A stretch of 50,807 bases of DNA from Deltaproteobacteria bacterium (GTDB lineage Bacteria > JACQOV01), in NCBI GenBank assembly GCA_016202395.1, contig JACQOV010000009.1:1-50807 (forward strand). Direction: 5' to 3'. Below are positions 1 through 50,807 of the stretch, piece after piece. The translations under genes were made by a program, and so were the position numbers. The notes under the pieces are model-generated. The model ran no database searches, was not told where the DNA came from, and saw only the letters and a program-made list of their open reading frames with translations. Position 1 is the first letter of the stretch. Each line of letters begins with the position of its first letter.

Positions 1-18
1 CGGTAAGGACAAGCTTCA

Positions 19-399
19 CGGATCGACACCAATTGTGAGCCATCCGCTCCGCTGCTGTGCTCAGCTACAGAGGCACGGCTCGAAATGAACCGCTCATTCA
101 AAGACCTACCTCCCCTCACGGGTACCTCAAAAATCTCGTGGACGTTCGTTCGAGAAAAAACATCCCGGTGAATCCATAAAGCTGGAATTTGGAGGAGGTG
201 GAAAAAGTTCAGAGCGGCGACTAGCGGGAGGGAGCGGGTACCCACCGAGGGCGAGCCGGGCGAGGAAAGCCGGTTATACAGGAAGGCTTTTTCCCGCCGG
301 CTCGCCCCGGAAGGGTGCGAACGGAGCTTCGGAGCCGCTCGAACTTTTCCCACCGAATCAGCCAAAAATCTCGTGACGTTTGCTCAAAAAACATCGAAC
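19..399. repeat. Composite palindromic repeat/MITE-like element (modules A-T-B-T), copy 1
   Basis: 19-172 matches the reverse complement of 42640-42790. About 119-375 matches the reverse complement of about 14740-14995. Module B (197-354) is bounded by GGTGGAAAAAGTTC...GAACTTTTCCCACC. Confidence 0.9.
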
Positions 400-475
400 A
401 ACTTCTGTCCACACTGTGACAAAAATGCACGGTCTTGGCCCTTTCCAATCAAGAAAATTTTTAAAAGTATTTTAG

Positions 476-519
476 AATCAAGTAGTTATAAATTACCCCC
501 CACCGGCATGGATCTTGCA
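476..519 (+). promoter_or_regulatory. IHF site plus sigma54 (-24/-12) promoter of the HD-GYP gene
   Basis: AATCAAGTAGTTA (476-488) fits WATCAANNNNTTR. CCGGCATGGATCTTGCA (503-519) has GG-N10-GC spacing, 22 nt before ATG 542. Confidence 0.7.
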
Positions 520-541
520 TAAACCTTTACGTGAGCGGGCT

Positions 542-1531
542 ATGAAAGCAAAAGAATATCTAAAGGCGAACCGTCAGCTTTTCATCGCACTGGGAACCGT
601 CCTGGTAACGGGGCTTCTCCATTTCTTTTTGTTGGAATACCGAGCTTTCCTGAACCTCTATCTTTTGGTGGTTGTGGCAGCCGCTTATTTTCTAGGGCGA
701 AAGGAGGCCACCATGACCGCCTTTTTAGCCTATCTTTTTTCGGTGATCCTATTCCAACTCCCAGCCAGTGTAAAACCGGAAGGGATGTCCACAACAAAGA
801 ATCTCTCTTTTTGGTTGGATCTCAACACCTGGGGCTGCTTCTTGATTCTCACCGGTTATGCTATGGGAACCCTTTTTGAACATCGCCAAAAACAACTCCA
901 AGAACTCCAAGAGACGTACTACGGGATCCTCGAGATCCTCACCTATTTTCTATCGAAAGACGAGCCAACTCGCTGGCACTGCTGGCGAACCTCTGTTTAC
1001 GCTAAAAGGATCGCGGAAGAGATGGAATTAGGCCCAGAGGTCGTGGAAGACATCCGTGCCGCAGCGTTGCTCCATGATATCGGCAAATTGGACGTCAGCG
1101 CCAAGATACTTCACAAAGCCGCGAAACTCACACCGGAGGAGATAGTTCACCTTCGCACTCACGTGGAGCAAGGGGGACGTATTCTGGCCCCCGTAGGAGG
1201 AAGCCTCAAGAGGGTCATTCCTCTTATTATTAATCATCACGAAAGGATGGATGGCAGTGGCTACTTCAAAAAAGGAGGGGACGATATCCCCCTGGGAGCC
1301 CGAGTGATCGCTGTTGCCGACACCTATGATGCGATGGTGGTAAAAAGGGTCTACCAAAAACAGTTCACCGATGAAGAAGCCAGGGCCTATATTGTAGGGC
1401 AATCTGGAAAACTGCTCGATCCCAAAGTCGTTCAGGCCTTCGATCGCCTCTATCAACGCGGAGAGATGAAGGTCACCGAAGCAGAGGTTGAAGAGAGCCT
1501 ACACGTCTCCCCGCTGCGCCTCGCCTCTTAA
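542..1531 (+). CDS. Membrane-anchored HD-GYP domain protein (putative cyclic-dinucleotide phosphodiesterase)
   Basis: About four N-terminal hydrophobic helices; [34 protein letters not shown] motifs. ATG 542 preferred because TTG 515 lies inside the promoter. Confidence 0.88.
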
Positions 1532-1587
1532 CCCCGTTGACATTCCGTCCTTCTGAGATAAGCTCAAGGACACCTCTAAAAAAGAGT

Positions 1588-3753
1588 ATGATAGTAAGAC
1601 TCTCAGCACATTGGATATTGCTTCTGCTAGGTCTACTCGCTATGATCTCTGCGTGCTCCAGAAAAGAGGAACAAATCACCCCCTCCTCCCAACAGGAGAG
1701 CCTCGTGAACGTTGAAGGTCGAGACCCGAATCGATTGATCCGCGAGAAGAGCCCTTATCTTCTGCAGCACGCCTACAACCCCGTTCAATGGTATCCGTGG
1801 GGAGAAGTGGCTTTGAAAGCGGCTAAAGAGAAAGACCTTCCCATTTTTTTGAGCATCGGTTATTCGACCTGCCATTGGTGCCATGTGATGGAACGGGAGT
1901 CGTTTGAAAACGAGGAGATTGCGAAGATCTTAAACGAAAATTTTGTTCCGATTAAAGTGGACCGAGAGGAACGTCCCGATATCGATGAAATTTACATGGA
2001 CGCCGTTCAAGCCCTTACGGGAAGCGGTGGATGGCCCTTGTCCGTTTTTCTAACGCCCCAGTTAGAGCCTTTTTACGGCGGCACCTATTTCCCTCCCGAC
2101 GATTCCTACGGACGTCCCGGATTCAAGCGAGTGTTGCAAAACATCACCGATTCCTGGAAAAATCGCCGAGATCAGATTGAGAAAGCCGGCGGGCAGATGA
2201 TCGCTCACCTCGAGCAGGTGATGCAAAAGGGAGAGTTCAAGGAGGTATGGAACTCTGGGATTCTGGACGCCGCTTATCATCAACTGAACCCACAGTTTGA
2301 TCGGTTTTACGGCGGTTTTGGCGACGCTCCCAAGTTTCCACGCAGTATGACCCTTTCCTTCCTCCTTCGATACCATCGGCAGAAGAAAGAGCCTTTTGCG
2401 CTTCAAATGGTGGAGATGACCCTCGATGGAATGATGAATGGAGGGATTTACGATCAGTTGGGTGGAGGATTCCATCGCTACGCAACCGATGAGAAATGGC
2501 TGGTGCCGCACTTTGAGAAGATGCTCTACGACAACGCCCTTTTAGCAAAAACGTACCTGGAAGCTTATCAAATCACTCAAAAACCGCAGTACGCTCGAAT
2601 TGCGCGAGAAACGCTCGATTCTATTCTACGCGATATGACCGATTCCCAAGGAGGGTTTTACTCCGCAGAAGATGCCGATAGCGAAGGGCACGAAGGGCTT
2701 TTTTATCTCTGGACAAAAGAAGAGATTGAAAAGATTATAACTAAAGAAGAAGCGGAATGGATCATTGCGATCTATGGGGTCACCTCTCATGGAAATTTTG
2801 AAGGAAAAAACATCCTTCATCTTTCGAAACCGATTGATGAACTCGCTGAAGAACGAGGAATCTCTGTTGAAGAGCTATGGAAGAAACTAGAAAAACCGCG
2901 GAAAAAACTCTTTGAGGCCCGTGAGAAGAGGATCCATCCTCATAAAGACGATAAGATTCTTGTCGAGTGGAATGGTCTCATGATCTCCGCGATGGCCTAT
3001 GGCTATCAAGTTTTGGGAGAGACGCGATACCAGGACGCTGCTCGCCGATCCGCAGAGTTTATCCTCTCGAACCTCAAAGACAAGGAAGGGAAGCTCCTTC
3101 GACGCTATCGAGAGAAGGAGGCAGGCCTCCCTCCTCATCTCAATGACTACGCCTTCTTCATCCAAGGGCTGATCGACCTCTACGAATCCACTTTGGAGCC
3201 CCATTGGCTCAAAGAGGCCATGAGCTTGAACCAAAAAATGCTGGAGCTTTTTTGGGATTCTAAAGAAGGGGGGCTTTTCTCAACGATTCCTCGCGCGGAT
3301 CTGATCGTCCGTCACAAAGACGCCTACGATGGCGCCATCCCTTCGGGTAATTCGATGGCTGCCCTGAATTTACTGCGACTCTCGGAATTTACGAACGACA
3401 AAGAGCTCCGTAAAAAAGCGGAGGCGATCTTTAATGCGTTTGGAAATCTGCTGGAGGGGAGCCCTAGCGTCTATCCCCAAATGCTCTGTGCCGTCGACTT
3501 TGCGGTAGACACGCCTAAGGAGATCGTTATTGCTGGCGAGATAGGAAAGGGGGCTGAGAGGCTCGTGGATATTGTTTACAAGATATTTATCCCCAACAAG
3601 ATTCTGCTTCTCGCCAACGAAAGATTGGACCTCCCCATTTTAAAAGGGAAAAAGCCGCTCGAAGGGAAAGCCACCGCTTACGTCTGTGAAAACTTCACCT
3701 GCGATCTCCCCACCACCGACCCCAACGTCATGAAAAAGCAATTGTTAGATTAG
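1588..3753 (+). CDS. YyaL/SSP411 (DUF255) thioredoxin-domain protein with lipoprotein-like signal
   Basis: [45 protein letters not shown]; signal LLAMISAC. Start could be anywhere from 1537 to 1588. Confidence 0.9.
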
Positions 3754-3805
3754 AGAGGCATTCCTATTGCGGCATCTTCTTCAGAATGATATTCTGGGGA
3801 AAGCC

Positions 3806-4276
3806 ATGTCGGAATATCTGAAAACGGCCAGGGCTTTTACCAAGTTATTGAAGAGGCATCTTAAAGATCGGCTAGTGAGCGTTGTTCTTTATGGTTCCGT
3901 AGCCAGTGGCCAAGAAACCTCCGAATCGGATGTTGATCTTTTATTGGTGATCCGAGAAATGAATGAAGGACATTATCGCCGTCGTTTGTTGTTAGATCCC
4001 ATTTTTGAAGAATGGGATCGCGCACAAAAGGATCCTAAACCTTTTATCTCCACGATCCTAAAGACCCCGGAAGAGGCTCAGAAACTATCAGCCATCTATT
4101 TTGATATGGTGGATCGAAGCCAAATTCTTGTGGATCGAGATAACTTTTTTCGAAATATTTTGAAGAATGTTGAAACGCGTTTAATCCGGCTCGGAGCGAA
4201 ACGCCGGAGACTAGGAAAGATAGAGTACTGGGACCTCAAACCGGATTACAAGCCCGGGGAGATCTTCGAGATATGA
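3806..4276 (+). CDS. MNT-type nucleotidyltransferase (antitoxin of MNT-HEPN pair)
   Basis: VVLYGSVASG...SDVDLLLV motif; ATGA overlap with the HEPN gene. Confidence 0.85.
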   Translation: MSEYLKTARAFTKLLKRHLKDRLVSVVLYGSVASGQETSESDVDLLLVIREMNEGHYRRRLLLDPIFEEWDRAQKDPKPFISTILKTPEEAQKLSAIYFDMVDRSQILVDRDNFFRNILKNVETRLIRLGAKRRRLGKIEYWDLKPDYKPGEIFEI

Positions 4277-4674
4277 CCAATCAAGATTTTGCCAAAAGCT
4301 ATCGGGCCAATGCCCAGCAAATTTTAAAAGAGGCTGAGTCTTTATTTGAAAATAAAGCTTGGCATCTGGTGGTGCGACGCTCTCAAGAATGTGTAGAACT
4401 GTTGCTGAAGGCTTTGCTTCGTGAAGCCGGGATTGAGGTTCCTAAACTGCATGATGTGGGATCTCTTTTGTTGAGCCATTCGGATCGCTTTCCCAACCTT
4501 CCCATTGAAAGACTGGTGGCGATCTCTCGACGACTCCGACAAGAACGAGAAATCAGTTTTTATGGGGATGATCTCACACAAACCCCTCCCGATAAACTCT
4601 ACGACCAACAAGACGCGGAACAGGCTCTGCGAGACACCCGTTTCGCTTATTCCACTCTAAGGAGCCAAACCTGA
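4273..4674 (+). CDS. HEPN domain protein (toxin of MNT-HEPN pair)
   Basis: SQECVELLLKALL, PKLHDVG, REISFYGD motifs; coupled to the MNT gene. Confidence 0.85.
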   Translation: MTNQDFAKSYRANAQQILKEAESLFENKAWHLVVRRSQECVELLLKALLREAGIEVPKLHDVGSLLLSHSDRFPNLPIERLVAISRRLRQEREISFYGDDLTQTPPDKLYDQQDAEQALRDTRFAYSTLRSQT

Positions 4675-4748
4675 TTTTTAGAAAATCCCACAACAGGCAC
4701 ATCCTGTTCCAACCTCTCTGGAAATGGCTCATCACAAGCCAGTGATCC

Positions 4749-6470
4749 TTATGAACAGTTTAAATCGAGTTGGATGGAATCTTCAACTGGGCCAAAAGCG
4801 GAACTATCAACAACAAGTTTCAGATAAACGGTCCCTTCAAAAACTCCCAACGGCGCGCACAAATCCAGATTTTCAAATAAAATTCCAGAGGCTGAACCTG
4901 ACTTCGTTTCGGTTAATGATTGCCACTGAATCGAATCTAGAGAGTATTGCAAGGAATAGTCCCCTTTTGCAAGCCCTCTTATGGTAATCGGACTTTCTAC
5001 CTGAATGGAGATACTTTTAGGGTAGTTGGTAATAAAAGCGCGGGCGATCTGAATCGCGTTGCGGTCTTCAAAAACATTTCCTTCCGAGTCAAAAACGCGA
5101 AGGCGCAAGGTATAAACGCCATCCTCTCCTTGAGGTAAAAGATCGGCGTTGAGGGAGTCTAAATTCCCCTCAAGAGTCTCTTCGTAGCCCTCCGTAATCA
5201 CCTGCCAATCTTCCTGCGCAGGCTCCACACCTAGGGCATAGCTCAACTCATAATGATCAAACTCACTATGGGGGCAGTTTGCAATCCCTTGAATCGAGAT
5301 CGTCCCTTCAACGATGCTCCAAGCGTTCCGATACTCTCGCCCTCCATGCCATGTCACCTCGAGATTCTCATCGTAGTGATTCACGGTTGGAGAAAGGATG
5401 TTAGCCTCACACACGGGAGTATTCCATTCCAGGGCCTTTAAAGCGTTGACTCTGCCATATCCTATCTCCGCGTCGAAATCCTTGTCCGAAACCTTATCGG
5501 CGGAAAGGCGCAAAATTTGACGCACTTCTTCAGACGTCAAATCTGGATTTTTCGAAAGGAGAAGAGCAACGACACCCGAAACAAGGGGGGCTGCTTGGCT
5601 GGTCCCATCGAGATTTCCGTAGGTATTCCCTGAAAAAGCAGACCAGATATCGACTCCCGGAGCGCCAATCTCCCCAGTATTCGAGAAAGAAGGGGCATTA
5701 TCTCCGTAATCCGTGGCAGCAACAGCAAGAGCCCTCTCGCAGTTGGCAGGGGCCTGAGTGAATGCGTTCGTTCCATTGTTTCCAGCAGAAGCGATAACAA
5801 TGGCCCCTAAAGAGGTCGCCGCATCGACCATGTTACAGATCTCGGGATTCGGTCCATAATGCTCCGAATCTTTCCAACTATTATTCAAAACTCGATCCCC
5901 TCGCGCCAAAGCGGTTAACATCCCAGCCCCCTTGGGCCCGGGATCACTGCAACCATTGGAGGTGGTGTGATAAAACGAAAACGTCGCATGAGGAGCCATT
6001 CCAAGAATCGTCCCCGCTACATGCGTTCCATGATCTTCATCATCTCCTGAAAAAGCAAAAGGAAAATCCGAGCGCTCTAAATCGATGTGCCCTTCAAAGA
6101 CTTTGTGATAAGGATCGATCCCGTTGTCGATCACAGCAACACGAACTCCTTGCCCTTCACTCCACTCCCAAGCCTCTTGGGTTTTGACTCTTTCAAATTC
6201 CCATAGATAAGAACCGTCGGGGCTCCAAGTTTGATTGAGGAAAAAATCGTTCAAAACCTCGGTCGCATCAGAGGAAGAATCCGAAGGGATGGAATCGCTT
6301 GCCGTACGGGTCGCGGAGGAAAGATTCTGTTCTGTGACTCCTTCATCAACACAAATAGAGATCCCAGCGATCTTGATCGAGGGCTCTTCTTTGCCACCGC
6401 AGGCCGAAGCCAAAAGGGCCAAAAGTATCAAAACAGTCCAACTATTATATTTCCCGTTTCTCTTCATCAC
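4749..6470 (-). CDS. S8 subtilisin-family serine peptidase, predicted lipoprotein, with C-terminal beta-rich domains
   Basis: Triad motifs VAVIDNG, HGTHVAG, GTSQAAPLVSG; oxyanion SAGN; lipobox LASAC. Confidence 0.92.
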   Translation of the reverse strand: MMKRNGKYNSWTVLILLALLASACGGKEEPSIKIAGISICVDEGVTEQNLSSATRTASDSIPSDSSSDATEVLNDFFLNQTWSPDGSYLWEFERVKTQEAWEWSEGQGVRVAVIDNGIDPYHKVFEGHIDLERSDFPFAFSGDDEDHGTHVAGTILGMAPHATFSFYHTTSNGCSDPGPKGAGMLTALARGDRVLNNSWKDSEHYGPNPEICNMVDAATSLGAIVIASAGNNGTNAFTQAPANCERALAVAATDYGDNAPSFSNTGEIGAPGVDIWSAFSGNTYGNLDGTSQAAPLVSGVVALLLSKNPDLTSEEVRQILRLSADKVSDKDFDAEIGYGRVNALKALEWNTPVCEANILSPTVNHYDENLEVTWHGGREYRNAWSIVEGTISIQGIANCPHSEFDHYELSYALGVEPAQEDWQVITEGYEETLEGNLDSLNADLLPQGEDGVYTLRLRVFDSEGNVFEDRNAIQIARAFITNYPKSISIQVESPITIRGLAKGDYSLQYSLDSIQWQSLTETKSGSASGILFENLDLCAPLGVFEGTVYLKLVVDSSAFGPVEDSIQLDLNCS

Positions 6471-6480
6471 CCTCTATTAA

Positions 6481-6523
6481 AGCAATAATCGTGCCACGGA
6501 TCCCTTTTTTTAAGATTATGATT
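6481..6523 (-). promoter_or_regulatory. Sigma54 promoter and IHF-like site upstream of the S8 peptidase
   Basis: Minus-strand TGGCACGATTATTGCT (6496-6481) is a near-perfect RpoN consensus. AATCATAATCTTA (6523-6511) is one mismatch from the IHF consensus. Confidence 0.8.
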
Positions 6524-6665
6524 TTAAAGGGGTTTTTATTCCGACCTCTTGTCCAACTGTTAAAGATTTTTAACAGTAAAAGGGGCTATTTTATCTATCC
6601 GATTGAAACTAAAGGGGTTTATGATGTGTAAAAATGTACAACACAAATGTGAAGTTTTCTTAACA

Positions 6666-7616
6666 CTAGAAACGATATTCAAGGGCAATTCCAAGCAAAT
6701 CGGATTGAGCCATAGGGACAGGTTGGACAGGCAGATTCCTCTGGTGGAAAGCCACGGTAGCTCTACCAATGGCTGTTCCCAAAGCGGCGCTAAAAAAGAC
6801 GTCGCTGGCCCAATGGGCATTCTCTGTGATCCTTTCCACCCCAATCGCTCCAGCAAAACTATAAGCGAGAACCCCAACCCACCAAACAGGGTATTCGGCA
6901 TGAACGGTAGAGGCGAGCGAAAAAATAAAGGCCGTGTGACCTGATGGAAAAGAACGTTGACTATCAAACCAATCGAAATCATGAGGCCCCTCCCCTTTCC
7001 ATGGCCGGGCTCGCCCAAAAATCCGCTTTAATCCGTAAACGATCCCTGCTTGAATGGCGGCAGCTTCTAAAACCTCCATTGAGGTTCGCTTCGCTCGATC
7101 ATCCTTGAGAAGAATTCCCGCACTCCCAAAACCGACCCATAGGCCGGTCAATGTCAGATACGTCCCCCACGGCTTTGTAAACTCCTCAAACTCTTCAAAA
7201 AGATCTCTTCCATGTTCAAAACGTTCATCTTGAACAGAGTTTTTGATGTTTTCATCCAACGCAAGTATCAACCCTGCAGTGACACTGAGCGTGCCTCCCG
7301 CTAATAACCAATCGGTCTGATCCCAACGAACAGGAGCGGTTAGAACATACCCCGTGGTCTTCACTAAATCTTTGGTAAAATAAACAGGAGCTTGAACAAT
7401 CTCCTTCAGAACCTCTTTATTTCGCATCTCACAAAAGGCAGGTCTAAAATGCGAAAAAACAAGTAGCAAAAAGAGTAAAAAATAGCGTCGAGACTTGAAG
7501 ATTCCCGCAGCAAGCTGCGGGGAATCTCCGAAATGTAAGGATGAAGGCTTATTATATATTTCGCGCGCTAACCCCGCGGCAAGCCGCGGGGAATGCGCGC
7601 GCGATTGCATTTTCAC
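6666..7616 (-). CDS. PAP2-family phosphatase, exported/membrane; N-terminal 40 aa repeat-derived
   Basis: KRIFGRARP, SFPSGHT, ERITENAHWASDV motifs. The GTG start overlaps the upstream TGA (GTGA). Confidence 0.88.
   Translation of the reverse strand: MKMQSRAHSPRLAAGLAREIYNKPSSLHFGDSPQLAAGIFKSRRYFLLFLLLVFSHFRPAFCEMRNKEVLKEIVQAPVYFTKDLVKTTGYVLTAPVRWDQTDWLLAGGTLSVTAGLILALDENIKNSVQDERFEHGRDLFEEFEEFTKPWGTYLTLTGLWVGFGSAGILLKDDRAKRTSMEVLEAAAIQAGIVYGLKRIFGRARPWKGEGPHDFDWFDSQRSFPSGHTAFIFSLASTVHAEYPVWWVGVLAYSFAGAIGVERITENAHWASDVFFSAALGTAIGRATVAFHQRNLPVQPVPMAQSDLLGIALEYRF
7496..7615. mobile_element. 120-bp non-autonomous element with two hairpins
   Basis: Hairpins CCCGCAGC-AA-GCTGCGGG (7504-7521) and CCCCGCGGC-AA-GCCGCGGGG (7572-7591); short imperfect inverted ends TGAAGAT/ATTTTCA. 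Confidence 0.65.
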
Positions 7617-7756
7617 TCTTCTTCATCCTCAGGGGCTTCGGGAAGATTTTTGGCACGCAGCACTTTTTTCATACAAAAGATCACGAGCCCCGTTAGAAGT
7701 CCCCAGGCGCTGATCATAAAGATCCATCCGGCTGTGGTAAGCCCTGCTCCTTCCAT
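7613..7756 (-). CDS. 47-aa single-TM protein, probable NSS transporter small subunit (MetS-like); not in ORF track
   Basis: MEGAGLTTAGWIFMISAWGLLTGLVIFCMKKVLRAKNLPEAPEDEEE*; its ATG directly follows the NSS TAA stop. Confidence 0.8.
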   Translation of the reverse strand: MEGAGLTTAGWIFMISAWGLLTGLVIFCMKKVLRAKNLPEAPEDEEE

Positions 7757-9301
7757 TTAGGTTCTCTCCTTTTTACGGCGCCATGCGTAATAGATCATCA
7801 CTAATAAAGCCAAAAAGATCGCCGTCAATGTGAGTCGCGCCGCAATCACAAAAGGGAAATCTTCTTTGGAGACCCCCACGAGCATGAGGTTATCCCAAAA
7901 TTTCTGATAAAACCAGATCACGAGGATCGTTCCAATATAAACGGGGGTAACGAATTTCAAGATGAAATAGAAAATCTTGGGAACATGAATCGCCGCTCCT
8001 TTGTTCATCTCCTTCCAACCTTTAACCATCCCAAACACCCAAGCGAACAGAACCACTTCAACAAAGGCTAAACAGACTGGAGCGAGTGTTCCTGCCCAAA
8101 AATCAAATTCATCAAGAAACCCATGAGGGAGCAAGAAAATAATTGGCTGAGCCAAAATAAACCAAACAACCCCAAAGACAACCACAGATCGACGGCGACT
8201 CCAACTAAATTCATCTTGTAAAAATGCAAGGATCGGCTGAGCCATCGAAACAGAAGAGGTAATTGCCGCAAAGAAGAGAAGTAAAAACCACAGAGTCCCC
8301 GCGATCTCTCCCAAAGGGATCTTTTGAAAAATCACAGGCATCGCCTGAAACCCCAGATCAAATGCCCCTCCCGCAGCGATTTCCCGCGCCTGAACCAAGC
8401 CAAAAAAGGCCACAGCCGCAGGGATCGCTAAAGTTCCTCCCAAAATCACTTCCGCGAATTCATTTAAACTTCCGGTAGCGAGCCCTGATAAAGCGACATC
8501 TTCTTTCTCCCGCATGTAGCTCGCATAGGTAACAATGGCGCCCAACCCTACACTCAACGTAAAGAAGATCTGCCCCGCAGCAGCCAGCCAAACGGAGATG
8601 TTCCCAAGCTCTTTAAAATTGGGGTTCCAGATAAAACCTAAACCGGCAGAAATAGATCGATCCGGATAGGTCGGGTCGGGAGTCCCAAAAGTAAGCACTC
8701 GGATAACGAGAAGGATGGCAAACAGGAAAAGCATCGGCATGGCGATTTTGGCTAATCGTTCAATTCCCTTCACGATCCCATGCCAAAGGATCCAAATATT
8801 CAGTCCGAAAGTAACTAAGAAAAAGAGGTAGGCTGGAGAAAGAGAGGAAAAGTATTGATTGAATTCCACCCCTTGAAACCCACGCAGAAATGCTCCCATA
8901 GCTTCCCGTGTCTCCGCTCCAAAATATTTTCCTGTGAGAGAAAAAAAACTAAAAGCCAATGTCCAGGATCCCACATAAACGTAATAGATGTTAATAACCA
9001 GTGGAATAAAGAGTCCCAAAACCCCTAGATATTTAGCCGCGGGATGAGACCAAAGAAGCGCAAATATCCCTGGCGTGCTTCCATGGCGATGCCTTCCCCC
9101 CATTCGGCCGATGCTGAGCTCGACCCATAGGAGAGGGATCCCCAAAAGGAGAAGAGCGATGAAATAAGGGATCATGAAGGCTCCGCCACCGTTCTCAGCC
9201 GCTTGAACCGGAAAACGGAGAAAATTCCCAAGACCAATGGCGTTCCCGACAATGGCCAAAATAAGTCCCATTTTCGTCGCCCATTGTTCCCGTTGTTTCA
9301 T
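7757..9301 (-). CDS. Sodium-dependent transporter, NSS/SNF family
   Basis: REQW...GNAIGLGNFLRFP...ENGGGAFMIPY; AAAGQIFFTLSVG; about 12 TM segments. Confidence 0.95.
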   Translation of the reverse strand: MKQREQWATKMGLILAIVGNAIGLGNFLRFPVQAAENGGGAFMIPYFIALLLLGIPLLWVELSIGRMGGRHRHGSTPGIFALLWSHPAAKYLGVLGLFIPLVINIYYVYVGSWTLAFSFFSLTGKYFGAETREAMGAFLRGFQGVEFNQYFSSLSPAYLFFLVTFGLNIWILWHGIVKGIERLAKIAMPMLFLFAILLVIRVLTFGTPDPTYPDRSISAGLGFIWNPNFKELGNISVWLAAAGQIFFTLSVGLGAIVTYASYMREKEDVALSGLATGSLNEFAEVILGGTLAIPAAVAFFGLVQAREIAAGGAFDLGFQAMPVIFQKIPLGEIAGTLWFLLLFFAAITSSVSMAQPILAFLQDEFSWSRRRSVVVFGVVWFILAQPIIFLLPHGFLDEFDFWAGTLAPVCLAFVEVVLFAWVFGMVKGWKEMNKGAAIHVPKIFYFILKFVTPVYIGTILVIWFYQKFWDNLMLVGVSKEDFPFVIAARLTLTAIFLALLVMIYYAWRRKKERT

Positions 9302-9335
9302 GAGTAGAACGTTACTTAATACCAACTCAGGGAAC

Positions 9336-9364
9336 TTGTCAAATAGATATAGAATAAGTATAAT
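9336..9364 (+). promoter_or_regulatory. Sigma70 promoter of the BrnT-type TA operon
   Basis: TTGTCA-17 nt-TATAAT, ending 11 nt before ATG 9376. Confidence 0.75.
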
Positions 9365-9375
9365 TAATATACCCT

Positions 9376-9657
9376 ATGGAATTTGAGTGGAATCCTGCGA
9401 AAAGTGAGGCAAATAGAATTAAACATGGAATTGGCTTTGAAGAGGCAACTGCGCTATGGGATGACGCATATTTCGAAGTCAAAGAAATAGCTCGGTCTAA
9501 AGATGGAGAAACTAGGAATGCAACGTTGGGCAAAATGGGTGACAAAATCTATGTTGCTATATGGACAGAGAGAGGGAATAAAGCCCGTTTAATTACAGTA
9601 AGGAGGGCAAGAAAAAATGAAAAAGAGATCTTCCTTAAAAAGATTCAAGACTTCTGA
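9376..9657 (+). CDS. BrnT-family toxin
   Basis: MEFEWNPAKSEANRIKHGIGFEEA...RLITVRRARKNE. Confidence 0.92.
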   Translation: MEFEWNPAKSEANRIKHGIGFEEATALWDDAYFEVKEIARSKDGETRNATLGKMGDKIYVAIWTERGNKARLITVRRARKNEKEIFLKKIQDF

Positions 9658-9874
9658 GGAAATGGACGCTTATTTAGAGAAGCATGATCTTGGAGCAGAA
9701 TTTGCGCGCCGAGGCGTCGTTGCCGCAGGTGTAACCAAAAAAATAAACTTGGATCTGCCTGAACCCATCATTCAGGAAATTGACGAGGTCGCAGATCGTG
9801 TAGGGGTCGCACGACAGCCTTTGCTCAAAATGTGGATTTATCAAATGCTCAAAACAGAGAAAAAAGCAGCATAA
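9617..9874 (+). CDS. CopG/BrnA-type RHH antitoxin
   Basis: FKTSEEMDAYLEKHDL...KKINLDLP...GVARQPLLKMWI; overlaps the toxin gene. Confidence 0.85.
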   Translation: MKKRSSLKRFKTSEEMDAYLEKHDLGAEFARRGVVAAGVTKKINLDLPEPIIQEIDEVADRVGVARQPLLKMWIYQMLKTEKKAA

Positions 9875-9886
9875 GGCCTGTCAAAG

Positions 9887-10864
9887 ATGGGGAAAGAAAT
9901 GGCCATTCCAGTTCCTCCAAAGATCACGCCAATCCGAGTGGATCTTTTTTTAAAAGAAAATCTTGAGATTTCAAGAGCCAGAATTAAAGAGCTCCTTGCT
10001 CAAGGTTGGGTTCACGTCAACGGAAAGAAAATTAAAAAAGGGGATTTACTTTCGGGTGGAGAAACCATCACCGTTGCCCCAAAAATTTTTGAGCCTTTCG
10101 AACTCTCACCTGATGAATCGATTCCGCTTCGAATCATCCATGAAGAACCTTCCTTTTTGATTGTTGATAAACCTTCAGGAATCCCTACACATCCGTTGAA
10201 GTCTGGAGAGAAAGGGACGCTGGCTAATGCGCTCATCGCTCGTTACCCTGAGCTGGGCGCTATTGGAGACCCCAGAGAAGCAGGGCTGGTTCATCGGCTG
10301 GATTCTGCAACTTCAGGGCTTCTTGTGGTCGCCCGAACACTGGAGGCCTATCAAGACCTTCGTGAGCAATTCCGAACAGGAAAAGTGACAAAGCAATATC
10401 TAGCGCTGGTTTGGGGAATATTAGAGAAAAAGGGGAAGATTGAAACTTCCTTCGATTCGAAGAATCGAAAAAAGGTTAAAATCCGAGCTGTCATTGCGAG
10501 CCCCGAAGGGGCGAAGCAATCTCCCAAAGATCGCCACGTCGGCCTTCGGCCTCCTCGCGATGACAAGAGGGGAAGGACTCAATTCAAGCCTTTGCGATGG
10601 GGAAAAGATCAGACTCTATTGGAAATTCTGATTACGACCGGTCATCGACACCAGATCCGAGCCCATCTGGCGCATCTCGGCCACCCTATCGTCGGGGATG
10701 AGCTTTATGGAACAAACGATGGAATGACGACACTATCCCTTCGTGCAACTCAAATCCAGTTCCAGCACCCCGAGAATCACAATAGAGTACAATTCAAAAG
10801 CATGCCTACTGAAAATCGTTGGCGGGATTGCTTCGCCCCCGCCGTTGGCAGGGGCTCGCAATGA
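9887..10864 (+). CDS. RluA/RluD-family 23S rRNA pseudouridine synthase with in-frame repeat insertion
   Basis: S4 domain (RVDLFL...SRARIKELL), VDKPSG, GLVHRLDSATSG, TGHRHQIRAH, GHPIVGDELYG. Confidence 0.92.
   Translation: MGKEMAIPVPPKITPIRVDLFLKENLEISRARIKELLAQGWVHVNGKKIKKGDLLSGGETITVAPKIFEPFELSPDESIPLRIIHEEPSFLIVDKPSGIPTHPLKSGEKGTLANALIARYPELGAIGDPREAGLVHRLDSATSGLLVVARTLEAYQDLREQFRTGKVTKQYLALVWGILEKKGKIETSFDSKNRKKVKIRAVIASPEGAKQSPKDRHVGLRPPRDDKRGRTQFKPLRWGKDQTLLEILITTGHRHQIRAHLAHLGHPIVGDELYGTNDGMTTLSLRATQIQFQHPENHNRVQFKSMPTENRWRDCFAPAVGRGSQ
10489..10565. repeat. TGTCATTGCGAG-type palindromic repeat inside the pseudouridine synthase CDS
   Basis: Ends TGTCATTGCGAG...CTCGCGATGACA; 10488-10521 is identical over 34 bp to 19565-19598. 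Confidence 0.9.
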
Positions 10865-10866
10865 CA
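10826..10866. repeat. Right half of the same repeat family; supplies the stop codon of the pseudouridine synthase
   Basis: GATTGCTTCGCCCC...GGGGCTCGCAATGACA; the TGA at 10862-10864 lies inside it. Confidence 0.8.
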
Positions 10867-10891
10867 ACTCTATAACGGGCACCTCTAACCG

Positions 10892-11041
10892 TTATTTCTT
10901 CGGCAAGATCTTATACATCCCAGTCCCACACACCGAACACTTCCCCTTCAACGCTTTCCGCTGATTTTTCATCTCCACTTCTTTTGCGTCTACCATTTCC
11001 CGCTTCGATTTACATTTCACGCAGTATCCTATTTCCGCCAT
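10892..11041 (-). CDS. 49-aa zinc-ribbon protein (DUF5679-like); not in ORF track
   Basis: MAEIGYCVKCKSKREMVDAKEVEMKNQRKALKGKCSVCGTGMYKILPKK*; two CxxC motifs; SD AAGGAGGT upstream. Confidence 0.88.
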   Translation of the reverse strand: MAEIGYCVKCKSKREMVDAKEVEMKNQRKALKGKCSVCGTGMYKILPKK

Positions 11042-11134
11042 GATGTGAACCTCCTTTCGTTGTTCTTTTAATTCTAAAGCACGCGGACCGTTTTGTCGAG
11101 CTTTTTCTCTAAAGTCGAAGTGTGTCGAAAACGC

Positions 11135-12919
11135 TCACTCCTGGAGTTGGTACTGGAGCTCATAGAGACGGGCATAAATCCCTTTTAAAGCAAGGAGTTC
11201 CTCATGAGTCCCCATCTCCCGAACCTCTCCATGATGCAGAACAATGATCCGATCCACATCCCGAATGGTGGAGAGCCGATGGGCAATCACCAGGGTTGTT
11301 CTCCGCTCCATCAATCGATGAATCCCCTGCCGAACGAGCTCCTCAATATCGGGAGAAACGCTAGAGGTAGCCTCGTCCAGGATAAGAACCTTGGGATCTC
11401 GAACTAACGCGCGGGCAAAGCTCAACAACTGCTTCTGCCCAACCGACAACGTGGCCCCTCTTTCACCCACTTCGTAATCGTATCCATAGGGGAGATTCAG
11501 AATGAAACGCTCCGCATCCACAACTCGAGCGGCCTCTTTAGCCTTTTCGGCAGAAATTAAAGGATCCCCCAGCGTGATATTCTCGAGAATGGAACCTGAA
11601 AAGAGATAGACATCCTGTGGCACAACCACGACTTCACGACGGAGTTCCTCCAACGGCCAGGATCGAAGTTCCCGCCCTCCCATACGAATCTCTCCACTCT
11701 TGTAATCGTAGAGCCGCACTAAAAGTTTGATGATGGAGCTCTTCCCCGCTCCGGTGGCTCCAACCAGCGCAACCCGTTCCCCAGAGCGAACCTCAAACGA
11801 GATATTCTTAAGAACCGGTTGATTCGGACGATAGCTGAACCCCACGTCCTTAAAAGTGATCCCCGTCGGGACAGTTCGCAAAGCCAATCCGTCCCCCGGT
11901 GTGCCGCCCATGGCCACTTTTTCATCAAACAAACCAAAAACCCTCTCCAACGAAGCCATGGCCGATTGCAGCACAGCGTATTTTGCGCTCAAATCCCGAA
12001 GTGGAACAAAGAACTGCTGCATCAGATCGATAAAGAGATAAAGGGTCCCTAATGTGACCCACCCTTTTTGATGCAGGCCTGAGCCGTACCAAAGGATCAT
12101 CGCAATAGCGAATCGACCGATCATCTCAACCAAAGAGAAGAGCAACGCGTCGAATTGGATCGACATCCGATTGGCCTGGCGATAGTCTTCATTGATCTGT
12201 TGAAAATACCCGAGGTTCTTTTTCTCCCGGGCGAAAAGCTGAACAATCTTCATCCCCGTGATCGACTCTTGGAGAAACGCGTTGATCCTCGCAATCTTAG
12301 ATCGGATCAGTCGATACGCCTGTCGCATCTTTTTTCGAAAGAGATCGGCGACAACCCAAACTAAAGGGACCGCCGTAAAAGTAACCAACGTGAGTTTCCA
12401 CTGAACCACCAACATGACAACAAAAATGGCAACCAACTTTACGAAATCCCCCACCAAGGCCACGACTCCTGAGGTGAACATCTCGCTCAATACCTCGATG
12501 TCGTTGGTGAGTCGGGTCATGGTCCTTCCTACCGGCGTCCGATCAAAAAAGGAGGTGGGGAGCCTTTGAACATGCTGAAAGAGATCGAGGCGCAAATCGC
12601 TCAGACAACGCTGGCCTGTGAGAGCCATGAGGTAAAGTTGAAAGTATTCCGCAACAACCTTAGCCATAAGGACGACAAAAAATAGGGCGGCAATGAGGGA
12701 CAAACCGAGTGAAGAACCCTCATGAAAGTAGCGATCGATCCCCTCTTTCACAACAAAAGGCTGAAGGATCTGGAGCGCGGCAACCACCGGCAAAAGAAGG
12801 ATCGAGCGGATCACAATCCGGCGGTGCGGAACAATGTATTTCCACACACGCCGTACCAAATGGGCGTCGTACGCCTTCCCCTCCAACACCTCTTCTTCAT
12901 GAAAATCTTCGATTGGCAT
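11135..12919 (-). CDS. ABC exporter, fused permease/ATPase (MdlB-like half of heterodimer)
   Basis: TMD plus GATGAGKS, LSVGQKQ, ILDEATSS, IAHRLST. Confidence 0.93.
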   Translation of the reverse strand: MPIEDFHEEEVLEGKAYDAHLVRRVWKYIVPHRRIVIRSILLLPVVAALQILQPFVVKEGIDRYFHEGSSLGLSLIAALFFVVLMAKVVAEYFQLYLMALTGQRCLSDLRLDLFQHVQRLPTSFFDRTPVGRTMTRLTNDIEVLSEMFTSGVVALVGDFVKLVAIFVVMLVVQWKLTLVTFTAVPLVWVVADLFRKKMRQAYRLIRSKIARINAFLQESITGMKIVQLFAREKKNLGYFQQINEDYRQANRMSIQFDALLFSLVEMIGRFAIAMILWYGSGLHQKGWVTLGTLYLFIDLMQQFFVPLRDLSAKYAVLQSAMASLERVFGLFDEKVAMGGTPGDGLALRTVPTGITFKDVGFSYRPNQPVLKNISFEVRSGERVALVGATGAGKSSIIKLLVRLYDYKSGEIRMGGRELRSWPLEELRREVVVVPQDVYLFSGSILENITLGDPLISAEKAKEAARVVDAERFILNLPYGYDYEVGERGATLSVGQKQLLSFARALVRDPKVLILDEATSSVSPDIEELVRQGIHRLMERRTTLVIAHRLSTIRDVDRIIVLHHGEVREMGTHEELLALKGIYARLYELQYQLQE

Positions 12920-12939
12920 ATTGTTTTGCTGTCATTCCT

Positions 12940-14742
12940 TCAGATTTTCTCCAACTCCTCCTCAATCCTCTGCCTTCGGGCCAATTCCGCAAAATATCCC
13001 TCTTGCCGCAATAATTTCTCCGGGGTCCCCGCCTCTATCAAACGCCCTCCTTTCAAAACGAAAATCATACCGGCCTGTTCCAAGGCTGACAACCGATGGG
13101 AGATAATTAAAACGGTTTTCCCTGGAAAAACCTCTTTCAATCGATCTAAAATCTTCCGTTCTGTTTGCGCATCCACACTGGAGAGGGAATCGTCCAAGAT
13201 CAGAATCTTTGGCTCCATCGCAATCGCTCGAGCCAAAGCGATCCGCTGTCGCTGCCCCCCTGAAAGCATCACCCCTCTCTCTCCAACAATGGTTTGCATC
13301 CCCATCGGAAACGATTCGATCTCCTCGCGAATTCCTGCAACCTCCGCGGCCCACTCGACCTTCTCCTTTGAAACCTGTGGGAGTCCCAATGCAATATTTT
13401 CGGCGATAGTCGTTGAAAAGAGAAAAGCCTCCTGAGGGGCGTAACCGATCTGGCGTCGAAGGGTTTGCAAAGGGAATGTAGTGATATCCCGACCCTCCAC
13501 AAAAAGGGCCCCTTGAGGAATCTCAAAGAAATGAGGAATCAACTCTACTAACGTGCTCTTCCCAGCCCCCGTCCCCCCCGCAATTCCCGCCAAAGAGCCA
13601 GGTGGAATTCTCAGTGAAATCTCGCTTAAAGCAACAGGGCGTTGAGATCCATTGGCGCTAAGCTGAGAAGGATAATGAAAAGTGAGATTGCGAAATTCGA
13701 TCTCACCCCTCATTGGGATCTCTTCCTCTTCGCCAGGAGAAATCGTCACCTCCGCATCTAAAATCTCTGAGAGGCGCCCCATTGCCGAAAGACCTCGTTG
13801 ATAGATCGTTAAGACCCATCCTAAAATAAATGTGGGCCAAGAGAGATTAAAGATATAGAGAATAAATGTCACGAATTGCCCAAGGGTGAGAGCCTCCGCC
13901 ATCACCTGACGCCCTCCAAAGAAAAGGACTAGAAGGATCCCCAACCCAGGGACAGAGTTGACCACCGGGGTCATCATCGAGCTCATTTTGGCCATGCGAC
14001 GATTCGTTTCGTAATAATCGCGATTGTGTTTGTTGAAACTCTTTACCTCCGCAGCCTCGCGAGCGTAAAGTTTCACAATGAAAGCGCCATTCAAGTTCTC
14101 TTGAATGCGGGCGCTCAAGCGAGCCAACGACTGTTGCGATTCTAAAGAGCGCTGATGGTACTCTCGACTCCACCATCGAACGAGTCCTACAAAAAATGGA
14201 AGAGGGATCAAAGCGCAAAGTGTGAGTGGCAGACTGATCCACGCCATCGCTCCGAGGGTCATGAGGTAAATGATCGGCGTGTTCGAAAGATTTAACAATC
14301 CGGGACCCAGCAAAAGTCGAACCGATCCCAGATCGTTGGTGAGTCGCGACATCAAATCTCCTGTGGGATAACGTTGATAGAAAGAAGGGGGCAATTTTTG
14401 AAGATGATCGAAGAGTTCGTTTCGAACCTCGTACTCAATGTCTCGACCGGCATTGAAAACAATAATGCGCGAAAAAACGCGAAAAAGGCCGGCGCCGACA
14501 GCAATGGCTACTAAAACAAGAGAATAGAATCCAACTTTTTTATCTCCTTCAGGAGATCGCATCCCATCGATGATGTACTGGACTCCCCAGGGGAAGGCCG
14601 TGGCAAAGGCGTTAGTGGCAAGGATAAAGAGGAATCCCAGCGCATAGCGCCACCGATAGCGCCAAAAATAACCTTTTAATCTCTCCGCTGGTTTCACTTC
14701 ACCCTTCACAAGTTTGGCCGCGGGATATCCTTCTCGCTTCAC
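12940..14742 (-). CDS. ABC exporter, fused permease/ATPase (MdlA-like half of heterodimer)
   Basis: GGTGAGKS, LSGGQRQR, degenerate Walker B ILDDSLSSVD. Start uncertain: GTG 14742 lies in a repeat; alternatives are GTG 14709 or 14697. Confidence 0.92.
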   Translation of the reverse strand: MKREGYPAAKLVKGEVKPAERLKGYFWRYRWRYALGFLFILATNAFATAFPWGVQYIIDGMRSPEGDKKVGFYSLVLVAIAVGAGLFRVFSRIIVFNAGRDIEYEVRNELFDHLQKLPPSFYQRYPTGDLMSRLTNDLGSVRLLLGPGLLNLSNTPIIYLMTLGAMAWISLPLTLCALIPLPFFVGLVRWWSREYHQRSLESQQSLARLSARIQENLNGAFIVKLYAREAAEVKSFNKHNRDYYETNRRMAKMSSMMTPVVNSVPGLGILLVLFFGGRQVMAEALTLGQFVTFILYIFNLSWPTFILGWVLTIYQRGLSAMGRLSEILDAEVTISPGEEEEIPMRGEIEFRNLTFHYPSQLSANGSQRPVALSEISLRIPPGSLAGIAGGTGAGKSTLVELIPHFFEIPQGALFVEGRDITTFPLQTLRRQIGYAPQEAFLFSTTIAENIALGLPQVSKEKVEWAAEVAGIREEIESFPMGMQTIVGERGVMLSGGQRQRIALARAIAMEPKILILDDSLSSVDAQTERKILDRLKEVFPGKTVLIISHRLSALEQAGMIFVLKGGRLIEAGTPEKLLRQEGYFAELARRQRIEEELEKI

Positions 14743-15149
14743 TCACAAGATCTTTGACTGATTGGTGGGAAAAGTTCAAGCGGCTCCGAAGCTCTGGTCG
14801 CACCCTTCCGGGGCGAGCCGGCGGGAAAAAGCCTTCCGGTATAACCGGCTTTCCTCGCCCGGCTCACCCTCGGTGGGTGCCCGCTCCCTCCCGCTACGTC
14901 ACCGCTTTGAACTTTTCCCACCTCCTCCAATCCCAATTCTATGGGTTCATCGGAATGTTTTCCGAGCGAACGTCGCAAGATTTTGGGGTACCCGTCTTGG
15001 CGAGAACGAGCGTCCTCGCACGGACCTACAGGTCCGTGCGAGGTGGCTTGTGCTGTTTGAGCCCGAAGGGCGAGTTCACAAGCCAAACGAGTCGAGCCCT
15101 AGACGGGTCAAAAATCTTGCGAGTGAAGCGAGAAAAACATTCCGATGAA
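14722..15149. repeat. Composite palindromic repeat/MITE-like element (T-B-T-C-T), copy 2
   Basis: Module B (14764-14922) is an inverted copy of 197-354. T modules at 14946-14985 and 15110-15149 are inverted repeats around a hairpin-rich cargo. Confidence 0.9.
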
Positions 15150-15157
15150 CCTAAATC

Positions 15158-15886
15158 CTACACACTAAACTCATATCGAATCATACTGAGGGCCGCAATG
15201 GCGGCAGTCTCCGTGCGAAGGATCGAACGCCCTAAACTCAGATCCATGAAACGATTTCGATGCGCCATCTCCACTTCAGCATCACTCCATCCTCCTTCAG
15301 GGCCAATGGCAATCCAGATCTCTGAAGGAATTTTGGACAAGGATCGAAAATAGGCCTTCGGTTGTTGCTCGGATCTCTCCCAAAAAAATATCCTCTCAGC
15401 AACATTCGACGCTTTTTCCAGAAATCCTTGAAGCGAAACGATCCCATGAACTACCGGAACATAAGGCTGCTGGGATTGCTTGCAGGCCTCGACCGCAATC
15501 CGCTGCCAACGCTCCTCTTTTCGTCCTTTCGAACTCTCTTTAGGATGAACGACCGCTCTTTCCCCCTCGATCAAATAAATTTCAGAAACGCCGATCTCCG
15601 TCCCCTTCTGGATGACCCAATCGATCTTCTCCCCTTTGGCCAACGACTGCCCTAACACGACCTTTGGCCCCACAAAAGGCTCCACTTTATCTTTGTCAAT
15701 CTTAATCCGAACGAAATCCCCTCCCGCCTCCAAAATACGCCCGGAGAGGCACCGGCCCTTCCCATCAAAAAGCTCCACCGACTCTCCCTCTTTCTTGCGA
15801 AGAACGGAGGCCATGTGATGAGCCTCCGGCCCACGCAGCAAAACTTGCGAATCTGAAACCGATTCTGGAGAAATAAAGAACCACAT
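15158..15886 (-). CDS. rsmE: 16S rRNA m3U1498 methyltransferase
   Basis: HHMASVLR, QKGTEIGV, EACKQS, IGPEGGWS, SLGRSILRTETAA. Confidence 0.96.
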   Translation of the reverse strand: MWFFISPESVSDSQVLLRGPEAHHMASVLRKKEGESVELFDGKGRCLSGRILEAGGDFVRIKIDKDKVEPFVGPKVVLGQSLAKGEKIDWVIQKGTEIGVSEIYLIEGERAVVHPKESSKGRKEERWQRIAVEACKQSQQPYVPVVHGIVSLQGFLEKASNVAERIFFWERSEQQPKAYFRSLSKIPSEIWIAIGPEGGWSDAEVEMAHRNRFMDLSLGRSILRTETAAIAALSMIRYEFSV

Positions 15887-15891
15887 ACACA

Positions 15892-15970
15892 GTAACCCCT
15901 CCTAACCTCCCCTTATTCTAAGGGGAGGAATTCCCCCCTCTTAGGATAAGAGGGGGTTAGGGGGAGTTAC
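15892..15970. repeat. C/G-tract double-hairpin palindromic repeat between the M16 gene and rsmE
   Basis: CCTCCCCTTA-TTC-TAAGGGGAGG and CCCCCTCTTA-GGA-TAAGAGGGGG inside imperfect outer arms GTAACCCCTCCTAACC/GGTTAGGGGGAGTTAC. Confidence 0.8.
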
Positions 15971-18625
15971 TTACGGATGCACGGTGACAATAACGGCTCG
16001 ATCAAGGTCAATATATTTTTTGGCAGCCTCTTCGACTTGCTTCTGGGTCACTGCCTGAATCTTCTGCGGAAAAACTTTTGAATAATTCCAACCTAAGCCA
16101 TATCGTTCGTTCAGGGCTAAATCGGAGGCTTGAGCCGCTCTCTCTTGCAAACCGATCTCATAACTACCGATGAGATATTGTTGCCCTCTGCGAACCTCCT
16201 CCGCTGTCACCCCTTCTTGAAGTAAACGTGAAATCTCACTTTTCATCCCTTCAAAAGCTTGCTTCTCCTTCTCGGGAGAGGTCCCCATATAAAAGGCAAA
16301 AAAGCCGCCATCCCAAGAGGCCTGGAAAACCGAGGTGACCACATAGGCTAAGTTCTGCTTGTCGCGGAGCTCGCCAAACAGTCGCCCTCCTTGTCCCGAA
16401 AGGATGGCGTTCAAAACAGCCAGAGGGTAGCGATCCTCCTCAAAAAAAGAAGGGCCGGGAAAGCCGATGATGAGATGGGCCTGTTTTTTGTCGAGGCGTT
16501 CTTGAACCTCCTTAGCTTGTTGAGGAAATAGAGGTTTTGGAATGGAGGGGAGCTCGAATCCGATCCCTCTAGCATGCCAAGACTCCAACCCTTGAATCGC
16601 CTGAATTACGGAATCGGCCTGCAGATCCCCCACGACCGAGATCACAAGATTTTGTGGGACAACGTAATGGTGATAATACTCCGCAAGGTTCTGCGATGTC
16701 AGCTTCTGCACCGAATCTTCGGTCCCCAATGACACCATCCCATAGGAATGCCCTGGATAAAGATTCGCCCGAAAGAGATCAAAGGCATAACGGGACACCT
16801 CGTCTTTGCGAGATCGAATTCTCCCCAATACATCGACCCGCTTTTTCTCTAGCTCCTCTTGCGGAAAGGTTGGATTCATCAAGATATCGCTAAAGAGATC
16901 CCACGCCTCGCTCCAATCTTGACTCAAAAACTGAGCCGAAAGCCCCAGCGTGTCATTGCCTGAAAAACCGCCGATAGAGGCGGCTATCGAATCGAGCGAT
17001 CTCGCGATCTCCACGGCCGATCGATGCGCGGTCCCCTCCGTCCAAACCAAAGAGAGGAGTGTGTTGATCCCGTTATCCTGCGGCGTTTCGAACCGAAGCC
17101 CTCCGAGAAAAACGGCCTTGACGGCAATAATGGGAACGGAGCGATCCTCTTTTACGAGCAGTGTCATCCCAGAAGGGAATTGCACCCTTGTCACCGCCCC
17201 CTCCTGTTCCTTTTGCACGGCCTGAGTGTAGGCATTCAGAGCTTCTTGTTCCACCTCCTTGGCGATCCTTTCAAGATCCATCTCCTTCAACAAAGATTTC
17301 CCGGATGGAACCAAAAGCATGAGAGAAAATTGACCGCTCCGCAGGAGTTTTTGAGCCGTCTTTTGAACATCCTCGATCGTGACTGCTCGAATCCCTCTGA
17401 GATAATCATCCACATAGGTAAGAGAGCCATAAACGGTGTCGGCATAGCCCAAATGACGGGCTCGTCCATCCACGGTTTCATCTCCATAGATGAATTCACT
17501 TTCCAAACGACGGCGGGCCCCTTCCAATTCCGATGAGGTAAAAGGCTGGAATTGGGCCGCATACAAAACTCGAAGTGTCTCTCGCAGGGCGGACTCAACC
17601 TTCTCCGAATCGATTTCAGCGTCGATGATCCCAATGCCGGGATCCTTGGGGGTGTAGGCATACGACCCGATCGAATAAACCAATCCTCGCTTCGATTTCA
17701 CCTCTTGATAAAGTCGCGAAGATTCCCCGGAGCCGAGGAGCTCCATCAAAACATCGACCTTATAAACTTCAGGGTCCCCCATCCTGGGAGCATGAAAGCC
17801 GATTCCCAGATAGGCCTGTTCAAAAGGCCCCTCTTCGACACGAACCCGAATCTCTTCTTGCTTGGGCTCTTGAGGCCTCTCGATGGATTTAAGCGCTGAA
17901 GATCGGGATGGCTTGAAAGCCTTCCGAATGGCCGCCTCCGCCTTCTCTGTTTGCACATCCCCCACCACGACCAAGGTCATATTCTCCGGCACATACCACT
18001 GATGAAAAACATCGATGAGGGTTTCCCGCGTAATCTTGGAGATCGTTTCCGGCTCCCCAATCACAGGACGACGGTAAGGATGGGTTTTGTAGGCCAGATC
18101 AAAAAGCCCGTACATCACCCGTCGACCGGGGGAGTCGAGCGCTCGTTGGAGTTCTTCTAACACCACGGGGATCTCTCGAGAGAGTTCCTGCACATCGAAG
18201 GAAGAGTTCTGCGCCGCATCCGCCAAAATATCCAAGGCTTCATTAAAGTAACGCCCCGAAATGGTGATGTGATAAACGGTCTGATCAAAGGAGGTAAAGG
18301 CGTTGATATCCCCACCCAGGGCTTCGACCTCCCCAGCGATGGCTCCCACGGGACGGCGCTCCGTTCCCTTAAAGAGCATGTGCTCAAAGACATGAGAGAT
18401 CCCAGCCAGCGCGTCCTCCTCATCCGCGCTCCCCACTTTGACCCACATCTCCAACTCCACTACGGGAGAAGAGTGATTTTCTTCAACAATCACTTTAAGG
18501 CCATTCTCTAATTGAAAAACATGAAGATTTTCCTTTTTCACTGGAGGATCTCCTTTGATAGGGGCTTGAGAACATCCTAAAAACGCTAAAACAACGAGGG
18601 ATGCCAAAAAGTTTCCTTTTCGCAT
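15971..18625 (-). CDS. M16 (pitrilysin/insulinase) zinc protease, two-module, lipoprotein-like
   Basis: HVFEHMLFKGT (HXXEH), NAFTSFDQT; second module lacks HXXEH; lipobox LAFLGC after ATG 18625. Confidence 0.93.
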   Translation of the reverse strand: MRKGNFLASLVVLAFLGCSQAPIKGDPPVKKENLHVFQLENGLKVIVEENHSSPVVELEMWVKVGSADEEDALAGISHVFEHMLFKGTERRPVGAIAGEVEALGGDINAFTSFDQTVYHITISGRYFNEALDILADAAQNSSFDVQELSREIPVVLEELQRALDSPGRRVMYGLFDLAYKTHPYRRPVIGEPETISKITRETLIDVFHQWYVPENMTLVVVGDVQTEKAEAAIRKAFKPSRSSALKSIERPQEPKQEEIRVRVEEGPFEQAYLGIGFHAPRMGDPEVYKVDVLMELLGSGESSRLYQEVKSKRGLVYSIGSYAYTPKDPGIGIIDAEIDSEKVESALRETLRVLYAAQFQPFTSSELEGARRRLESEFIYGDETVDGRARHLGYADTVYGSLTYVDDYLRGIRAVTIEDVQKTAQKLLRSGQFSLMLLVPSGKSLLKEMDLERIAKEVEQEALNAYTQAVQKEQEGAVTRVQFPSGMTLLVKEDRSVPIIAVKAVFLGGLRFETPQDNGINTLLSLVWTEGTAHRSAVEIARSLDSIAASIGGFSGNDTLGLSAQFLSQDWSEAWDLFSDILMNPTFPQEELEKKRVDVLGRIRSRKDEVSRYAFDLFRANLYPGHSYGMVSLGTEDSVQKLTSQNLAEYYHHYVVPQNLVISVVGDLQADSVIQAIQGLESWHARGIGFELPSIPKPLFPQQAKEVQERLDKKQAHLIIGFPGPSFFEEDRYPLAVLNAILSGQGGRLFGELRDKQNLAYVVTSVFQASWDGGFFAFYMGTSPEKEKQAFEGMKSEISRLLQEGVTAEEVRRGQQYLIGSYEIGLQERAAQASDLALNERYGLGWNYSKVFPQKIQAVTQKQVEEAAKKYIDLDRAVIVTVHP

Positions 18626-18738
18626 AAGTGATTCATCGTATCGAACTCCGCCCCGAACCACAAGAGGTGAAAATCGATCTCCCTCTCTGCCGCAATTGAC
18701 TTTTTGTATTCCTTTAATTACAACGCAACATAGGTTAA

Positions 18739-20016
18739 ATGGGGTTTTCGCTCTATATCCACATTCCGTATTGTCGGCATATTTGTCCGTACTGCGACTT
18801 TAATGTGCGAGCGGTGAAGCAGGTTCCGGAAGAGCCTTATCTTGAGGGAGTGATTGCTGAACTGCAACTTTACAAAGAAAAGGAATGGCATGCTGGCAAT
18901 ACGATTGAAACCGTTTACTTAGGAGGCGGAACCCCTTCCCTCTTTTCTGCCAAAGGGCTCGGAAAATTCCTCCAAAGTATCGATGTTCTCTGGCCAATCG
19001 CTTCCAATGCGGAGTGCACTTTGGAAGCCAATCCCGGAACGATTAATTTAGAAATACTTAAAAGCTATCGCCAAAGTGGTTGGAATCGATTGAGCCTTGG
19101 GGTACAATCATTCAGTGACGAAAATCTAAAGTTTTTAGGGCGCGATCACACTGCGAAAGAAGGGATTGAAGCGCTAGAGTTCGCTCGCAAAGGAGGTTTT
19201 GAGAATGTGAGCGTGGATCTTATCTTTGGTTTGAGAAATCAAACTTTAGAAAACTGGCTGCAAGATATCGAAAAAGCAATTTCACTCCAGCCCAACCACA
19301 TCTCAACTTACAATCTTACGATTGAAGAGCGAACCATTTTTTATAAACAGTATCAAAAAGGGAAATTTCAGCTCCCCGAGGATGATGTCCAAGCAGAGGT
19401 GCTACTTCAAGGCCGCGCGTGGCTTCAGGAAGCTGGGTACGAAACCTACGAAATCTCCAACGCCGCAAAACCCGGATTTCGCTCGCGACACAATCTCAAC
19501 TATTGGCTCGGCGGAGATTACTTAGGCATCGGCGCCGGCGCCCATTCGTATTCGAAAGAGTGCTCTGTCATTGCGAGCCCCGAAGGGGCGAAGCAATCCC
19601 CCGATAAAAGTTCAACCTCAGGGGATCGCCACGCCCCCGCTGGAGCGGGGGCTCGCGATGACAAAATGGTGGATGAGAGATCGTTTAGCCATCGGTGGTG
19701 GAACATCCGAAATCCCGGGGCTTATCTTCAAAAAATTAAAGAAGGAGCTCTCCCACTTCAAGAAATCGAGGCCCTTACGGAAGCACAAGCCCTCTCTGAA
19801 TTTCTTCTCACGCGCCTCCGACTCCAAGAAGGGTTCTCCTTGGACGATTTTGAAAGCCGCTTTGGTTCCACGCAAAGGGAACTTCTTCAAGATCGAATTA
19901 AACCTCTCTCCCAACAAGGTTTTTTCAACTCGCTTTCAAACCAGATTTTTCTGTCACCAAAAGGGATTCCCCTCTTAAACGAGCTCCTAGTCAAACTCTA
20001 TGATAGTGGAGCCTGA
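18739..20016 (+). CDS. hemW: Radical SAM heme chaperone HemW with in-frame repeat insertion
   Basis: LYIHIPYCRHICPYCDFN, YLGGGTPS, EANP, YEISN, HNLNYW, YLGIGAGAHS. Confidence 0.92.
   Translation: MGFSLYIHIPYCRHICPYCDFNVRAVKQVPEEPYLEGVIAELQLYKEKEWHAGNTIETVYLGGGTPSLFSAKGLGKFLQSIDVLWPIASNAECTLEANPGTINLEILKSYRQSGWNRLSLGVQSFSDENLKFLGRDHTAKEGIEALEFARKGGFENVSVDLIFGLRNQTLENWLQDIEKAISLQPNHISTYNLTIEERTIFYKQYQKGKFQLPEDDVQAEVLLQGRAWLQEAGYETYEISNAAKPGFRSRHNLNYWLGGDYLGIGAGAHSYSKECSVIASPEGAKQSPDKSSTSGDRHAPAGAGARDDKMVDERSFSHRWWNIRNPGAYLQKIKEGALPLQEIEALTEAQALSEFLLTRLRLQEGFSLDDFESRFGSTQRELLQDRIKPLSQQGFFNSLSNQIFLSPKGIPLLNELLVKLYDSGA
19566..19663. repeat. TGTCATTGCGAG-type palindromic repeat inside hemW
   Basis: TGTCATTGCGAG...CTCGCGATGACA, read as VIASPEGAKQSP...GARDD. 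Confidence 0.9.
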
Positions 20017-20145
20017 CCCCCATTGACTATACAAGTGTCTTGACAGCCATCTGCAAACAAAGAGATAATGGCCTCTCTAAGTTCCCATGGCTTTATCATA
20101 CCTTATCCTGCTAGCATCTTTTTTCATCGCCTATGAGGTGATCCG

Positions 20146-20931
20146 ATGAACAAGAGCCTCAGCTACGCACTGTTTTGGCTCCTTGCCACTCCATTCGCGA
20201 TGGAGGCCCAGGAACTGCTAGACGCTTCCAAGTACGCAACGGTTCTCACGATCCATCTGGACTCCAAAGGACAGGTCGACTACAAGGCCTTGAAAGAGGA
20301 CCGTGCTCCACTGGATCAATTTCTAGAGGGGATCGATAAACTCGATAAAAAAATTTATGAGGTCTGGACCCCCCATGAAAAGATTGCATTCTGGATCAAC
20401 GCCTACAACTCACGAACTCTACAAGTCATTATCGATCACTACCCTATGCAACCAGGGCTTCTCCCCTCCCTCCGCTTTCCCAAAAATAGCATCCGTCAGA
20501 TCCCAGGGGTTTGGGACGAGCTCCGGTTCCCTGTAATGGGACAAGACAAAACATTAGGTGAGATTGAGCATCAAATACTCCGAAAAGAATTTAGTGAGCC
20601 ACGGATCCACATGGCTCTGGTCTGTGCCGCAAAGGGATGTCCCCCTCTTCGGAACGAGCCTTACAGCGGCGCAAAGCTCTCTCAACAGCTCGATGACCAA
20701 ACCCGACGATTCGTGAGCAATCCCCAAAAGTTTCGGATCGATCAAGCCAATGGCACGGTCTATCTTTCACCGATTTTCAAATGGTTTAGGGAAGATTTTG
20801 AGGCCTCTTATGGAACCGTCATCAACTTTATCCAACGTTACCTCACAGAAACCGACAGGCAATTTCTCATTGCGAAAGAGCTCGATTTAAAATATCTTGA
20901 CTACGATTGGTCGCTCAATGAACAAGAATAA
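20146..20931 (+). CDS. DUF547 domain exported protein
   Basis: Signal peptide; VDYKAL, AFWINAYN, EPRIHMALVCAAKGCP, YDWSLN. Confidence 0.9.
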   Translation: MNKSLSYALFWLLATPFAMEAQELLDASKYATVLTIHLDSKGQVDYKALKEDRAPLDQFLEGIDKLDKKIYEVWTPHEKIAFWINAYNSRTLQVIIDHYPMQPGLLPSLRFPKNSIRQIPGVWDELRFPVMGQDKTLGEIEHQILRKEFSEPRIHMALVCAAKGCPPLRNEPYSGAKLSQQLDDQTRRFVSNPQKFRIDQANGTVYLSPIFKWFREDFEASYGTVINFIQRYLTETDRQFLIAKELDLKYLDYDWSLNEQE

Positions 20932-21613
20932 ACTCAAAATTGTTTTTTTGCTTCTGCTGGGAGCGATCTTGATGGCTGGGTTTTGGCATTTTGATATTCC
21001 AGCGCTCTTAAGATCCTTTTTAGCCTCCATAGAGAATCTCGGCCCACAGGGCCCGATCCTCTTCGCCTTCATTTATATTGCGGCGTGTGTTCTTTTCATT
21101 CCCGGCTCGATTCTCACTCTGGGAGCGGGAGTGGTTTTTGGGGTCGTGAAAGGCTCCATTTTAGTTTCAATAGCGGCTACTTTGGGGGCCACCGCAGCGT
21201 TTTTAGTTGGCCGATACTTCGCGCGCGACTGGGTTGCCCACAAAATTGAAGGGAACGAAAAATTCAAAGCGATTGATGAAGCGGTGGCAAAAGAAGGATG
21301 GAAGATCGTAGGGCTGACACGTCTCTCTCCCCTATTCCCTTTCAATCTGTTAAATTACGCTTACGGTTTAACGCGAGTTTCACTGAGAGATTACTTTTTT
21401 GCTTCTTGGGTTGGGATGATCCCGGGGACGATTCTCTACGTTTACATCGGCTCGCTCGCGGGAGATCTCGCTTCGCTGGGAACGCAGGGAGGTTCTCGGA
21501 CTGCTGCCGAGTGGGGGCTTTATGGAGTCGGGCTTCTTGCGACCGTTGCTGTGACTATTTACGTAACGCGTGTTGCCCGAAAAGCATTGAAAGAGAGGAT
21601 AGGAACACCATGA
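20918..21613 (+). CDS. TVP38/TMEM64 (DedA/SNARE-associated) membrane protein
   Basis: PGSILTLGAG, RLSPLFPFNLLNY, GMIPGT. Confidence 0.92.
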   Translation: MNKNKLKIVFLLLLGAILMAGFWHFDIPALLRSFLASIENLGPQGPILFAFIYIAACVLFIPGSILTLGAGVVFGVVKGSILVSIAATLGATAAFLVGRYFARDWVAHKIEGNEKFKAIDEAVAKEGWKIVGLTRLSPLFPFNLLNYAYGLTRVSLRDYFFASWVGMIPGTILYVYIGSLAGDLASLGTQGGSRTAAEWGLYGVGLLATVAVTIYVTRVARKALKERIGTP

Positions 21614-23127
21614 CCCACAAGATAACAATTTCTCCACTTGACGAACACAATAAAACTTTACTCTCCAATGTTCACCCCTCCAACTGGAAAAATCCGGAAC
21701 CGGCTCCTGGCTACAATCTTGTCGTCATCGGCGCGGGAACGGCGGGGCTTGTCACGGCTGCTGGAGCGGCGGGGCTGGGAGCCAAGGTGGCGCTGATTGA
21801 ACGGAATCTTTTAGGCGGAGATTGCTTGAATGTGGGGTGTGTCCCGTCGAAATCGGTGATCCGTTCTTCCCGCGTGGTTGCAGACATTCGGGATGCCGAC
21901 CGATTCGGAATACAGGCTCCAAAAAACGTAGAGGTTGATTTTTCTGCCGTCATGGCGCGGATGCGACAGATTCGGGCCGGCATTAGTTCCAATGACTCCG
22001 TGCATCGCTTCAGTCAATTAGGTGTTGACGTCTTTTTAGGTGAAGGACGATTCACGAGTTCGAATACGATCGAAGTCGACGGGAAAACCCTGCGATTCAA
22101 AAAAGCGGTGATTGCCACGGGAGCTCGAGCCGTTCAACCTTCGATCGAAGGGCTTGCCGAGGCCGGCTATCGGACCAACGAAACGGTTTTTAATCTGACC
22201 GAGCACCCCAAACGGCTGGCCGTGAATGGCGGAGGTCCCATCGGTTGCGAACTCGCCCAAGCCTTTCAACGTCTCGGTTCCGAAGTTGCAATTTTTGAGA
22301 TGGCCCCTCAGTTCCTCACACGCGAAGATCCGGACGCCGCCGCGATTCTCGCAAAGGCGCTCCAAAAGGATGGAATCAAAATTCACTTGGGCATTAAAGT
22401 CAAACGGGTTCAGAAACTGGATTCAGGGAAAGAGATTTGCTTCCAAAAGAATGGGAAAGAGGAGAAAACCGCTGTTGATGAAATCCTTGTCGGGGCGGGG
22501 CGGGCTCCCAATGTGGAGGGATTAAATCTAGAAGCGGTTGGAGTGGAATACGATAAAAGTGGCGTCAAAGTGGATGATCATCTTCAAACAACAAACCCTT
22601 GCATTTATGCCGCGGGAGACATCTGCCTCCCTTTTAAATTCACGCACACCGCCGATGCGACTGCCCGCATGGTGATCCAAAACGCCCTTTTCTTCAATAG
22701 CAAAAAGGTAAGCGCGCTGACCATCCCTTGGTGCACCTACACCGATCCGGAGATTGCCCATGTGGGCCTGTACGAGCGGGGGGCCCAAGAAAAAGGGATT
22801 GCGGTGCAAACCTTTAAGCGAGAGTTCTCCGAGGTTGATCGAGCCATTGCGGAAGGAGAAACGGAAGGGTTTGTGAAGATCCACATCCAAAAAGGGACCG
22901 ACAAAATTTTAGGAGCCACGATTGTGGCTCGACACGCCGGAGAGATGATTAGCGAGATCACACTGGCCATGGTGGGAAACGTCGGCCTTGGGATGATCTC
23001 CAACGTAATCCACCCCTACCCCACTCAAGCCGAAGCGATCCGCCAAGTGGCCGACGCTTACAACCGCGCCCGCCTCACCCCAGCCGTTAAAACCCTTTTC
23101 AACACGTGGATGGCTTGGAAACGATAA
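21610..23127 (+). CDS. Pyridine nucleotide-disulfide oxidoreductase (LPD/MerA-like)
   Basis: VIGAGTAG, GGDCLNVGCVPSK, HPYPTQAE. ATG 21610 overlaps the TVP38 stop (ATGA). Confidence 0.92.
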   Translation: MTHKITISPLDEHNKTLLSNVHPSNWKNPEPAPGYNLVVIGAGTAGLVTAAGAAGLGAKVALIERNLLGGDCLNVGCVPSKSVIRSSRVVADIRDADRFGIQAPKNVEVDFSAVMARMRQIRAGISSNDSVHRFSQLGVDVFLGEGRFTSSNTIEVDGKTLRFKKAVIATGARAVQPSIEGLAEAGYRTNETVFNLTEHPKRLAVNGGGPIGCELAQAFQRLGSEVAIFEMAPQFLTREDPDAAAILAKALQKDGIKIHLGIKVKRVQKLDSGKEICFQKNGKEEKTAVDEILVGAGRAPNVEGLNLEAVGVEYDKSGVKVDDHLQTTNPCIYAAGDICLPFKFTHTADATARMVIQNALFFNSKKVSALTIPWCTYTDPEIAHVGLYERGAQEKGIAVQTFKREFSEVDRAIAEGETEGFVKIHIQKGTDKILGATIVARHAGEMISEITLAMVGNVGLGMISNVIHPYPTQAEAIRQVADAYNRARLTPAVKTLFNTWMAWKR

Positions 23128-23135
23128 GCCGATGG

Positions 23136-23180
23136 TTGACAGACTTATAAATATAGGTTACTCTATAGGTATTTCTATAG
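23136..23180 (+). promoter_or_regulatory. Sigma70 promoter/operator of the vapBC-type operon
   Basis: TTGACA-17 nt-TACTCT; dyads ACTTATA-AA-TATAGGT and CTATAG-N6-CTATAG; SD AAGGAGGT. Confidence 0.65.
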
Positions 23181-23199
23181 GATAGGAAGGAGGTTCATC

Positions 23200-23451
23200 A
23201 TGGCTTCTCTACAACAAGCTAATTTTCTTATGCCCGAAGACGTACTCCAAGAATTACGGCGAACGGTTCCCAAAGGAGAACAAAGTAAGGTGGTGGTTCA
23301 CGCTTTGAGACAAGAGTTGACGCGCCTGCGATTTCTAAAAAGCTTAGAAAAACATTTTGGCGCTTGGGCGAAAAGAAAACATCCTGAACTGAAACATGGC
23401 GTTGAAAACTACATCCGTCATCTAAGACACTCCATCCGAGGAGATCGTTAG
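23200..23451 (+). CDS. VapB-like RHH antitoxin
   Basis: NFLMPEDVLQELRRTVPKGEQSKVV...FGAW; abuts the PIN gene. Confidence 0.8.
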   Translation: MASLQQANFLMPEDVLQELRRTVPKGEQSKVVVHALRQELTRLRFLKSLEKHFGAWAKRKHPELKHGVENYIRHLRHSIRGDR

Positions 23452-23820
23452 ATGCCCACCGTTGTCATAGACAGCGATATTTTGATCCATTTTTTAAGAG
23501 GGGACCCGAAGGTTAAAGATTTTCTTGAGCGAATTGCCTCGCAATCGGTTCCGTGCTGCTCCGCTATTACTGTTGCGGAGATCCATGCCGGCATGCGATC
23601 CAGCGAAAAAGAGGGAACAAAAGAGTTGTTAGACAGTCTTGTGATCCTTCCCGTAACACGAGAAATCGCTGAATTGGCCGGAAACTTGAAACAGAGCGTT
23701 CGTCACATGAAATTAGCTCTAGATGATTGTTTAATTGCGGCCACCGCTCTGATCGAGGAAGTTCCCTTAGCCACAGGAAATCGCCGACATTACCCTTTCG
23801 CGAAATTGGTGCTATTGTGA
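23452..23820 (+). CDS. VapC PIN-domain toxin
   Basis: VIDSDILI, SAITVAEIHAG, DCLIAATA, TGNRRHYP. Confidence 0.92.
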   Translation: MPTVVIDSDILIHFLRGDPKVKDFLERIASQSVPCCSAITVAEIHAGMRSSEKEGTKELLDSLVILPVTREIAELAGNLKQSVRHMKLALDDCLIAATALIEEVPLATGNRRHYPFAKLVLL

Positions 23821-23839
23821 GGTACCCCTTCAGGGCACT

Positions 23840-26500
23840 TCAGACTTTAGAAACAGGAAATCGGAGGGTAAAAGAGGTGCCCACGCCAATCTCACTCTGC
23901 ACCTCGATCTTCCCATGGTGCCGCTCGATCACTTGATGGCTAATGGCCAGCCCAAGCCCCGTGCCTTGACCCAGCTCTTTTGTGGTAAAAAAGGGACTAA
24001 AGATCTCGGATAAGCTCTCTTGGGGAATTCCACACCCATTGTCTCCAATGACCACCCACACCTCTTCTCCTTGTTCCTTCGTTTCAACCTCGATCCGACC
24101 CCGATACCCCACATGGCCTTGGCCTCGTTCCCTTTCCCCTCGCTCTTCTAGGGTATGAATTGCGTTCACTAAAAGATTCATCAGCGCCTGATTGAGCTCT
24201 GAGGCCTTCCCAAGGATCGAAGCGACTGAATCGAAACGAGTCACCACCTCCCATCGCCGCAGCTGCGCCTTCAACACCCCCATCGTGAGTTCTAAACAGG
24301 CATTCACATCGATCGGCTCTTGCTCCCCTTTCGATGGATACACAAACCGCTTCATCTGCTCAATCACTTCCACCGCTTGCCAACAGGCCTGATTCTGCTC
24401 CTTTAAAATCTCGACCATTTCGGTGAGCCGCTCCATCCCCTGGGGATCTCCATTCCATTTTTTCTGAAGCTCCTCCACCCAATCCCGCATCGTCCCCAGA
24501 TTCATAATCACCGTGTTCAAAGGGTTGTACACCTCATGGGTGATTCCCGAAAGGAGGATGCCCAAGGTGCCCATCTTCTCGGCCTGGATGAGCATGCGGG
24601 TTCCCTCTTCTACCTTTCCCTCGAGTTTCTGCGCATACTCCTGCAACTGACCCTTAGCCTCCAGGAGCTCCCGCTGAAGAGATCGGTCATGAATAAGATT
24701 CTTCACACGGGCCTTAAGCTCTTTAGGACTAAACGGCTTAATCAAGTAATCATCGGCTCCGAGGTCCAGCCCCTCCATTTTATTGCTCAATTCTACTTTT
24801 GCTGTCACCATGATAATCGGGATCTGCTTTGTTCGATCCTCCGCTTTAAGACGACGCGTTACCTCATAGCCGTCCACCTCTGGAATCATAATGTCCAAGA
24901 CAATCAGGTCTGGCATCTGCGACTTCACCTTCTCAAGCCCCTCCATGCCATCTCTGGCTTCAATGATGTGGTAGTCCTCCCGGAGTTGATCCCTGATGAA
25001 CCGACGCATATCATCGCTATCCTCCACCACTAAGATTTCGGCCATGCCTTTTAATTTTTCTTTGGCCGACCTTTCTTTCGCTTGGATCTCCTCCATAGAT
25101 TCCGTTGTCACAGCATCGCTCTTTTCAGCTTCAGCGGACAATCGGTGCAACCACTCCTTCCGGTCAGAATCGGCGGACGCACTCGGGATCTCTTCAATTC
25201 CAGATCGAATCGGTAAGGTGAATTCGGCTATGGTTCCTTTGCCTTCCTCGCTCTCGATCGAAATCTTCCCCCCATGCATCTCAACCAACTCCTTAGCAAG
25301 GGCTAACCCGATACCCGTTCCCCCATACTTCCGTGTTGTCGAAGGATCGACCTGTGAAAAACGGTCAAAAACCTTATCGATTCGATCTTTGGGAATCCCA
25401 ATGCCTGTGTCCTCCACCCTCACCCACACCCCTCCCTTTTCCTCCATAAATCCACAACCCACACGAATTTCTCCCCCCTCCGGTGTAAACTTGATCGCGT
25501 TCATCACGATATTCAAAACAACCTTCTCAATTTTTTCCTCATCGAACGGTATTTCGGGAATCTCCCCCTCCGCACGAAATTGGATCCCTAACTGCTTTTT
25601 CTCCGCCAAGTGGCCCACCCCATCCACAAGACCCCGCAAGAATGGAACAAGGTCGCCCCGCCTCACCTTCAACTCTGTTTTTCCCGCATCGTAACGAGCC
25701 AGTTCTAACAGATTGTTGATGAGCCTGAGCAACCGGAGACCGTTGCTGCGCATAACCTGCACCTCTGCCTTTTGTTTTTCTGTGAATTGCCACTCTTTGG
25801 AAGAAAGCATCGTTTCGAGAGGAGCGAGTATTAACGTCAAGGGGGTCCTCAACTCATGCGACACATTCGCAAAGAGTTGAGATTTGAGAACGTCGAGCGC
25901 CTTCAATTTCTCATTGGCCTGAGCCAGTCGATACCTTCCGCCGAACTCTCTGAAACGAAGTTGATAACCTGTGTATGTTGAGGCTAGAGCAATGACGATC
26001 GTTGATAAGAGAAAGAAATTATTATTGACAAATAAAGCTCGATCCTGAATCCCATAAATAATCAATGAAGGGATCAAATAAGAAACATAAATAAGTGAAC
26101 AAGTAATAGCAGAATACTTTAGCCGCCAAGGCATCAATAAAGCCAATGCCAATATGTAAAGATTCAAACCAGCGTAGTAGGGGCTCTCTCCTCCGCCAGT
26201 AATTTGAACCATCACCGATATGGTTCCCGCACCGACCAAAAATCCTGAAATTGCAATCAAGTTAATATATCGTCGCCCAAATTCTCTATAGATAACAATT
26301 AAATGGCCTATCAAAGCTAAGGTACACCCTATCCTTAATGCGATAAGGGACCCGATACGCTCAGGAAAAATAAAATAGTCCACTATCCCAAAAGTCGGAA
26401 CCAAAATGATACCCAGCTTGGCGGCTATGCGACCCTTTTCAACGGTAAGGTCGCTGACCTCGCAGTCAAACTCTTGTTGGAAGGTGTCGTCTGGGATACA
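23840..26500 (-). CDS. Hybrid sensor kinase: membrane sensor-HisKA-HATPase-REC-HisKA-HATPase; start codon unresolved
   Basis: SHELRTPL, DTGIGI, GGTGIGL; REC motifs VVEDS, LDIMIPEVDG, KPF; THEVYNPL, DNGCGI, GTGLGL. Homology to the upstream kinase extends about 32 codons 5' of the TTG at 26404. Confidence 0.88.
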   Translation of the reverse strand, partial: CIPDDTFQQEFDCEVSDLTVEKGRIAAKLGIILVPTFGIVDYFIFPERIGSLIALRIGCTLALIGHLIVIYREFGRRYINLIAISGFLVGAGTISVMVQITGGGESPYYAGLNLYILALALLMPWRLKYSAITCSLIYVSYLIPSLIIYGIQDRALFVNNNFFLLSTIVIALASTYTGYQLRFREFGGRYRLAQANEKLKALDVLKSQLFANVSHELRTPLTLILAPLETMLSSKEWQFTEKQKAEVQVMRSNGLRLLRLINNLLELARYDAGKTELKVRRGDLVPFLRGLVDGVGHLAEKKQLGIQFRAEGEIPEIPFDEEKIEKVVLNIVMNAIKFTPEGGEIRVGCGFMEEKGGVWVRVEDTGIGIPKDRIDKVFDRFSQVDPSTTRKYGGTGIGLALAKELVEMHGGKISIESEEGKGTIAEFTLPIRSGIEEIPSASADSDRKEWLHRLSAEAEKSDAVTTESMEEIQAKERSAKEKLKGMAEILVVEDSDDMRRFIRDQLREDYHIIEARDGMEGLEKVKSQMPDLIVLDIMIPEVDGYEVTRRLKAEDRTKQIPIIMVTAKVELSNKMEGLDLGADDYLIKPFSPKELKARVKNLIHDRSLQRELLEAKGQLQEYAQKLEGKVEEGTRMLIQAEKMGTLGILLSGITHEVYNPLNTVIMNLGTMRDWVEELQKKWNGDPQGMERLTEMVEILKEQNQACWQAVEVIEQMKRFVYPSKGEQEPIDVNACLELTMGVLKAQLRRWEVVTRFDSVASILGKASELNQALMNLLVNAIHTLEERGERERGQGHVGYRGRIEVETKEQGEEVWVVIGDNGCGIPQESLSEIFSPFFTTKELGQGTGLGLAISHQVIERHHGKIEVQSEIGVGTSFTLRFPVSKV

Positions 26501-26521
26501 TCGATCCCTGGTGCAATCTGC

Positions 26522-27958
26522 TTATTTATAGCGTGAAGAAGCCGGTTGGGCAATCGGAAGCTCAATCACAAACTTCGCTCCTTTTCCAACCTCACTGATA
26601 ACCTGAATCTTCCCTCCGTGAGCTTGGATGATGCGATAAGAAACAGATAGACCGAGCCCCATTCCTTTTCCAACCGTCTTGGTTGTAAAAAAAGGGTCAA
26701 AAATTTTCTCTTGAATCTCCCGAGGGATGCCCGCTCCGGTATCTTGAACCGATATTTGGACGCGCTCCCCTTTTCTCTCCGTCTTGATCCAAACATCCCC
26801 AGATCCGGCAATGGCTTGGATGGCATTATGGAGAACGTTCATAAAAACCTGATTGATCTGCCCGGGCAGACACTCGACTTCCGGAATATCGCCATACTCC
26901 TTATGAATATGAATCTGCTCCCCCAATTCATGGGAAAGAAGCTTGAGTGTGGAGTCGAGCCCCTCATGAAGATTGGCAAATATAAAATCTCCCCGGTCTT
27001 TTTGCGCAAACGTCCGAAGGTTTGCAACAATCTCTTTAGTGCGAGTGAGCCCATCCTTGAGCGTGCTTATGGCCTCTGTCAGACTCATCCACAATTCGTG
27101 AAGGCTCCCCGATTTTTTGCTTTCCTCCAACTGTTTCAAGAACGCTTGGGTCTGTTCTTCATCCATCGAATTCACGCTCATGAACGAGCTAAGCAGGTCT
27201 TTCATCCGCCCCACCTGATTGCGAAGATTGTCCAAAGTGAGAAAAGAATAGGCAACCGGATTATTAATCTCATGAGCCACACCTGCGACCAGTTGCCCCA
27301 AGGCAGCCATCTTTTCGGCATGGACGAGCTCCGCCTGCGCTTGGATGAGCTGCCGATTGGCCTCCTCTAGATCCTCTTTTGCTTTCTCTAGCTGATGCCG
27401 CGCCATAAACTCCTGATACCGAAGTCGATAACCGACATAGGTTGCTATGAGCGCGATGGTAATTGTCGACAAGAGGAAAAAGTTATTATTAATAAATAAT
27501 GCTGAATCTTGGATTCCATAGAAAACCAACGAGGGCAAGAGGTAAGAGAGGTAGATCAACCCGCAAGCAAGGACAGAATATCCTAGGGGCCATGGAGCTA
27601 ACAAAGCCAAAGTAAGTATAATTAAGTTCAAACCTGCATAGTAAAAACTTTCACCACCTCCAGTAATAAAAACCATTATAGAAATAGATACACCGGTGGT
27701 CAGAAATCCAAAAACACCAACGATATTGAGATGCCGTCGTCCCCAGAGACTGTTAATGGCATACCAAAAGCCAATCAATGCTACACTGCACAGTGCCCTT
27801 ACCATGAAAATCAATGCAAAACGATGAGGAAATACAAAATAGTCAAGTATCCCAAAAGTTGGAAACAAAATGATCCCTACCATCGTTGCCACCCGAAAAT
27901 TTTTCCATGTGACCGTGGTTAATTCTGCCTCAAATTGCTTCCGAAGATCATTTTTCAT
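26522..27958 (-). CDS. Membrane sensor histidine kinase (PhcS-like input domain, NtrB-type kinase core)
   Basis: Five to six TM helices with LDYFVFP, WGRR, TGGGESFYYAGLNL; AHEINNP, NAIQA, DTGAGI, GMGLGL. Confidence 0.9.
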   Translation of the reverse strand: MKNDLRKQFEAELTTVTWKNFRVATMVGIILFPTFGILDYFVFPHRFALIFMVRALCSVALIGFWYAINSLWGRRHLNIVGVFGFLTTGVSISIMVFITGGGESFYYAGLNLIILTLALLAPWPLGYSVLACGLIYLSYLLPSLVFYGIQDSALFINNNFFLLSTITIALIATYVGYRLRYQEFMARHQLEKAKEDLEEANRQLIQAQAELVHAEKMAALGQLVAGVAHEINNPVAYSFLTLDNLRNQVGRMKDLLSSFMSVNSMDEEQTQAFLKQLEESKKSGSLHELWMSLTEAISTLKDGLTRTKEIVANLRTFAQKDRGDFIFANLHEGLDSTLKLLSHELGEQIHIHKEYGDIPEVECLPGQINQVFMNVLHNAIQAIAGSGDVWIKTERKGERVQISVQDTGAGIPREIQEKIFDPFFTTKTVGKGMGLGLSVSYRIIQAHGGKIQVISEVGKGAKFVIELPIAQPASSRYK

Positions 27959-27963
27959 ATCTG

Positions 27964-30831
27964 CTACTTCTTACCAACCACAATGTACGCTTGAGAAGGA
28001 TTTCCACAGGATTCGATAACAGAAATGTCCCTAAAACCAACTCTCAATAACATATTCACCAGCTCCTCCTTCCTATAAAACCTAAAAACACCCTTATCTT
28101 CATAGTTAAAAACCGACGAAGTATTATTAATATAACTTTTTGCCTCGTCAAGTAGTTCTTCCTTTGTTAGATCAGATGGAATCTCTTCCTCAGATAAGTT
28201 TTTAATTTTTTCTAATGTTTCGATCACGTTAGGTGATAGATCTGCATCGGGCTTTAAAGTTGAAATAATTACCTGACCACCCGTCCTCAAAAGCTTATAA
28301 AACTGGGACAAAACTCCTTCCGGCTTTTTCAAATAAGAAACAACAAGGCTTGCAATGAGGGTGCTGAAGTGCCTTTTCTCAAAATGCTTTAAAAGGCCTC
28401 CATTAGCTTCTAAATCTATGTTGTAATAAGCTAATGGGTAACCTACTAGCCCGTGCTTTTCTAGAAGAGTCCGATGCTTTTTCTCAGCTTTTGTTAAAGC
28501 CTGTTCCACAAAATCAACGGAAATAATCGCTGGAGCATCTGGTAACTCCGGAACCCTATTATTTTGAATCCAATCAGACAACATCACCTGGACTAAGTTG
28601 CCAGTGCCACAACCAATATCTCCTATAACACCTCTCACCCTAGGCAATACAAGCCGAGTTTGATCCAAAAGAAACTCTGGATATTCTTTCGAAAACATCA
28701 GCACATCAAACCCAACCTTCCCATTCTTGCCACCTAAGAGATGACGGGTCCAATAACGCTTGTAATCCATTTTGACGTTTCTTCTAACGCGAGCCATTTC
28801 CACCTCATGGATCTTGATTGCCTGAGCCACTCCTAAAGGAAGGGGATTAACTTCTTTCCGATAAAGATGCTTCCAAATTTGTTTTACAATGAGCGAAAAA
28901 ACCGACAAAGCTTCGTCACTCGTTTTAACAAGATGCCCTGTAGGAACTTCAACAAGCTCATTCTCTGGATTGGGACTCACCGACATCAGGTGTCGAACTC
29001 GATTAGAATTGACCCAGTAATCATACTTTCCACAAATCCAAGTAATGGGAGTGAAAATTCTTTTCATGTCTTCCACAGCATCTTCTAAAAAGATTGTCCT
29101 CGATCGGACAGCATCAGGTCCAAAATGGTTTTCAGAGATGCTGTAACCTAAAATCAACACATCACCAAACCTTTTTCCTTTTGCATAATCACCCAGGTAA
29201 TCAATACCACCTGTCACATTCTGAATAAGATCTTGAGCGTCGGAAGCGCCCATGGGGGCGATCCAATACTTAATGCGCTCCCCTTCCTCCAAAATCACTT
29301 TCCTGGCTGGCACTGAGGTGAGGCTGAATGAGACTAAAACAATACCGTCACAGCCAAACGTGTCGTTGTCTTCAACAAACCGGATGGTCGTTAACAAATC
29401 GTCCACCATCTGTGATAATTCAAAATGATATAATTCTTTTCCTTCTTCGTTACATTCTAAATCCCTATAGCTCTCCCCGAGTTGATTGATGCCGTCATAG
29501 CGTATCACAACAGCCTCTTTCCCTAGTCTTTTAAAATTTTGTATGATTGTATGAGCTAAAGCAAAAGTTGTTTCTTTTCTTCTGGCATATGCAGGTGGAA
29601 TGATGACAATCAAGGCGTGGCGTTTTTCTTTTCCGGCCCAGGTTTTGTTTAAAATTCCGACGATCTCTTGGCCCTTTTCGTTTTTGTAGCGGACAATCTC
29701 AATGGGAACCGATGATCTGCCGAGAGCCGTTAGTAGTTTTCGATACCCGAAATAAATCCCCAAGAACGCTTTGTTGAAAAGGCTTAAGAATTTAGAGAAG
29801 AAACCCTCCTCAAGTTTCGTAAAGGTCTCTCGATAAAATCGATAACTCCCATGCCGCTTTTCAATCTCAATACCCACTCGGATTCGATTCTTCGCATCCC
29901 CTTCCTCCCAAGGAACCCTGGATTTAACAATCCCCCTCCCCTCTAACAAAGTTCCCGCATCGGTCAATAATTCACAACTTTGAATTTCCTCCGAAACCTC
30001 GAAAGGGAAATCGTTCTGCTCCACCACGATTGAAAAACCGGATTCGCTCCAACCTTCAACAGGAACATTCCAAACTTTACCACCCTGCAGAGTCAGCCGA
30101 GCTTCAATCTCTTCCGCCCCTTCTTCTCTAGGCTCTCTCCGCCGATCCACATAAATCAGATCGGGGCAGGAAACGACGGGACCGAGGTCCCCATCGAGAT
30201 CTTGAATAAACGATTCAAAAAAGTGGTTGATCCCTTTTAACTCAAAAGAAAGGTAGATCGCTTGATAGAGCTTCAAACGAGGAGTGACACCGGGAGTTAA
30301 AAACCGAAGGTAAATCCTCCCTCCTTCGAGCCGATCGATGACCCCTTCAAAAAAATTCCGCGTTCCACCCGCAACACCGCCAACAACACCGGTGACAGGA
30401 ACCCTTGCATCTTTGGACTGCTTTAGAATCGAGTGGATCACGGAGTCGCCGCGAACAGGCTTTAGATTCTTTCCAGGTGGAAAATCAAATTCTTTCTGAA
30501 AGCCTTGAAGGGTATCAGTAAGGAGATAATGCAAGGCAAAGTTCCGCAGAAACTTTCGATCCTTTTCAGAGATATGAACAAATTCGGCTTCGATGCGAAC
30601 GAATCGAGAGTCCTGGATCGGTTGTTGCGACAAAACGTGGATTTCGGCTTTAACAGGTTTGCTTCGATAGGGAAGTTCAATCCGAACAGGGAGTGTCTGA
30701 TGAAGGGGAACGTCTCCCGCAACCTCCGCGTAAAAGCCCCCCGGGCTAATCTCAACCACGCTCCCTTCACCGATCGACTTGGATTGGAGTCGGAAATAAC
30801 AGCGCTTCCAGGGAAGTTTTTCCTTCTCCAT
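27964..30831 (-). CDS. PilZ + YcgR-like PilZN/PilZ + LuxD-like acyl thioesterase/transferase + class I SAM methyltransferase fusion
   Basis: EISPGG; RRREPR...WSESG; AYARR, VIRYDG..LGES, SFSLT, YDYWV, TGHLV; IGDIGCGTGN, LLRTGG. Confidence 0.8.
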   Translation of the reverse strand: MEKEKLPWKRCYFRLQSKSIGEGSVVEISPGGFYAEVAGDVPLHQTLPVRIELPYRSKPVKAEIHVLSQQPIQDSRFVRIEAEFVHISEKDRKFLRNFALHYLLTDTLQGFQKEFDFPPGKNLKPVRGDSVIHSILKQSKDARVPVTGVVGGVAGGTRNFFEGVIDRLEGGRIYLRFLTPGVTPRLKLYQAIYLSFELKGINHFFESFIQDLDGDLGPVVSCPDLIYVDRRREPREEGAEEIEARLTLQGGKVWNVPVEGWSESGFSIVVEQNDFPFEVSEEIQSCELLTDAGTLLEGRGIVKSRVPWEEGDAKNRIRVGIEIEKRHGSYRFYRETFTKLEEGFFSKFLSLFNKAFLGIYFGYRKLLTALGRSSVPIEIVRYKNEKGQEIVGILNKTWAGKEKRHALIVIIPPAYARRKETTFALAHTIIQNFKRLGKEAVVIRYDGINQLGESYRDLECNEEGKELYHFELSQMVDDLLTTIRFVEDNDTFGCDGIVLVSFSLTSVPARKVILEEGERIKYWIAPMGASDAQDLIQNVTGGIDYLGDYAKGKRFGDVLILGYSISENHFGPDAVRSRTIFLEDAVEDMKRIFTPITWICGKYDYWVNSNRVRHLMSVSPNPENELVEVPTGHLVKTSDEALSVFSLIVKQIWKHLYRKEVNPLPLGVAQAIKIHEVEMARVRRNVKMDYKRYWTRHLLGGKNGKVGFDVLMFSKEYPEFLLDQTRLVLPRVRGVIGDIGCGTGNLVQVMLSDWIQNNRVPELPDAPAIISVDFVEQALTKAEKKHRTLLEKHGLVGYPLAYYNIDLEANGGLLKHFEKRHFSTLIASLVVSYLKKPEGVLSQFYKLLRTGGQVIISTLKPDADLSPNVIETLEKIKNLSEEEIPSDLTKEELLDEAKSYINNTSSVFNYEDKGVFRFYRKEELVNMLLRVGFRDISVIESCGNPSQAYIVVGKK

Positions 30832-30841
30832 CAGCTTCCTT

Positions 30842-31606
30842 TCAATCGATCCCGCTCAATAGCTCCCGCGCCCGCCCTCGGTAATACTCTTCTTCACAAT
30901 CTGGAACGTTGGGATCCGAAGGGATCGTGAAGATAAACTCAAGCTGCTCCCGCGCTTTCCCCTTCTCCCCCTTCTTTAAATAACTCTCCGCCATCAAGAA
31001 TCGTGTTGCTGCCCGATACGGTGAAAAATCGTATTGAAGCCCCTGTTGATAGTACTCCAATGATTTGTCGATGTTTCGCAGCGGCCAAGGCAGCTCATAA
31101 TAGTAGCGCCCCAACGAAACTACCGCATAACCATCGTCAATAGACGGATCGATCTCAACGGCTTTGGTAATCCCACGGTAATACTCTCGGTCTAAGCCCT
31201 GCAACACCGCCTTGACCACACCAATTCCACGAATATACATCCCCACGCTTACCGTCCGGTACAAATGTCCCTCCACACGGTTGGGCTCCAACTCCACCGC
31301 CCGCGTTCCATAAACCTTGTATCCTTCCTCCCCATATTTTTTTTGCTTCTCTCGATCGTCGGAGAGATAGCCGATGTAAAATAACGAACGGGCGATTTTC
31401 CAGTGAGCTTCGTAATGGTTGGGATCGATTTTGAGGACATTCTTGTACTCTTCGATCGACCGATGGAACTCGTCTTCACAGGTTAGAAAAGAACGATCTC
31501 CGCGATCCAAGATCTCTTGAAGGGAATCCTGCGCAGAAAGGGGATAAACCGCCACAACCGATAGGGCTACAATGTTGGGAAGAATACGCTGAAAAATCCA
31601 AGACAT
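30842..31606 (-). CDS. Exported TPR-like helical-repeat protein
   Basis: Signal peptide; repeats ending DPNHYEA, LEPNRVEG, IDPSIDDG; LGRYYYELPWP. Confidence 0.8.
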   Translation of the reverse strand: MSWIFQRILPNIVALSVVAVYPLSAQDSLQEILDRGDRSFLTCEDEFHRSIEEYKNVLKIDPNHYEAHWKIARSLFYIGYLSDDREKQKKYGEEGYKVYGTRAVELEPNRVEGHLYRTVSVGMYIRGIGVVKAVLQGLDREYYRGITKAVEIDPSIDDGYAVVSLGRYYYELPWPLRNIDKSLEYYQQGLQYDFSPYRAATRFLMAESYLKKGEKGKAREQLEFIFTIPSDPNVPDCEEEYYRGRARELLSGID

Positions 31607-31663
31607 GCTGGCTCTTAATATACACTATCCGACACCGCTGGGCAAACCTGAAGACAAAGCAAT

Positions 31664-31746
31664 CGGAGGGCGAGGGACTCGAACCCCCAAGGGCTTGCGC
31701 CCGCCTGATTTCAAGTCAGGTGCCTTACCAATTAGACTAGCCCTCC
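31664..31746 (-). tRNA. tRNA-Ser(UGA), CCA not encoded
   Basis: Acceptor GGAGGGC/GCCCTCC with discriminator G; anticodon arm CCTGA-CTTGAAA-TCAGG; variable arm GGGC-GCAA-GCCC; T-loop GGTTCGAGTCC. Confidence 0.95.
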
Positions 31747-31808
31747 TGAGTTTTCAATTTTACTCTACTTGTGGTTCGATGTCGAGATCAGGTATCCTAT
31801 TCCCTCAA

Positions 31809-32816
31809 ATGAAACGTCGCCACGGTCAGACGATCACGTGGATCCTTTTTCTCGTTGGGGCCTCTCTCTTTGCCCTCCTGCTTTATTGGGCGGGTCCCAA
31901 AAATCTTGCTGCCCATCTCAAGGCGGCAGGCCCCTATCTCTTTCTCGTCGTCCTTTTCTATGGTCTGGCTCAGATGTCGTACACACAAGCCTGGCGGGTT
32001 CTGCTCGGTGAATATCGGCACAAGATCCCTTTCTGGAAACTCTTCGGCGTTTATCTCGCTGGCGACTCCATCAATTACCTCATCCCTTCCGGAAACCTTG
32101 CGGGGGAACCCATCAAAGCGCAACTTCTTCGACACGATCTGGGAGTCCTTCGAGGGCTCACCTCCGTCACGATCAACAAACTCTCCGAAACGGTCTCGAT
32201 GGTGATCTTTCTCCTCGTGGGAGTGAGCTGGGCCCTCTGGAATCTCTCTTTCCCCACCGCACTCCGATGGGCAACACTGTTTGTGCTTACAGGAACAACC
32301 GTGGCGATCGCCCTCTTTTTCTGGCGTCAGAGGAAGGGAATCTTCGACCCCGTTTTTCGCTTTCTGGCAAAGCTGGGTGTCAAAGGCCCTCGATTTGAAA
32401 GTTGGCATCAAGCAGCCAAAGAGCTCGACGTCCAGATCTCCGCCTTCCACACGATGGGGGGCCGAGGCATGGGAACCTCCCTCTTTTTCAATCTCCTCGG
32501 TTGGTTCGGAGGCGTGTTAGAGGCCTATTGGCTACTTCGTCTCCTTGATCTTCCGGCAAGTCTCTCTACGGCTTTTATTTTTGAGAGCTTGGCCCTTATC
32601 GTTCAAAATGCCACCTTTTTTATTCCGGGCCGCCTCGGCGGGAGCGATGGCGGACGCGTCCTTATCTTTACCCTTTTAGGCTTTGCCGCCACAAAAGGGT
32701 TTTCTTTCAGCGTGATGCGCAGGTGCCGCGAGCTTTTCTGGGTGGCCGTTGGGCTCCTATTCCTTTTACGCCTCCGCCCTAAAACCTCTACTCCTACAGC
32801 TTCCAACACACCTTGA
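31809..32816 (+). CDS. Lysylphosphatidylglycerol-synthase TM / flippase-like membrane protein
   Basis: AGDSINYLIPSGNLAGEPIKA, FFIPGRLGGSDGG, RRCRELFW. The ORF-track extension to 31605 crosses the tRNA and is spurious. Confidence 0.85.
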   Translation: MKRRHGQTITWILFLVGASLFALLLYWAGPKNLAAHLKAAGPYLFLVVLFYGLAQMSYTQAWRVLLGEYRHKIPFWKLFGVYLAGDSINYLIPSGNLAGEPIKAQLLRHDLGVLRGLTSVTINKLSETVSMVIFLLVGVSWALWNLSFPTALRWATLFVLTGTTVAIALFFWRQRKGIFDPVFRFLAKLGVKGPRFESWHQAAKELDVQISAFHTMGGRGMGTSLFFNLLGWFGGVLEAYWLLRLLDLPASLSTAFIFESLALIVQNATFFIPGRLGGSDGGRVLIFTLLGFAATKGFSFSVMRRCRELFWVAVGLLFLLRLRPKTSTPTASNTP

Positions 32817-33517
32817 TGAATACCTCTAACATTCAATGCCTGCTTCTCGATTACGGCGGAACCCTAGACTCCGATGGAGAAACATGGCTGCGCCGTTTCT
32901 TTCGTCTCTATCAAGAAGAAGGTTTCGATATCCCGCTGGAGAAATTTGAAAAGGCTTTTTACGCCTCGGATGACGCTCTCAACAAAAGCCAAAAGATCCA
33001 AAACGCCGGCCTTCTTGAAACCCTCAAACTACAGGTTCATGGAGTTTTTAAAAACCTGAAGATTCGGGAAAGAAAGCGACGGCAAAGGATCATCGAAAAT
33101 TTCTTCATCGACTCGGTTCGACAAATACAGCGAAATCTCCCGCTCTTAAAGAGATTGGCCTCCCGTTATCGGCTCGGAATCATCTCGAATTTCTATGGAA
33201 ATCTTGAAACCATTCTTGAGGAACAAGGGCTAAAACCTCTTTTGGATCTCTGGTTAGATTCGACACAAGCGGGGCTTATGAAACCGGAGCCTGCCTTTTT
33301 CCAAAAAGCGATCGACCATTGGAGAGGTAAACCCTCTCAAATCCTCATGGTGGGAGATTCCCCTAACCGCGATATGCAAGGGGCTAAAGGGGTCGGAATG
33401 CCCCATGTGTGGCTTTGCAACGCGGACAATCTCAAGAAAGATCCCTGCTGCTCCGGAGACCCCAAGATCTCTTCGTTCTTAGACCTTGAAAATCTTCTTC
33501 TCACGGAGGGGTCATGA
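32816..33517 (+). CDS. HAD-family hydrolase/phosphatase
   Basis: LLDYGGTLDSDG, ISNFYGN, KPEP, MVGDSPNRD. Confidence 0.88.
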   Translation: MNTSNIQCLLLDYGGTLDSDGETWLRRFFRLYQEEGFDIPLEKFEKAFYASDDALNKSQKIQNAGLLETLKLQVHGVFKNLKIRERKRRQRIIENFFIDSVRQIQRNLPLLKRLASRYRLGIISNFYGNLETILEEQGLKPLLDLWLDSTQAGLMKPEPAFFQKAIDHWRGKPSQILMVGDSPNRDMQGAKGVGMPHVWLCNADNLKKDPCCSGDPKISSFLDLENLLLTEGS

Positions 33518-34248
33518 AGGCGGGGATTATCGCCGCTGGAGAAGGGAGACGCTTTCGAGAACAGGGTTGGTCCATGCTAAAACCTCTCGTTCCGATCCAT
33601 GGAACCCCCTTGATCGAGATCGCTTTTAGAGCGATGGAATCGGCCGGAATCGAGGAGATCTTTTGCCTGTTTCGCACCCAAGGCCAACCGATCGTGGATC
33701 ACCTCAAGAAATGTCCATTTAAACTTCGCTGGTCTTATCAGCTCAAAGACACCGCCTCCTCTTATGAAACCTTTTATCATGTGGTTCGAGGGCTTGGGAG
33801 TGGCCCCTACTTGATCTCTACCGTCGATCTTGTATATGATTCTGCCGAATTAAAGGCCTTTTTGGCAAGGGCCAGCCACTTCCCCAAAGGCTCTTTGGTT
33901 CTTGGGGTAACCTCTTTTGTTCATGATGAAAAACCCCTTTGGGTCGCTTTGGGTCCAGATCAAAAGGTCTTAAAGCTTGGGGATCAGGCCGTGCCAACTC
34001 CGTGGGTGACGGCAGGTCTTTACTTCGGATCGGAGAAGGCCTTTGCCCCGTTGGTAGATGGAGGGCCCCACCGATTCTCCGCTCTTCGGGAAGGATTAAG
34101 CATGTTGGTAACCCAAGGGGTTCCGACCTATACGGTCTCTTTGTCAACCGTGATCGATATCGATACCCCGGAGGACGTCGAGATTGCGAAGAAGATTTTC
34201 GCCCCTCACCCTAACCCTCTCCCCAAAGGGGAGAGGGAACAAGGGTGA
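33514..34248 (+). CDS. NTP transferase (sugar/cyclitol-phosphate nucleotidyltransferase)
   Basis: IIAAGEGRRF...KPLV, STVD, DEKPLWV, DIDTPED. Confidence 0.88.
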   Translation: MKAGIIAAGEGRRFREQGWSMLKPLVPIHGTPLIEIAFRAMESAGIEEIFCLFRTQGQPIVDHLKKCPFKLRWSYQLKDTASSYETFYHVVRGLGSGPYLISTVDLVYDSAELKAFLARASHFPKGSLVLGVTSFVHDEKPLWVALGPDQKVLKLGDQAVPTPWVTAGLYFGSEKAFAPLVDGGPHRFSALREGLSMLVTQGVPTYTVSLSTVIDIDTPEDVEIAKKIFAPHPNPLPKGEREQG

Positions 34249-34252
34249 GGGG
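34202..34252. repeat. C/G-tract nested palindrome forming the 3' end of the NTP transferase gene
   Basis: Outer CCCCTCACCCT/AGGGTGAGGGG, inner CCCTCTCCCC-AAA-GGGGAGAGGG; encodes PHPNPLPKGEREQG*. Confidence 0.85.
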
Positions 34253-34264
34253 AACGAGCTTATT

Positions 34265-35176
34265 ATGAAACTCTTAGGAATTCATCGAGAAACTCTCTAC
34301 TCTCCAGAACGGGAGAATGATGATACGGCGATCCTGCGCCTGACGGCGGAGGCCCTTCAAACCCAAGGATTCGATGTTCAAACGAAGGGGATCGAAGAAG
34401 TTCGCGCAAGCGACCTCCATCAACCGATCTTCGGAATGTGCGAAGGCCCCCAAGGGATCGAATTTCTAAAGAAAGCCGAAGCGGGAGGGTATCGAGTCAT
34501 CAATGGATCGCAAGCCGCTTTAAATTGTCATCGCTGGCGGATGTGGCCTCTCTTACAAAAAGCGGCAGCCCCTCTCCCTTCAACAGTGATTGTTTTGATC
34601 CATGGAGCAACACCCCCCAGGCTGTTCAAAAAGCTCCAGATGCAAGGCGCCCAACCGAGGCCGAGTGAGGCGTACTTGGTTAGTACGCCGCAACGAGTGC
34701 CGAGGGAGGGCAACGAAGCAGATGGACTTTTTCAACAGCCTGACAAACGGCTCTGGATTAAACGGGGAGACGTCCACAACACCCAAGAAGGGGGAGATGT
34801 TGTCTATGTGGATACCGATGAAGGGATCGAACGAACGCTACAAAATATGGCAAGCCGAGGGATCGAAAAGGTCTTGATCCAAGAGCATGTGGACGGAGAC
34901 CTCATCAAATTCTATGGGATCATTGGAAGTGATTGGTTCAAGTGGTTCTATCACAAAGGGGTGAGCCGCGGAATCCCGTTTGACGAGAGTGAGCTCCGCT
35001 CTGTCGTCGATCGAGCCGCCAAGGCGATGGGATTGGAGATCTTCGGAGGGGATGTGATTGCGGCCCCCGATCGGATGGTTTTGATCGATATTAATAGCTG
35101 GCCGAGTTTTGCCCTGTGTCGCGATGAGGCATCCCAGCAAATTGCAGATTACCTAAAAAGGAGGTTTTCAGAGTGA
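34265..35176 (+). CDS. ATP-grasp fold protein with in-frame MITE insertion
   Basis: VING, WIKRGD, IQEHVDGDLIKFYG, GLEIFGGD, IDINSWPSF. Confidence 0.82.
   Translation: MKLLGIHRETLYSPERENDDTAILRLTAEALQTQGFDVQTKGIEEVRASDLHQPIFGMCEGPQGIEFLKKAEAGGYRVINGSQAALNCHRWRMWPLLQKAAAPLPSTVIVLIHGATPPRLFKKLQMQGAQPRPSEAYLVSTPQRVPREGNEADGLFQQPDKRLWIKRGDVHNTQEGGDVVYVDTDEGIERTLQNMASRGIEKVLIQEHVDGDLIKFYGIIGSDWFKWFYHKGVSRGIPFDESELRSVVDRAAKAMGLEIFGGDVIAAPDRMVLIDINSWPSFALCRDEASQQIADYLKRRFSE
34618..34742. mobile_element. 125-bp MITE with 16-bp terminal inverted repeats
   Basis: CAGGCTGTTCAAAAAG / CTTTTTCAACAGCCTG (15/16 match); internal hairpin GGCGTACT-TGGTT-AGTACGCC. Confidence 0.82.
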
Positions 35177-36495
35177 GTCCAGATCGACCGAAATCAAAAA
35201 AGCTGTTTCAGGAGGAGCAAGAGGTCCTCGCTCCAGGAATCCAAAGCATCGCGCTCTATTCGCAACTGGTGCTCGATCATGGGAAAGGGGCTCAAGTTTT
35301 TGATGTCGATGACAATCGCTACATCGATTTCATCGCCGGCGTATCGGTGGGGAGTTTAGGGCATTGCCATCCACGCTATGCCAAAGCGCTTCAGCAACAG
35401 CTCGAAAAGATCACCTTTGGAAGTTTCGCCACCGCGAATCGAATCCAATTTCTAAAACTTCTCTCTTCGCTGCTCCCTGGAAAGCTCAGAAAAACTCAGC
35501 TTTACAGCGGTGGAGCCGAAGCGGTGGAGTCTGCCCTTCGTCTGGCTAAATCGCACACAAAAAAATACGAGGTGGTGGCCTTCTGGGGGGGATTCCACGG
35601 CAAAACCGGAGGGGTTTTATCACTCCTAGGGGACAGTTTCAAATTTAAATTGGGACCGTTGGCCTCAGGAACCTATCTCACCCCTTACGCCCATTGCTAT
35701 CGTTGCCCTTTCAAGATGACATTCCCCTCTTGCAACTTTCATTGCGTGGATCACATCCGGAAAAAGATTCGGCATGAGACGACCGGGGAGATTTCCGCGA
35801 TTATTGTAGAACCGATCCAAGGGACCGCGGGAAACGTCGTCCCTCCTCCAGGGTATCTCAAAGCGCTCCAAGAAGTCGCCCAAGAGAACGGCGCCCTTCT
35901 CATCGCCGATGAGATGATTACCGGCTTTGGTCGAACCGGGAAGATGTTTGGATTTCAACACGATGGAATCGTTCCCGACATCGTGACCATTGGAAAAGGG
36001 ATGGGATCCGGTTTCCCGGTGAGTGGCTTGATTTCAACCGATGAAATTATGGCTTCGAAGCCTTTCTCGAATCCCAGTTACAGCTCCTCGAGCTATGGTG
36101 GAAACCCTCTGGCCTCTGCGGCGGCTTACGTGACCCTTCAAACCATTTTGGATGAAAAGCTGATTGAGAATTCTGAAAAGCTTGGCGCGTGGATGTTAGA
36201 GGAGTTGAAAGGCTGGAAAGACCGATTCTCTTTTATCGGCGATGTGCGCGGGCGCGGACTTTTGATCGGTGTGGAACTGGTTCGGGACAAACAAACCCAA
36301 GAACCTCTCTCCAGCAAAGCGGGCCGCTTCCTTTTTGAGCAGGCCTTAGAGCGAGGGCTCTTGATGATGGTTTCTGCCTCTACGGTGCGAATCAATCCTC
36401 CCTTGGTTCTGGACAAAGCGACAGCGCAGGAAGGCTTGAAAATTATGAAAGAGGTCTTCGAGCTTTTTGAAAAAACAGAGGGTTTCAAAAATTGA
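35173..36495 (+). CDS. Class III PLP aminotransferase
   Basis: SGGAEAVE, FHGKT, EPIQG, DEMITGFGRTG, GKG, SYGGNP. Confidence 0.93.
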   Translation: MSPDRPKSKKLFQEEQEVLAPGIQSIALYSQLVLDHGKGAQVFDVDDNRYIDFIAGVSVGSLGHCHPRYAKALQQQLEKITFGSFATANRIQFLKLLSSLLPGKLRKTQLYSGGAEAVESALRLAKSHTKKYEVVAFWGGFHGKTGGVLSLLGDSFKFKLGPLASGTYLTPYAHCYRCPFKMTFPSCNFHCVDHIRKKIRHETTGEISAIIVEPIQGTAGNVVPPPGYLKALQEVAQENGALLIADEMITGFGRTGKMFGFQHDGIVPDIVTIGKGMGSGFPVSGLISTDEIMASKPFSNPSYSSSSYGGNPLASAAAYVTLQTILDEKLIENSEKLGAWMLEELKGWKDRFSFIGDVRGRGLLIGVELVRDKQTQEPLSSKAGRFLFEQALERGLLMMVSASTVRINPPLVLDKATAQEGLKIMKEVFELFEKTEGFKN

Positions 36496-37484
36496 ATCCG
36501 GCCCTACGAGGAGGGATCATCGGCTTTGGACGAAACGCGATGAAGGCTCATCTCCCGGCGTTTCAAGCCCTCTCTCAATTTGAAATCCAAGCGGTCTGTG
36601 ACCCTCGGGAGGAAGCGCTTCAGACAGCTCCCACTCTCCTTAAAGGAGTTAGAACTTACCGAAATCCAGAGGAACTCCTTGAGAGCGAGGCTCTCGATTT
36701 TGTGGTGATCGCCACCCCCCCCTCGCTTCATGCTCCCCTTAGTTTAGCAGCGCTCCGTCGAAAAATATCGGTCCTCTGTGAAAAGCCTCTCACCTCCCAT
36801 TCGAAGGAATTAGAGCTTCTAGAAAAAACGGCTCAAGAGAATCACGTGACTCTCTTTACGGTTCACAACTGGAAATACGCCCCGATCCTTCAAGAACTTT
36901 CAAAAATTCTTCACTCTCAAGAGATCGGATCCTTAAAAAGGACCGAGATTGAGATTTTGCGAACTCGACCCGCCGCGGGGGAAGGGAATTGGCGAGGGGA
37001 CGCCTCTGTGGGAGGGGGCGGAATCGTGATGGATCATGGTTGGCATTGGTTCTATTTGATCCCGTCTCTAGTGGGAGAAGATTTTAAAACCGTTTCGGCG
37101 AAACTGGCTCTCAATGAAGCCAAGATTGAAGAGGTTGCCGCCTGTCGTTTTGACAAAGCCGATGGGACTGGAGTTTATCTCCACCTTTCTTGGAGGGCGG
37201 AGCGACGTTACAACGGCGGCCTCTTTGAAGGGACCCAGGGGACTGTCCATCTGAAAGACGATCGATTGGAAAGAGAACAAAAAGTGATCCCTTTTCCAGA
37301 ACGACTTTCGGCAGGCTCCTACCATCCCGAATGGATTCGAGCGATGCTCTTGGATTTTGAGAAAGAGGTGCGGAATCCTATAAAGCGAGGAGAAAACCTC
37401 CGAGAGGCTAAACGCTGTCTGCAATGGTGCCAGGCGGTCTATCGATCCCACCAACTCGGTGGAGAAAAAGTGAATTTGATATGA
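36492..37484 (+). CDS. Gfo/Idh/MocA oxidoreductase (inositol-dehydrogenase-like)
   Basis: GIIGFG, ATPPSLH, LCEKP, GGGIVMDHGWH. Confidence 0.92.
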   Translation: MNPALRGGIIGFGRNAMKAHLPAFQALSQFEIQAVCDPREEALQTAPTLLKGVRTYRNPEELLESEALDFVVIATPPSLHAPLSLAALRRKISVLCEKPLTSHSKELELLEKTAQENHVTLFTVHNWKYAPILQELSKILHSQEIGSLKRTEIEILRTRPAAGEGNWRGDASVGGGGIVMDHGWHWFYLIPSLVGEDFKTVSAKLALNEAKIEEVAACRFDKADGTGVYLHLSWRAERRYNGGLFEGTQGTVHLKDDRLEREQKVIPFPERLSAGSYHPEWIRAMLLDFEKEVRNPIKRGENLREAKRCLQWCQAVYRSHQLGGEKVNLI

Positions 37485-38476
37485 ATTGGACAGCGTGTAT
37501 CCCTTTACCGACAGATCCAAAAGAGCGAGAGCTTTTAATCCAGCCGCTTCTGGGGCTCCCTTTCATCGAGCGCTTGATTCGGACTCTGCGTAAGGAAGGA
37601 ACCACGGTTGTTGTTGCGTTCGATAAAGAACCCCATGAGGAGATGTCAAAGATCAAAGCGATCGTAGAAAAAGCGGGCGGGACATTGGAATCGAGGGAAA
37701 GTCTAGAGGGCCGTCTTCAGAGAGAAGAGATCCGGACCGTCTCTCCTCTGGAGCGGTTTCCAATGAAAACGGATCCGGACCGCAAGGAAACCGAAAAAAA
37801 ACTGCTCCGTTCCCTGATTAAACCGACCGAAGGCTTTATGTCGAAACATTTCGAACGAAAAATCTCTTTGGCCATCACCCGTCGAATCATCTCTACCTCG
37901 ATAACGCCAAACCAAATGAGTCTTATCTCGATTGGCATTGGATTGATTGGGGGGTTGGGCTTTGCTTCCACAGAGCGAGTTTGGCATATCGTAGGATCGT
38001 TGCTCTTTCTTGTTCATTCGATCACCGATGGCTGTGATGGAGAGATCGCGCGATTGAAGTTCCAACACTCGAAACTCGGAGCCTGGCTCGATTTTTGGGG
38101 GGACAATGCGGTGCATGCCATGGTCTTCTCCTGCATGGCAATTGGGCTTTATCGAGGAGGGATGTCTCTGTGGATCTTGACTATTGGAGGACTGGCGGTT
38201 GCGGGAACTCTGTTATCGGCCTCCCTCATTTTCACCCAAACGATACTCCCTCAAGGAGCTTTCACAAAGGCTACGGGAGACCGTCAAACAGAGGACAAGA
38301 AGGCTAAAGCCTTTTCCAAAATTGCCGATTCTTTGGGAAACCGTGACTTTATTTACCTGGTGATTTTTTTAGCCATGCTAGGGAAACTCCATTGGTTTCT
38401 TCCCCTCGTTGCGGTAGGATCCCCTTTATACGGCATAATGTTGATTTACATCTACCTAAAATCAAGGAGGAAGTAA
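37481..38476 (+). CDS. CDP-alcohol phosphotransferase with degenerate N-terminal NT-like segment
   Basis: ITPNQMS; DGCDGEIAR...SKLGAWLDFWGD signature; N-terminal LLGLPFIERLI. Confidence 0.9.
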   Translation: MNWTACIPLPTDPKERELLIQPLLGLPFIERLIRTLRKEGTTVVVAFDKEPHEEMSKIKAIVEKAGGTLESRESLEGRLQREEIRTVSPLERFPMKTDPDRKETEKKLLRSLIKPTEGFMSKHFERKISLAITRRIISTSITPNQMSLISIGIGLIGGLGFASTERVWHIVGSLLFLVHSITDGCDGEIARLKFQHSKLGAWLDFWGDNAVHAMVFSCMAIGLYRGGMSLWILTIGGLAVAGTLLSASLIFTQTILPQGAFTKATGDRQTEDKKAKAFSKIADSLGNRDFIYLVIFLAMLGKLHWFLPLVAVGSPLYGIMLIYIYLKSRRK

Positions 38477-39792
38477 TGCGTGTTGGAAATCAGATCGAGA
38501 AACCAGAAGGGAAACTGGGAGTTTTGTTGCCGGGGCTGGGGGCTGTCAGCACCACCGTTGTTGCGGGAACCCATCTCATTAATAAGGGGCTTGCCCATCC
38601 TTTCGGCTCGCTCACTCAGATGCAAACGATTCGACTGGGGAAACGGACCGAACATCGCCAGCCTTTGATCAAAGATTTCATCCCGTTAGCCCACATGAAA
38701 GATCTTGTTTTTGGAGGGTGGGACATCTTCACCGATAACGCCCATCAAGCAGCAATGAAGGCCGGTGTTCTTCCGCAAGAAACTTTAGAAAAGGTTCGCC
38801 CTGAACTCGAAGCGGTAAAGCCCTGGAAAGCGGTTTTCGATCAACGCTATGTCAAAAAACTCTCTGGCCCGAATGTGAAGCAGGGGAAAAATAAGATGGA
38901 ACTGGCCGAGGCCGTCATGAGAGATATGGAGCAGTTTCAAAAAGAGACAGGGGCTAAACGTCTGGTCATGGTTTGGTGTGGCAGCACCGAAATCTATTTA
39001 CAAAAGACTGCTGTCCATGACACCATCGAAACCTTTGAAAAAGGTCTGAAAGAGAACTCGCCTGAGATCCCATCCTCCATGATTTATGCCTATGCGGCTG
39101 TGAAGATGGGCATCCCTTACGCCAATGGAGCCCCTAATTTGAGCGGGGATATCCCCGCGATGCTGGAGCTTTCTCAAAAGACAAAAACTCCCGTTGCCGG
39201 CAAAGATTTTAAAACAGGGCAGACTTTGATGAAAACAATCATCGCTCCCGGCTTGAAAGCTCGGATGCTAGGGCTTCAAGGTTGGTTCTCTGCCAACATT
39301 CTGGGGAATCGCGACGGAGAGGTTTTAGACGATCCCGATTCTTTCAAAACCAAAGAGGTGAGCAAGATGTCGGTGCTCGATAATATTCTGGAGCCCAACC
39401 TCTATCCCAATCTTTACGGAAATTATTACCACAAAGTTCGGATTCACTACTATCCTCCGCGAGGAGACGCCAAAGAGGGGTGGGATAACATCGATATTTT
39501 CGGATGGCTGGGATTGCCGATGCAAATGAAGGTCGATTTCCTCTGTCGAGATAGCATCTTGGCTGCTCCGATTGTTCTGGATCTTATCCTATTTCTGGAT
39601 CTTGCCAAAAGAGCGGGAATGAAAGGGATCCAAGAATGGCTCAGTTTTTATTGGAAATCTCCGATGTGCCTGCCTGAGCTTCAGCCGGAGCATGATCTTT
39701 TCATTCAGCATATGAAACTCAAAAACACCCTTCGAATTTTGATGAACGAAGAGCTGATTGACCACTCGGGATTGGACTATTATGAGAAATAA
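38476..39792 (+). CDS. ino1: myo-inositol-1(3)-phosphate synthase
   Basis: GLGAV, NGAPN, GKDFKTGQTLMK, NILGNRDG, DAKEGWD, CRDSILAAP. Confidence 0.95.
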   Translation: MRVGNQIEKPEGKLGVLLPGLGAVSTTVVAGTHLINKGLAHPFGSLTQMQTIRLGKRTEHRQPLIKDFIPLAHMKDLVFGGWDIFTDNAHQAAMKAGVLPQETLEKVRPELEAVKPWKAVFDQRYVKKLSGPNVKQGKNKMELAEAVMRDMEQFQKETGAKRLVMVWCGSTEIYLQKTAVHDTIETFEKGLKENSPEIPSSMIYAYAAVKMGIPYANGAPNLSGDIPAMLELSQKTKTPVAGKDFKTGQTLMKTIIAPGLKARMLGLQGWFSANILGNRDGEVLDDPDSFKTKEVSKMSVLDNILEPNLYPNLYGNYYHKVRIHYYPPRGDAKEGWDNIDIFGWLGLPMQMKVDFLCRDSILAAPIVLDLILFLDLAKRAGMKGIQEWLSFYWKSPMCLPELQPEHDLFIQHMKLKNTLRILMNEELIDHSGLDYYEK

Positions 39793-39840
39793 CCCCCTCT
39801 ATCTCCCCCTTAATTTAAGGGGGAGAAAAAGAGGGGGTTA
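39790..39840. terminator. Nested palindrome between convergent ino1 and mlaC-like genes (repeat-derived, possible bidirectional terminator)
   Basis: Outer TAACCCCCTCT/AGAGGGGGTTA, inner TCTCCCCCTTAA-T-TTAAGGGGGAGA. Confidence 0.7.
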
Positions 39841-40455
39841 ATTGGAGTTTTCTTGAATCTTCTCTTGCATCCGGCGTGTCAACTCATCGTAGGAGTTCTC
39901 GGAGAGGATCTGCTGCATCTGTGACGTGAGATCGGCCACCAAGCTCACCCCGTCGAGAACGATGTCGGTAATCAACCAACGTCCTGAAACTTTGCGCAAA
40001 CGATAATCGATGCCAATGCGTCCCTCTTCCGGATGCTGGATCGAGGTTCGAACCGTGGCGTTCTCTTGCTGAACTTTTTCTTGATCGACATTGATCTCCA
40101 AATCGCTGAAAAATTTAGAGGATTTAGGATAGGCCACCTTCTCTAAAAGGCCCGTAAAGATCCCCACAAATCGCTTCCGCTCCGGTTGCGTGAGTTTATC
40201 CCATGTCGTTCCCAAGGTTCTCTTGCTCACCTCTTCAACATTGAGAAGCGAAGAAACCTTCTTGGATTGCGCCCCGGTCGCTGGATTGTTCTGCATCTCC
40301 CTCACTAAGGTAACTACCTGCTCTACCACCGCAGACGGGGAACCTTGCGGCGCCATCGCCTCTGCCTGAGGCGCTGGCCCCAGAAAAAACATGCCGATAA
40401 GCGCCCCTACGAAAAGGATCCTGCCTGTTGGATTTAACTCTTTGTTTTTAAACAA
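39838..40455 (-). CDS. MlaC/Ttg2D (HpnM-like) periplasmic lipid-binding protein
   Basis: Signal peptide; LGTTW, IDYRL...WLITDIVLDGVSLV; SD AGGAGA before TTG. Confidence 0.88.
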   Translation of the reverse strand: MFKNKELNPTGRILFVGALIGMFFLGPAPQAEAMAPQGSPSAVVEQVVTLVREMQNNPATGAQSKKVSSLLNVEEVSKRTLGTTWDKLTQPERKRFVGIFTGLLEKVAYPKSSKFFSDLEINVDQEKVQQENATVRTSIQHPEEGRIGIDYRLRKVSGRWLITDIVLDGVSLVADLTSQMQQILSENSYDELTRRMQEKIQENSN

Positions 40456-40526
40456 TTTATCTCCTAACGCTATGCATCATCTTAGCAAAATTTCACCCGA
40501 TTTGCAATGTTTTAACGCGTCATGAT

Positions 40527-41000
40527 TCACCTCCTTTTCAACCGCTCTTTTTCAATCCTCTTCACCGCCTGAGAGACATTTCCCAAACAGCAAGCACCCT
40601 GCGGATTCAGAATCTCGCAGGAGCAGGCCTCTTCCTTAACTTTTTGTCGAATAAAATCGGGGATGGTCGCCTTTCCGGTGGCCTCCATCTCTTCACGGAG
40701 GTCCGATACAAAAAAGTTGAAACAATAACAAACCTGTGGGTTTTCTTTTTCCTTCTGACCGACCGGGATCCGAATTTGGTCTTTTTTGAATACGTGGGAA
40801 TTGCCTGAATAATAAACGACGTCGCAATCGGGAACGCTGCAGAAGTAGTAGGTTTCGTTCGGTGAGAGCTCTTTTAGGAATTTCCCTTTTAAGAGATACA
40901 AAAGAGTCCGTGTCTCTACACGCCTTCCTCTTACGCCATTGGCTGGACAAGGAGGAATCTTTTTTGGCTCTTGGGTTATTTTGCAACAAGACTCCGTCAT
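40527..41000 (-). CDS. Cys-rich Zn/[2Fe-2S] metallochaperone (archaeal CopZ N-terminal-like)
   Basis: CP, YYFCSVPDCDVVYY, VCYCF, CEILNPQGACCLGNV; SD GAGGAG before ATG 41000. Confidence 0.8.
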   Translation of the reverse strand: MTESCCKITQEPKKIPPCPANGVRGRRVETRTLLYLLKGKFLKELSPNETYYFCSVPDCDVVYYSGNSHVFKKDQIRIPVGQKEKENPQVCYCFNFFVSDLREEMEATGKATIPDFIRQKVKEEACSCEILNPQGACCLGNVSQAVKRIEKERLKRR

Positions 41001-41075
41001 GAGTGTCTCCTCCTCGCTGCGATCAAAATTGCCTTGGTTCTTTTCTCCCCCTGAATACAAACTCAACCTCTTCAT

Positions 41076-41510
41076 TCATTTGTCTTCCTTCTCTAAGGAA
41101 TTCAGAATCGGGCACCTCTCTGTCGGTTCGAGCTTGTGACAGGAGGCGATCAACTCCTTGAGAACCCTCTGAATCGACCTTAAGCGGGTAATCTTTTGCT
41201 CCACCTGAGTGAGTTTTTCCTCTGTCTTTCGCTTAACGGAGGTACATTGAGCCGATGAAGTGACCCTCAAATTCAAGAGCTCACCGATCTCATGGAGAGA
41301 AAACCCCAACTCCTGAGCTCTTTTGATGAAGTGAATCCTTTGGATCTCCGCGTCGCCATAAAGTCGGTATCCGGAGACCCGCCTCGACGTAGGAATCAAG
41401 AGACGACGACGTTCGTAATAGCGCAGCGTTTGAACATTAAGCCCGAGCCTTTTTGCCGCCTCGCCAATCTGGAGGCCCTTATCCTTGGGCGATTCAGAAA
41501 GCGGATTCAT
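41076..41510 (-). CDS. MerR-family heavy-metal-responsive regulator
   Basis: IGEAAKRLGLNVQTLRYYE, GYRLY, FIKRAQELGFSL; three Cys (QC...SC...CPIL) as in divalent-metal sensors. Confidence 0.93.
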   Translation of the reverse strand: MNPLSESPKDKGLQIGEAAKRLGLNVQTLRYYERRRLLIPTSRRVSGYRLYGDAEIQRIHFIKRAQELGFSLHEIGELLNLRVTSSAQCTSVKRKTEEKLTQVEQKITRLRSIQRVLKELIASCHKLEPTERCPILNSLEKEDK

Positions 41511-41536
41511 AAATCACCTCGTTCATCCTGTTAGGG

Positions 41537-41567
41537 AGTATAACATTATACCTAAGTATAGAGTCAA
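41537..41567 (-). promoter_or_regulatory. MerR-type promoter with 19-bp spacer and dyad operator
   Basis: TTGACT-CTATACTTAGGTATAATGT(19)-TATACT; dyad TATAC-TTAG-GTATA in the spacer. Confidence 0.85.
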
Positions 41568-41587
41568 GTGGTGTTTTAACACAGGTT

Positions 41588-42592
41588 TTAACGCGTCACG
41601 CGCGCGCCTGTGTATTGGAGTTTCGTAAAAAACGAGAAATCGGCGGCGGCCTCCTCCGTGACGATATTTTGAACTGCCCCTAAGCTCCATAACCAAGAAC
41701 GCCCGATTCGGATATGAAACCCGGGAATTACCTCGTAAGTTGGGGTATCGAGTCGTTGCATATAGGGATTGTCATAAGGAGAATCGTAGTACTGAAACTG
41801 CCCCACAAAGGAGACTCGACGAAGGAAAGGATACTCCACCGCTAATCCCGCCGCGAGAAATGGTTTTATCGGCACGACATCCGGCTCAAAATTCCCAACG
41901 GGAACCACTTCGTTCAAATTTCCGTACAAGATGAGTGGGCCCATCTTTTTCTCCGCCAATAAACCGATCCCCAAATCGGTGGTGTCACTGCCAAAGGCAT
42001 TCACGCGATCCCCTGTGGGAAGTTTGAGAACCCCTCTCAAACTGATGAGAGGGGACCAGGCTCCTTCAGAGATCCATTGATATTTCCCTTGCAATAAAAT
42101 GTTCCCGAGTCCTGCTCCCTCCTCCCCACTCAAAATTTCAACATCATGGAACCGAACGTAATAGGTCAACTGATTGTCCGGGACACTTTCTCGCAACGGA
42201 TTGACCCGACTGGCTAAATCCTCTATCCAAAAACTGAAAGGATCAATAAAGCCTCCATGACGATAAATTATCGGAACCTCCACCCCAACCTCCAAACGAT
42301 CCATCAATCCATAATCAAAATTCAGAAACGCAGAGGTGGTTTCCAGATCGATCCATAACCTTATATTGGGGTTGCTATCCTCTTGAAGGCTGTTGCTCTC
42401 AACCAAAGTAAGCCCAAGATTCCATTGTTTGGGCTCTAAAGGTTTGGGACGTTCCATCTCCATCCCTAAGAAGATCATTTGAGCGGGCGCAAAATTGCGC
42501 ACAGGCATCGGTCCATAGGCCTCCTGTGAAAACGCCATCTTAGGAATTAGCAGGGCAATAAATAAGGCTAGCGCCAAAAAACGGACCCACAT
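41588..42592 (-). CDS. DUF3187-like outer-membrane beta-barrel protein
   Basis: Signal peptide; PVRNFAP, IDLET, GGFIDPF, KLPTGD, AADF. Confidence 0.7.
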   Translation of the reverse strand: MWVRFLALALFIALLIPKMAFSQEAYGPMPVRNFAPAQMIFLGMEMERPKPLEPKQWNLGLTLVESNSLQEDSNPNIRLWIDLETTSAFLNFDYGLMDRLEVGVEVPIIYRHGGFIDPFSFWIEDLASRVNPLRESVPDNQLTYYVRFHDVEILSGEEGAGLGNILLQGKYQWISEGAWSPLISLRGVLKLPTGDRVNAFGSDTTDLGIGLLAEKKMGPLILYGNLNEVVPVGNFEPDVVPIKPFLAAGLAVEYPFLRRVSFVGQFQYYDSPYDNPYMQRLDTPTYEVIPGFHIRIGRSWLWSLGAVQNIVTEEAAADFSFFTKLQYTGARVTR

Positions 42593-42639
42593 CTTTTCCT
42601 ATTATGCCTATCTCAGAGCATTCTGTCTATTCAAATAGT

Positions 42640-43022
42640 TTCACTGGAATGTTTTTCTCGCTTCACTCACGAGATTTTTGGGGTACCCGTTAGGGGAGGT
42701 AGGTCTCTGAATGAGCGGTTCATTTCGAGCCGTGCCCCTGTTGGCTCCGCAAAGCAGCGGAGTGGATGGCTCACAATCGGTGTCGATCCGAACAGAGGAT
42801 GGGGTCAGTTTTAAGTTTTTAAGTAACGCTAACCCCATTCTCCTAATCGTTACTTAAAAACTTAAAACTGACCCCATCCTCCTCCAGGGTGAAACTGGGG
42901 GACGTAGCTGCTTTGCGAAGCCTACAGTGGCTAGGCGAGAAATGCTAGCGAGTTCAGAGACCTGCCTCCCTTAGAGGGAGCAGAAATCTCGTGAGTGAAG
43001 CAAAGGGAAACATCCCCGTGAA
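42640..43022. repeat. Composite palindromic repeat/MITE-like element (T-A-hairpin-A'-T), copy 3
   Basis: Outward-facing T modules at 42640-42679 and 42984-43022; inverted copy of 19-172; central perfect 34-bp inverted repeat 42795-42828/42848-42881. Confidence 0.9.
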
Positions 43023-43067
43023 TTAGGTTGACAGGATGCGCCTAACTCTATAAATTAGTGGAGAAGA

Positions 43068-44441
43068 ATGTCACAGCGATTTGGATTCCCTTCAATCGTC
43101 ATCCTCTCTTGCCTCTTATCTTGGAATCTCCTCTTGGCCCAAGACCCAGAATCTTTGCCCTCAACCCAGCTTAGCCTTGAAGAATGTATTCAATGGGCGC
43201 TGCGAATGAACCCTCAGATCGACGCGGCGAATTACCAAGTGCAACAAGCAGAGAGCAAAGAAGGAGAAGCCAAAGCCGGAGAACTGCCACGCATTGAGGT
43301 TTTGGATATTTTTGGCGCCGTCCCTGAGGCTCGGGGAGACGTCCTCAATTCCCCCGATAAAACGACAGACATTGGAGGGCTCGGCCCCTTCAATCGCGTA
43401 GAAGTTAACATCACGCAACCCATTTACACCTTCGGCATGCTCAGCTCCTATATTGAAGCGGCCCAGCATGGGCTGGTCGCGCAGAAGGCAAAAAAGGAGA
43501 TGACTCATCAAGAGGTCATCTACGAGGTGAAGAAGCTCTACTACGCAACCTTGCTGAATCGCAAACTTTTGGAGGTTCTCACGGAGGTGAAGGACAACTT
43601 TCAGAAAGCGGTTGAGAAATCGGAAGAACTCATTGCGGAAGGCTCCAACAAAATTACCCAGACGGAGTTTTTGAAGCTCAAGCTGGGGGCCAACGAGATC
43701 GAACAGCAATGGGCCAGGCTTTACTATTCAGAACCTTTGACACTGGCGGCTCTTAAACAGGCCGTTGGGATCAAGCCCAACGCTGATTTTGACATGGAAG
43801 CGACCGACCTCACTCTGGAAACAGCCAATCTCCAATCCTTAGAGGAACACATCGCTCAAACCTTTGAGCATCGGCCGGAATGGAAAGCCCTTCAGGCTGG
43901 GATTGAGGCGAAAAAAGAGGCGCTCGAGGCTGAAAAGAAAACCCCTTACCCCGCTTTCTTTGTGAACGGCCTCTTTCGCTATGGCGTTGCCCCGAATCGA
44001 GACGATCAAAAGAACCCTTTTGTCTCCGATGATTTTAATTTTGTCGAGGCTGGAGCCTTTTTAGGAGTCCGAGTCGCCTTCGATTTCGGATACGATGACC
44101 GTGTGGCCGGCGCTCGAGCGGAGCTGGATCAACTGAAGGCGGACCAATCGCGGGCCGAGCTAGGATTCCCAGTAGAGGTTCAGCAAGCCTGGCTCGCGGT
44201 GAAAGAGATGGAGCGTCAATTTGAACTCGCCCAAGAGGCTCGACGAAACGCCCGAACCCTTTTAGGGCTTGCGGTCACTCATCATGAATTAGGCGTGGGA
44301 AAAGCAAAAGACATCTATGAAGCGATCGAATTCTTCACTAAAGCCCTCTCCAACTACTATCTCACCATCCACGATTACAACATGGCCTTGGCTCAGCTCA
44401 GCAAAGTAACCGGCCGCGAAGTCACGAATCTTTCTTATTAA
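43068..44441 (+). CDS. TolC-family outer-membrane efflux protein
   Basis: Signal peptide; LSLEECIQWALRMNP, QPIYTFG, VKKLYY, RPE, YNMALAQLSKVTG. Confidence 0.9.
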   Translation: MSQRFGFPSIVILSCLLSWNLLLAQDPESLPSTQLSLEECIQWALRMNPQIDAANYQVQQAESKEGEAKAGELPRIEVLDIFGAVPEARGDVLNSPDKTTDIGGLGPFNRVEVNITQPIYTFGMLSSYIEAAQHGLVAQKAKKEMTHQEVIYEVKKLYYATLLNRKLLEVLTEVKDNFQKAVEKSEELIAEGSNKITQTEFLKLKLGANEIEQQWARLYYSEPLTLAALKQAVGIKPNADFDMEATDLTLETANLQSLEEHIAQTFEHRPEWKALQAGIEAKKEALEAEKKTPYPAFFVNGLFRYGVAPNRDDQKNPFVSDDFNFVEAGAFLGVRVAFDFGYDDRVAGARAELDQLKADQSRAELGFPVEVQQAWLAVKEMERQFELAQEARRNARTLLGLAVTHHELGVGKAKDIYEAIEFFTKALSNYYLTIHDYNMALAQLSKVTGREVTNLSY

Positions 44442-44443
44442 AT

Positions 44444-44725
44444 TTAAGCTGCCTTTTGGGTCACAATCTTAAAATCATAGCCGAGATTAGAAAGGATATT
44501 GAGAAGCGCATCAAACGTAACCCTGGAAGTCCCCACACCTGATTCAACCTGCGCAATCCAGCTCTGACTTACACCCAGTATTTTAGCGAGGGCCGCTTGC
44601 GTAAGTCCCTGAGATTTACGGGCTTTAATGAGTTTCTGAATCAAGTGTTGTTTCTCACGAACCTCTGCAATCGACACACCCAGCGATTCAGCCAATTTTT
44701 CAATTGAAATCTCTTTCCAAGGCAT
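44444..44725 (-). CDS. XRE/HTH antitoxin (HigA-like)
   Basis: ARKSQGLTQAALAKILGVSQSWIAQVESG. Confidence 0.88.
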   Translation of the reverse strand: MPWKEISIEKLAESLGVSIAEVREKQHLIQKLIKARKSQGLTQAALAKILGVSQSWIAQVESGVGTSRVTFDALLNILSNLGYDFKIVTQKAA

Positions 44726-44728
44726 CGT

Positions 44729-45061
44729 TCACACCTCCCCAATCCTTTTCAAAATAACTTTAAGTTCTTTCTTCGGAATTTCTTGTGTCTTCTTTTTGGA
44801 GGCATGGAGCATATAAATCGCATCCCCCTTCTTGATGTAATAAAAAATCCTGATCTGACCCGACCTGTCTTTTAATCGGAGTTCATGTAAACCTTGATAG
44901 ACACTCGCAAGATTCCGGCTAAGTGGCATCGAAAGTCGCTCCCCCGACGCTAGAAGATTTACTGCATCCACAAAATCTGCGCGAATGTTTTCCGATTGAG
45001 CTTCAACGAACTCTTCCACCGGACTCCAACCTAAAGACGTCGTATAAAACTTAATGTGCAT
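44729..45061 (-). CDS. RelE/ParE-superfamily toxin (HigB/Gp49-like)
   Basis: SPVEEF, GLHELR, RIFY, LHASKKKTQEIP; toxin-first order. Confidence 0.88.
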   Translation of the reverse strand: MHIKFYTTSLGWSPVEEFVEAQSENIRADFVDAVNLLASGERLSMPLSRNLASVYQGLHELRLKDRSGQIRIFYYIKKGDAIYMLHASKKKTQEIPKKELKVILKRIGEV

Positions 45062-45065
45062 TTTT

Positions 45066-45094
45066 ATTATAAGCTATAACTTATATTATTTCAA
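45066..45094 (-). promoter_or_regulatory. Sigma70 promoter with dyad operator for the HigBA-like pair
   Basis: TTGAAA-17 nt-TATAAT ending 4 nt before the ATG; overlapping imperfect palindrome TATAAGTTATAGCTTATA. Confidence 0.75.
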
Positions 45095-45256
45095 GCCTCT
45101 CTTCTCTATATAACTATCGACTCGAAGAAAGCATTTGTTGCTTCGAAATTGAAAAATATTTTTGGATCTCCTTTCAGAGACCCGCTCTATCCAAAATTCT
45201 TTTTAAAAATCATACGATTGGGCTGGAGGACTACTTCATGTAGCAAAAGTCTAAGA

Positions 45257-47971
45257 TCACGAATCTTTCTTATGAAGCAGTTGTAACACAGCGGGGAGAA
45301 CAAGGATGGCGATGAGGAGGGCGCTCCCAACTCCTAACGTGAGGAGCGCCCCTAAACTCGCAACCCCTCGGTGGTGGGCGATCATGAGGGCTCCAAATCC
45401 GATGATGGTAGTTAAGGCAGAAAGAAGAATCGCTTTCCCTGTGCTTTTTTCCATCAAGTTAATGGGACCCCCTCCTTCTTCTAACGAGCGGTGAACCGCA
45501 TGGATACTGTAATCGATTCCTACCCCCAGAATGAGGGGGACGATGATAAGATTCGCGAGATTGAATCGAATGTCAAAGATCCCCATCCCCAAGAGGGTCC
45601 AGAACATCGATGCCAACAAACTCCCCATCACAAGCGAAGCCCAACGGAGGCTGCGAAAATCCCAAAGAAGAACTAGAAAAACCGCAATGAACGAATAGAC
45701 CCCGCCTTGGAGGTAGGCTTGCCTCATGGCCGTGCTCGATTCATAAAGCTGAAGTGCGGAGCCTGCAACGGAGGGGTTGACCCCGCGCAACTCTTGAACA
45801 AAAACTTTCCTCGGCCCCGGCTCCCAAATGTCCTCCTCTGGAAAAATCTGGATCAAATATTTTCCAGTGTCGCCGATGTACCGATCTCGGATCAGCGATG
45901 GAACCTGTTCCAATGTCATTCCAATAGGATGAAGGTTATCCCGCAAAAGTTTAAGTTTCTTTTCAAAATCGGAAAAAAGCCGCCCCTGGAAACCAACCAG
46001 AGCCTCTTCACTCTGTTGAGGATCGATTTTTTGAATGCTTCCCAAGAAACGATCGAGCCGTTTGCGCGCTCCTGCAACGGTATCGGGAGCCTCCTGTTCG
46101 GGGTGTTCCTCTTCCTCACGGATCTTGAATCGAATCCGGTCGACAATCGCCTCAATCTCTTGGGGATCAGGCTCAAAAGCGGCCTCTTGCTGCACCGTAA
46201 ACGGTTCAATGAAGGGACCTAACATTCCAATCCTCTCTTTTTTCACCTCTTGTTCTTTCGGGACAAAGCTTAAGACAGAGCGGACGGAGCCCACGCTAGA
46301 AAGCCCTTCATACCGAGCCACTTTGGCAGCCAACTCCTCCAAAGTAGAGGCTTGATCGGTCCCAAAGAGACTCGACCATCCTCCCGAATCGATCAAGCGT
46401 TGTTCCCATTCCACCGATTCGGTGCCGCGAGCCTGAAGATTCAGCAAATTAGAATCGTAGTGAACCTGGAAACCAAAAATGGGGACCCCTAAGGTGATTC
46501 CCAGAGCGACCCCTACGATTATTTTAGGATGATGGAAAAGATACTCCAAAAGAGGGTTCAGATAAGGAACGTGGGAGATACGAGTCACTTCGCGAGCCTT
46601 CGTTCTGCGCGCCCTCCCCTTTTCGAGAAGGAAGACCATCGCAGGCAGAACTGTTAAAGAGGCCCATAGACAAAGCAAAACACCGGTTCCCGCAATAACG
46701 CCAAGTTCTGCGATCCCTCGGAAGCTTGCTACACCTAAGGCATAGAAGGCTAATGCGGTTGTGATGGCGCTCGAAAAATTGGCCCGTCCCACCTGAACAG
46801 AGACCTGTCGGATCGCCGGCTCGAACGCGATCCCCCTCTCCCGGTTCTCATCGTAACGGACCACCCAATGGATTCCAAAATCGATCCCCAAACCGGCCAA
46901 GATCGATCCAAACGCCATCGATAGAACCGTAAGATGGCCAATCGCTAACGTCACAAAACCGACCGACCAAAAGAGACCCATCAAAAGCGCAACGATAGGA
47001 AAGATCGGACGCCAGAAAGACCGAAACGAGAAGACAAACAACAGCACAATCCCAACAAGGGCAATGAGCGTTGCAATCGTCATATCCCGAAAACTGGCGA
47101 CCATCTCATCGGCCCCCAGCGCGGGAGATCCGGTCACGCCAATCCGAAGATCTGGAAAATCTTTGCGGACCTCTTCAATAGGATGACGAATCCGAGCAAT
47201 CGCTTCTTTCTCTGTAATGAATCCTCCAGTGGTCTCCCGAATGACAGCCAGAATGAGAAGCATCCCAGCGTCCTCTTTCACGATGTAGCCATCTTCAGAG
47301 ATCGTCCCTCCGGTTTTAAAGAGGGCGTTCCAGGGAGAGCGGTATCCCCCTTTTTTTTCAATGGCTAGCGTTGCGCTTTCCATCACAGCGCTTAAGATCT
47401 CTAAATCGCCGGGATGAATCTTCCCTTTTTTCTGCGCTTTCGTTTCTCCCAACAAACCGATCACCGCCGTTCGGACCAAGGCTTTGTTAATCTCTGTGTT
47501 AATGGCGTTAAGCAATGTGGCAAGATCCGGGGTGGCAGTGACCTCCGTTAAAAAATCTTGATGACGCTCCAATTTTTCTCGAAGATCCTCCAGTTCCTCC
47601 ACCGAAAGATAAAGAAGGGCATTGCCCTGAAAGATCTCGGGAGGAATTCGATAAAAAACCTCTTGGATGAAATCCTCTTTCTCGAAACGTTCCCCCAAGC
47701 GGTTGGCCAGTTCTCTAGCCCGATCGAGATCGTCCCCTTCCACCACAACCACCACTTCGTCATCTCCAAATTCCGCTCGATAATCTTTGTAGATTTGGTA
47801 AAAAGGGTTTTTGGGAGAAAGGAGCTCGCTGCGCGCTGTGATAAATTCGATCTTCTCTACAGTGAAAACGACCGAAGCAACAGCGATCAGAAAAGAGACA
47901 ATCAGAACCGTCCAAGGAAAGCGGCAAACAAGGGAAGCGATGAATTCAAGCGGGGATCTTTTTTCAGCCAT
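45257..47971 (-). CDS. MMPL/RND lipid transporter (HpnN-like)
   Basis: Two TM clusters with GLGIDFGIH and [32 protein letters not shown] 47971 overlaps the serS end. Confidence 0.9.
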
Positions 47972-49250
47972 TCGTTTTTCTTTCAATTCGAGAGATCCCA
48001 CGCATGTACGGTCTTAAAACTTCCGGTATCGTTACACTCCCATCTGCCTCTTGATAATTCTCTAAAATAGCGACAACGGTTCTGCCGATAGCCAGCCCCG
48101 AACCATTGAGTGTGTGAACCCATATGGATTTTCCTCCCGACTTGGAACGATATCGCACGTTGATCCGACGCGCTTGAAAATCCTCAAAATTGCTGCAAGA
48201 AGAGATCTCACGGTATCGCCCCTGCGAAGGGATCCAAACCTCGATGTCGTAAGTCTTGGCGGAAGCAAATCCCAGATCCCCGCTGCACAACGTCATGACA
48301 CGATACGGAAGGCCGAGCTGCTGAAGGACGTGTTCCGCATCCTGCGTTAACGATTCGAGAGCTTCATAAGAGCGCTCCGGTTCCACAAACTGAACGAGTT
48401 CCACCTTGTTGAATTGATGTTGCCGGATGAGCCCCCGAACCTCTTGTCCATAGCTTCCTGCCTCCCGGCGAAAACAGGCGGTGTAGGCCACATATTTTTT
48501 AGGAAGATCGGCGCTGTTCAAGATTTCATCACGATGGAGATTGGTGACCGGAACCTCCGCCGTAGGGACGAGAAAAAATTCGGGGTCTTGGATCTTAAAA
48601 AGATCCTCTTCAAATTTAGGGAGCTGCCCGGTGCCAACCAAGCTTTGACGAGAAACCAAGAAAGGGACAAAGACCTCGGTGTAGCCGCGCTGAGTGTGGA
48701 GATCGAGCATCCATTGAATGAGGGCCATCTCTAATCGCGCCCCTAACCCCCAAGAGACCGCGAAACGGGCCCCTGAAATCTTGGCCGCCCTTTCAAAATC
48801 CAAGATTCCTAAGCTCTCCCCCACCTCGATATGGGATTTCGGTTGGAATGAAAATGAACGCGGTGTTCCCCATAAACGCGCCTCCCGATTCTCTTCCGAA
48901 GAAGAGCCTTGAGGAACGGTTTCATGTGGAATGTTGGGAAGTTCTAAGAGCTTTGATTCGATTTGAGTTTCGTGGCGCGCAATCTCTTCATCCAAACTTT
49001 TGATCTCCTCCCCCACTTTGCGCATCCTCTCCCGTTTTTTTTCCACCTCCTCATCCCTCTTCCCTTTCGCTCGACCGATATCTTGAGAGACTGCATTCCT
49101 TGCTGCCTTCAAAATCTCCACCTTCTGCAAAAGAGATCTCCAGGCCTGATCCAGCTCCAATAAGGGTTTGAGATCGAATTCTCCACCACGTCGAGCTAGG
49201 CAACGCCCTGCTTCTTCTCCATGTTCCCGAAGCCATCGGAGATCTAACAT
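47964..49250 (-). CDS. serS: Serine-tRNA ligase
   Basis: [54 protein letters not shown]. Confidence 0.98.
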
Positions 49251-49567
49251 TAAGACTCTCTCCCTTCAAAATTCTCAAGATTCTCAAAGAGATCTAGGGC
49301 TTCATCCACCAAATTTAGAAACTTGATTCCCATCCCCGACTTTCGAGAGGAGTCCACCACACAACCTCGAATTTTGATCGGCTCGGAACGCCCTGGCGAA
49401 TTAAATCGAAGAAACACTTCCGTCCCTTGCGGCAAAGGATGAGGGGTCTCCACAAAGATCCCTCCTTGGCTGACGTCTCTCGAATAGACCGGAAGGATGT
49501 GATCCCCTTCGACCAGATCGAGGTCCACTCGCAAGAACCGACGCGGCTGTAAACGTTTCTCTTCCAT
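49250..49567 (-). CDS. Stand-alone PilZ domain protein
   Basis: RRFLR (RxxxR), DVSQGGIFV (DxSxxG), GMGIKF; TAATG overlap with serS. Confidence 0.9.
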
Positions 49568-49620
49568 GAAGGGCTTCTAAATTAGCACTTTTATCCCTTT
49601 CATTGCAACGCTTCGACAAC

Positions 49621-49654
49621 GAAAAAGGGCCCCAACCTTGTGATTGGGGCCCTT
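49621..49654 (-). terminator. Intrinsic terminator after the outer-membrane gene
   Basis: Stem AAGGGCCCCAA/TTGGGGCCCTT followed by a T-run on the minus strand. Confidence 0.75.
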
Positions 49655-49678
49655 GAGAGATCCTAGCCAGAGTGATCT

Positions 49679-50807
49679 CTAGAAATGAAAGAGGAAACGA
49701 CCTTGAAACGTGGTGATGTCGGAAGGCTCTCCAGCATTACCACTGTAGTAATTCAGCCCTTGACTGGCAAAGAGATGCCCCAGATCTAACCCCACTTGAA
49801 CGTTGGAGTTGAGATCGTGGGAAAGCCCCGTATCGATTTCAAAGCCGACCTGTCTATCCCCCGCCGCCCCCTCTGAGAGGAGCTGACCATAAATCACAGC
49901 AAGATTGGCTCCTGTCTGTTCTGTGAGATTATAAACGGCTGAAGGCTTTGCATACCAAACGTTCTGAACGGGGCCTAGCTGAGTCCCTGCAGCCACAGGC
50001 TGATTTCGGAAAAGGATCACCGCCACATCGTAATCGGGATTAAACGCGATCGAATTCACATCGGTGTCTGTCGCGCTATCATCCCCTCGAGAAAGCCCCA
50101 CCTCTAAACCAAAATCCCACATCTCCCAAGGATACTCCGCGCGAACAACCGCATTAACGACATTCACATTGCATTCGAGAGTTGCGGTACACTCCGCTAA
50201 ATAGGCCAGCGTCGCATCATCACTGGTCTCACCGGTATAGTAAGCCAGTTCTCCAGAAAGGGTAGCCCCCATGAGATCCGCTTGACCATAAAGATCAATA
50301 ATGTAGATATCGGTGTCGTTGGCTGGATCTTTCCGGTAGACAAAATAGAGACCCCCTTCATAGGTTTCCTTCTTATAAAGAGCGGCTAAAACATAGTCAT
50401 CCGCATCATCGGCTCCAGCAGGATCTCCTAAAGTATTCTCTAAAAGCTTCTCATACAACAACGAAACATAGAGATCCCCAAACTGCCCAATCCATTGAAT
50501 CCGATCGGCCGTGTCGCCGAAATCGTCATCCATCTGATTTCCATCGTTAGTGAGCACTCCTAAACCCCAATTGCTGGGCTGACGTCCGATTCGCCAAAGC
50601 CCAAAAGCCGTCTTGATTTCACCATAAACTCTCCGAATAGAGAGCATATCTTTATCTTGATCCAACACCAAAACACTTCCACCGGACCCGAATGTTCCCG
50701 TGTTCGTACAGGCAGGAACATCCGCGATTCCATCACCATTTAGATCGGCGCCACAAAGAGTATCCACCTGAACCAAGTTGGGAGAATTAAACACATCTCC
50801 CACCACA
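49679..50807 (-). CDS. Outer-membrane beta-barrel protein, 5'-truncated by the window edge
   Basis: IRRVYGE, IGRQPSNWGLG, GFEID, alternating beta strands, C-terminal Phe. Confidence 0.8.
   Translation of the reverse strand, partial: VVGDVFNSPNLVQVDTLCGADLNGDGIADVPACTNTGTFGSGGSVLVLDQDKDMLSIRRVYGEIKTAFGLWRIGRQPSNWGLGVLTNDGNQMDDDFGDTADRIQWIGQFGDLYVSLLYEKLLENTLGDPAGADDADDYVLAALYKKETYEGGLYFVYRKDPANDTDIYIIDLYGQADLMGATLSGELAYYTGETSDDATLAYLAECTATLECNVNVVNAVVRAEYPWEMWDFGLEVGLSRGDDSATDTDVNSIAFNPDYDVAVILFRNQPVAAGTQLGPVQNVWYAKPSAVYNLTEQTGANLAVIYGQLLSEGAAGDRQVGFEIDTGLSHDLNSNVQVGLDLGHLFASQGLNYYSGNAGEPSDITTFQGRFLFHF

Follow-up and report, generated by a model that had tools for sequence, protein, structure and literature searches.

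The Rpf/DSF system of Xanthomonas comprises the crotonase-type synthase RpfF, the hybrid membrane kinase RpfC and the REC-HD-GYP protein RpfG. DSF, RpfG and c-di-GMP are named together in excerpts of a published account (PMC9758175). In the Phc system of Ralstonia, as outlined in excerpts of two papers, the methyltransferase PhcB is accompanied by the kinase PhcS and by PhcR, which joins a receiver domain (REC) to a kinase-like domain (PMC7694676, PMC6989110). Excerpts of two further studies report the membrane anchors of adenylyl cyclases as fatty-acid receptors (PMC11606603, PMC12505454), and an excerpt of another describes how replacing the anchor of the Rv1625c cyclase with the 6TM quorum receptor CqsS brought the cyclase under regulation by the CqsS autoinducer (PMC4821796).

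Here we analysed a locus in a stretch of 50,807 nucleotides (the window) from an uncultured groundwater bacterium. An earlier note made from the sequence alone had proposed it as a self-contained, quorum-sensing-like cassette. Our preferred reading, a tentative one, is that the window carries, in derived form, a module that is widespread and uncharacterised, in which a synthase of a lipid product is coupled to a membrane lipid sensor. Our search of the literature found no published description of this enzyme-kinase module. The pairing of enzyme and kinase spans many phyla and is usually wired to c-di-GMP, and the enzyme is itself uncharacterised.

Layout of the locus

The genes considered here are the following:

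31664..31746, minus strand: tRNA-Ser(UGA) gene (Rfam tRNA, 57.3 bits; ARAGORN anticodon tga)
30842..31606, minus strand: P0001, exported TPR protein, 254 aa
27964..30831, minus strand: P0002, PilZ / LuxD-like hydrolase / SAM-methyltransferase fusion, 955 aa
26522..27958, minus strand: P0003, sensor kinase, 478 aa
23840..26404, minus strand: P0004, hybrid kinase, 854 aa counted from TTG

The four protein-coding genes follow one another on the minus strand in the order exported TPR protein, fusion enzyme, sensor kinase and hybrid kinase, and this layout was borne out as first described: 10 nt (30832-30841) separate the first gene from the second, and 5 nt (27959-27963) the second from the third. 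The P0003-P0004 junction measures 117 nt up to the TTG of P0004, and the homology between the two input domains runs on across it. Upstream of this TTG the frame of P0004 stays open as far as the TAA that ends the P0003 gene, and the conserved N-terminal helix of its input domain is encoded in these 117 nt; ATG, GTG and TTG are absent from that stretch, and no in-frame canonical start codon was found for the hybrid kinase upstream of the TTG at 26404. The same stretch is identical in contigs from three runs of one study. The tRNA-Ser(UGA) gene is separated by 57 nt from the TPR gene downstream of it and may be transcribed together with the operon.

P0001 has a signal-peptide-like N-terminus, as read from its sequence, ahead of TPR repeats (TPR_11, E 1.1e-6), and weakly resembles BstC (NCBIfam E 2.7e-6, 27 bits against a cut-off of 350; PDB 7t1s, E 0.09). 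We sought homologues in the related loci, taken as the best 80 of 201 matching genomes, which cover several phyla and include many close kin, and detected none. The TPR gene, previously listed as the first gene of the operon, is a lineage-specific accessory that lies outside the conserved module.

The fusion enzyme

P0002 is divided into five parts, all on the minus strand:

30487..30831, minus strand: residues 1-115, N-terminal PilZ domain with degenerate c-di-GMP motifs (Pfam PilZ at residues 17-98)
29827..30474, minus strand: residues 120-335, PilZN-like barrel and second PilZ domain (profile match; beta-barrels in the model)
29722..29811, minus strand: residues 341-370, long aromatic/basic linker helix (structural model)
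28852..29709, minus strand: residues 375-660, LuxD-like alpha/beta hydrolase of the acyl-ACP thioesterase/acyltransferase type (Acyl_transf_2; 1THT)
27967..28764, minus strand: residues 690-955, class I SAM-dependent methyltransferase (Methyltransf_23; DIGCGTG at 738-744)

The hydrolase domain alone matches Acyl_transf_2 (PF02273) with an E-value of 4.7e-5 (23.2 bits against a cut-off of 20.3), and the whole of P0002 scores 20.3 bits against the same cut-off of 20.3. LuxD (1THT) is both its top profile match (E 6.2e-8, and 1.5e-8 in a second profile search) and its top fold match (Foldseek E 2e-14, TMt 0.81), with monoacylglycerol lipases and other lipases among the further Foldseek matches. 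Residues S503, D604 and H633 are present in 82/82 relatives. In the profile alignment to 1THT, S503 falls on chain residue 114 and D604 on residue 211, two of the LuxD catalytic positions, which we take to be Ser114, Asp211 and His241; the alignment stops ahead of the histidine, and H633, which lies in PTGH, is found in 82/82 sequences. The methyltransferase domain matches Methyltransf_23 (E 2.7e-9) as well as Methyltransf_31, Methyltransf_12 and Methyltransf_11, and the glycines G740, G742 and G744 of its SAM motif are invariant (82/82); its matches to NCBIfam and PDB profiles are generic and silent on carboxyl-group methylation. The fusion of PilZ domains, LuxD-like hydrolase and methyltransferase that had been called from the sequence is thus backed by the LuxD match in profile and fold and by catalytic-type residues invariant in 82/82 relatives. 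P0002 is probably an enzyme that sets free a fatty-acyl compound and methylates it, and its product may be a methyl ester.

Genes for acyl chemistry also occur around the enzyme in related loci: an acyl ligase in 19 and a B12 radical-SAM enzyme in 15 of the best 80 of 201, and an ACP in 2 of the 3 relatives tested. Three other accounts of the enzyme were considered. The first is cell-autonomous membrane-lipid homeostasis, in which the enzyme would deacylate and/or methylate a membrane lipid at the bilayer surface while the six-helix domains of the kinases sensed the altered bilayer and fed back, with no intercellular signal. It would suit the linker helix that joins the PilZ part to the catalytic part (residues 342-369, pLDDT 52-57, hydrophobic moment about 1.0), a putative membrane-binding helix, as well as the structural matches to lipases, a profile match to phosphatidylethanolamine N-methyltransferase and the richness of the window in lipid genes, namely an inositol-lipid-type cluster, MlaC and an HpnN/BstA-like transporter. 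We nevertheless consider it unlikely, since LuxD, an acyl-ACP thioesterase, ranks first in sequence and fold comparisons alike, and since the private ACP, ligase and radical-SAM enzyme of relatives point to substrates bound to a carrier and not to bulk membrane lipid.

The second account is masking of the BioC/BioH type, in which the methyltransferase caps the carboxyl of an ACP-bound acid, the hydrolase later removes the ester and the kinases are mere regulators. Among NCBIfam models, BioC fits the methyltransferase best (E 2.1e-6), and the label 'pimeloyl-ACP methyl ester carboxylesterase' appears in some of the source annotations. However, the BioC match reaches 27.7 bits against a cut-off of 184.95, the hydrolase is LuxD-like rather than BioH-like, the operon showed no biotin genes, and both PilZ gating and a dedicated membrane kinase would be left unexplained, making this scheme very improbable. 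Hardly credible at all is a third account, in which the kinase protein would be what is methylated and demethylated, much as in CheR/CheB adaptation. Its sole basis is that a methyltransferase and a Ser-His-Asp hydrolase are encoded next to a membrane sensor; domain searches returned no CheR or CheB family match, the hydrolase resembles LuxD and the ACP, ligase and radical-SAM genes of relatives point to acyl chemistry.

In the N-terminal part of P0002, the PilZ family is matched within residues 1-340 (E 5.5e-10), and the PilZ structures 5vx6, 2gjg and 4xrn are matched by its profile. Residues 120-335 match PP4397 (2gjg, E 0.03) and form beta-barrels in the structural model. The RxxxR and DxSxxG motifs are kept at the level of the family (R232 in 82/82 sequences, R236 in 81/82, D260 in 61/82 and the N-terminal R8 in 62/66). 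The window copy has instead E4 and W8 in place of both arginines of its N-terminal PilZ domain, where the family carries R at position 8, and E27 where the family has N or D. Its second PilZ domain retains an RRxxxR motif (R230-R235), shifted in register by one residue, and has G260 for the Asp of DxSxxG that 61/82 relatives carry there.

The membrane kinases and their pairing with the enzyme

The two kinases contain the following domains:

27389..27958, minus strand: P0003 residues 1-190, six-helix MASE8-like membrane input domain (MASE8 match; fold)
26525..27346, minus strand: P0003 residues 205-478, NtrB/AtoS-type kinase core (H-box VAHEINNP; HATPase)
25931..26521, minus strand: P0004 input domain, paralogue of the P0003 input domain, including the 117 nt upstream of TTG 26404
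25205..25912, minus strand: P0004 first kinase core, HisKA (VSHELRTP) and HATPase (HisKA E 1.1e-21; HATPase_c; residues 174-400)
24701..25036, minus strand: P0004 receiver (REC), residues 457-568 (Response_reg E 3.7e-29)
23843..24607, minus strand: P0004 second kinase core, residues about 600-854 (H-box ITHEVYNP; HATPase)

The input domains of P0003 and P0004 share 55% identity, and the motifs PTFGI(L/V)DYF.FP, GRR, ITGGGES.YYAGLNL and ALF.NNNFFLLSTI, from which their paralogy had been proposed, were all found in both. The HisKA-like core of P0003 matches HATPase_c (E 5.6e-28) and NCBIfam models of the T2SS_HK and AtoS types. The succession of a receiver and a second kinase core suspected in P0004 is real (REC at 457-568, core at about 600-854); this second core is of the same type as that of P0003 (second BLASTP segment, E 6e-34; second HATPase_c stretch). 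Domain searches found no HD-GYP domain in P0003 or P0004 and no crotonase/ECH family member among P0001-P0004.

Residues 38-191 of P0003 match MASE8 (PF20968) over model positions 2-154 of 154 (E 0.011), scoring 16.3 bits against a cut-off of 26.2, and P0004 scores 17.9 bits against the same cut-off. A paralogue on contig C24, which matches the input-domain HMM with an E-value of 1e-37, scores 32-35 bits, above the cut-off. MASE8 is matched at E <= 0.1 in 17/37 aligned input domains, and the precomputed family PF20968.4 is assigned to P0003 and to most of 111 input-domain relatives; on these sequence matches, the input domain is a divergent MASE8 subfamily. The model of the P0003 input domain (pLDDT 95.5) was placed by VIA closest to ImcA (Z 17.1), AC9 (16.0) and AC5 (15.7), with rmsd values of 2.7-3.0 across 187-194 residues; the next match had a Z of 10.7 and Rv1625c one of 9.7. 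Foldseek also matched it to ImcA (E 2e-3, TMq 0.69-0.71). We know of no ligand for MASE8. Domains of the MASE8 kind are found with GGDEF, PAS and other outputs as well, and the C24 kinase adjoins no such enzyme, so that the domain is a sensor of general use.

In 60/80 related loci (best 80 of 201), the fusion gene has downstream of it, on the same strand, a gene for a kinase that shares this input domain, and the two genes often overlap by 3-7 nt. The survey of gene linkage proposed in the earlier note therefore came out in favour of conservation, and this recurrence places the pairing in the window beyond chance. Among these 60 partner kinases (best 80 of 201), 42 end in REC-HD-GYP, HD-GYP being a c-di-GMP phosphodiesterase, and all 42 retain HDxGK and G[YF]P; in P0004 the second kinase core occupies the position of their HD-GYP. 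A link to c-di-GMP is accordingly better supported for the family than the earlier note could show, with its 42 HD-GYP kinases and its conserved RxxxR and DxSxxG motifs, but the description of the enzyme as 'c-di-GMP-gated' is doubtful for the window copy because its PilZ motifs are degenerate and HD-GYP is absent. The window copy is atypical: it lacks HD-GYP, has degenerate PilZ motifs and an extra kinase, and its hybrid kinase has no in-frame start codon.

The same architecture can be read without feedback, with the kinase sensing an unrelated membrane or environmental cue and the product being an end product, such as a lipid, a wax-like ester or a metabolite, rather than the ligand. Enzyme activity would then be controlled through HD-GYP and PilZ in most lineages and through transcription in the window. 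Such an open-loop, local c-di-GMP/two-component module is possible, and nearly as likely as a synthase coupled to its sensor. The chain from sensor, kinase and receiver through HD-GYP phosphodiesterase to PilZ-enzyme makes equal sense without a loop, which counts against a synthase-sensor loop, and MASE8 is promiscuous, as its other outputs indicate. Moreover, among the 20 loci without the kinase (best 80 of 201), 8 have no downstream DNA and 5 end within the ligase gene, which precedes the kinase in the spirochaete-type layout, while in 5 full-length loci of a group labelled Acidobacteria/Acidimicrobia, and in one from Polyangia, the 7.7-10 kb of downstream DNA contain no such kinase; the enzyme can thus function without a dedicated sensor in these six loci. 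Other PilZ-tagged lipid enzymes also adjoin such kinases: an acyl-CoA dehydrogenase with a PilZ-like N-terminus in two loci (L018 and L011) and, on contig C103 of the same genome, a PilZ-aldehyde dehydrogenase in a cluster where a MASE8-like HK-REC-HK kinase stands beside a fatty-acyl-AMP ligase, a dehydrogenase and an ACP.

On the other hand, adjacency of enzyme and kinase survives the loss of HD-GYP in the window and five relatives, so that the linkage is not due to c-di-GMP wiring alone. The C103 cluster, which repeats the theme of the locus elsewhere in the genome, speaks for the synthase-sensor reading as well. Some clusters include a FadL gene (one related locus) or an HAE3/MMPL exporter gene (two, among the best 80 of 201), which suggests that the product moves across the envelope, and the sensor fold is that of known lipid-receptor membrane domains.

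Proposed mechanism and comparison with known systems

In the synthase-sensor reading that we prefer, the LuxD-like domain (Ser503/Asp604/His633) would remove an acyl chain from a carrier protein, which would be general acyl-ACP in the window genome and, in spirochaete relatives, a private ACP loaded by the adjacent ligase and altered by the B12 radical-SAM enzyme. The SAM methyltransferase would methylate the freed acid, yielding a neutral hydrophobic product, for example an acyl methyl ester, that would enter the membrane, where the six-helix MASE8-like domain of one or both adjacent kinases would detect it. The kinase of most lineages would phosphorylate its own receiver and switch the HD-GYP c-di-GMP phosphodiesterase, and the PilZ domains of the enzyme would read the resulting c-di-GMP, closing the loop. 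In the window, a second kinase core would have replaced HD-GYP, a short paralogous kinase would have been added and the PilZ motifs would have decayed; output would probably pass to an unlinked response regulator, perhaps of the NtrC type given the type of kinase core. The kinases may accordingly be cognate to the enzyme, as had been suggested, with its product as their ligand, and the product may act between cells in quorum sensing.

Individual parts of this scheme have recognisable counterparts. LuxD of Vibrio harveyi (1THT), a myristoyl-ACP thioesterase/acyltransferase, is the best profile and fold match of P0002 at about residues 375-660, with the nucleophilic Ser and the Asp aligned; identity is about 15-16%, the domain is here fused to PilZ and methyltransferase domains, and luxC, luxE and luciferase genes are absent. 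The input domain of P0003 has its hexahelical fold in common with the anchors of class III adenylyl cyclases and with the diguanylate cyclase ImcA of P. aeruginosa; however, sequence identity is 11-18%, the match to Rv1625c is the lower one given above and the output here is a histidine kinase.

Among complete systems, Phc is alike by description in that a SAM methyltransferase, a putative maker of an acyl methyl ester, adjoins a membrane kinase in one operon, and P0004 resembles PhcR, as excerpts of PMC7694676 present it, in architecture only, a receiver being followed by a kinase-type domain. The resemblance of the input domains to PhcS suggested in the earlier note is conjectural, and their sequence matches place them with MASE8. 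Neither a Phc name nor a Ralstonia origin was found in 111 input-domain matches or 61 methyltransferase matches, most of them unnamed. The module differs from Phc in its additional LuxD-like hydrolase and PilZ domains and in the output of most relatives to c-di-GMP. With Rpf/DSF it would share a fatty-acid-type signal, as proposed here, and it shares a polytopic membrane hybrid kinase and, in relatives, a c-di-GMP-lowering REC-HD-GYP; kinase and REC-HD-GYP form one protein in the 42 relatives (best 80 of 201), several of which JGI names 'RpfG family c-di-GMP phosphodiesterase/histidine kinase'. It differs in having a thioesterase-methyltransferase fusion with PilZ domains and no crotonase-type synthase, a six-helix MASE8-like sensor and, in the window, kinases lacking HD-GYP. 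On our best reading, the module would thus stand closest to Rpf/DSF in its logic and closest to Phc in its proposed chemistry.

Operon organization and genomic setting

The four genes form a head-to-tail series on the minus strand, and the gaps of 10 nt (P0001/P0002) and 5 nt (P0002/P0003) given in the earlier note agree with their coordinates:

31664-31746, minus strand, tRNA-Ser(UGA) gene, 57 nt upstream of P0001
30842-31606, minus strand, P0001, exported TPR protein, 254 aa
27964-30831, minus strand, P0002, PilZ/hydrolase/methyltransferase fusion, 955 aa
26522-27958, minus strand, P0003, membrane sensor kinase, 478 aa
23840-26404 (from TTG), minus strand, P0004, hybrid kinase, 854 aa

P0001 carries TPR repeats behind a signal-peptide-like N-terminus. 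Its likeness to the sterol-binding protein BstC is weak and is kept as a lead only. We discarded P0001 as a conserved part of the module because phmmer found no homologue of it across the 80 related loci described below; in some spirochaete loci, the fusion gene is preceded by other, unrelated TPR or small genes.

The 5′ end of P0004 departs from its annotation. The codons for its conserved N-terminal helix precede the listed TTG, and no in-frame ATG, GTG or TTG lies before that helix (26405-26524). Read backwards, the frame stays open as far as the stop codon of P0003, a single TAA separating the two kinase genes, which therefore share one frame. The ATG at 26502-26500 has a Shine-Dalgarno stretch (AGGGA) in front of it, but belongs to the +1 frame and meets a stop after 11 codons. 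An indel error in the assembly is not supported, since contigs from three runs of one study, which may include the window's own source, agree with the window. Possible explanations are a true frameshift followed by re-initiation, slippage by +1 at CCC-AGA, use of a rare start codon, and read-through.

A search of the window for riboswitches and other RNAs found the tRNA alone, and promoter and terminator scans gave signals no more than those in shuffled sequences. The window's genome is a 1.9-Mb assembly, 89% complete. None of the 40 other genomes compared as relatives, all of them no closer than "same domain", contained a match to P0002, and contigs nearly identical to the window are present in four metagenome runs from a single groundwater study.

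Several neighbouring genes deserve mention in their own right. The plus-strand ORF listed at 31605-32816 (HpnL-like/LPG_synthase_TM) overlaps the tRNA-Ser(UGA) gene, so its true start must be later than listed. It opens a divergent cluster for lipid head groups (31800-39792, plus strand) coding for an HpnL-like membrane protein, a HAD hydrolase, an NTP transferase, a 330-aa protein, a class-III aminotransferase, a GFO/IDH/MocA oxidoreductase, a CDP-alcohol phosphatidyltransferase and a myo-inositol-1-phosphate synthase, a gene content that suggests an (amino)inositol phospholipid pathway. In a spirochaete locus (L033), an inositol monophosphatase gene precedes the fusion gene. Genes related to envelope lipid transport and toxin-antitoxin-like genes are also present in the window:

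39838-40455, MlaC
41588-42592, DUF3187 protein
43068-44441, outer-membrane efflux protein
45257-48001, HpnN/BstA-like RND transporter (601 bits to TIGR03480)
3767-4674, nucleotidyltransferase/HEPN pair
44729-45061, Gp49/HigB-like gene
23200-23820, 83-aa ORF and PIN domain, toxin-antitoxin-like, immediately downstream of the operon

The fusion enzyme and its PilZ domains

P0002 combines three parts. PilZ matches within residues 1-340 (E 5.5e-10), the LuxD-type Acyl_transf_2 model matches at about 400-617 (23.2 bits when the domain is searched alone, cut-off 20.3), and a class I methyltransferase lies at about 731-937. A word-indexed search returned 87 proteins with this domain build and 29-42% identity; they come without exception from uncultured bacteria, and no functional name is attached to any of them. 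In an alignment of 82 sequences of the family, S503 (in SFS), D604 and H633 (in PTGH) are invariant, as are the SAM-motif glycines G740, G742 and G744. The hydrolase-part profile had one strong match in the PDB, LuxD (1THT, E 1.5e-8), a match that required the profile, as single-sequence phmmer with the hydrolase domain found none. The Ser and Asp of the family align with residues 114 and 211 of the 1THT chain, which we take to be the catalytic Ser and Asp of LuxD. The AlphaFold model of P0002 (pLDDT 88.4, pTM 0.73) likewise had 1THT as its best Foldseek match (E 2e-14, TMt 0.81), with esterases and monoacylglycerol lipases ranking next.

The methyltransferase part matched generic enzymes: BioC (27.7 bits against 184.95), UbiE, MitM and a phosphatidylethanolamine N-methyltransferase. 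The methyl acceptor of P0002 is thus only putative. Readings of the BioC/BioH and CheR/CheB types were considered and set aside. An aromatic and basic long helix modelled with low confidence (residues 342-369) joins the PilZ and catalytic parts and may bind the membrane.

The genome contains 7 GGDEF, 3 HD-GYP and 4 PilZ matches, indicating that c-di-GMP is in use there. Two further proteins with such domains are encoded in the window, a stand-alone HD-GYP protein (515-1531, plus strand) and a single-domain PilZ protein (49250-49567, minus strand). Comparison of P0002 with its family gave a divided answer to the proposal of the earlier note that the synthase is gated by c-di-GMP.

Table. PilZ positions in the family and in P0002
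N-terminal PilZ, residue 8: family R in 62/66; P0002 W8
N-terminal PilZ, residue 27: family N/D; P0002 E27
Second PilZ, residues 232 and 236: family R232 in 82/82 and R236 in 81/82; P0002 R230-R231-R232-E-P-R235, RRxxxR retained but shifted by one residue
Second PilZ, residue 260: family D in 61/82; P0002 G260, unique

For the family, the predicted gating by c-di-GMP is well supported. For the window's copy it is doubtful, given the degenerate motifs (W8, E27, G260) and the missing HD-GYP domain in its kinases.

Partner kinases and accessory genes in related loci

A scan of one genome per species gave 233 pattern matches, 201 of which encode a relative, and the best 80 of these 201 were taken with 10-kb flanks. 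These loci are not independent, as 25 rows represent one Aminicenantes clade. An HMM of the membrane input domain shared by P0003 and P0004 detected a kinase carrying it at 60 of the 80 loci. The kinase gene is in every case downstream of the fusion gene and on its strand, and mostly abuts or overlaps it. Eight of the 20 kinase-less loci have no downstream DNA because the contig ends. Six have 341-3151 bp, and five of these six loci include the acyl-ligase gene by which the kinase is preceded in loci of the spirochaete type. The last six (L001-L004, L009 and L020) have 7.7-10 kb downstream and no input-domain kinase. Two input-domain kinases were found in the window only, among the loci examined. 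The fusion genes of L001-L004 and L009, from MAGs labelled Acidobacteria or Acidimicrobiia, form a clade and keep intact PilZ motifs; L001, L004 and L009 have an XPD-type helicase upstream and a hexapeptide transferase downstream.

Outputs were tallied over 63 ORF rows (two from the window, and one locus split in two), using Pfam on representatives and seed searches over all loci.

Table. Architectures of the partner kinases
Input-HK-REC-HD-GYP: 42 rows
Input-HK-REC-second kinase core: 6 rows (L018, L042, L044, L065, L072 and P0004)
Shorter ORFs: 15 rows, the majority truncated where contigs end

HDxGK and G[YF]P are kept in all 42 HD-GYP domains. A quick FastTree of the catalytic region, built from 75 of 81 rows after six were dropped as too incomplete, placed HD-GYP partners in each of three major clades and needs at least three changes to the second-kinase output. 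The branch of the window is long and lies close to one Nitrospirae locus and two Desulfobacterales loci; because the tree is unrooted, we infer rather than observe that its copy is derived. We expected PilZ decay only where HD-GYP had been lost. The four other second-kinase-type loci with a readable PilZ region (L018, L042, L044 and L065) keep RxxxR, so that motif integrity and kinase output show no clean correlation.

The reading that we chose, tentatively, is a closed loop in which a lipid synthase is coupled to a membrane lipid sensor: the product of the enzyme would be read by the neighbouring kinase, and HD-GYP would act through c-di-GMP on the PilZ domains of the enzyme. Such a circuit would be compact, one second messenger both gating signal production and being the output of reception. 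The analysis shows the domain identities, conserved residues, gene linkage, kinase outputs and sensor fold; substrate, product, ligand and any role between cells are inferred. Operation as an open-loop regulatory module, which we judge nearly as likely as the closed loop, would still make these PilZ-tagged lipid enzymes and their dedicated HD-GYP kinases an unstudied form of local c-di-GMP control of lipid metabolism.

Genes for acyl chemistry accompany the pair. Spirochaete-type loci carry an acyl ligase (19 loci), a B12 radical-SAM enzyme (15 loci) and an ACP (PP-binding match in two of three loci tested) between enzyme and kinase. Directly upstream of the fusion gene, two Nitrospirota loci, L018 (8401-9903) and L011 (8376-9866), code for an acyl-CoA dehydrogenase whose N-terminus (about 110 residues) resembles the second PilZ domain of the fusion; Pfam PilZ did not match that of L018 at E ≤ 0.001. 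L011 also encodes a FadL-type channel, and an HAE3/MMPL exporter gene is inserted in two loci. On another contig of the window's own genome (C103, locus L086, 43143-51440), a MASE8-like HK-REC-HK kinase of 923 aa lies beside a fatty-acyl-AMP ligase, an acyl-CoA/ACP dehydrogenase, an ACP and a PilZ-aldehyde dehydrogenase cut by the contig end, which may form a PilZ-gated fatty-aldehyde pathway. These neighbourhoods all suggest that sensors of the MASE8-like kind are accompanied by c-di-GMP-controlled chemistry on carrier-bound fatty-acyl chains.

The MASE8-like sensor and comparison with known circuits

P0003 is a membrane kinase. P0004 has the same membrane domain, followed by a classical HisKA/HATPase core, a receiver and another kinase core, which is of the type found in P0003. 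Identity between the two membrane domains is 55%, and both contain every motif quoted for them in the earlier note. Pfam MASE8 covers them over its whole length at 16-18 bits, below the cut-off of 26.2; a paralogue on contig C24 of the same genome scores over that cut-off, and 17 of 37 aligned input domains match at E ≤ 0.1. A newer, precomputed MASE8 model is assigned to P0003 and most of 111 relatives, and a MASE8 cluster is among the nearest to the input domain in the ESM Atlas. Our literature search on MASE8 found its naming reference only and no known ligand.

The AlphaFold model of the input domain is a six-helix bundle (pLDDT 95.5) that superposes on the 6TM domains of P. aeruginosa ImcA (Z 17.1; described in PMC10904736), bovine AC9 (16.0) and human AC5 (15.7), the next row scoring 10.7 and Rv1625c 9.7. 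Fatty acids and anandamide are reported to bind the membrane domains of mammalian cyclases (PMC11606603), inhibition of Rv1625c by C18:1 fatty acids is reported to require its membrane domain (PMC12505454), and the 6TM quorum receptor CqsS can substitute for the Rv1625c anchor to confer regulation by CAI-1 (PMC4821796). The modelled sensor thus has the fold of known lipid receptors, a resemblance to be taken as consistent with a lipid ligand rather than as proof of one. The polar residues D39, R54 and Y106 and the NN.FF motif, invariant in the membrane part, are candidates for a binding site.

Alternatively, the module might serve as a loop for membrane-lipid homeostasis, which we consider unlikely. 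The closed loop could also extend to signalling between cells. P0002-type enzymes and MASE8 kinases would then constitute an unrecognised lipid autoinducer family in which c-di-GMP gates synthesis and reception feeds back through the fused HD-GYP, and in the window's lineage reception would have been rewired to a phosphorelay and the receptor duplicated. This proposal is improbable in our estimation. If true, the autoinducer family would cover at least six phylum labels, mostly of uncultured bacteria, and no other MASE-type domain would have had its lipid ligand defined before MASE8. The closed-loop reading, if it holds, would provide a testable candidate ligand for MASE8, extend the few known lipid-based signalling systems of bacteria (DSF, Phc, CAI-1/LAI-1) by a new kind of synthase and of receptor domain, and bring lipid signalling to phyla with none known. 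Literature searches gave no published description of the fusion/kinase pairing among the matches listed, and passages of a PilZ domain survey (10.1101/814665) do not mention such a fusion.

The resemblance of the sensors to PhcS, proposed in the earlier note, is a lead. Profile searches with the input domain (111 matches, most unnamed) and the methyltransferase part (61 matches, mostly fragments of the same family) returned none named Phc or from Ralstonia, a weak negative, since such a search detects only sequences that have 5-residue words in common and most matches are unnamed. We assign the module to neither the Phc nor the Rpf/DSF system. It resembles Phc in the chemistry proposed for it and in the way P0004 joins REC to a kinase core. 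Rpf/DSF is the closest to the family in circuit logic, in that a membrane hybrid kinase links a fatty-acid signal to a REC-HD-GYP output, but differs in its crotonase synthase, which is absent here, and in its HD-GYP domain, which is absent from the window's kinases.
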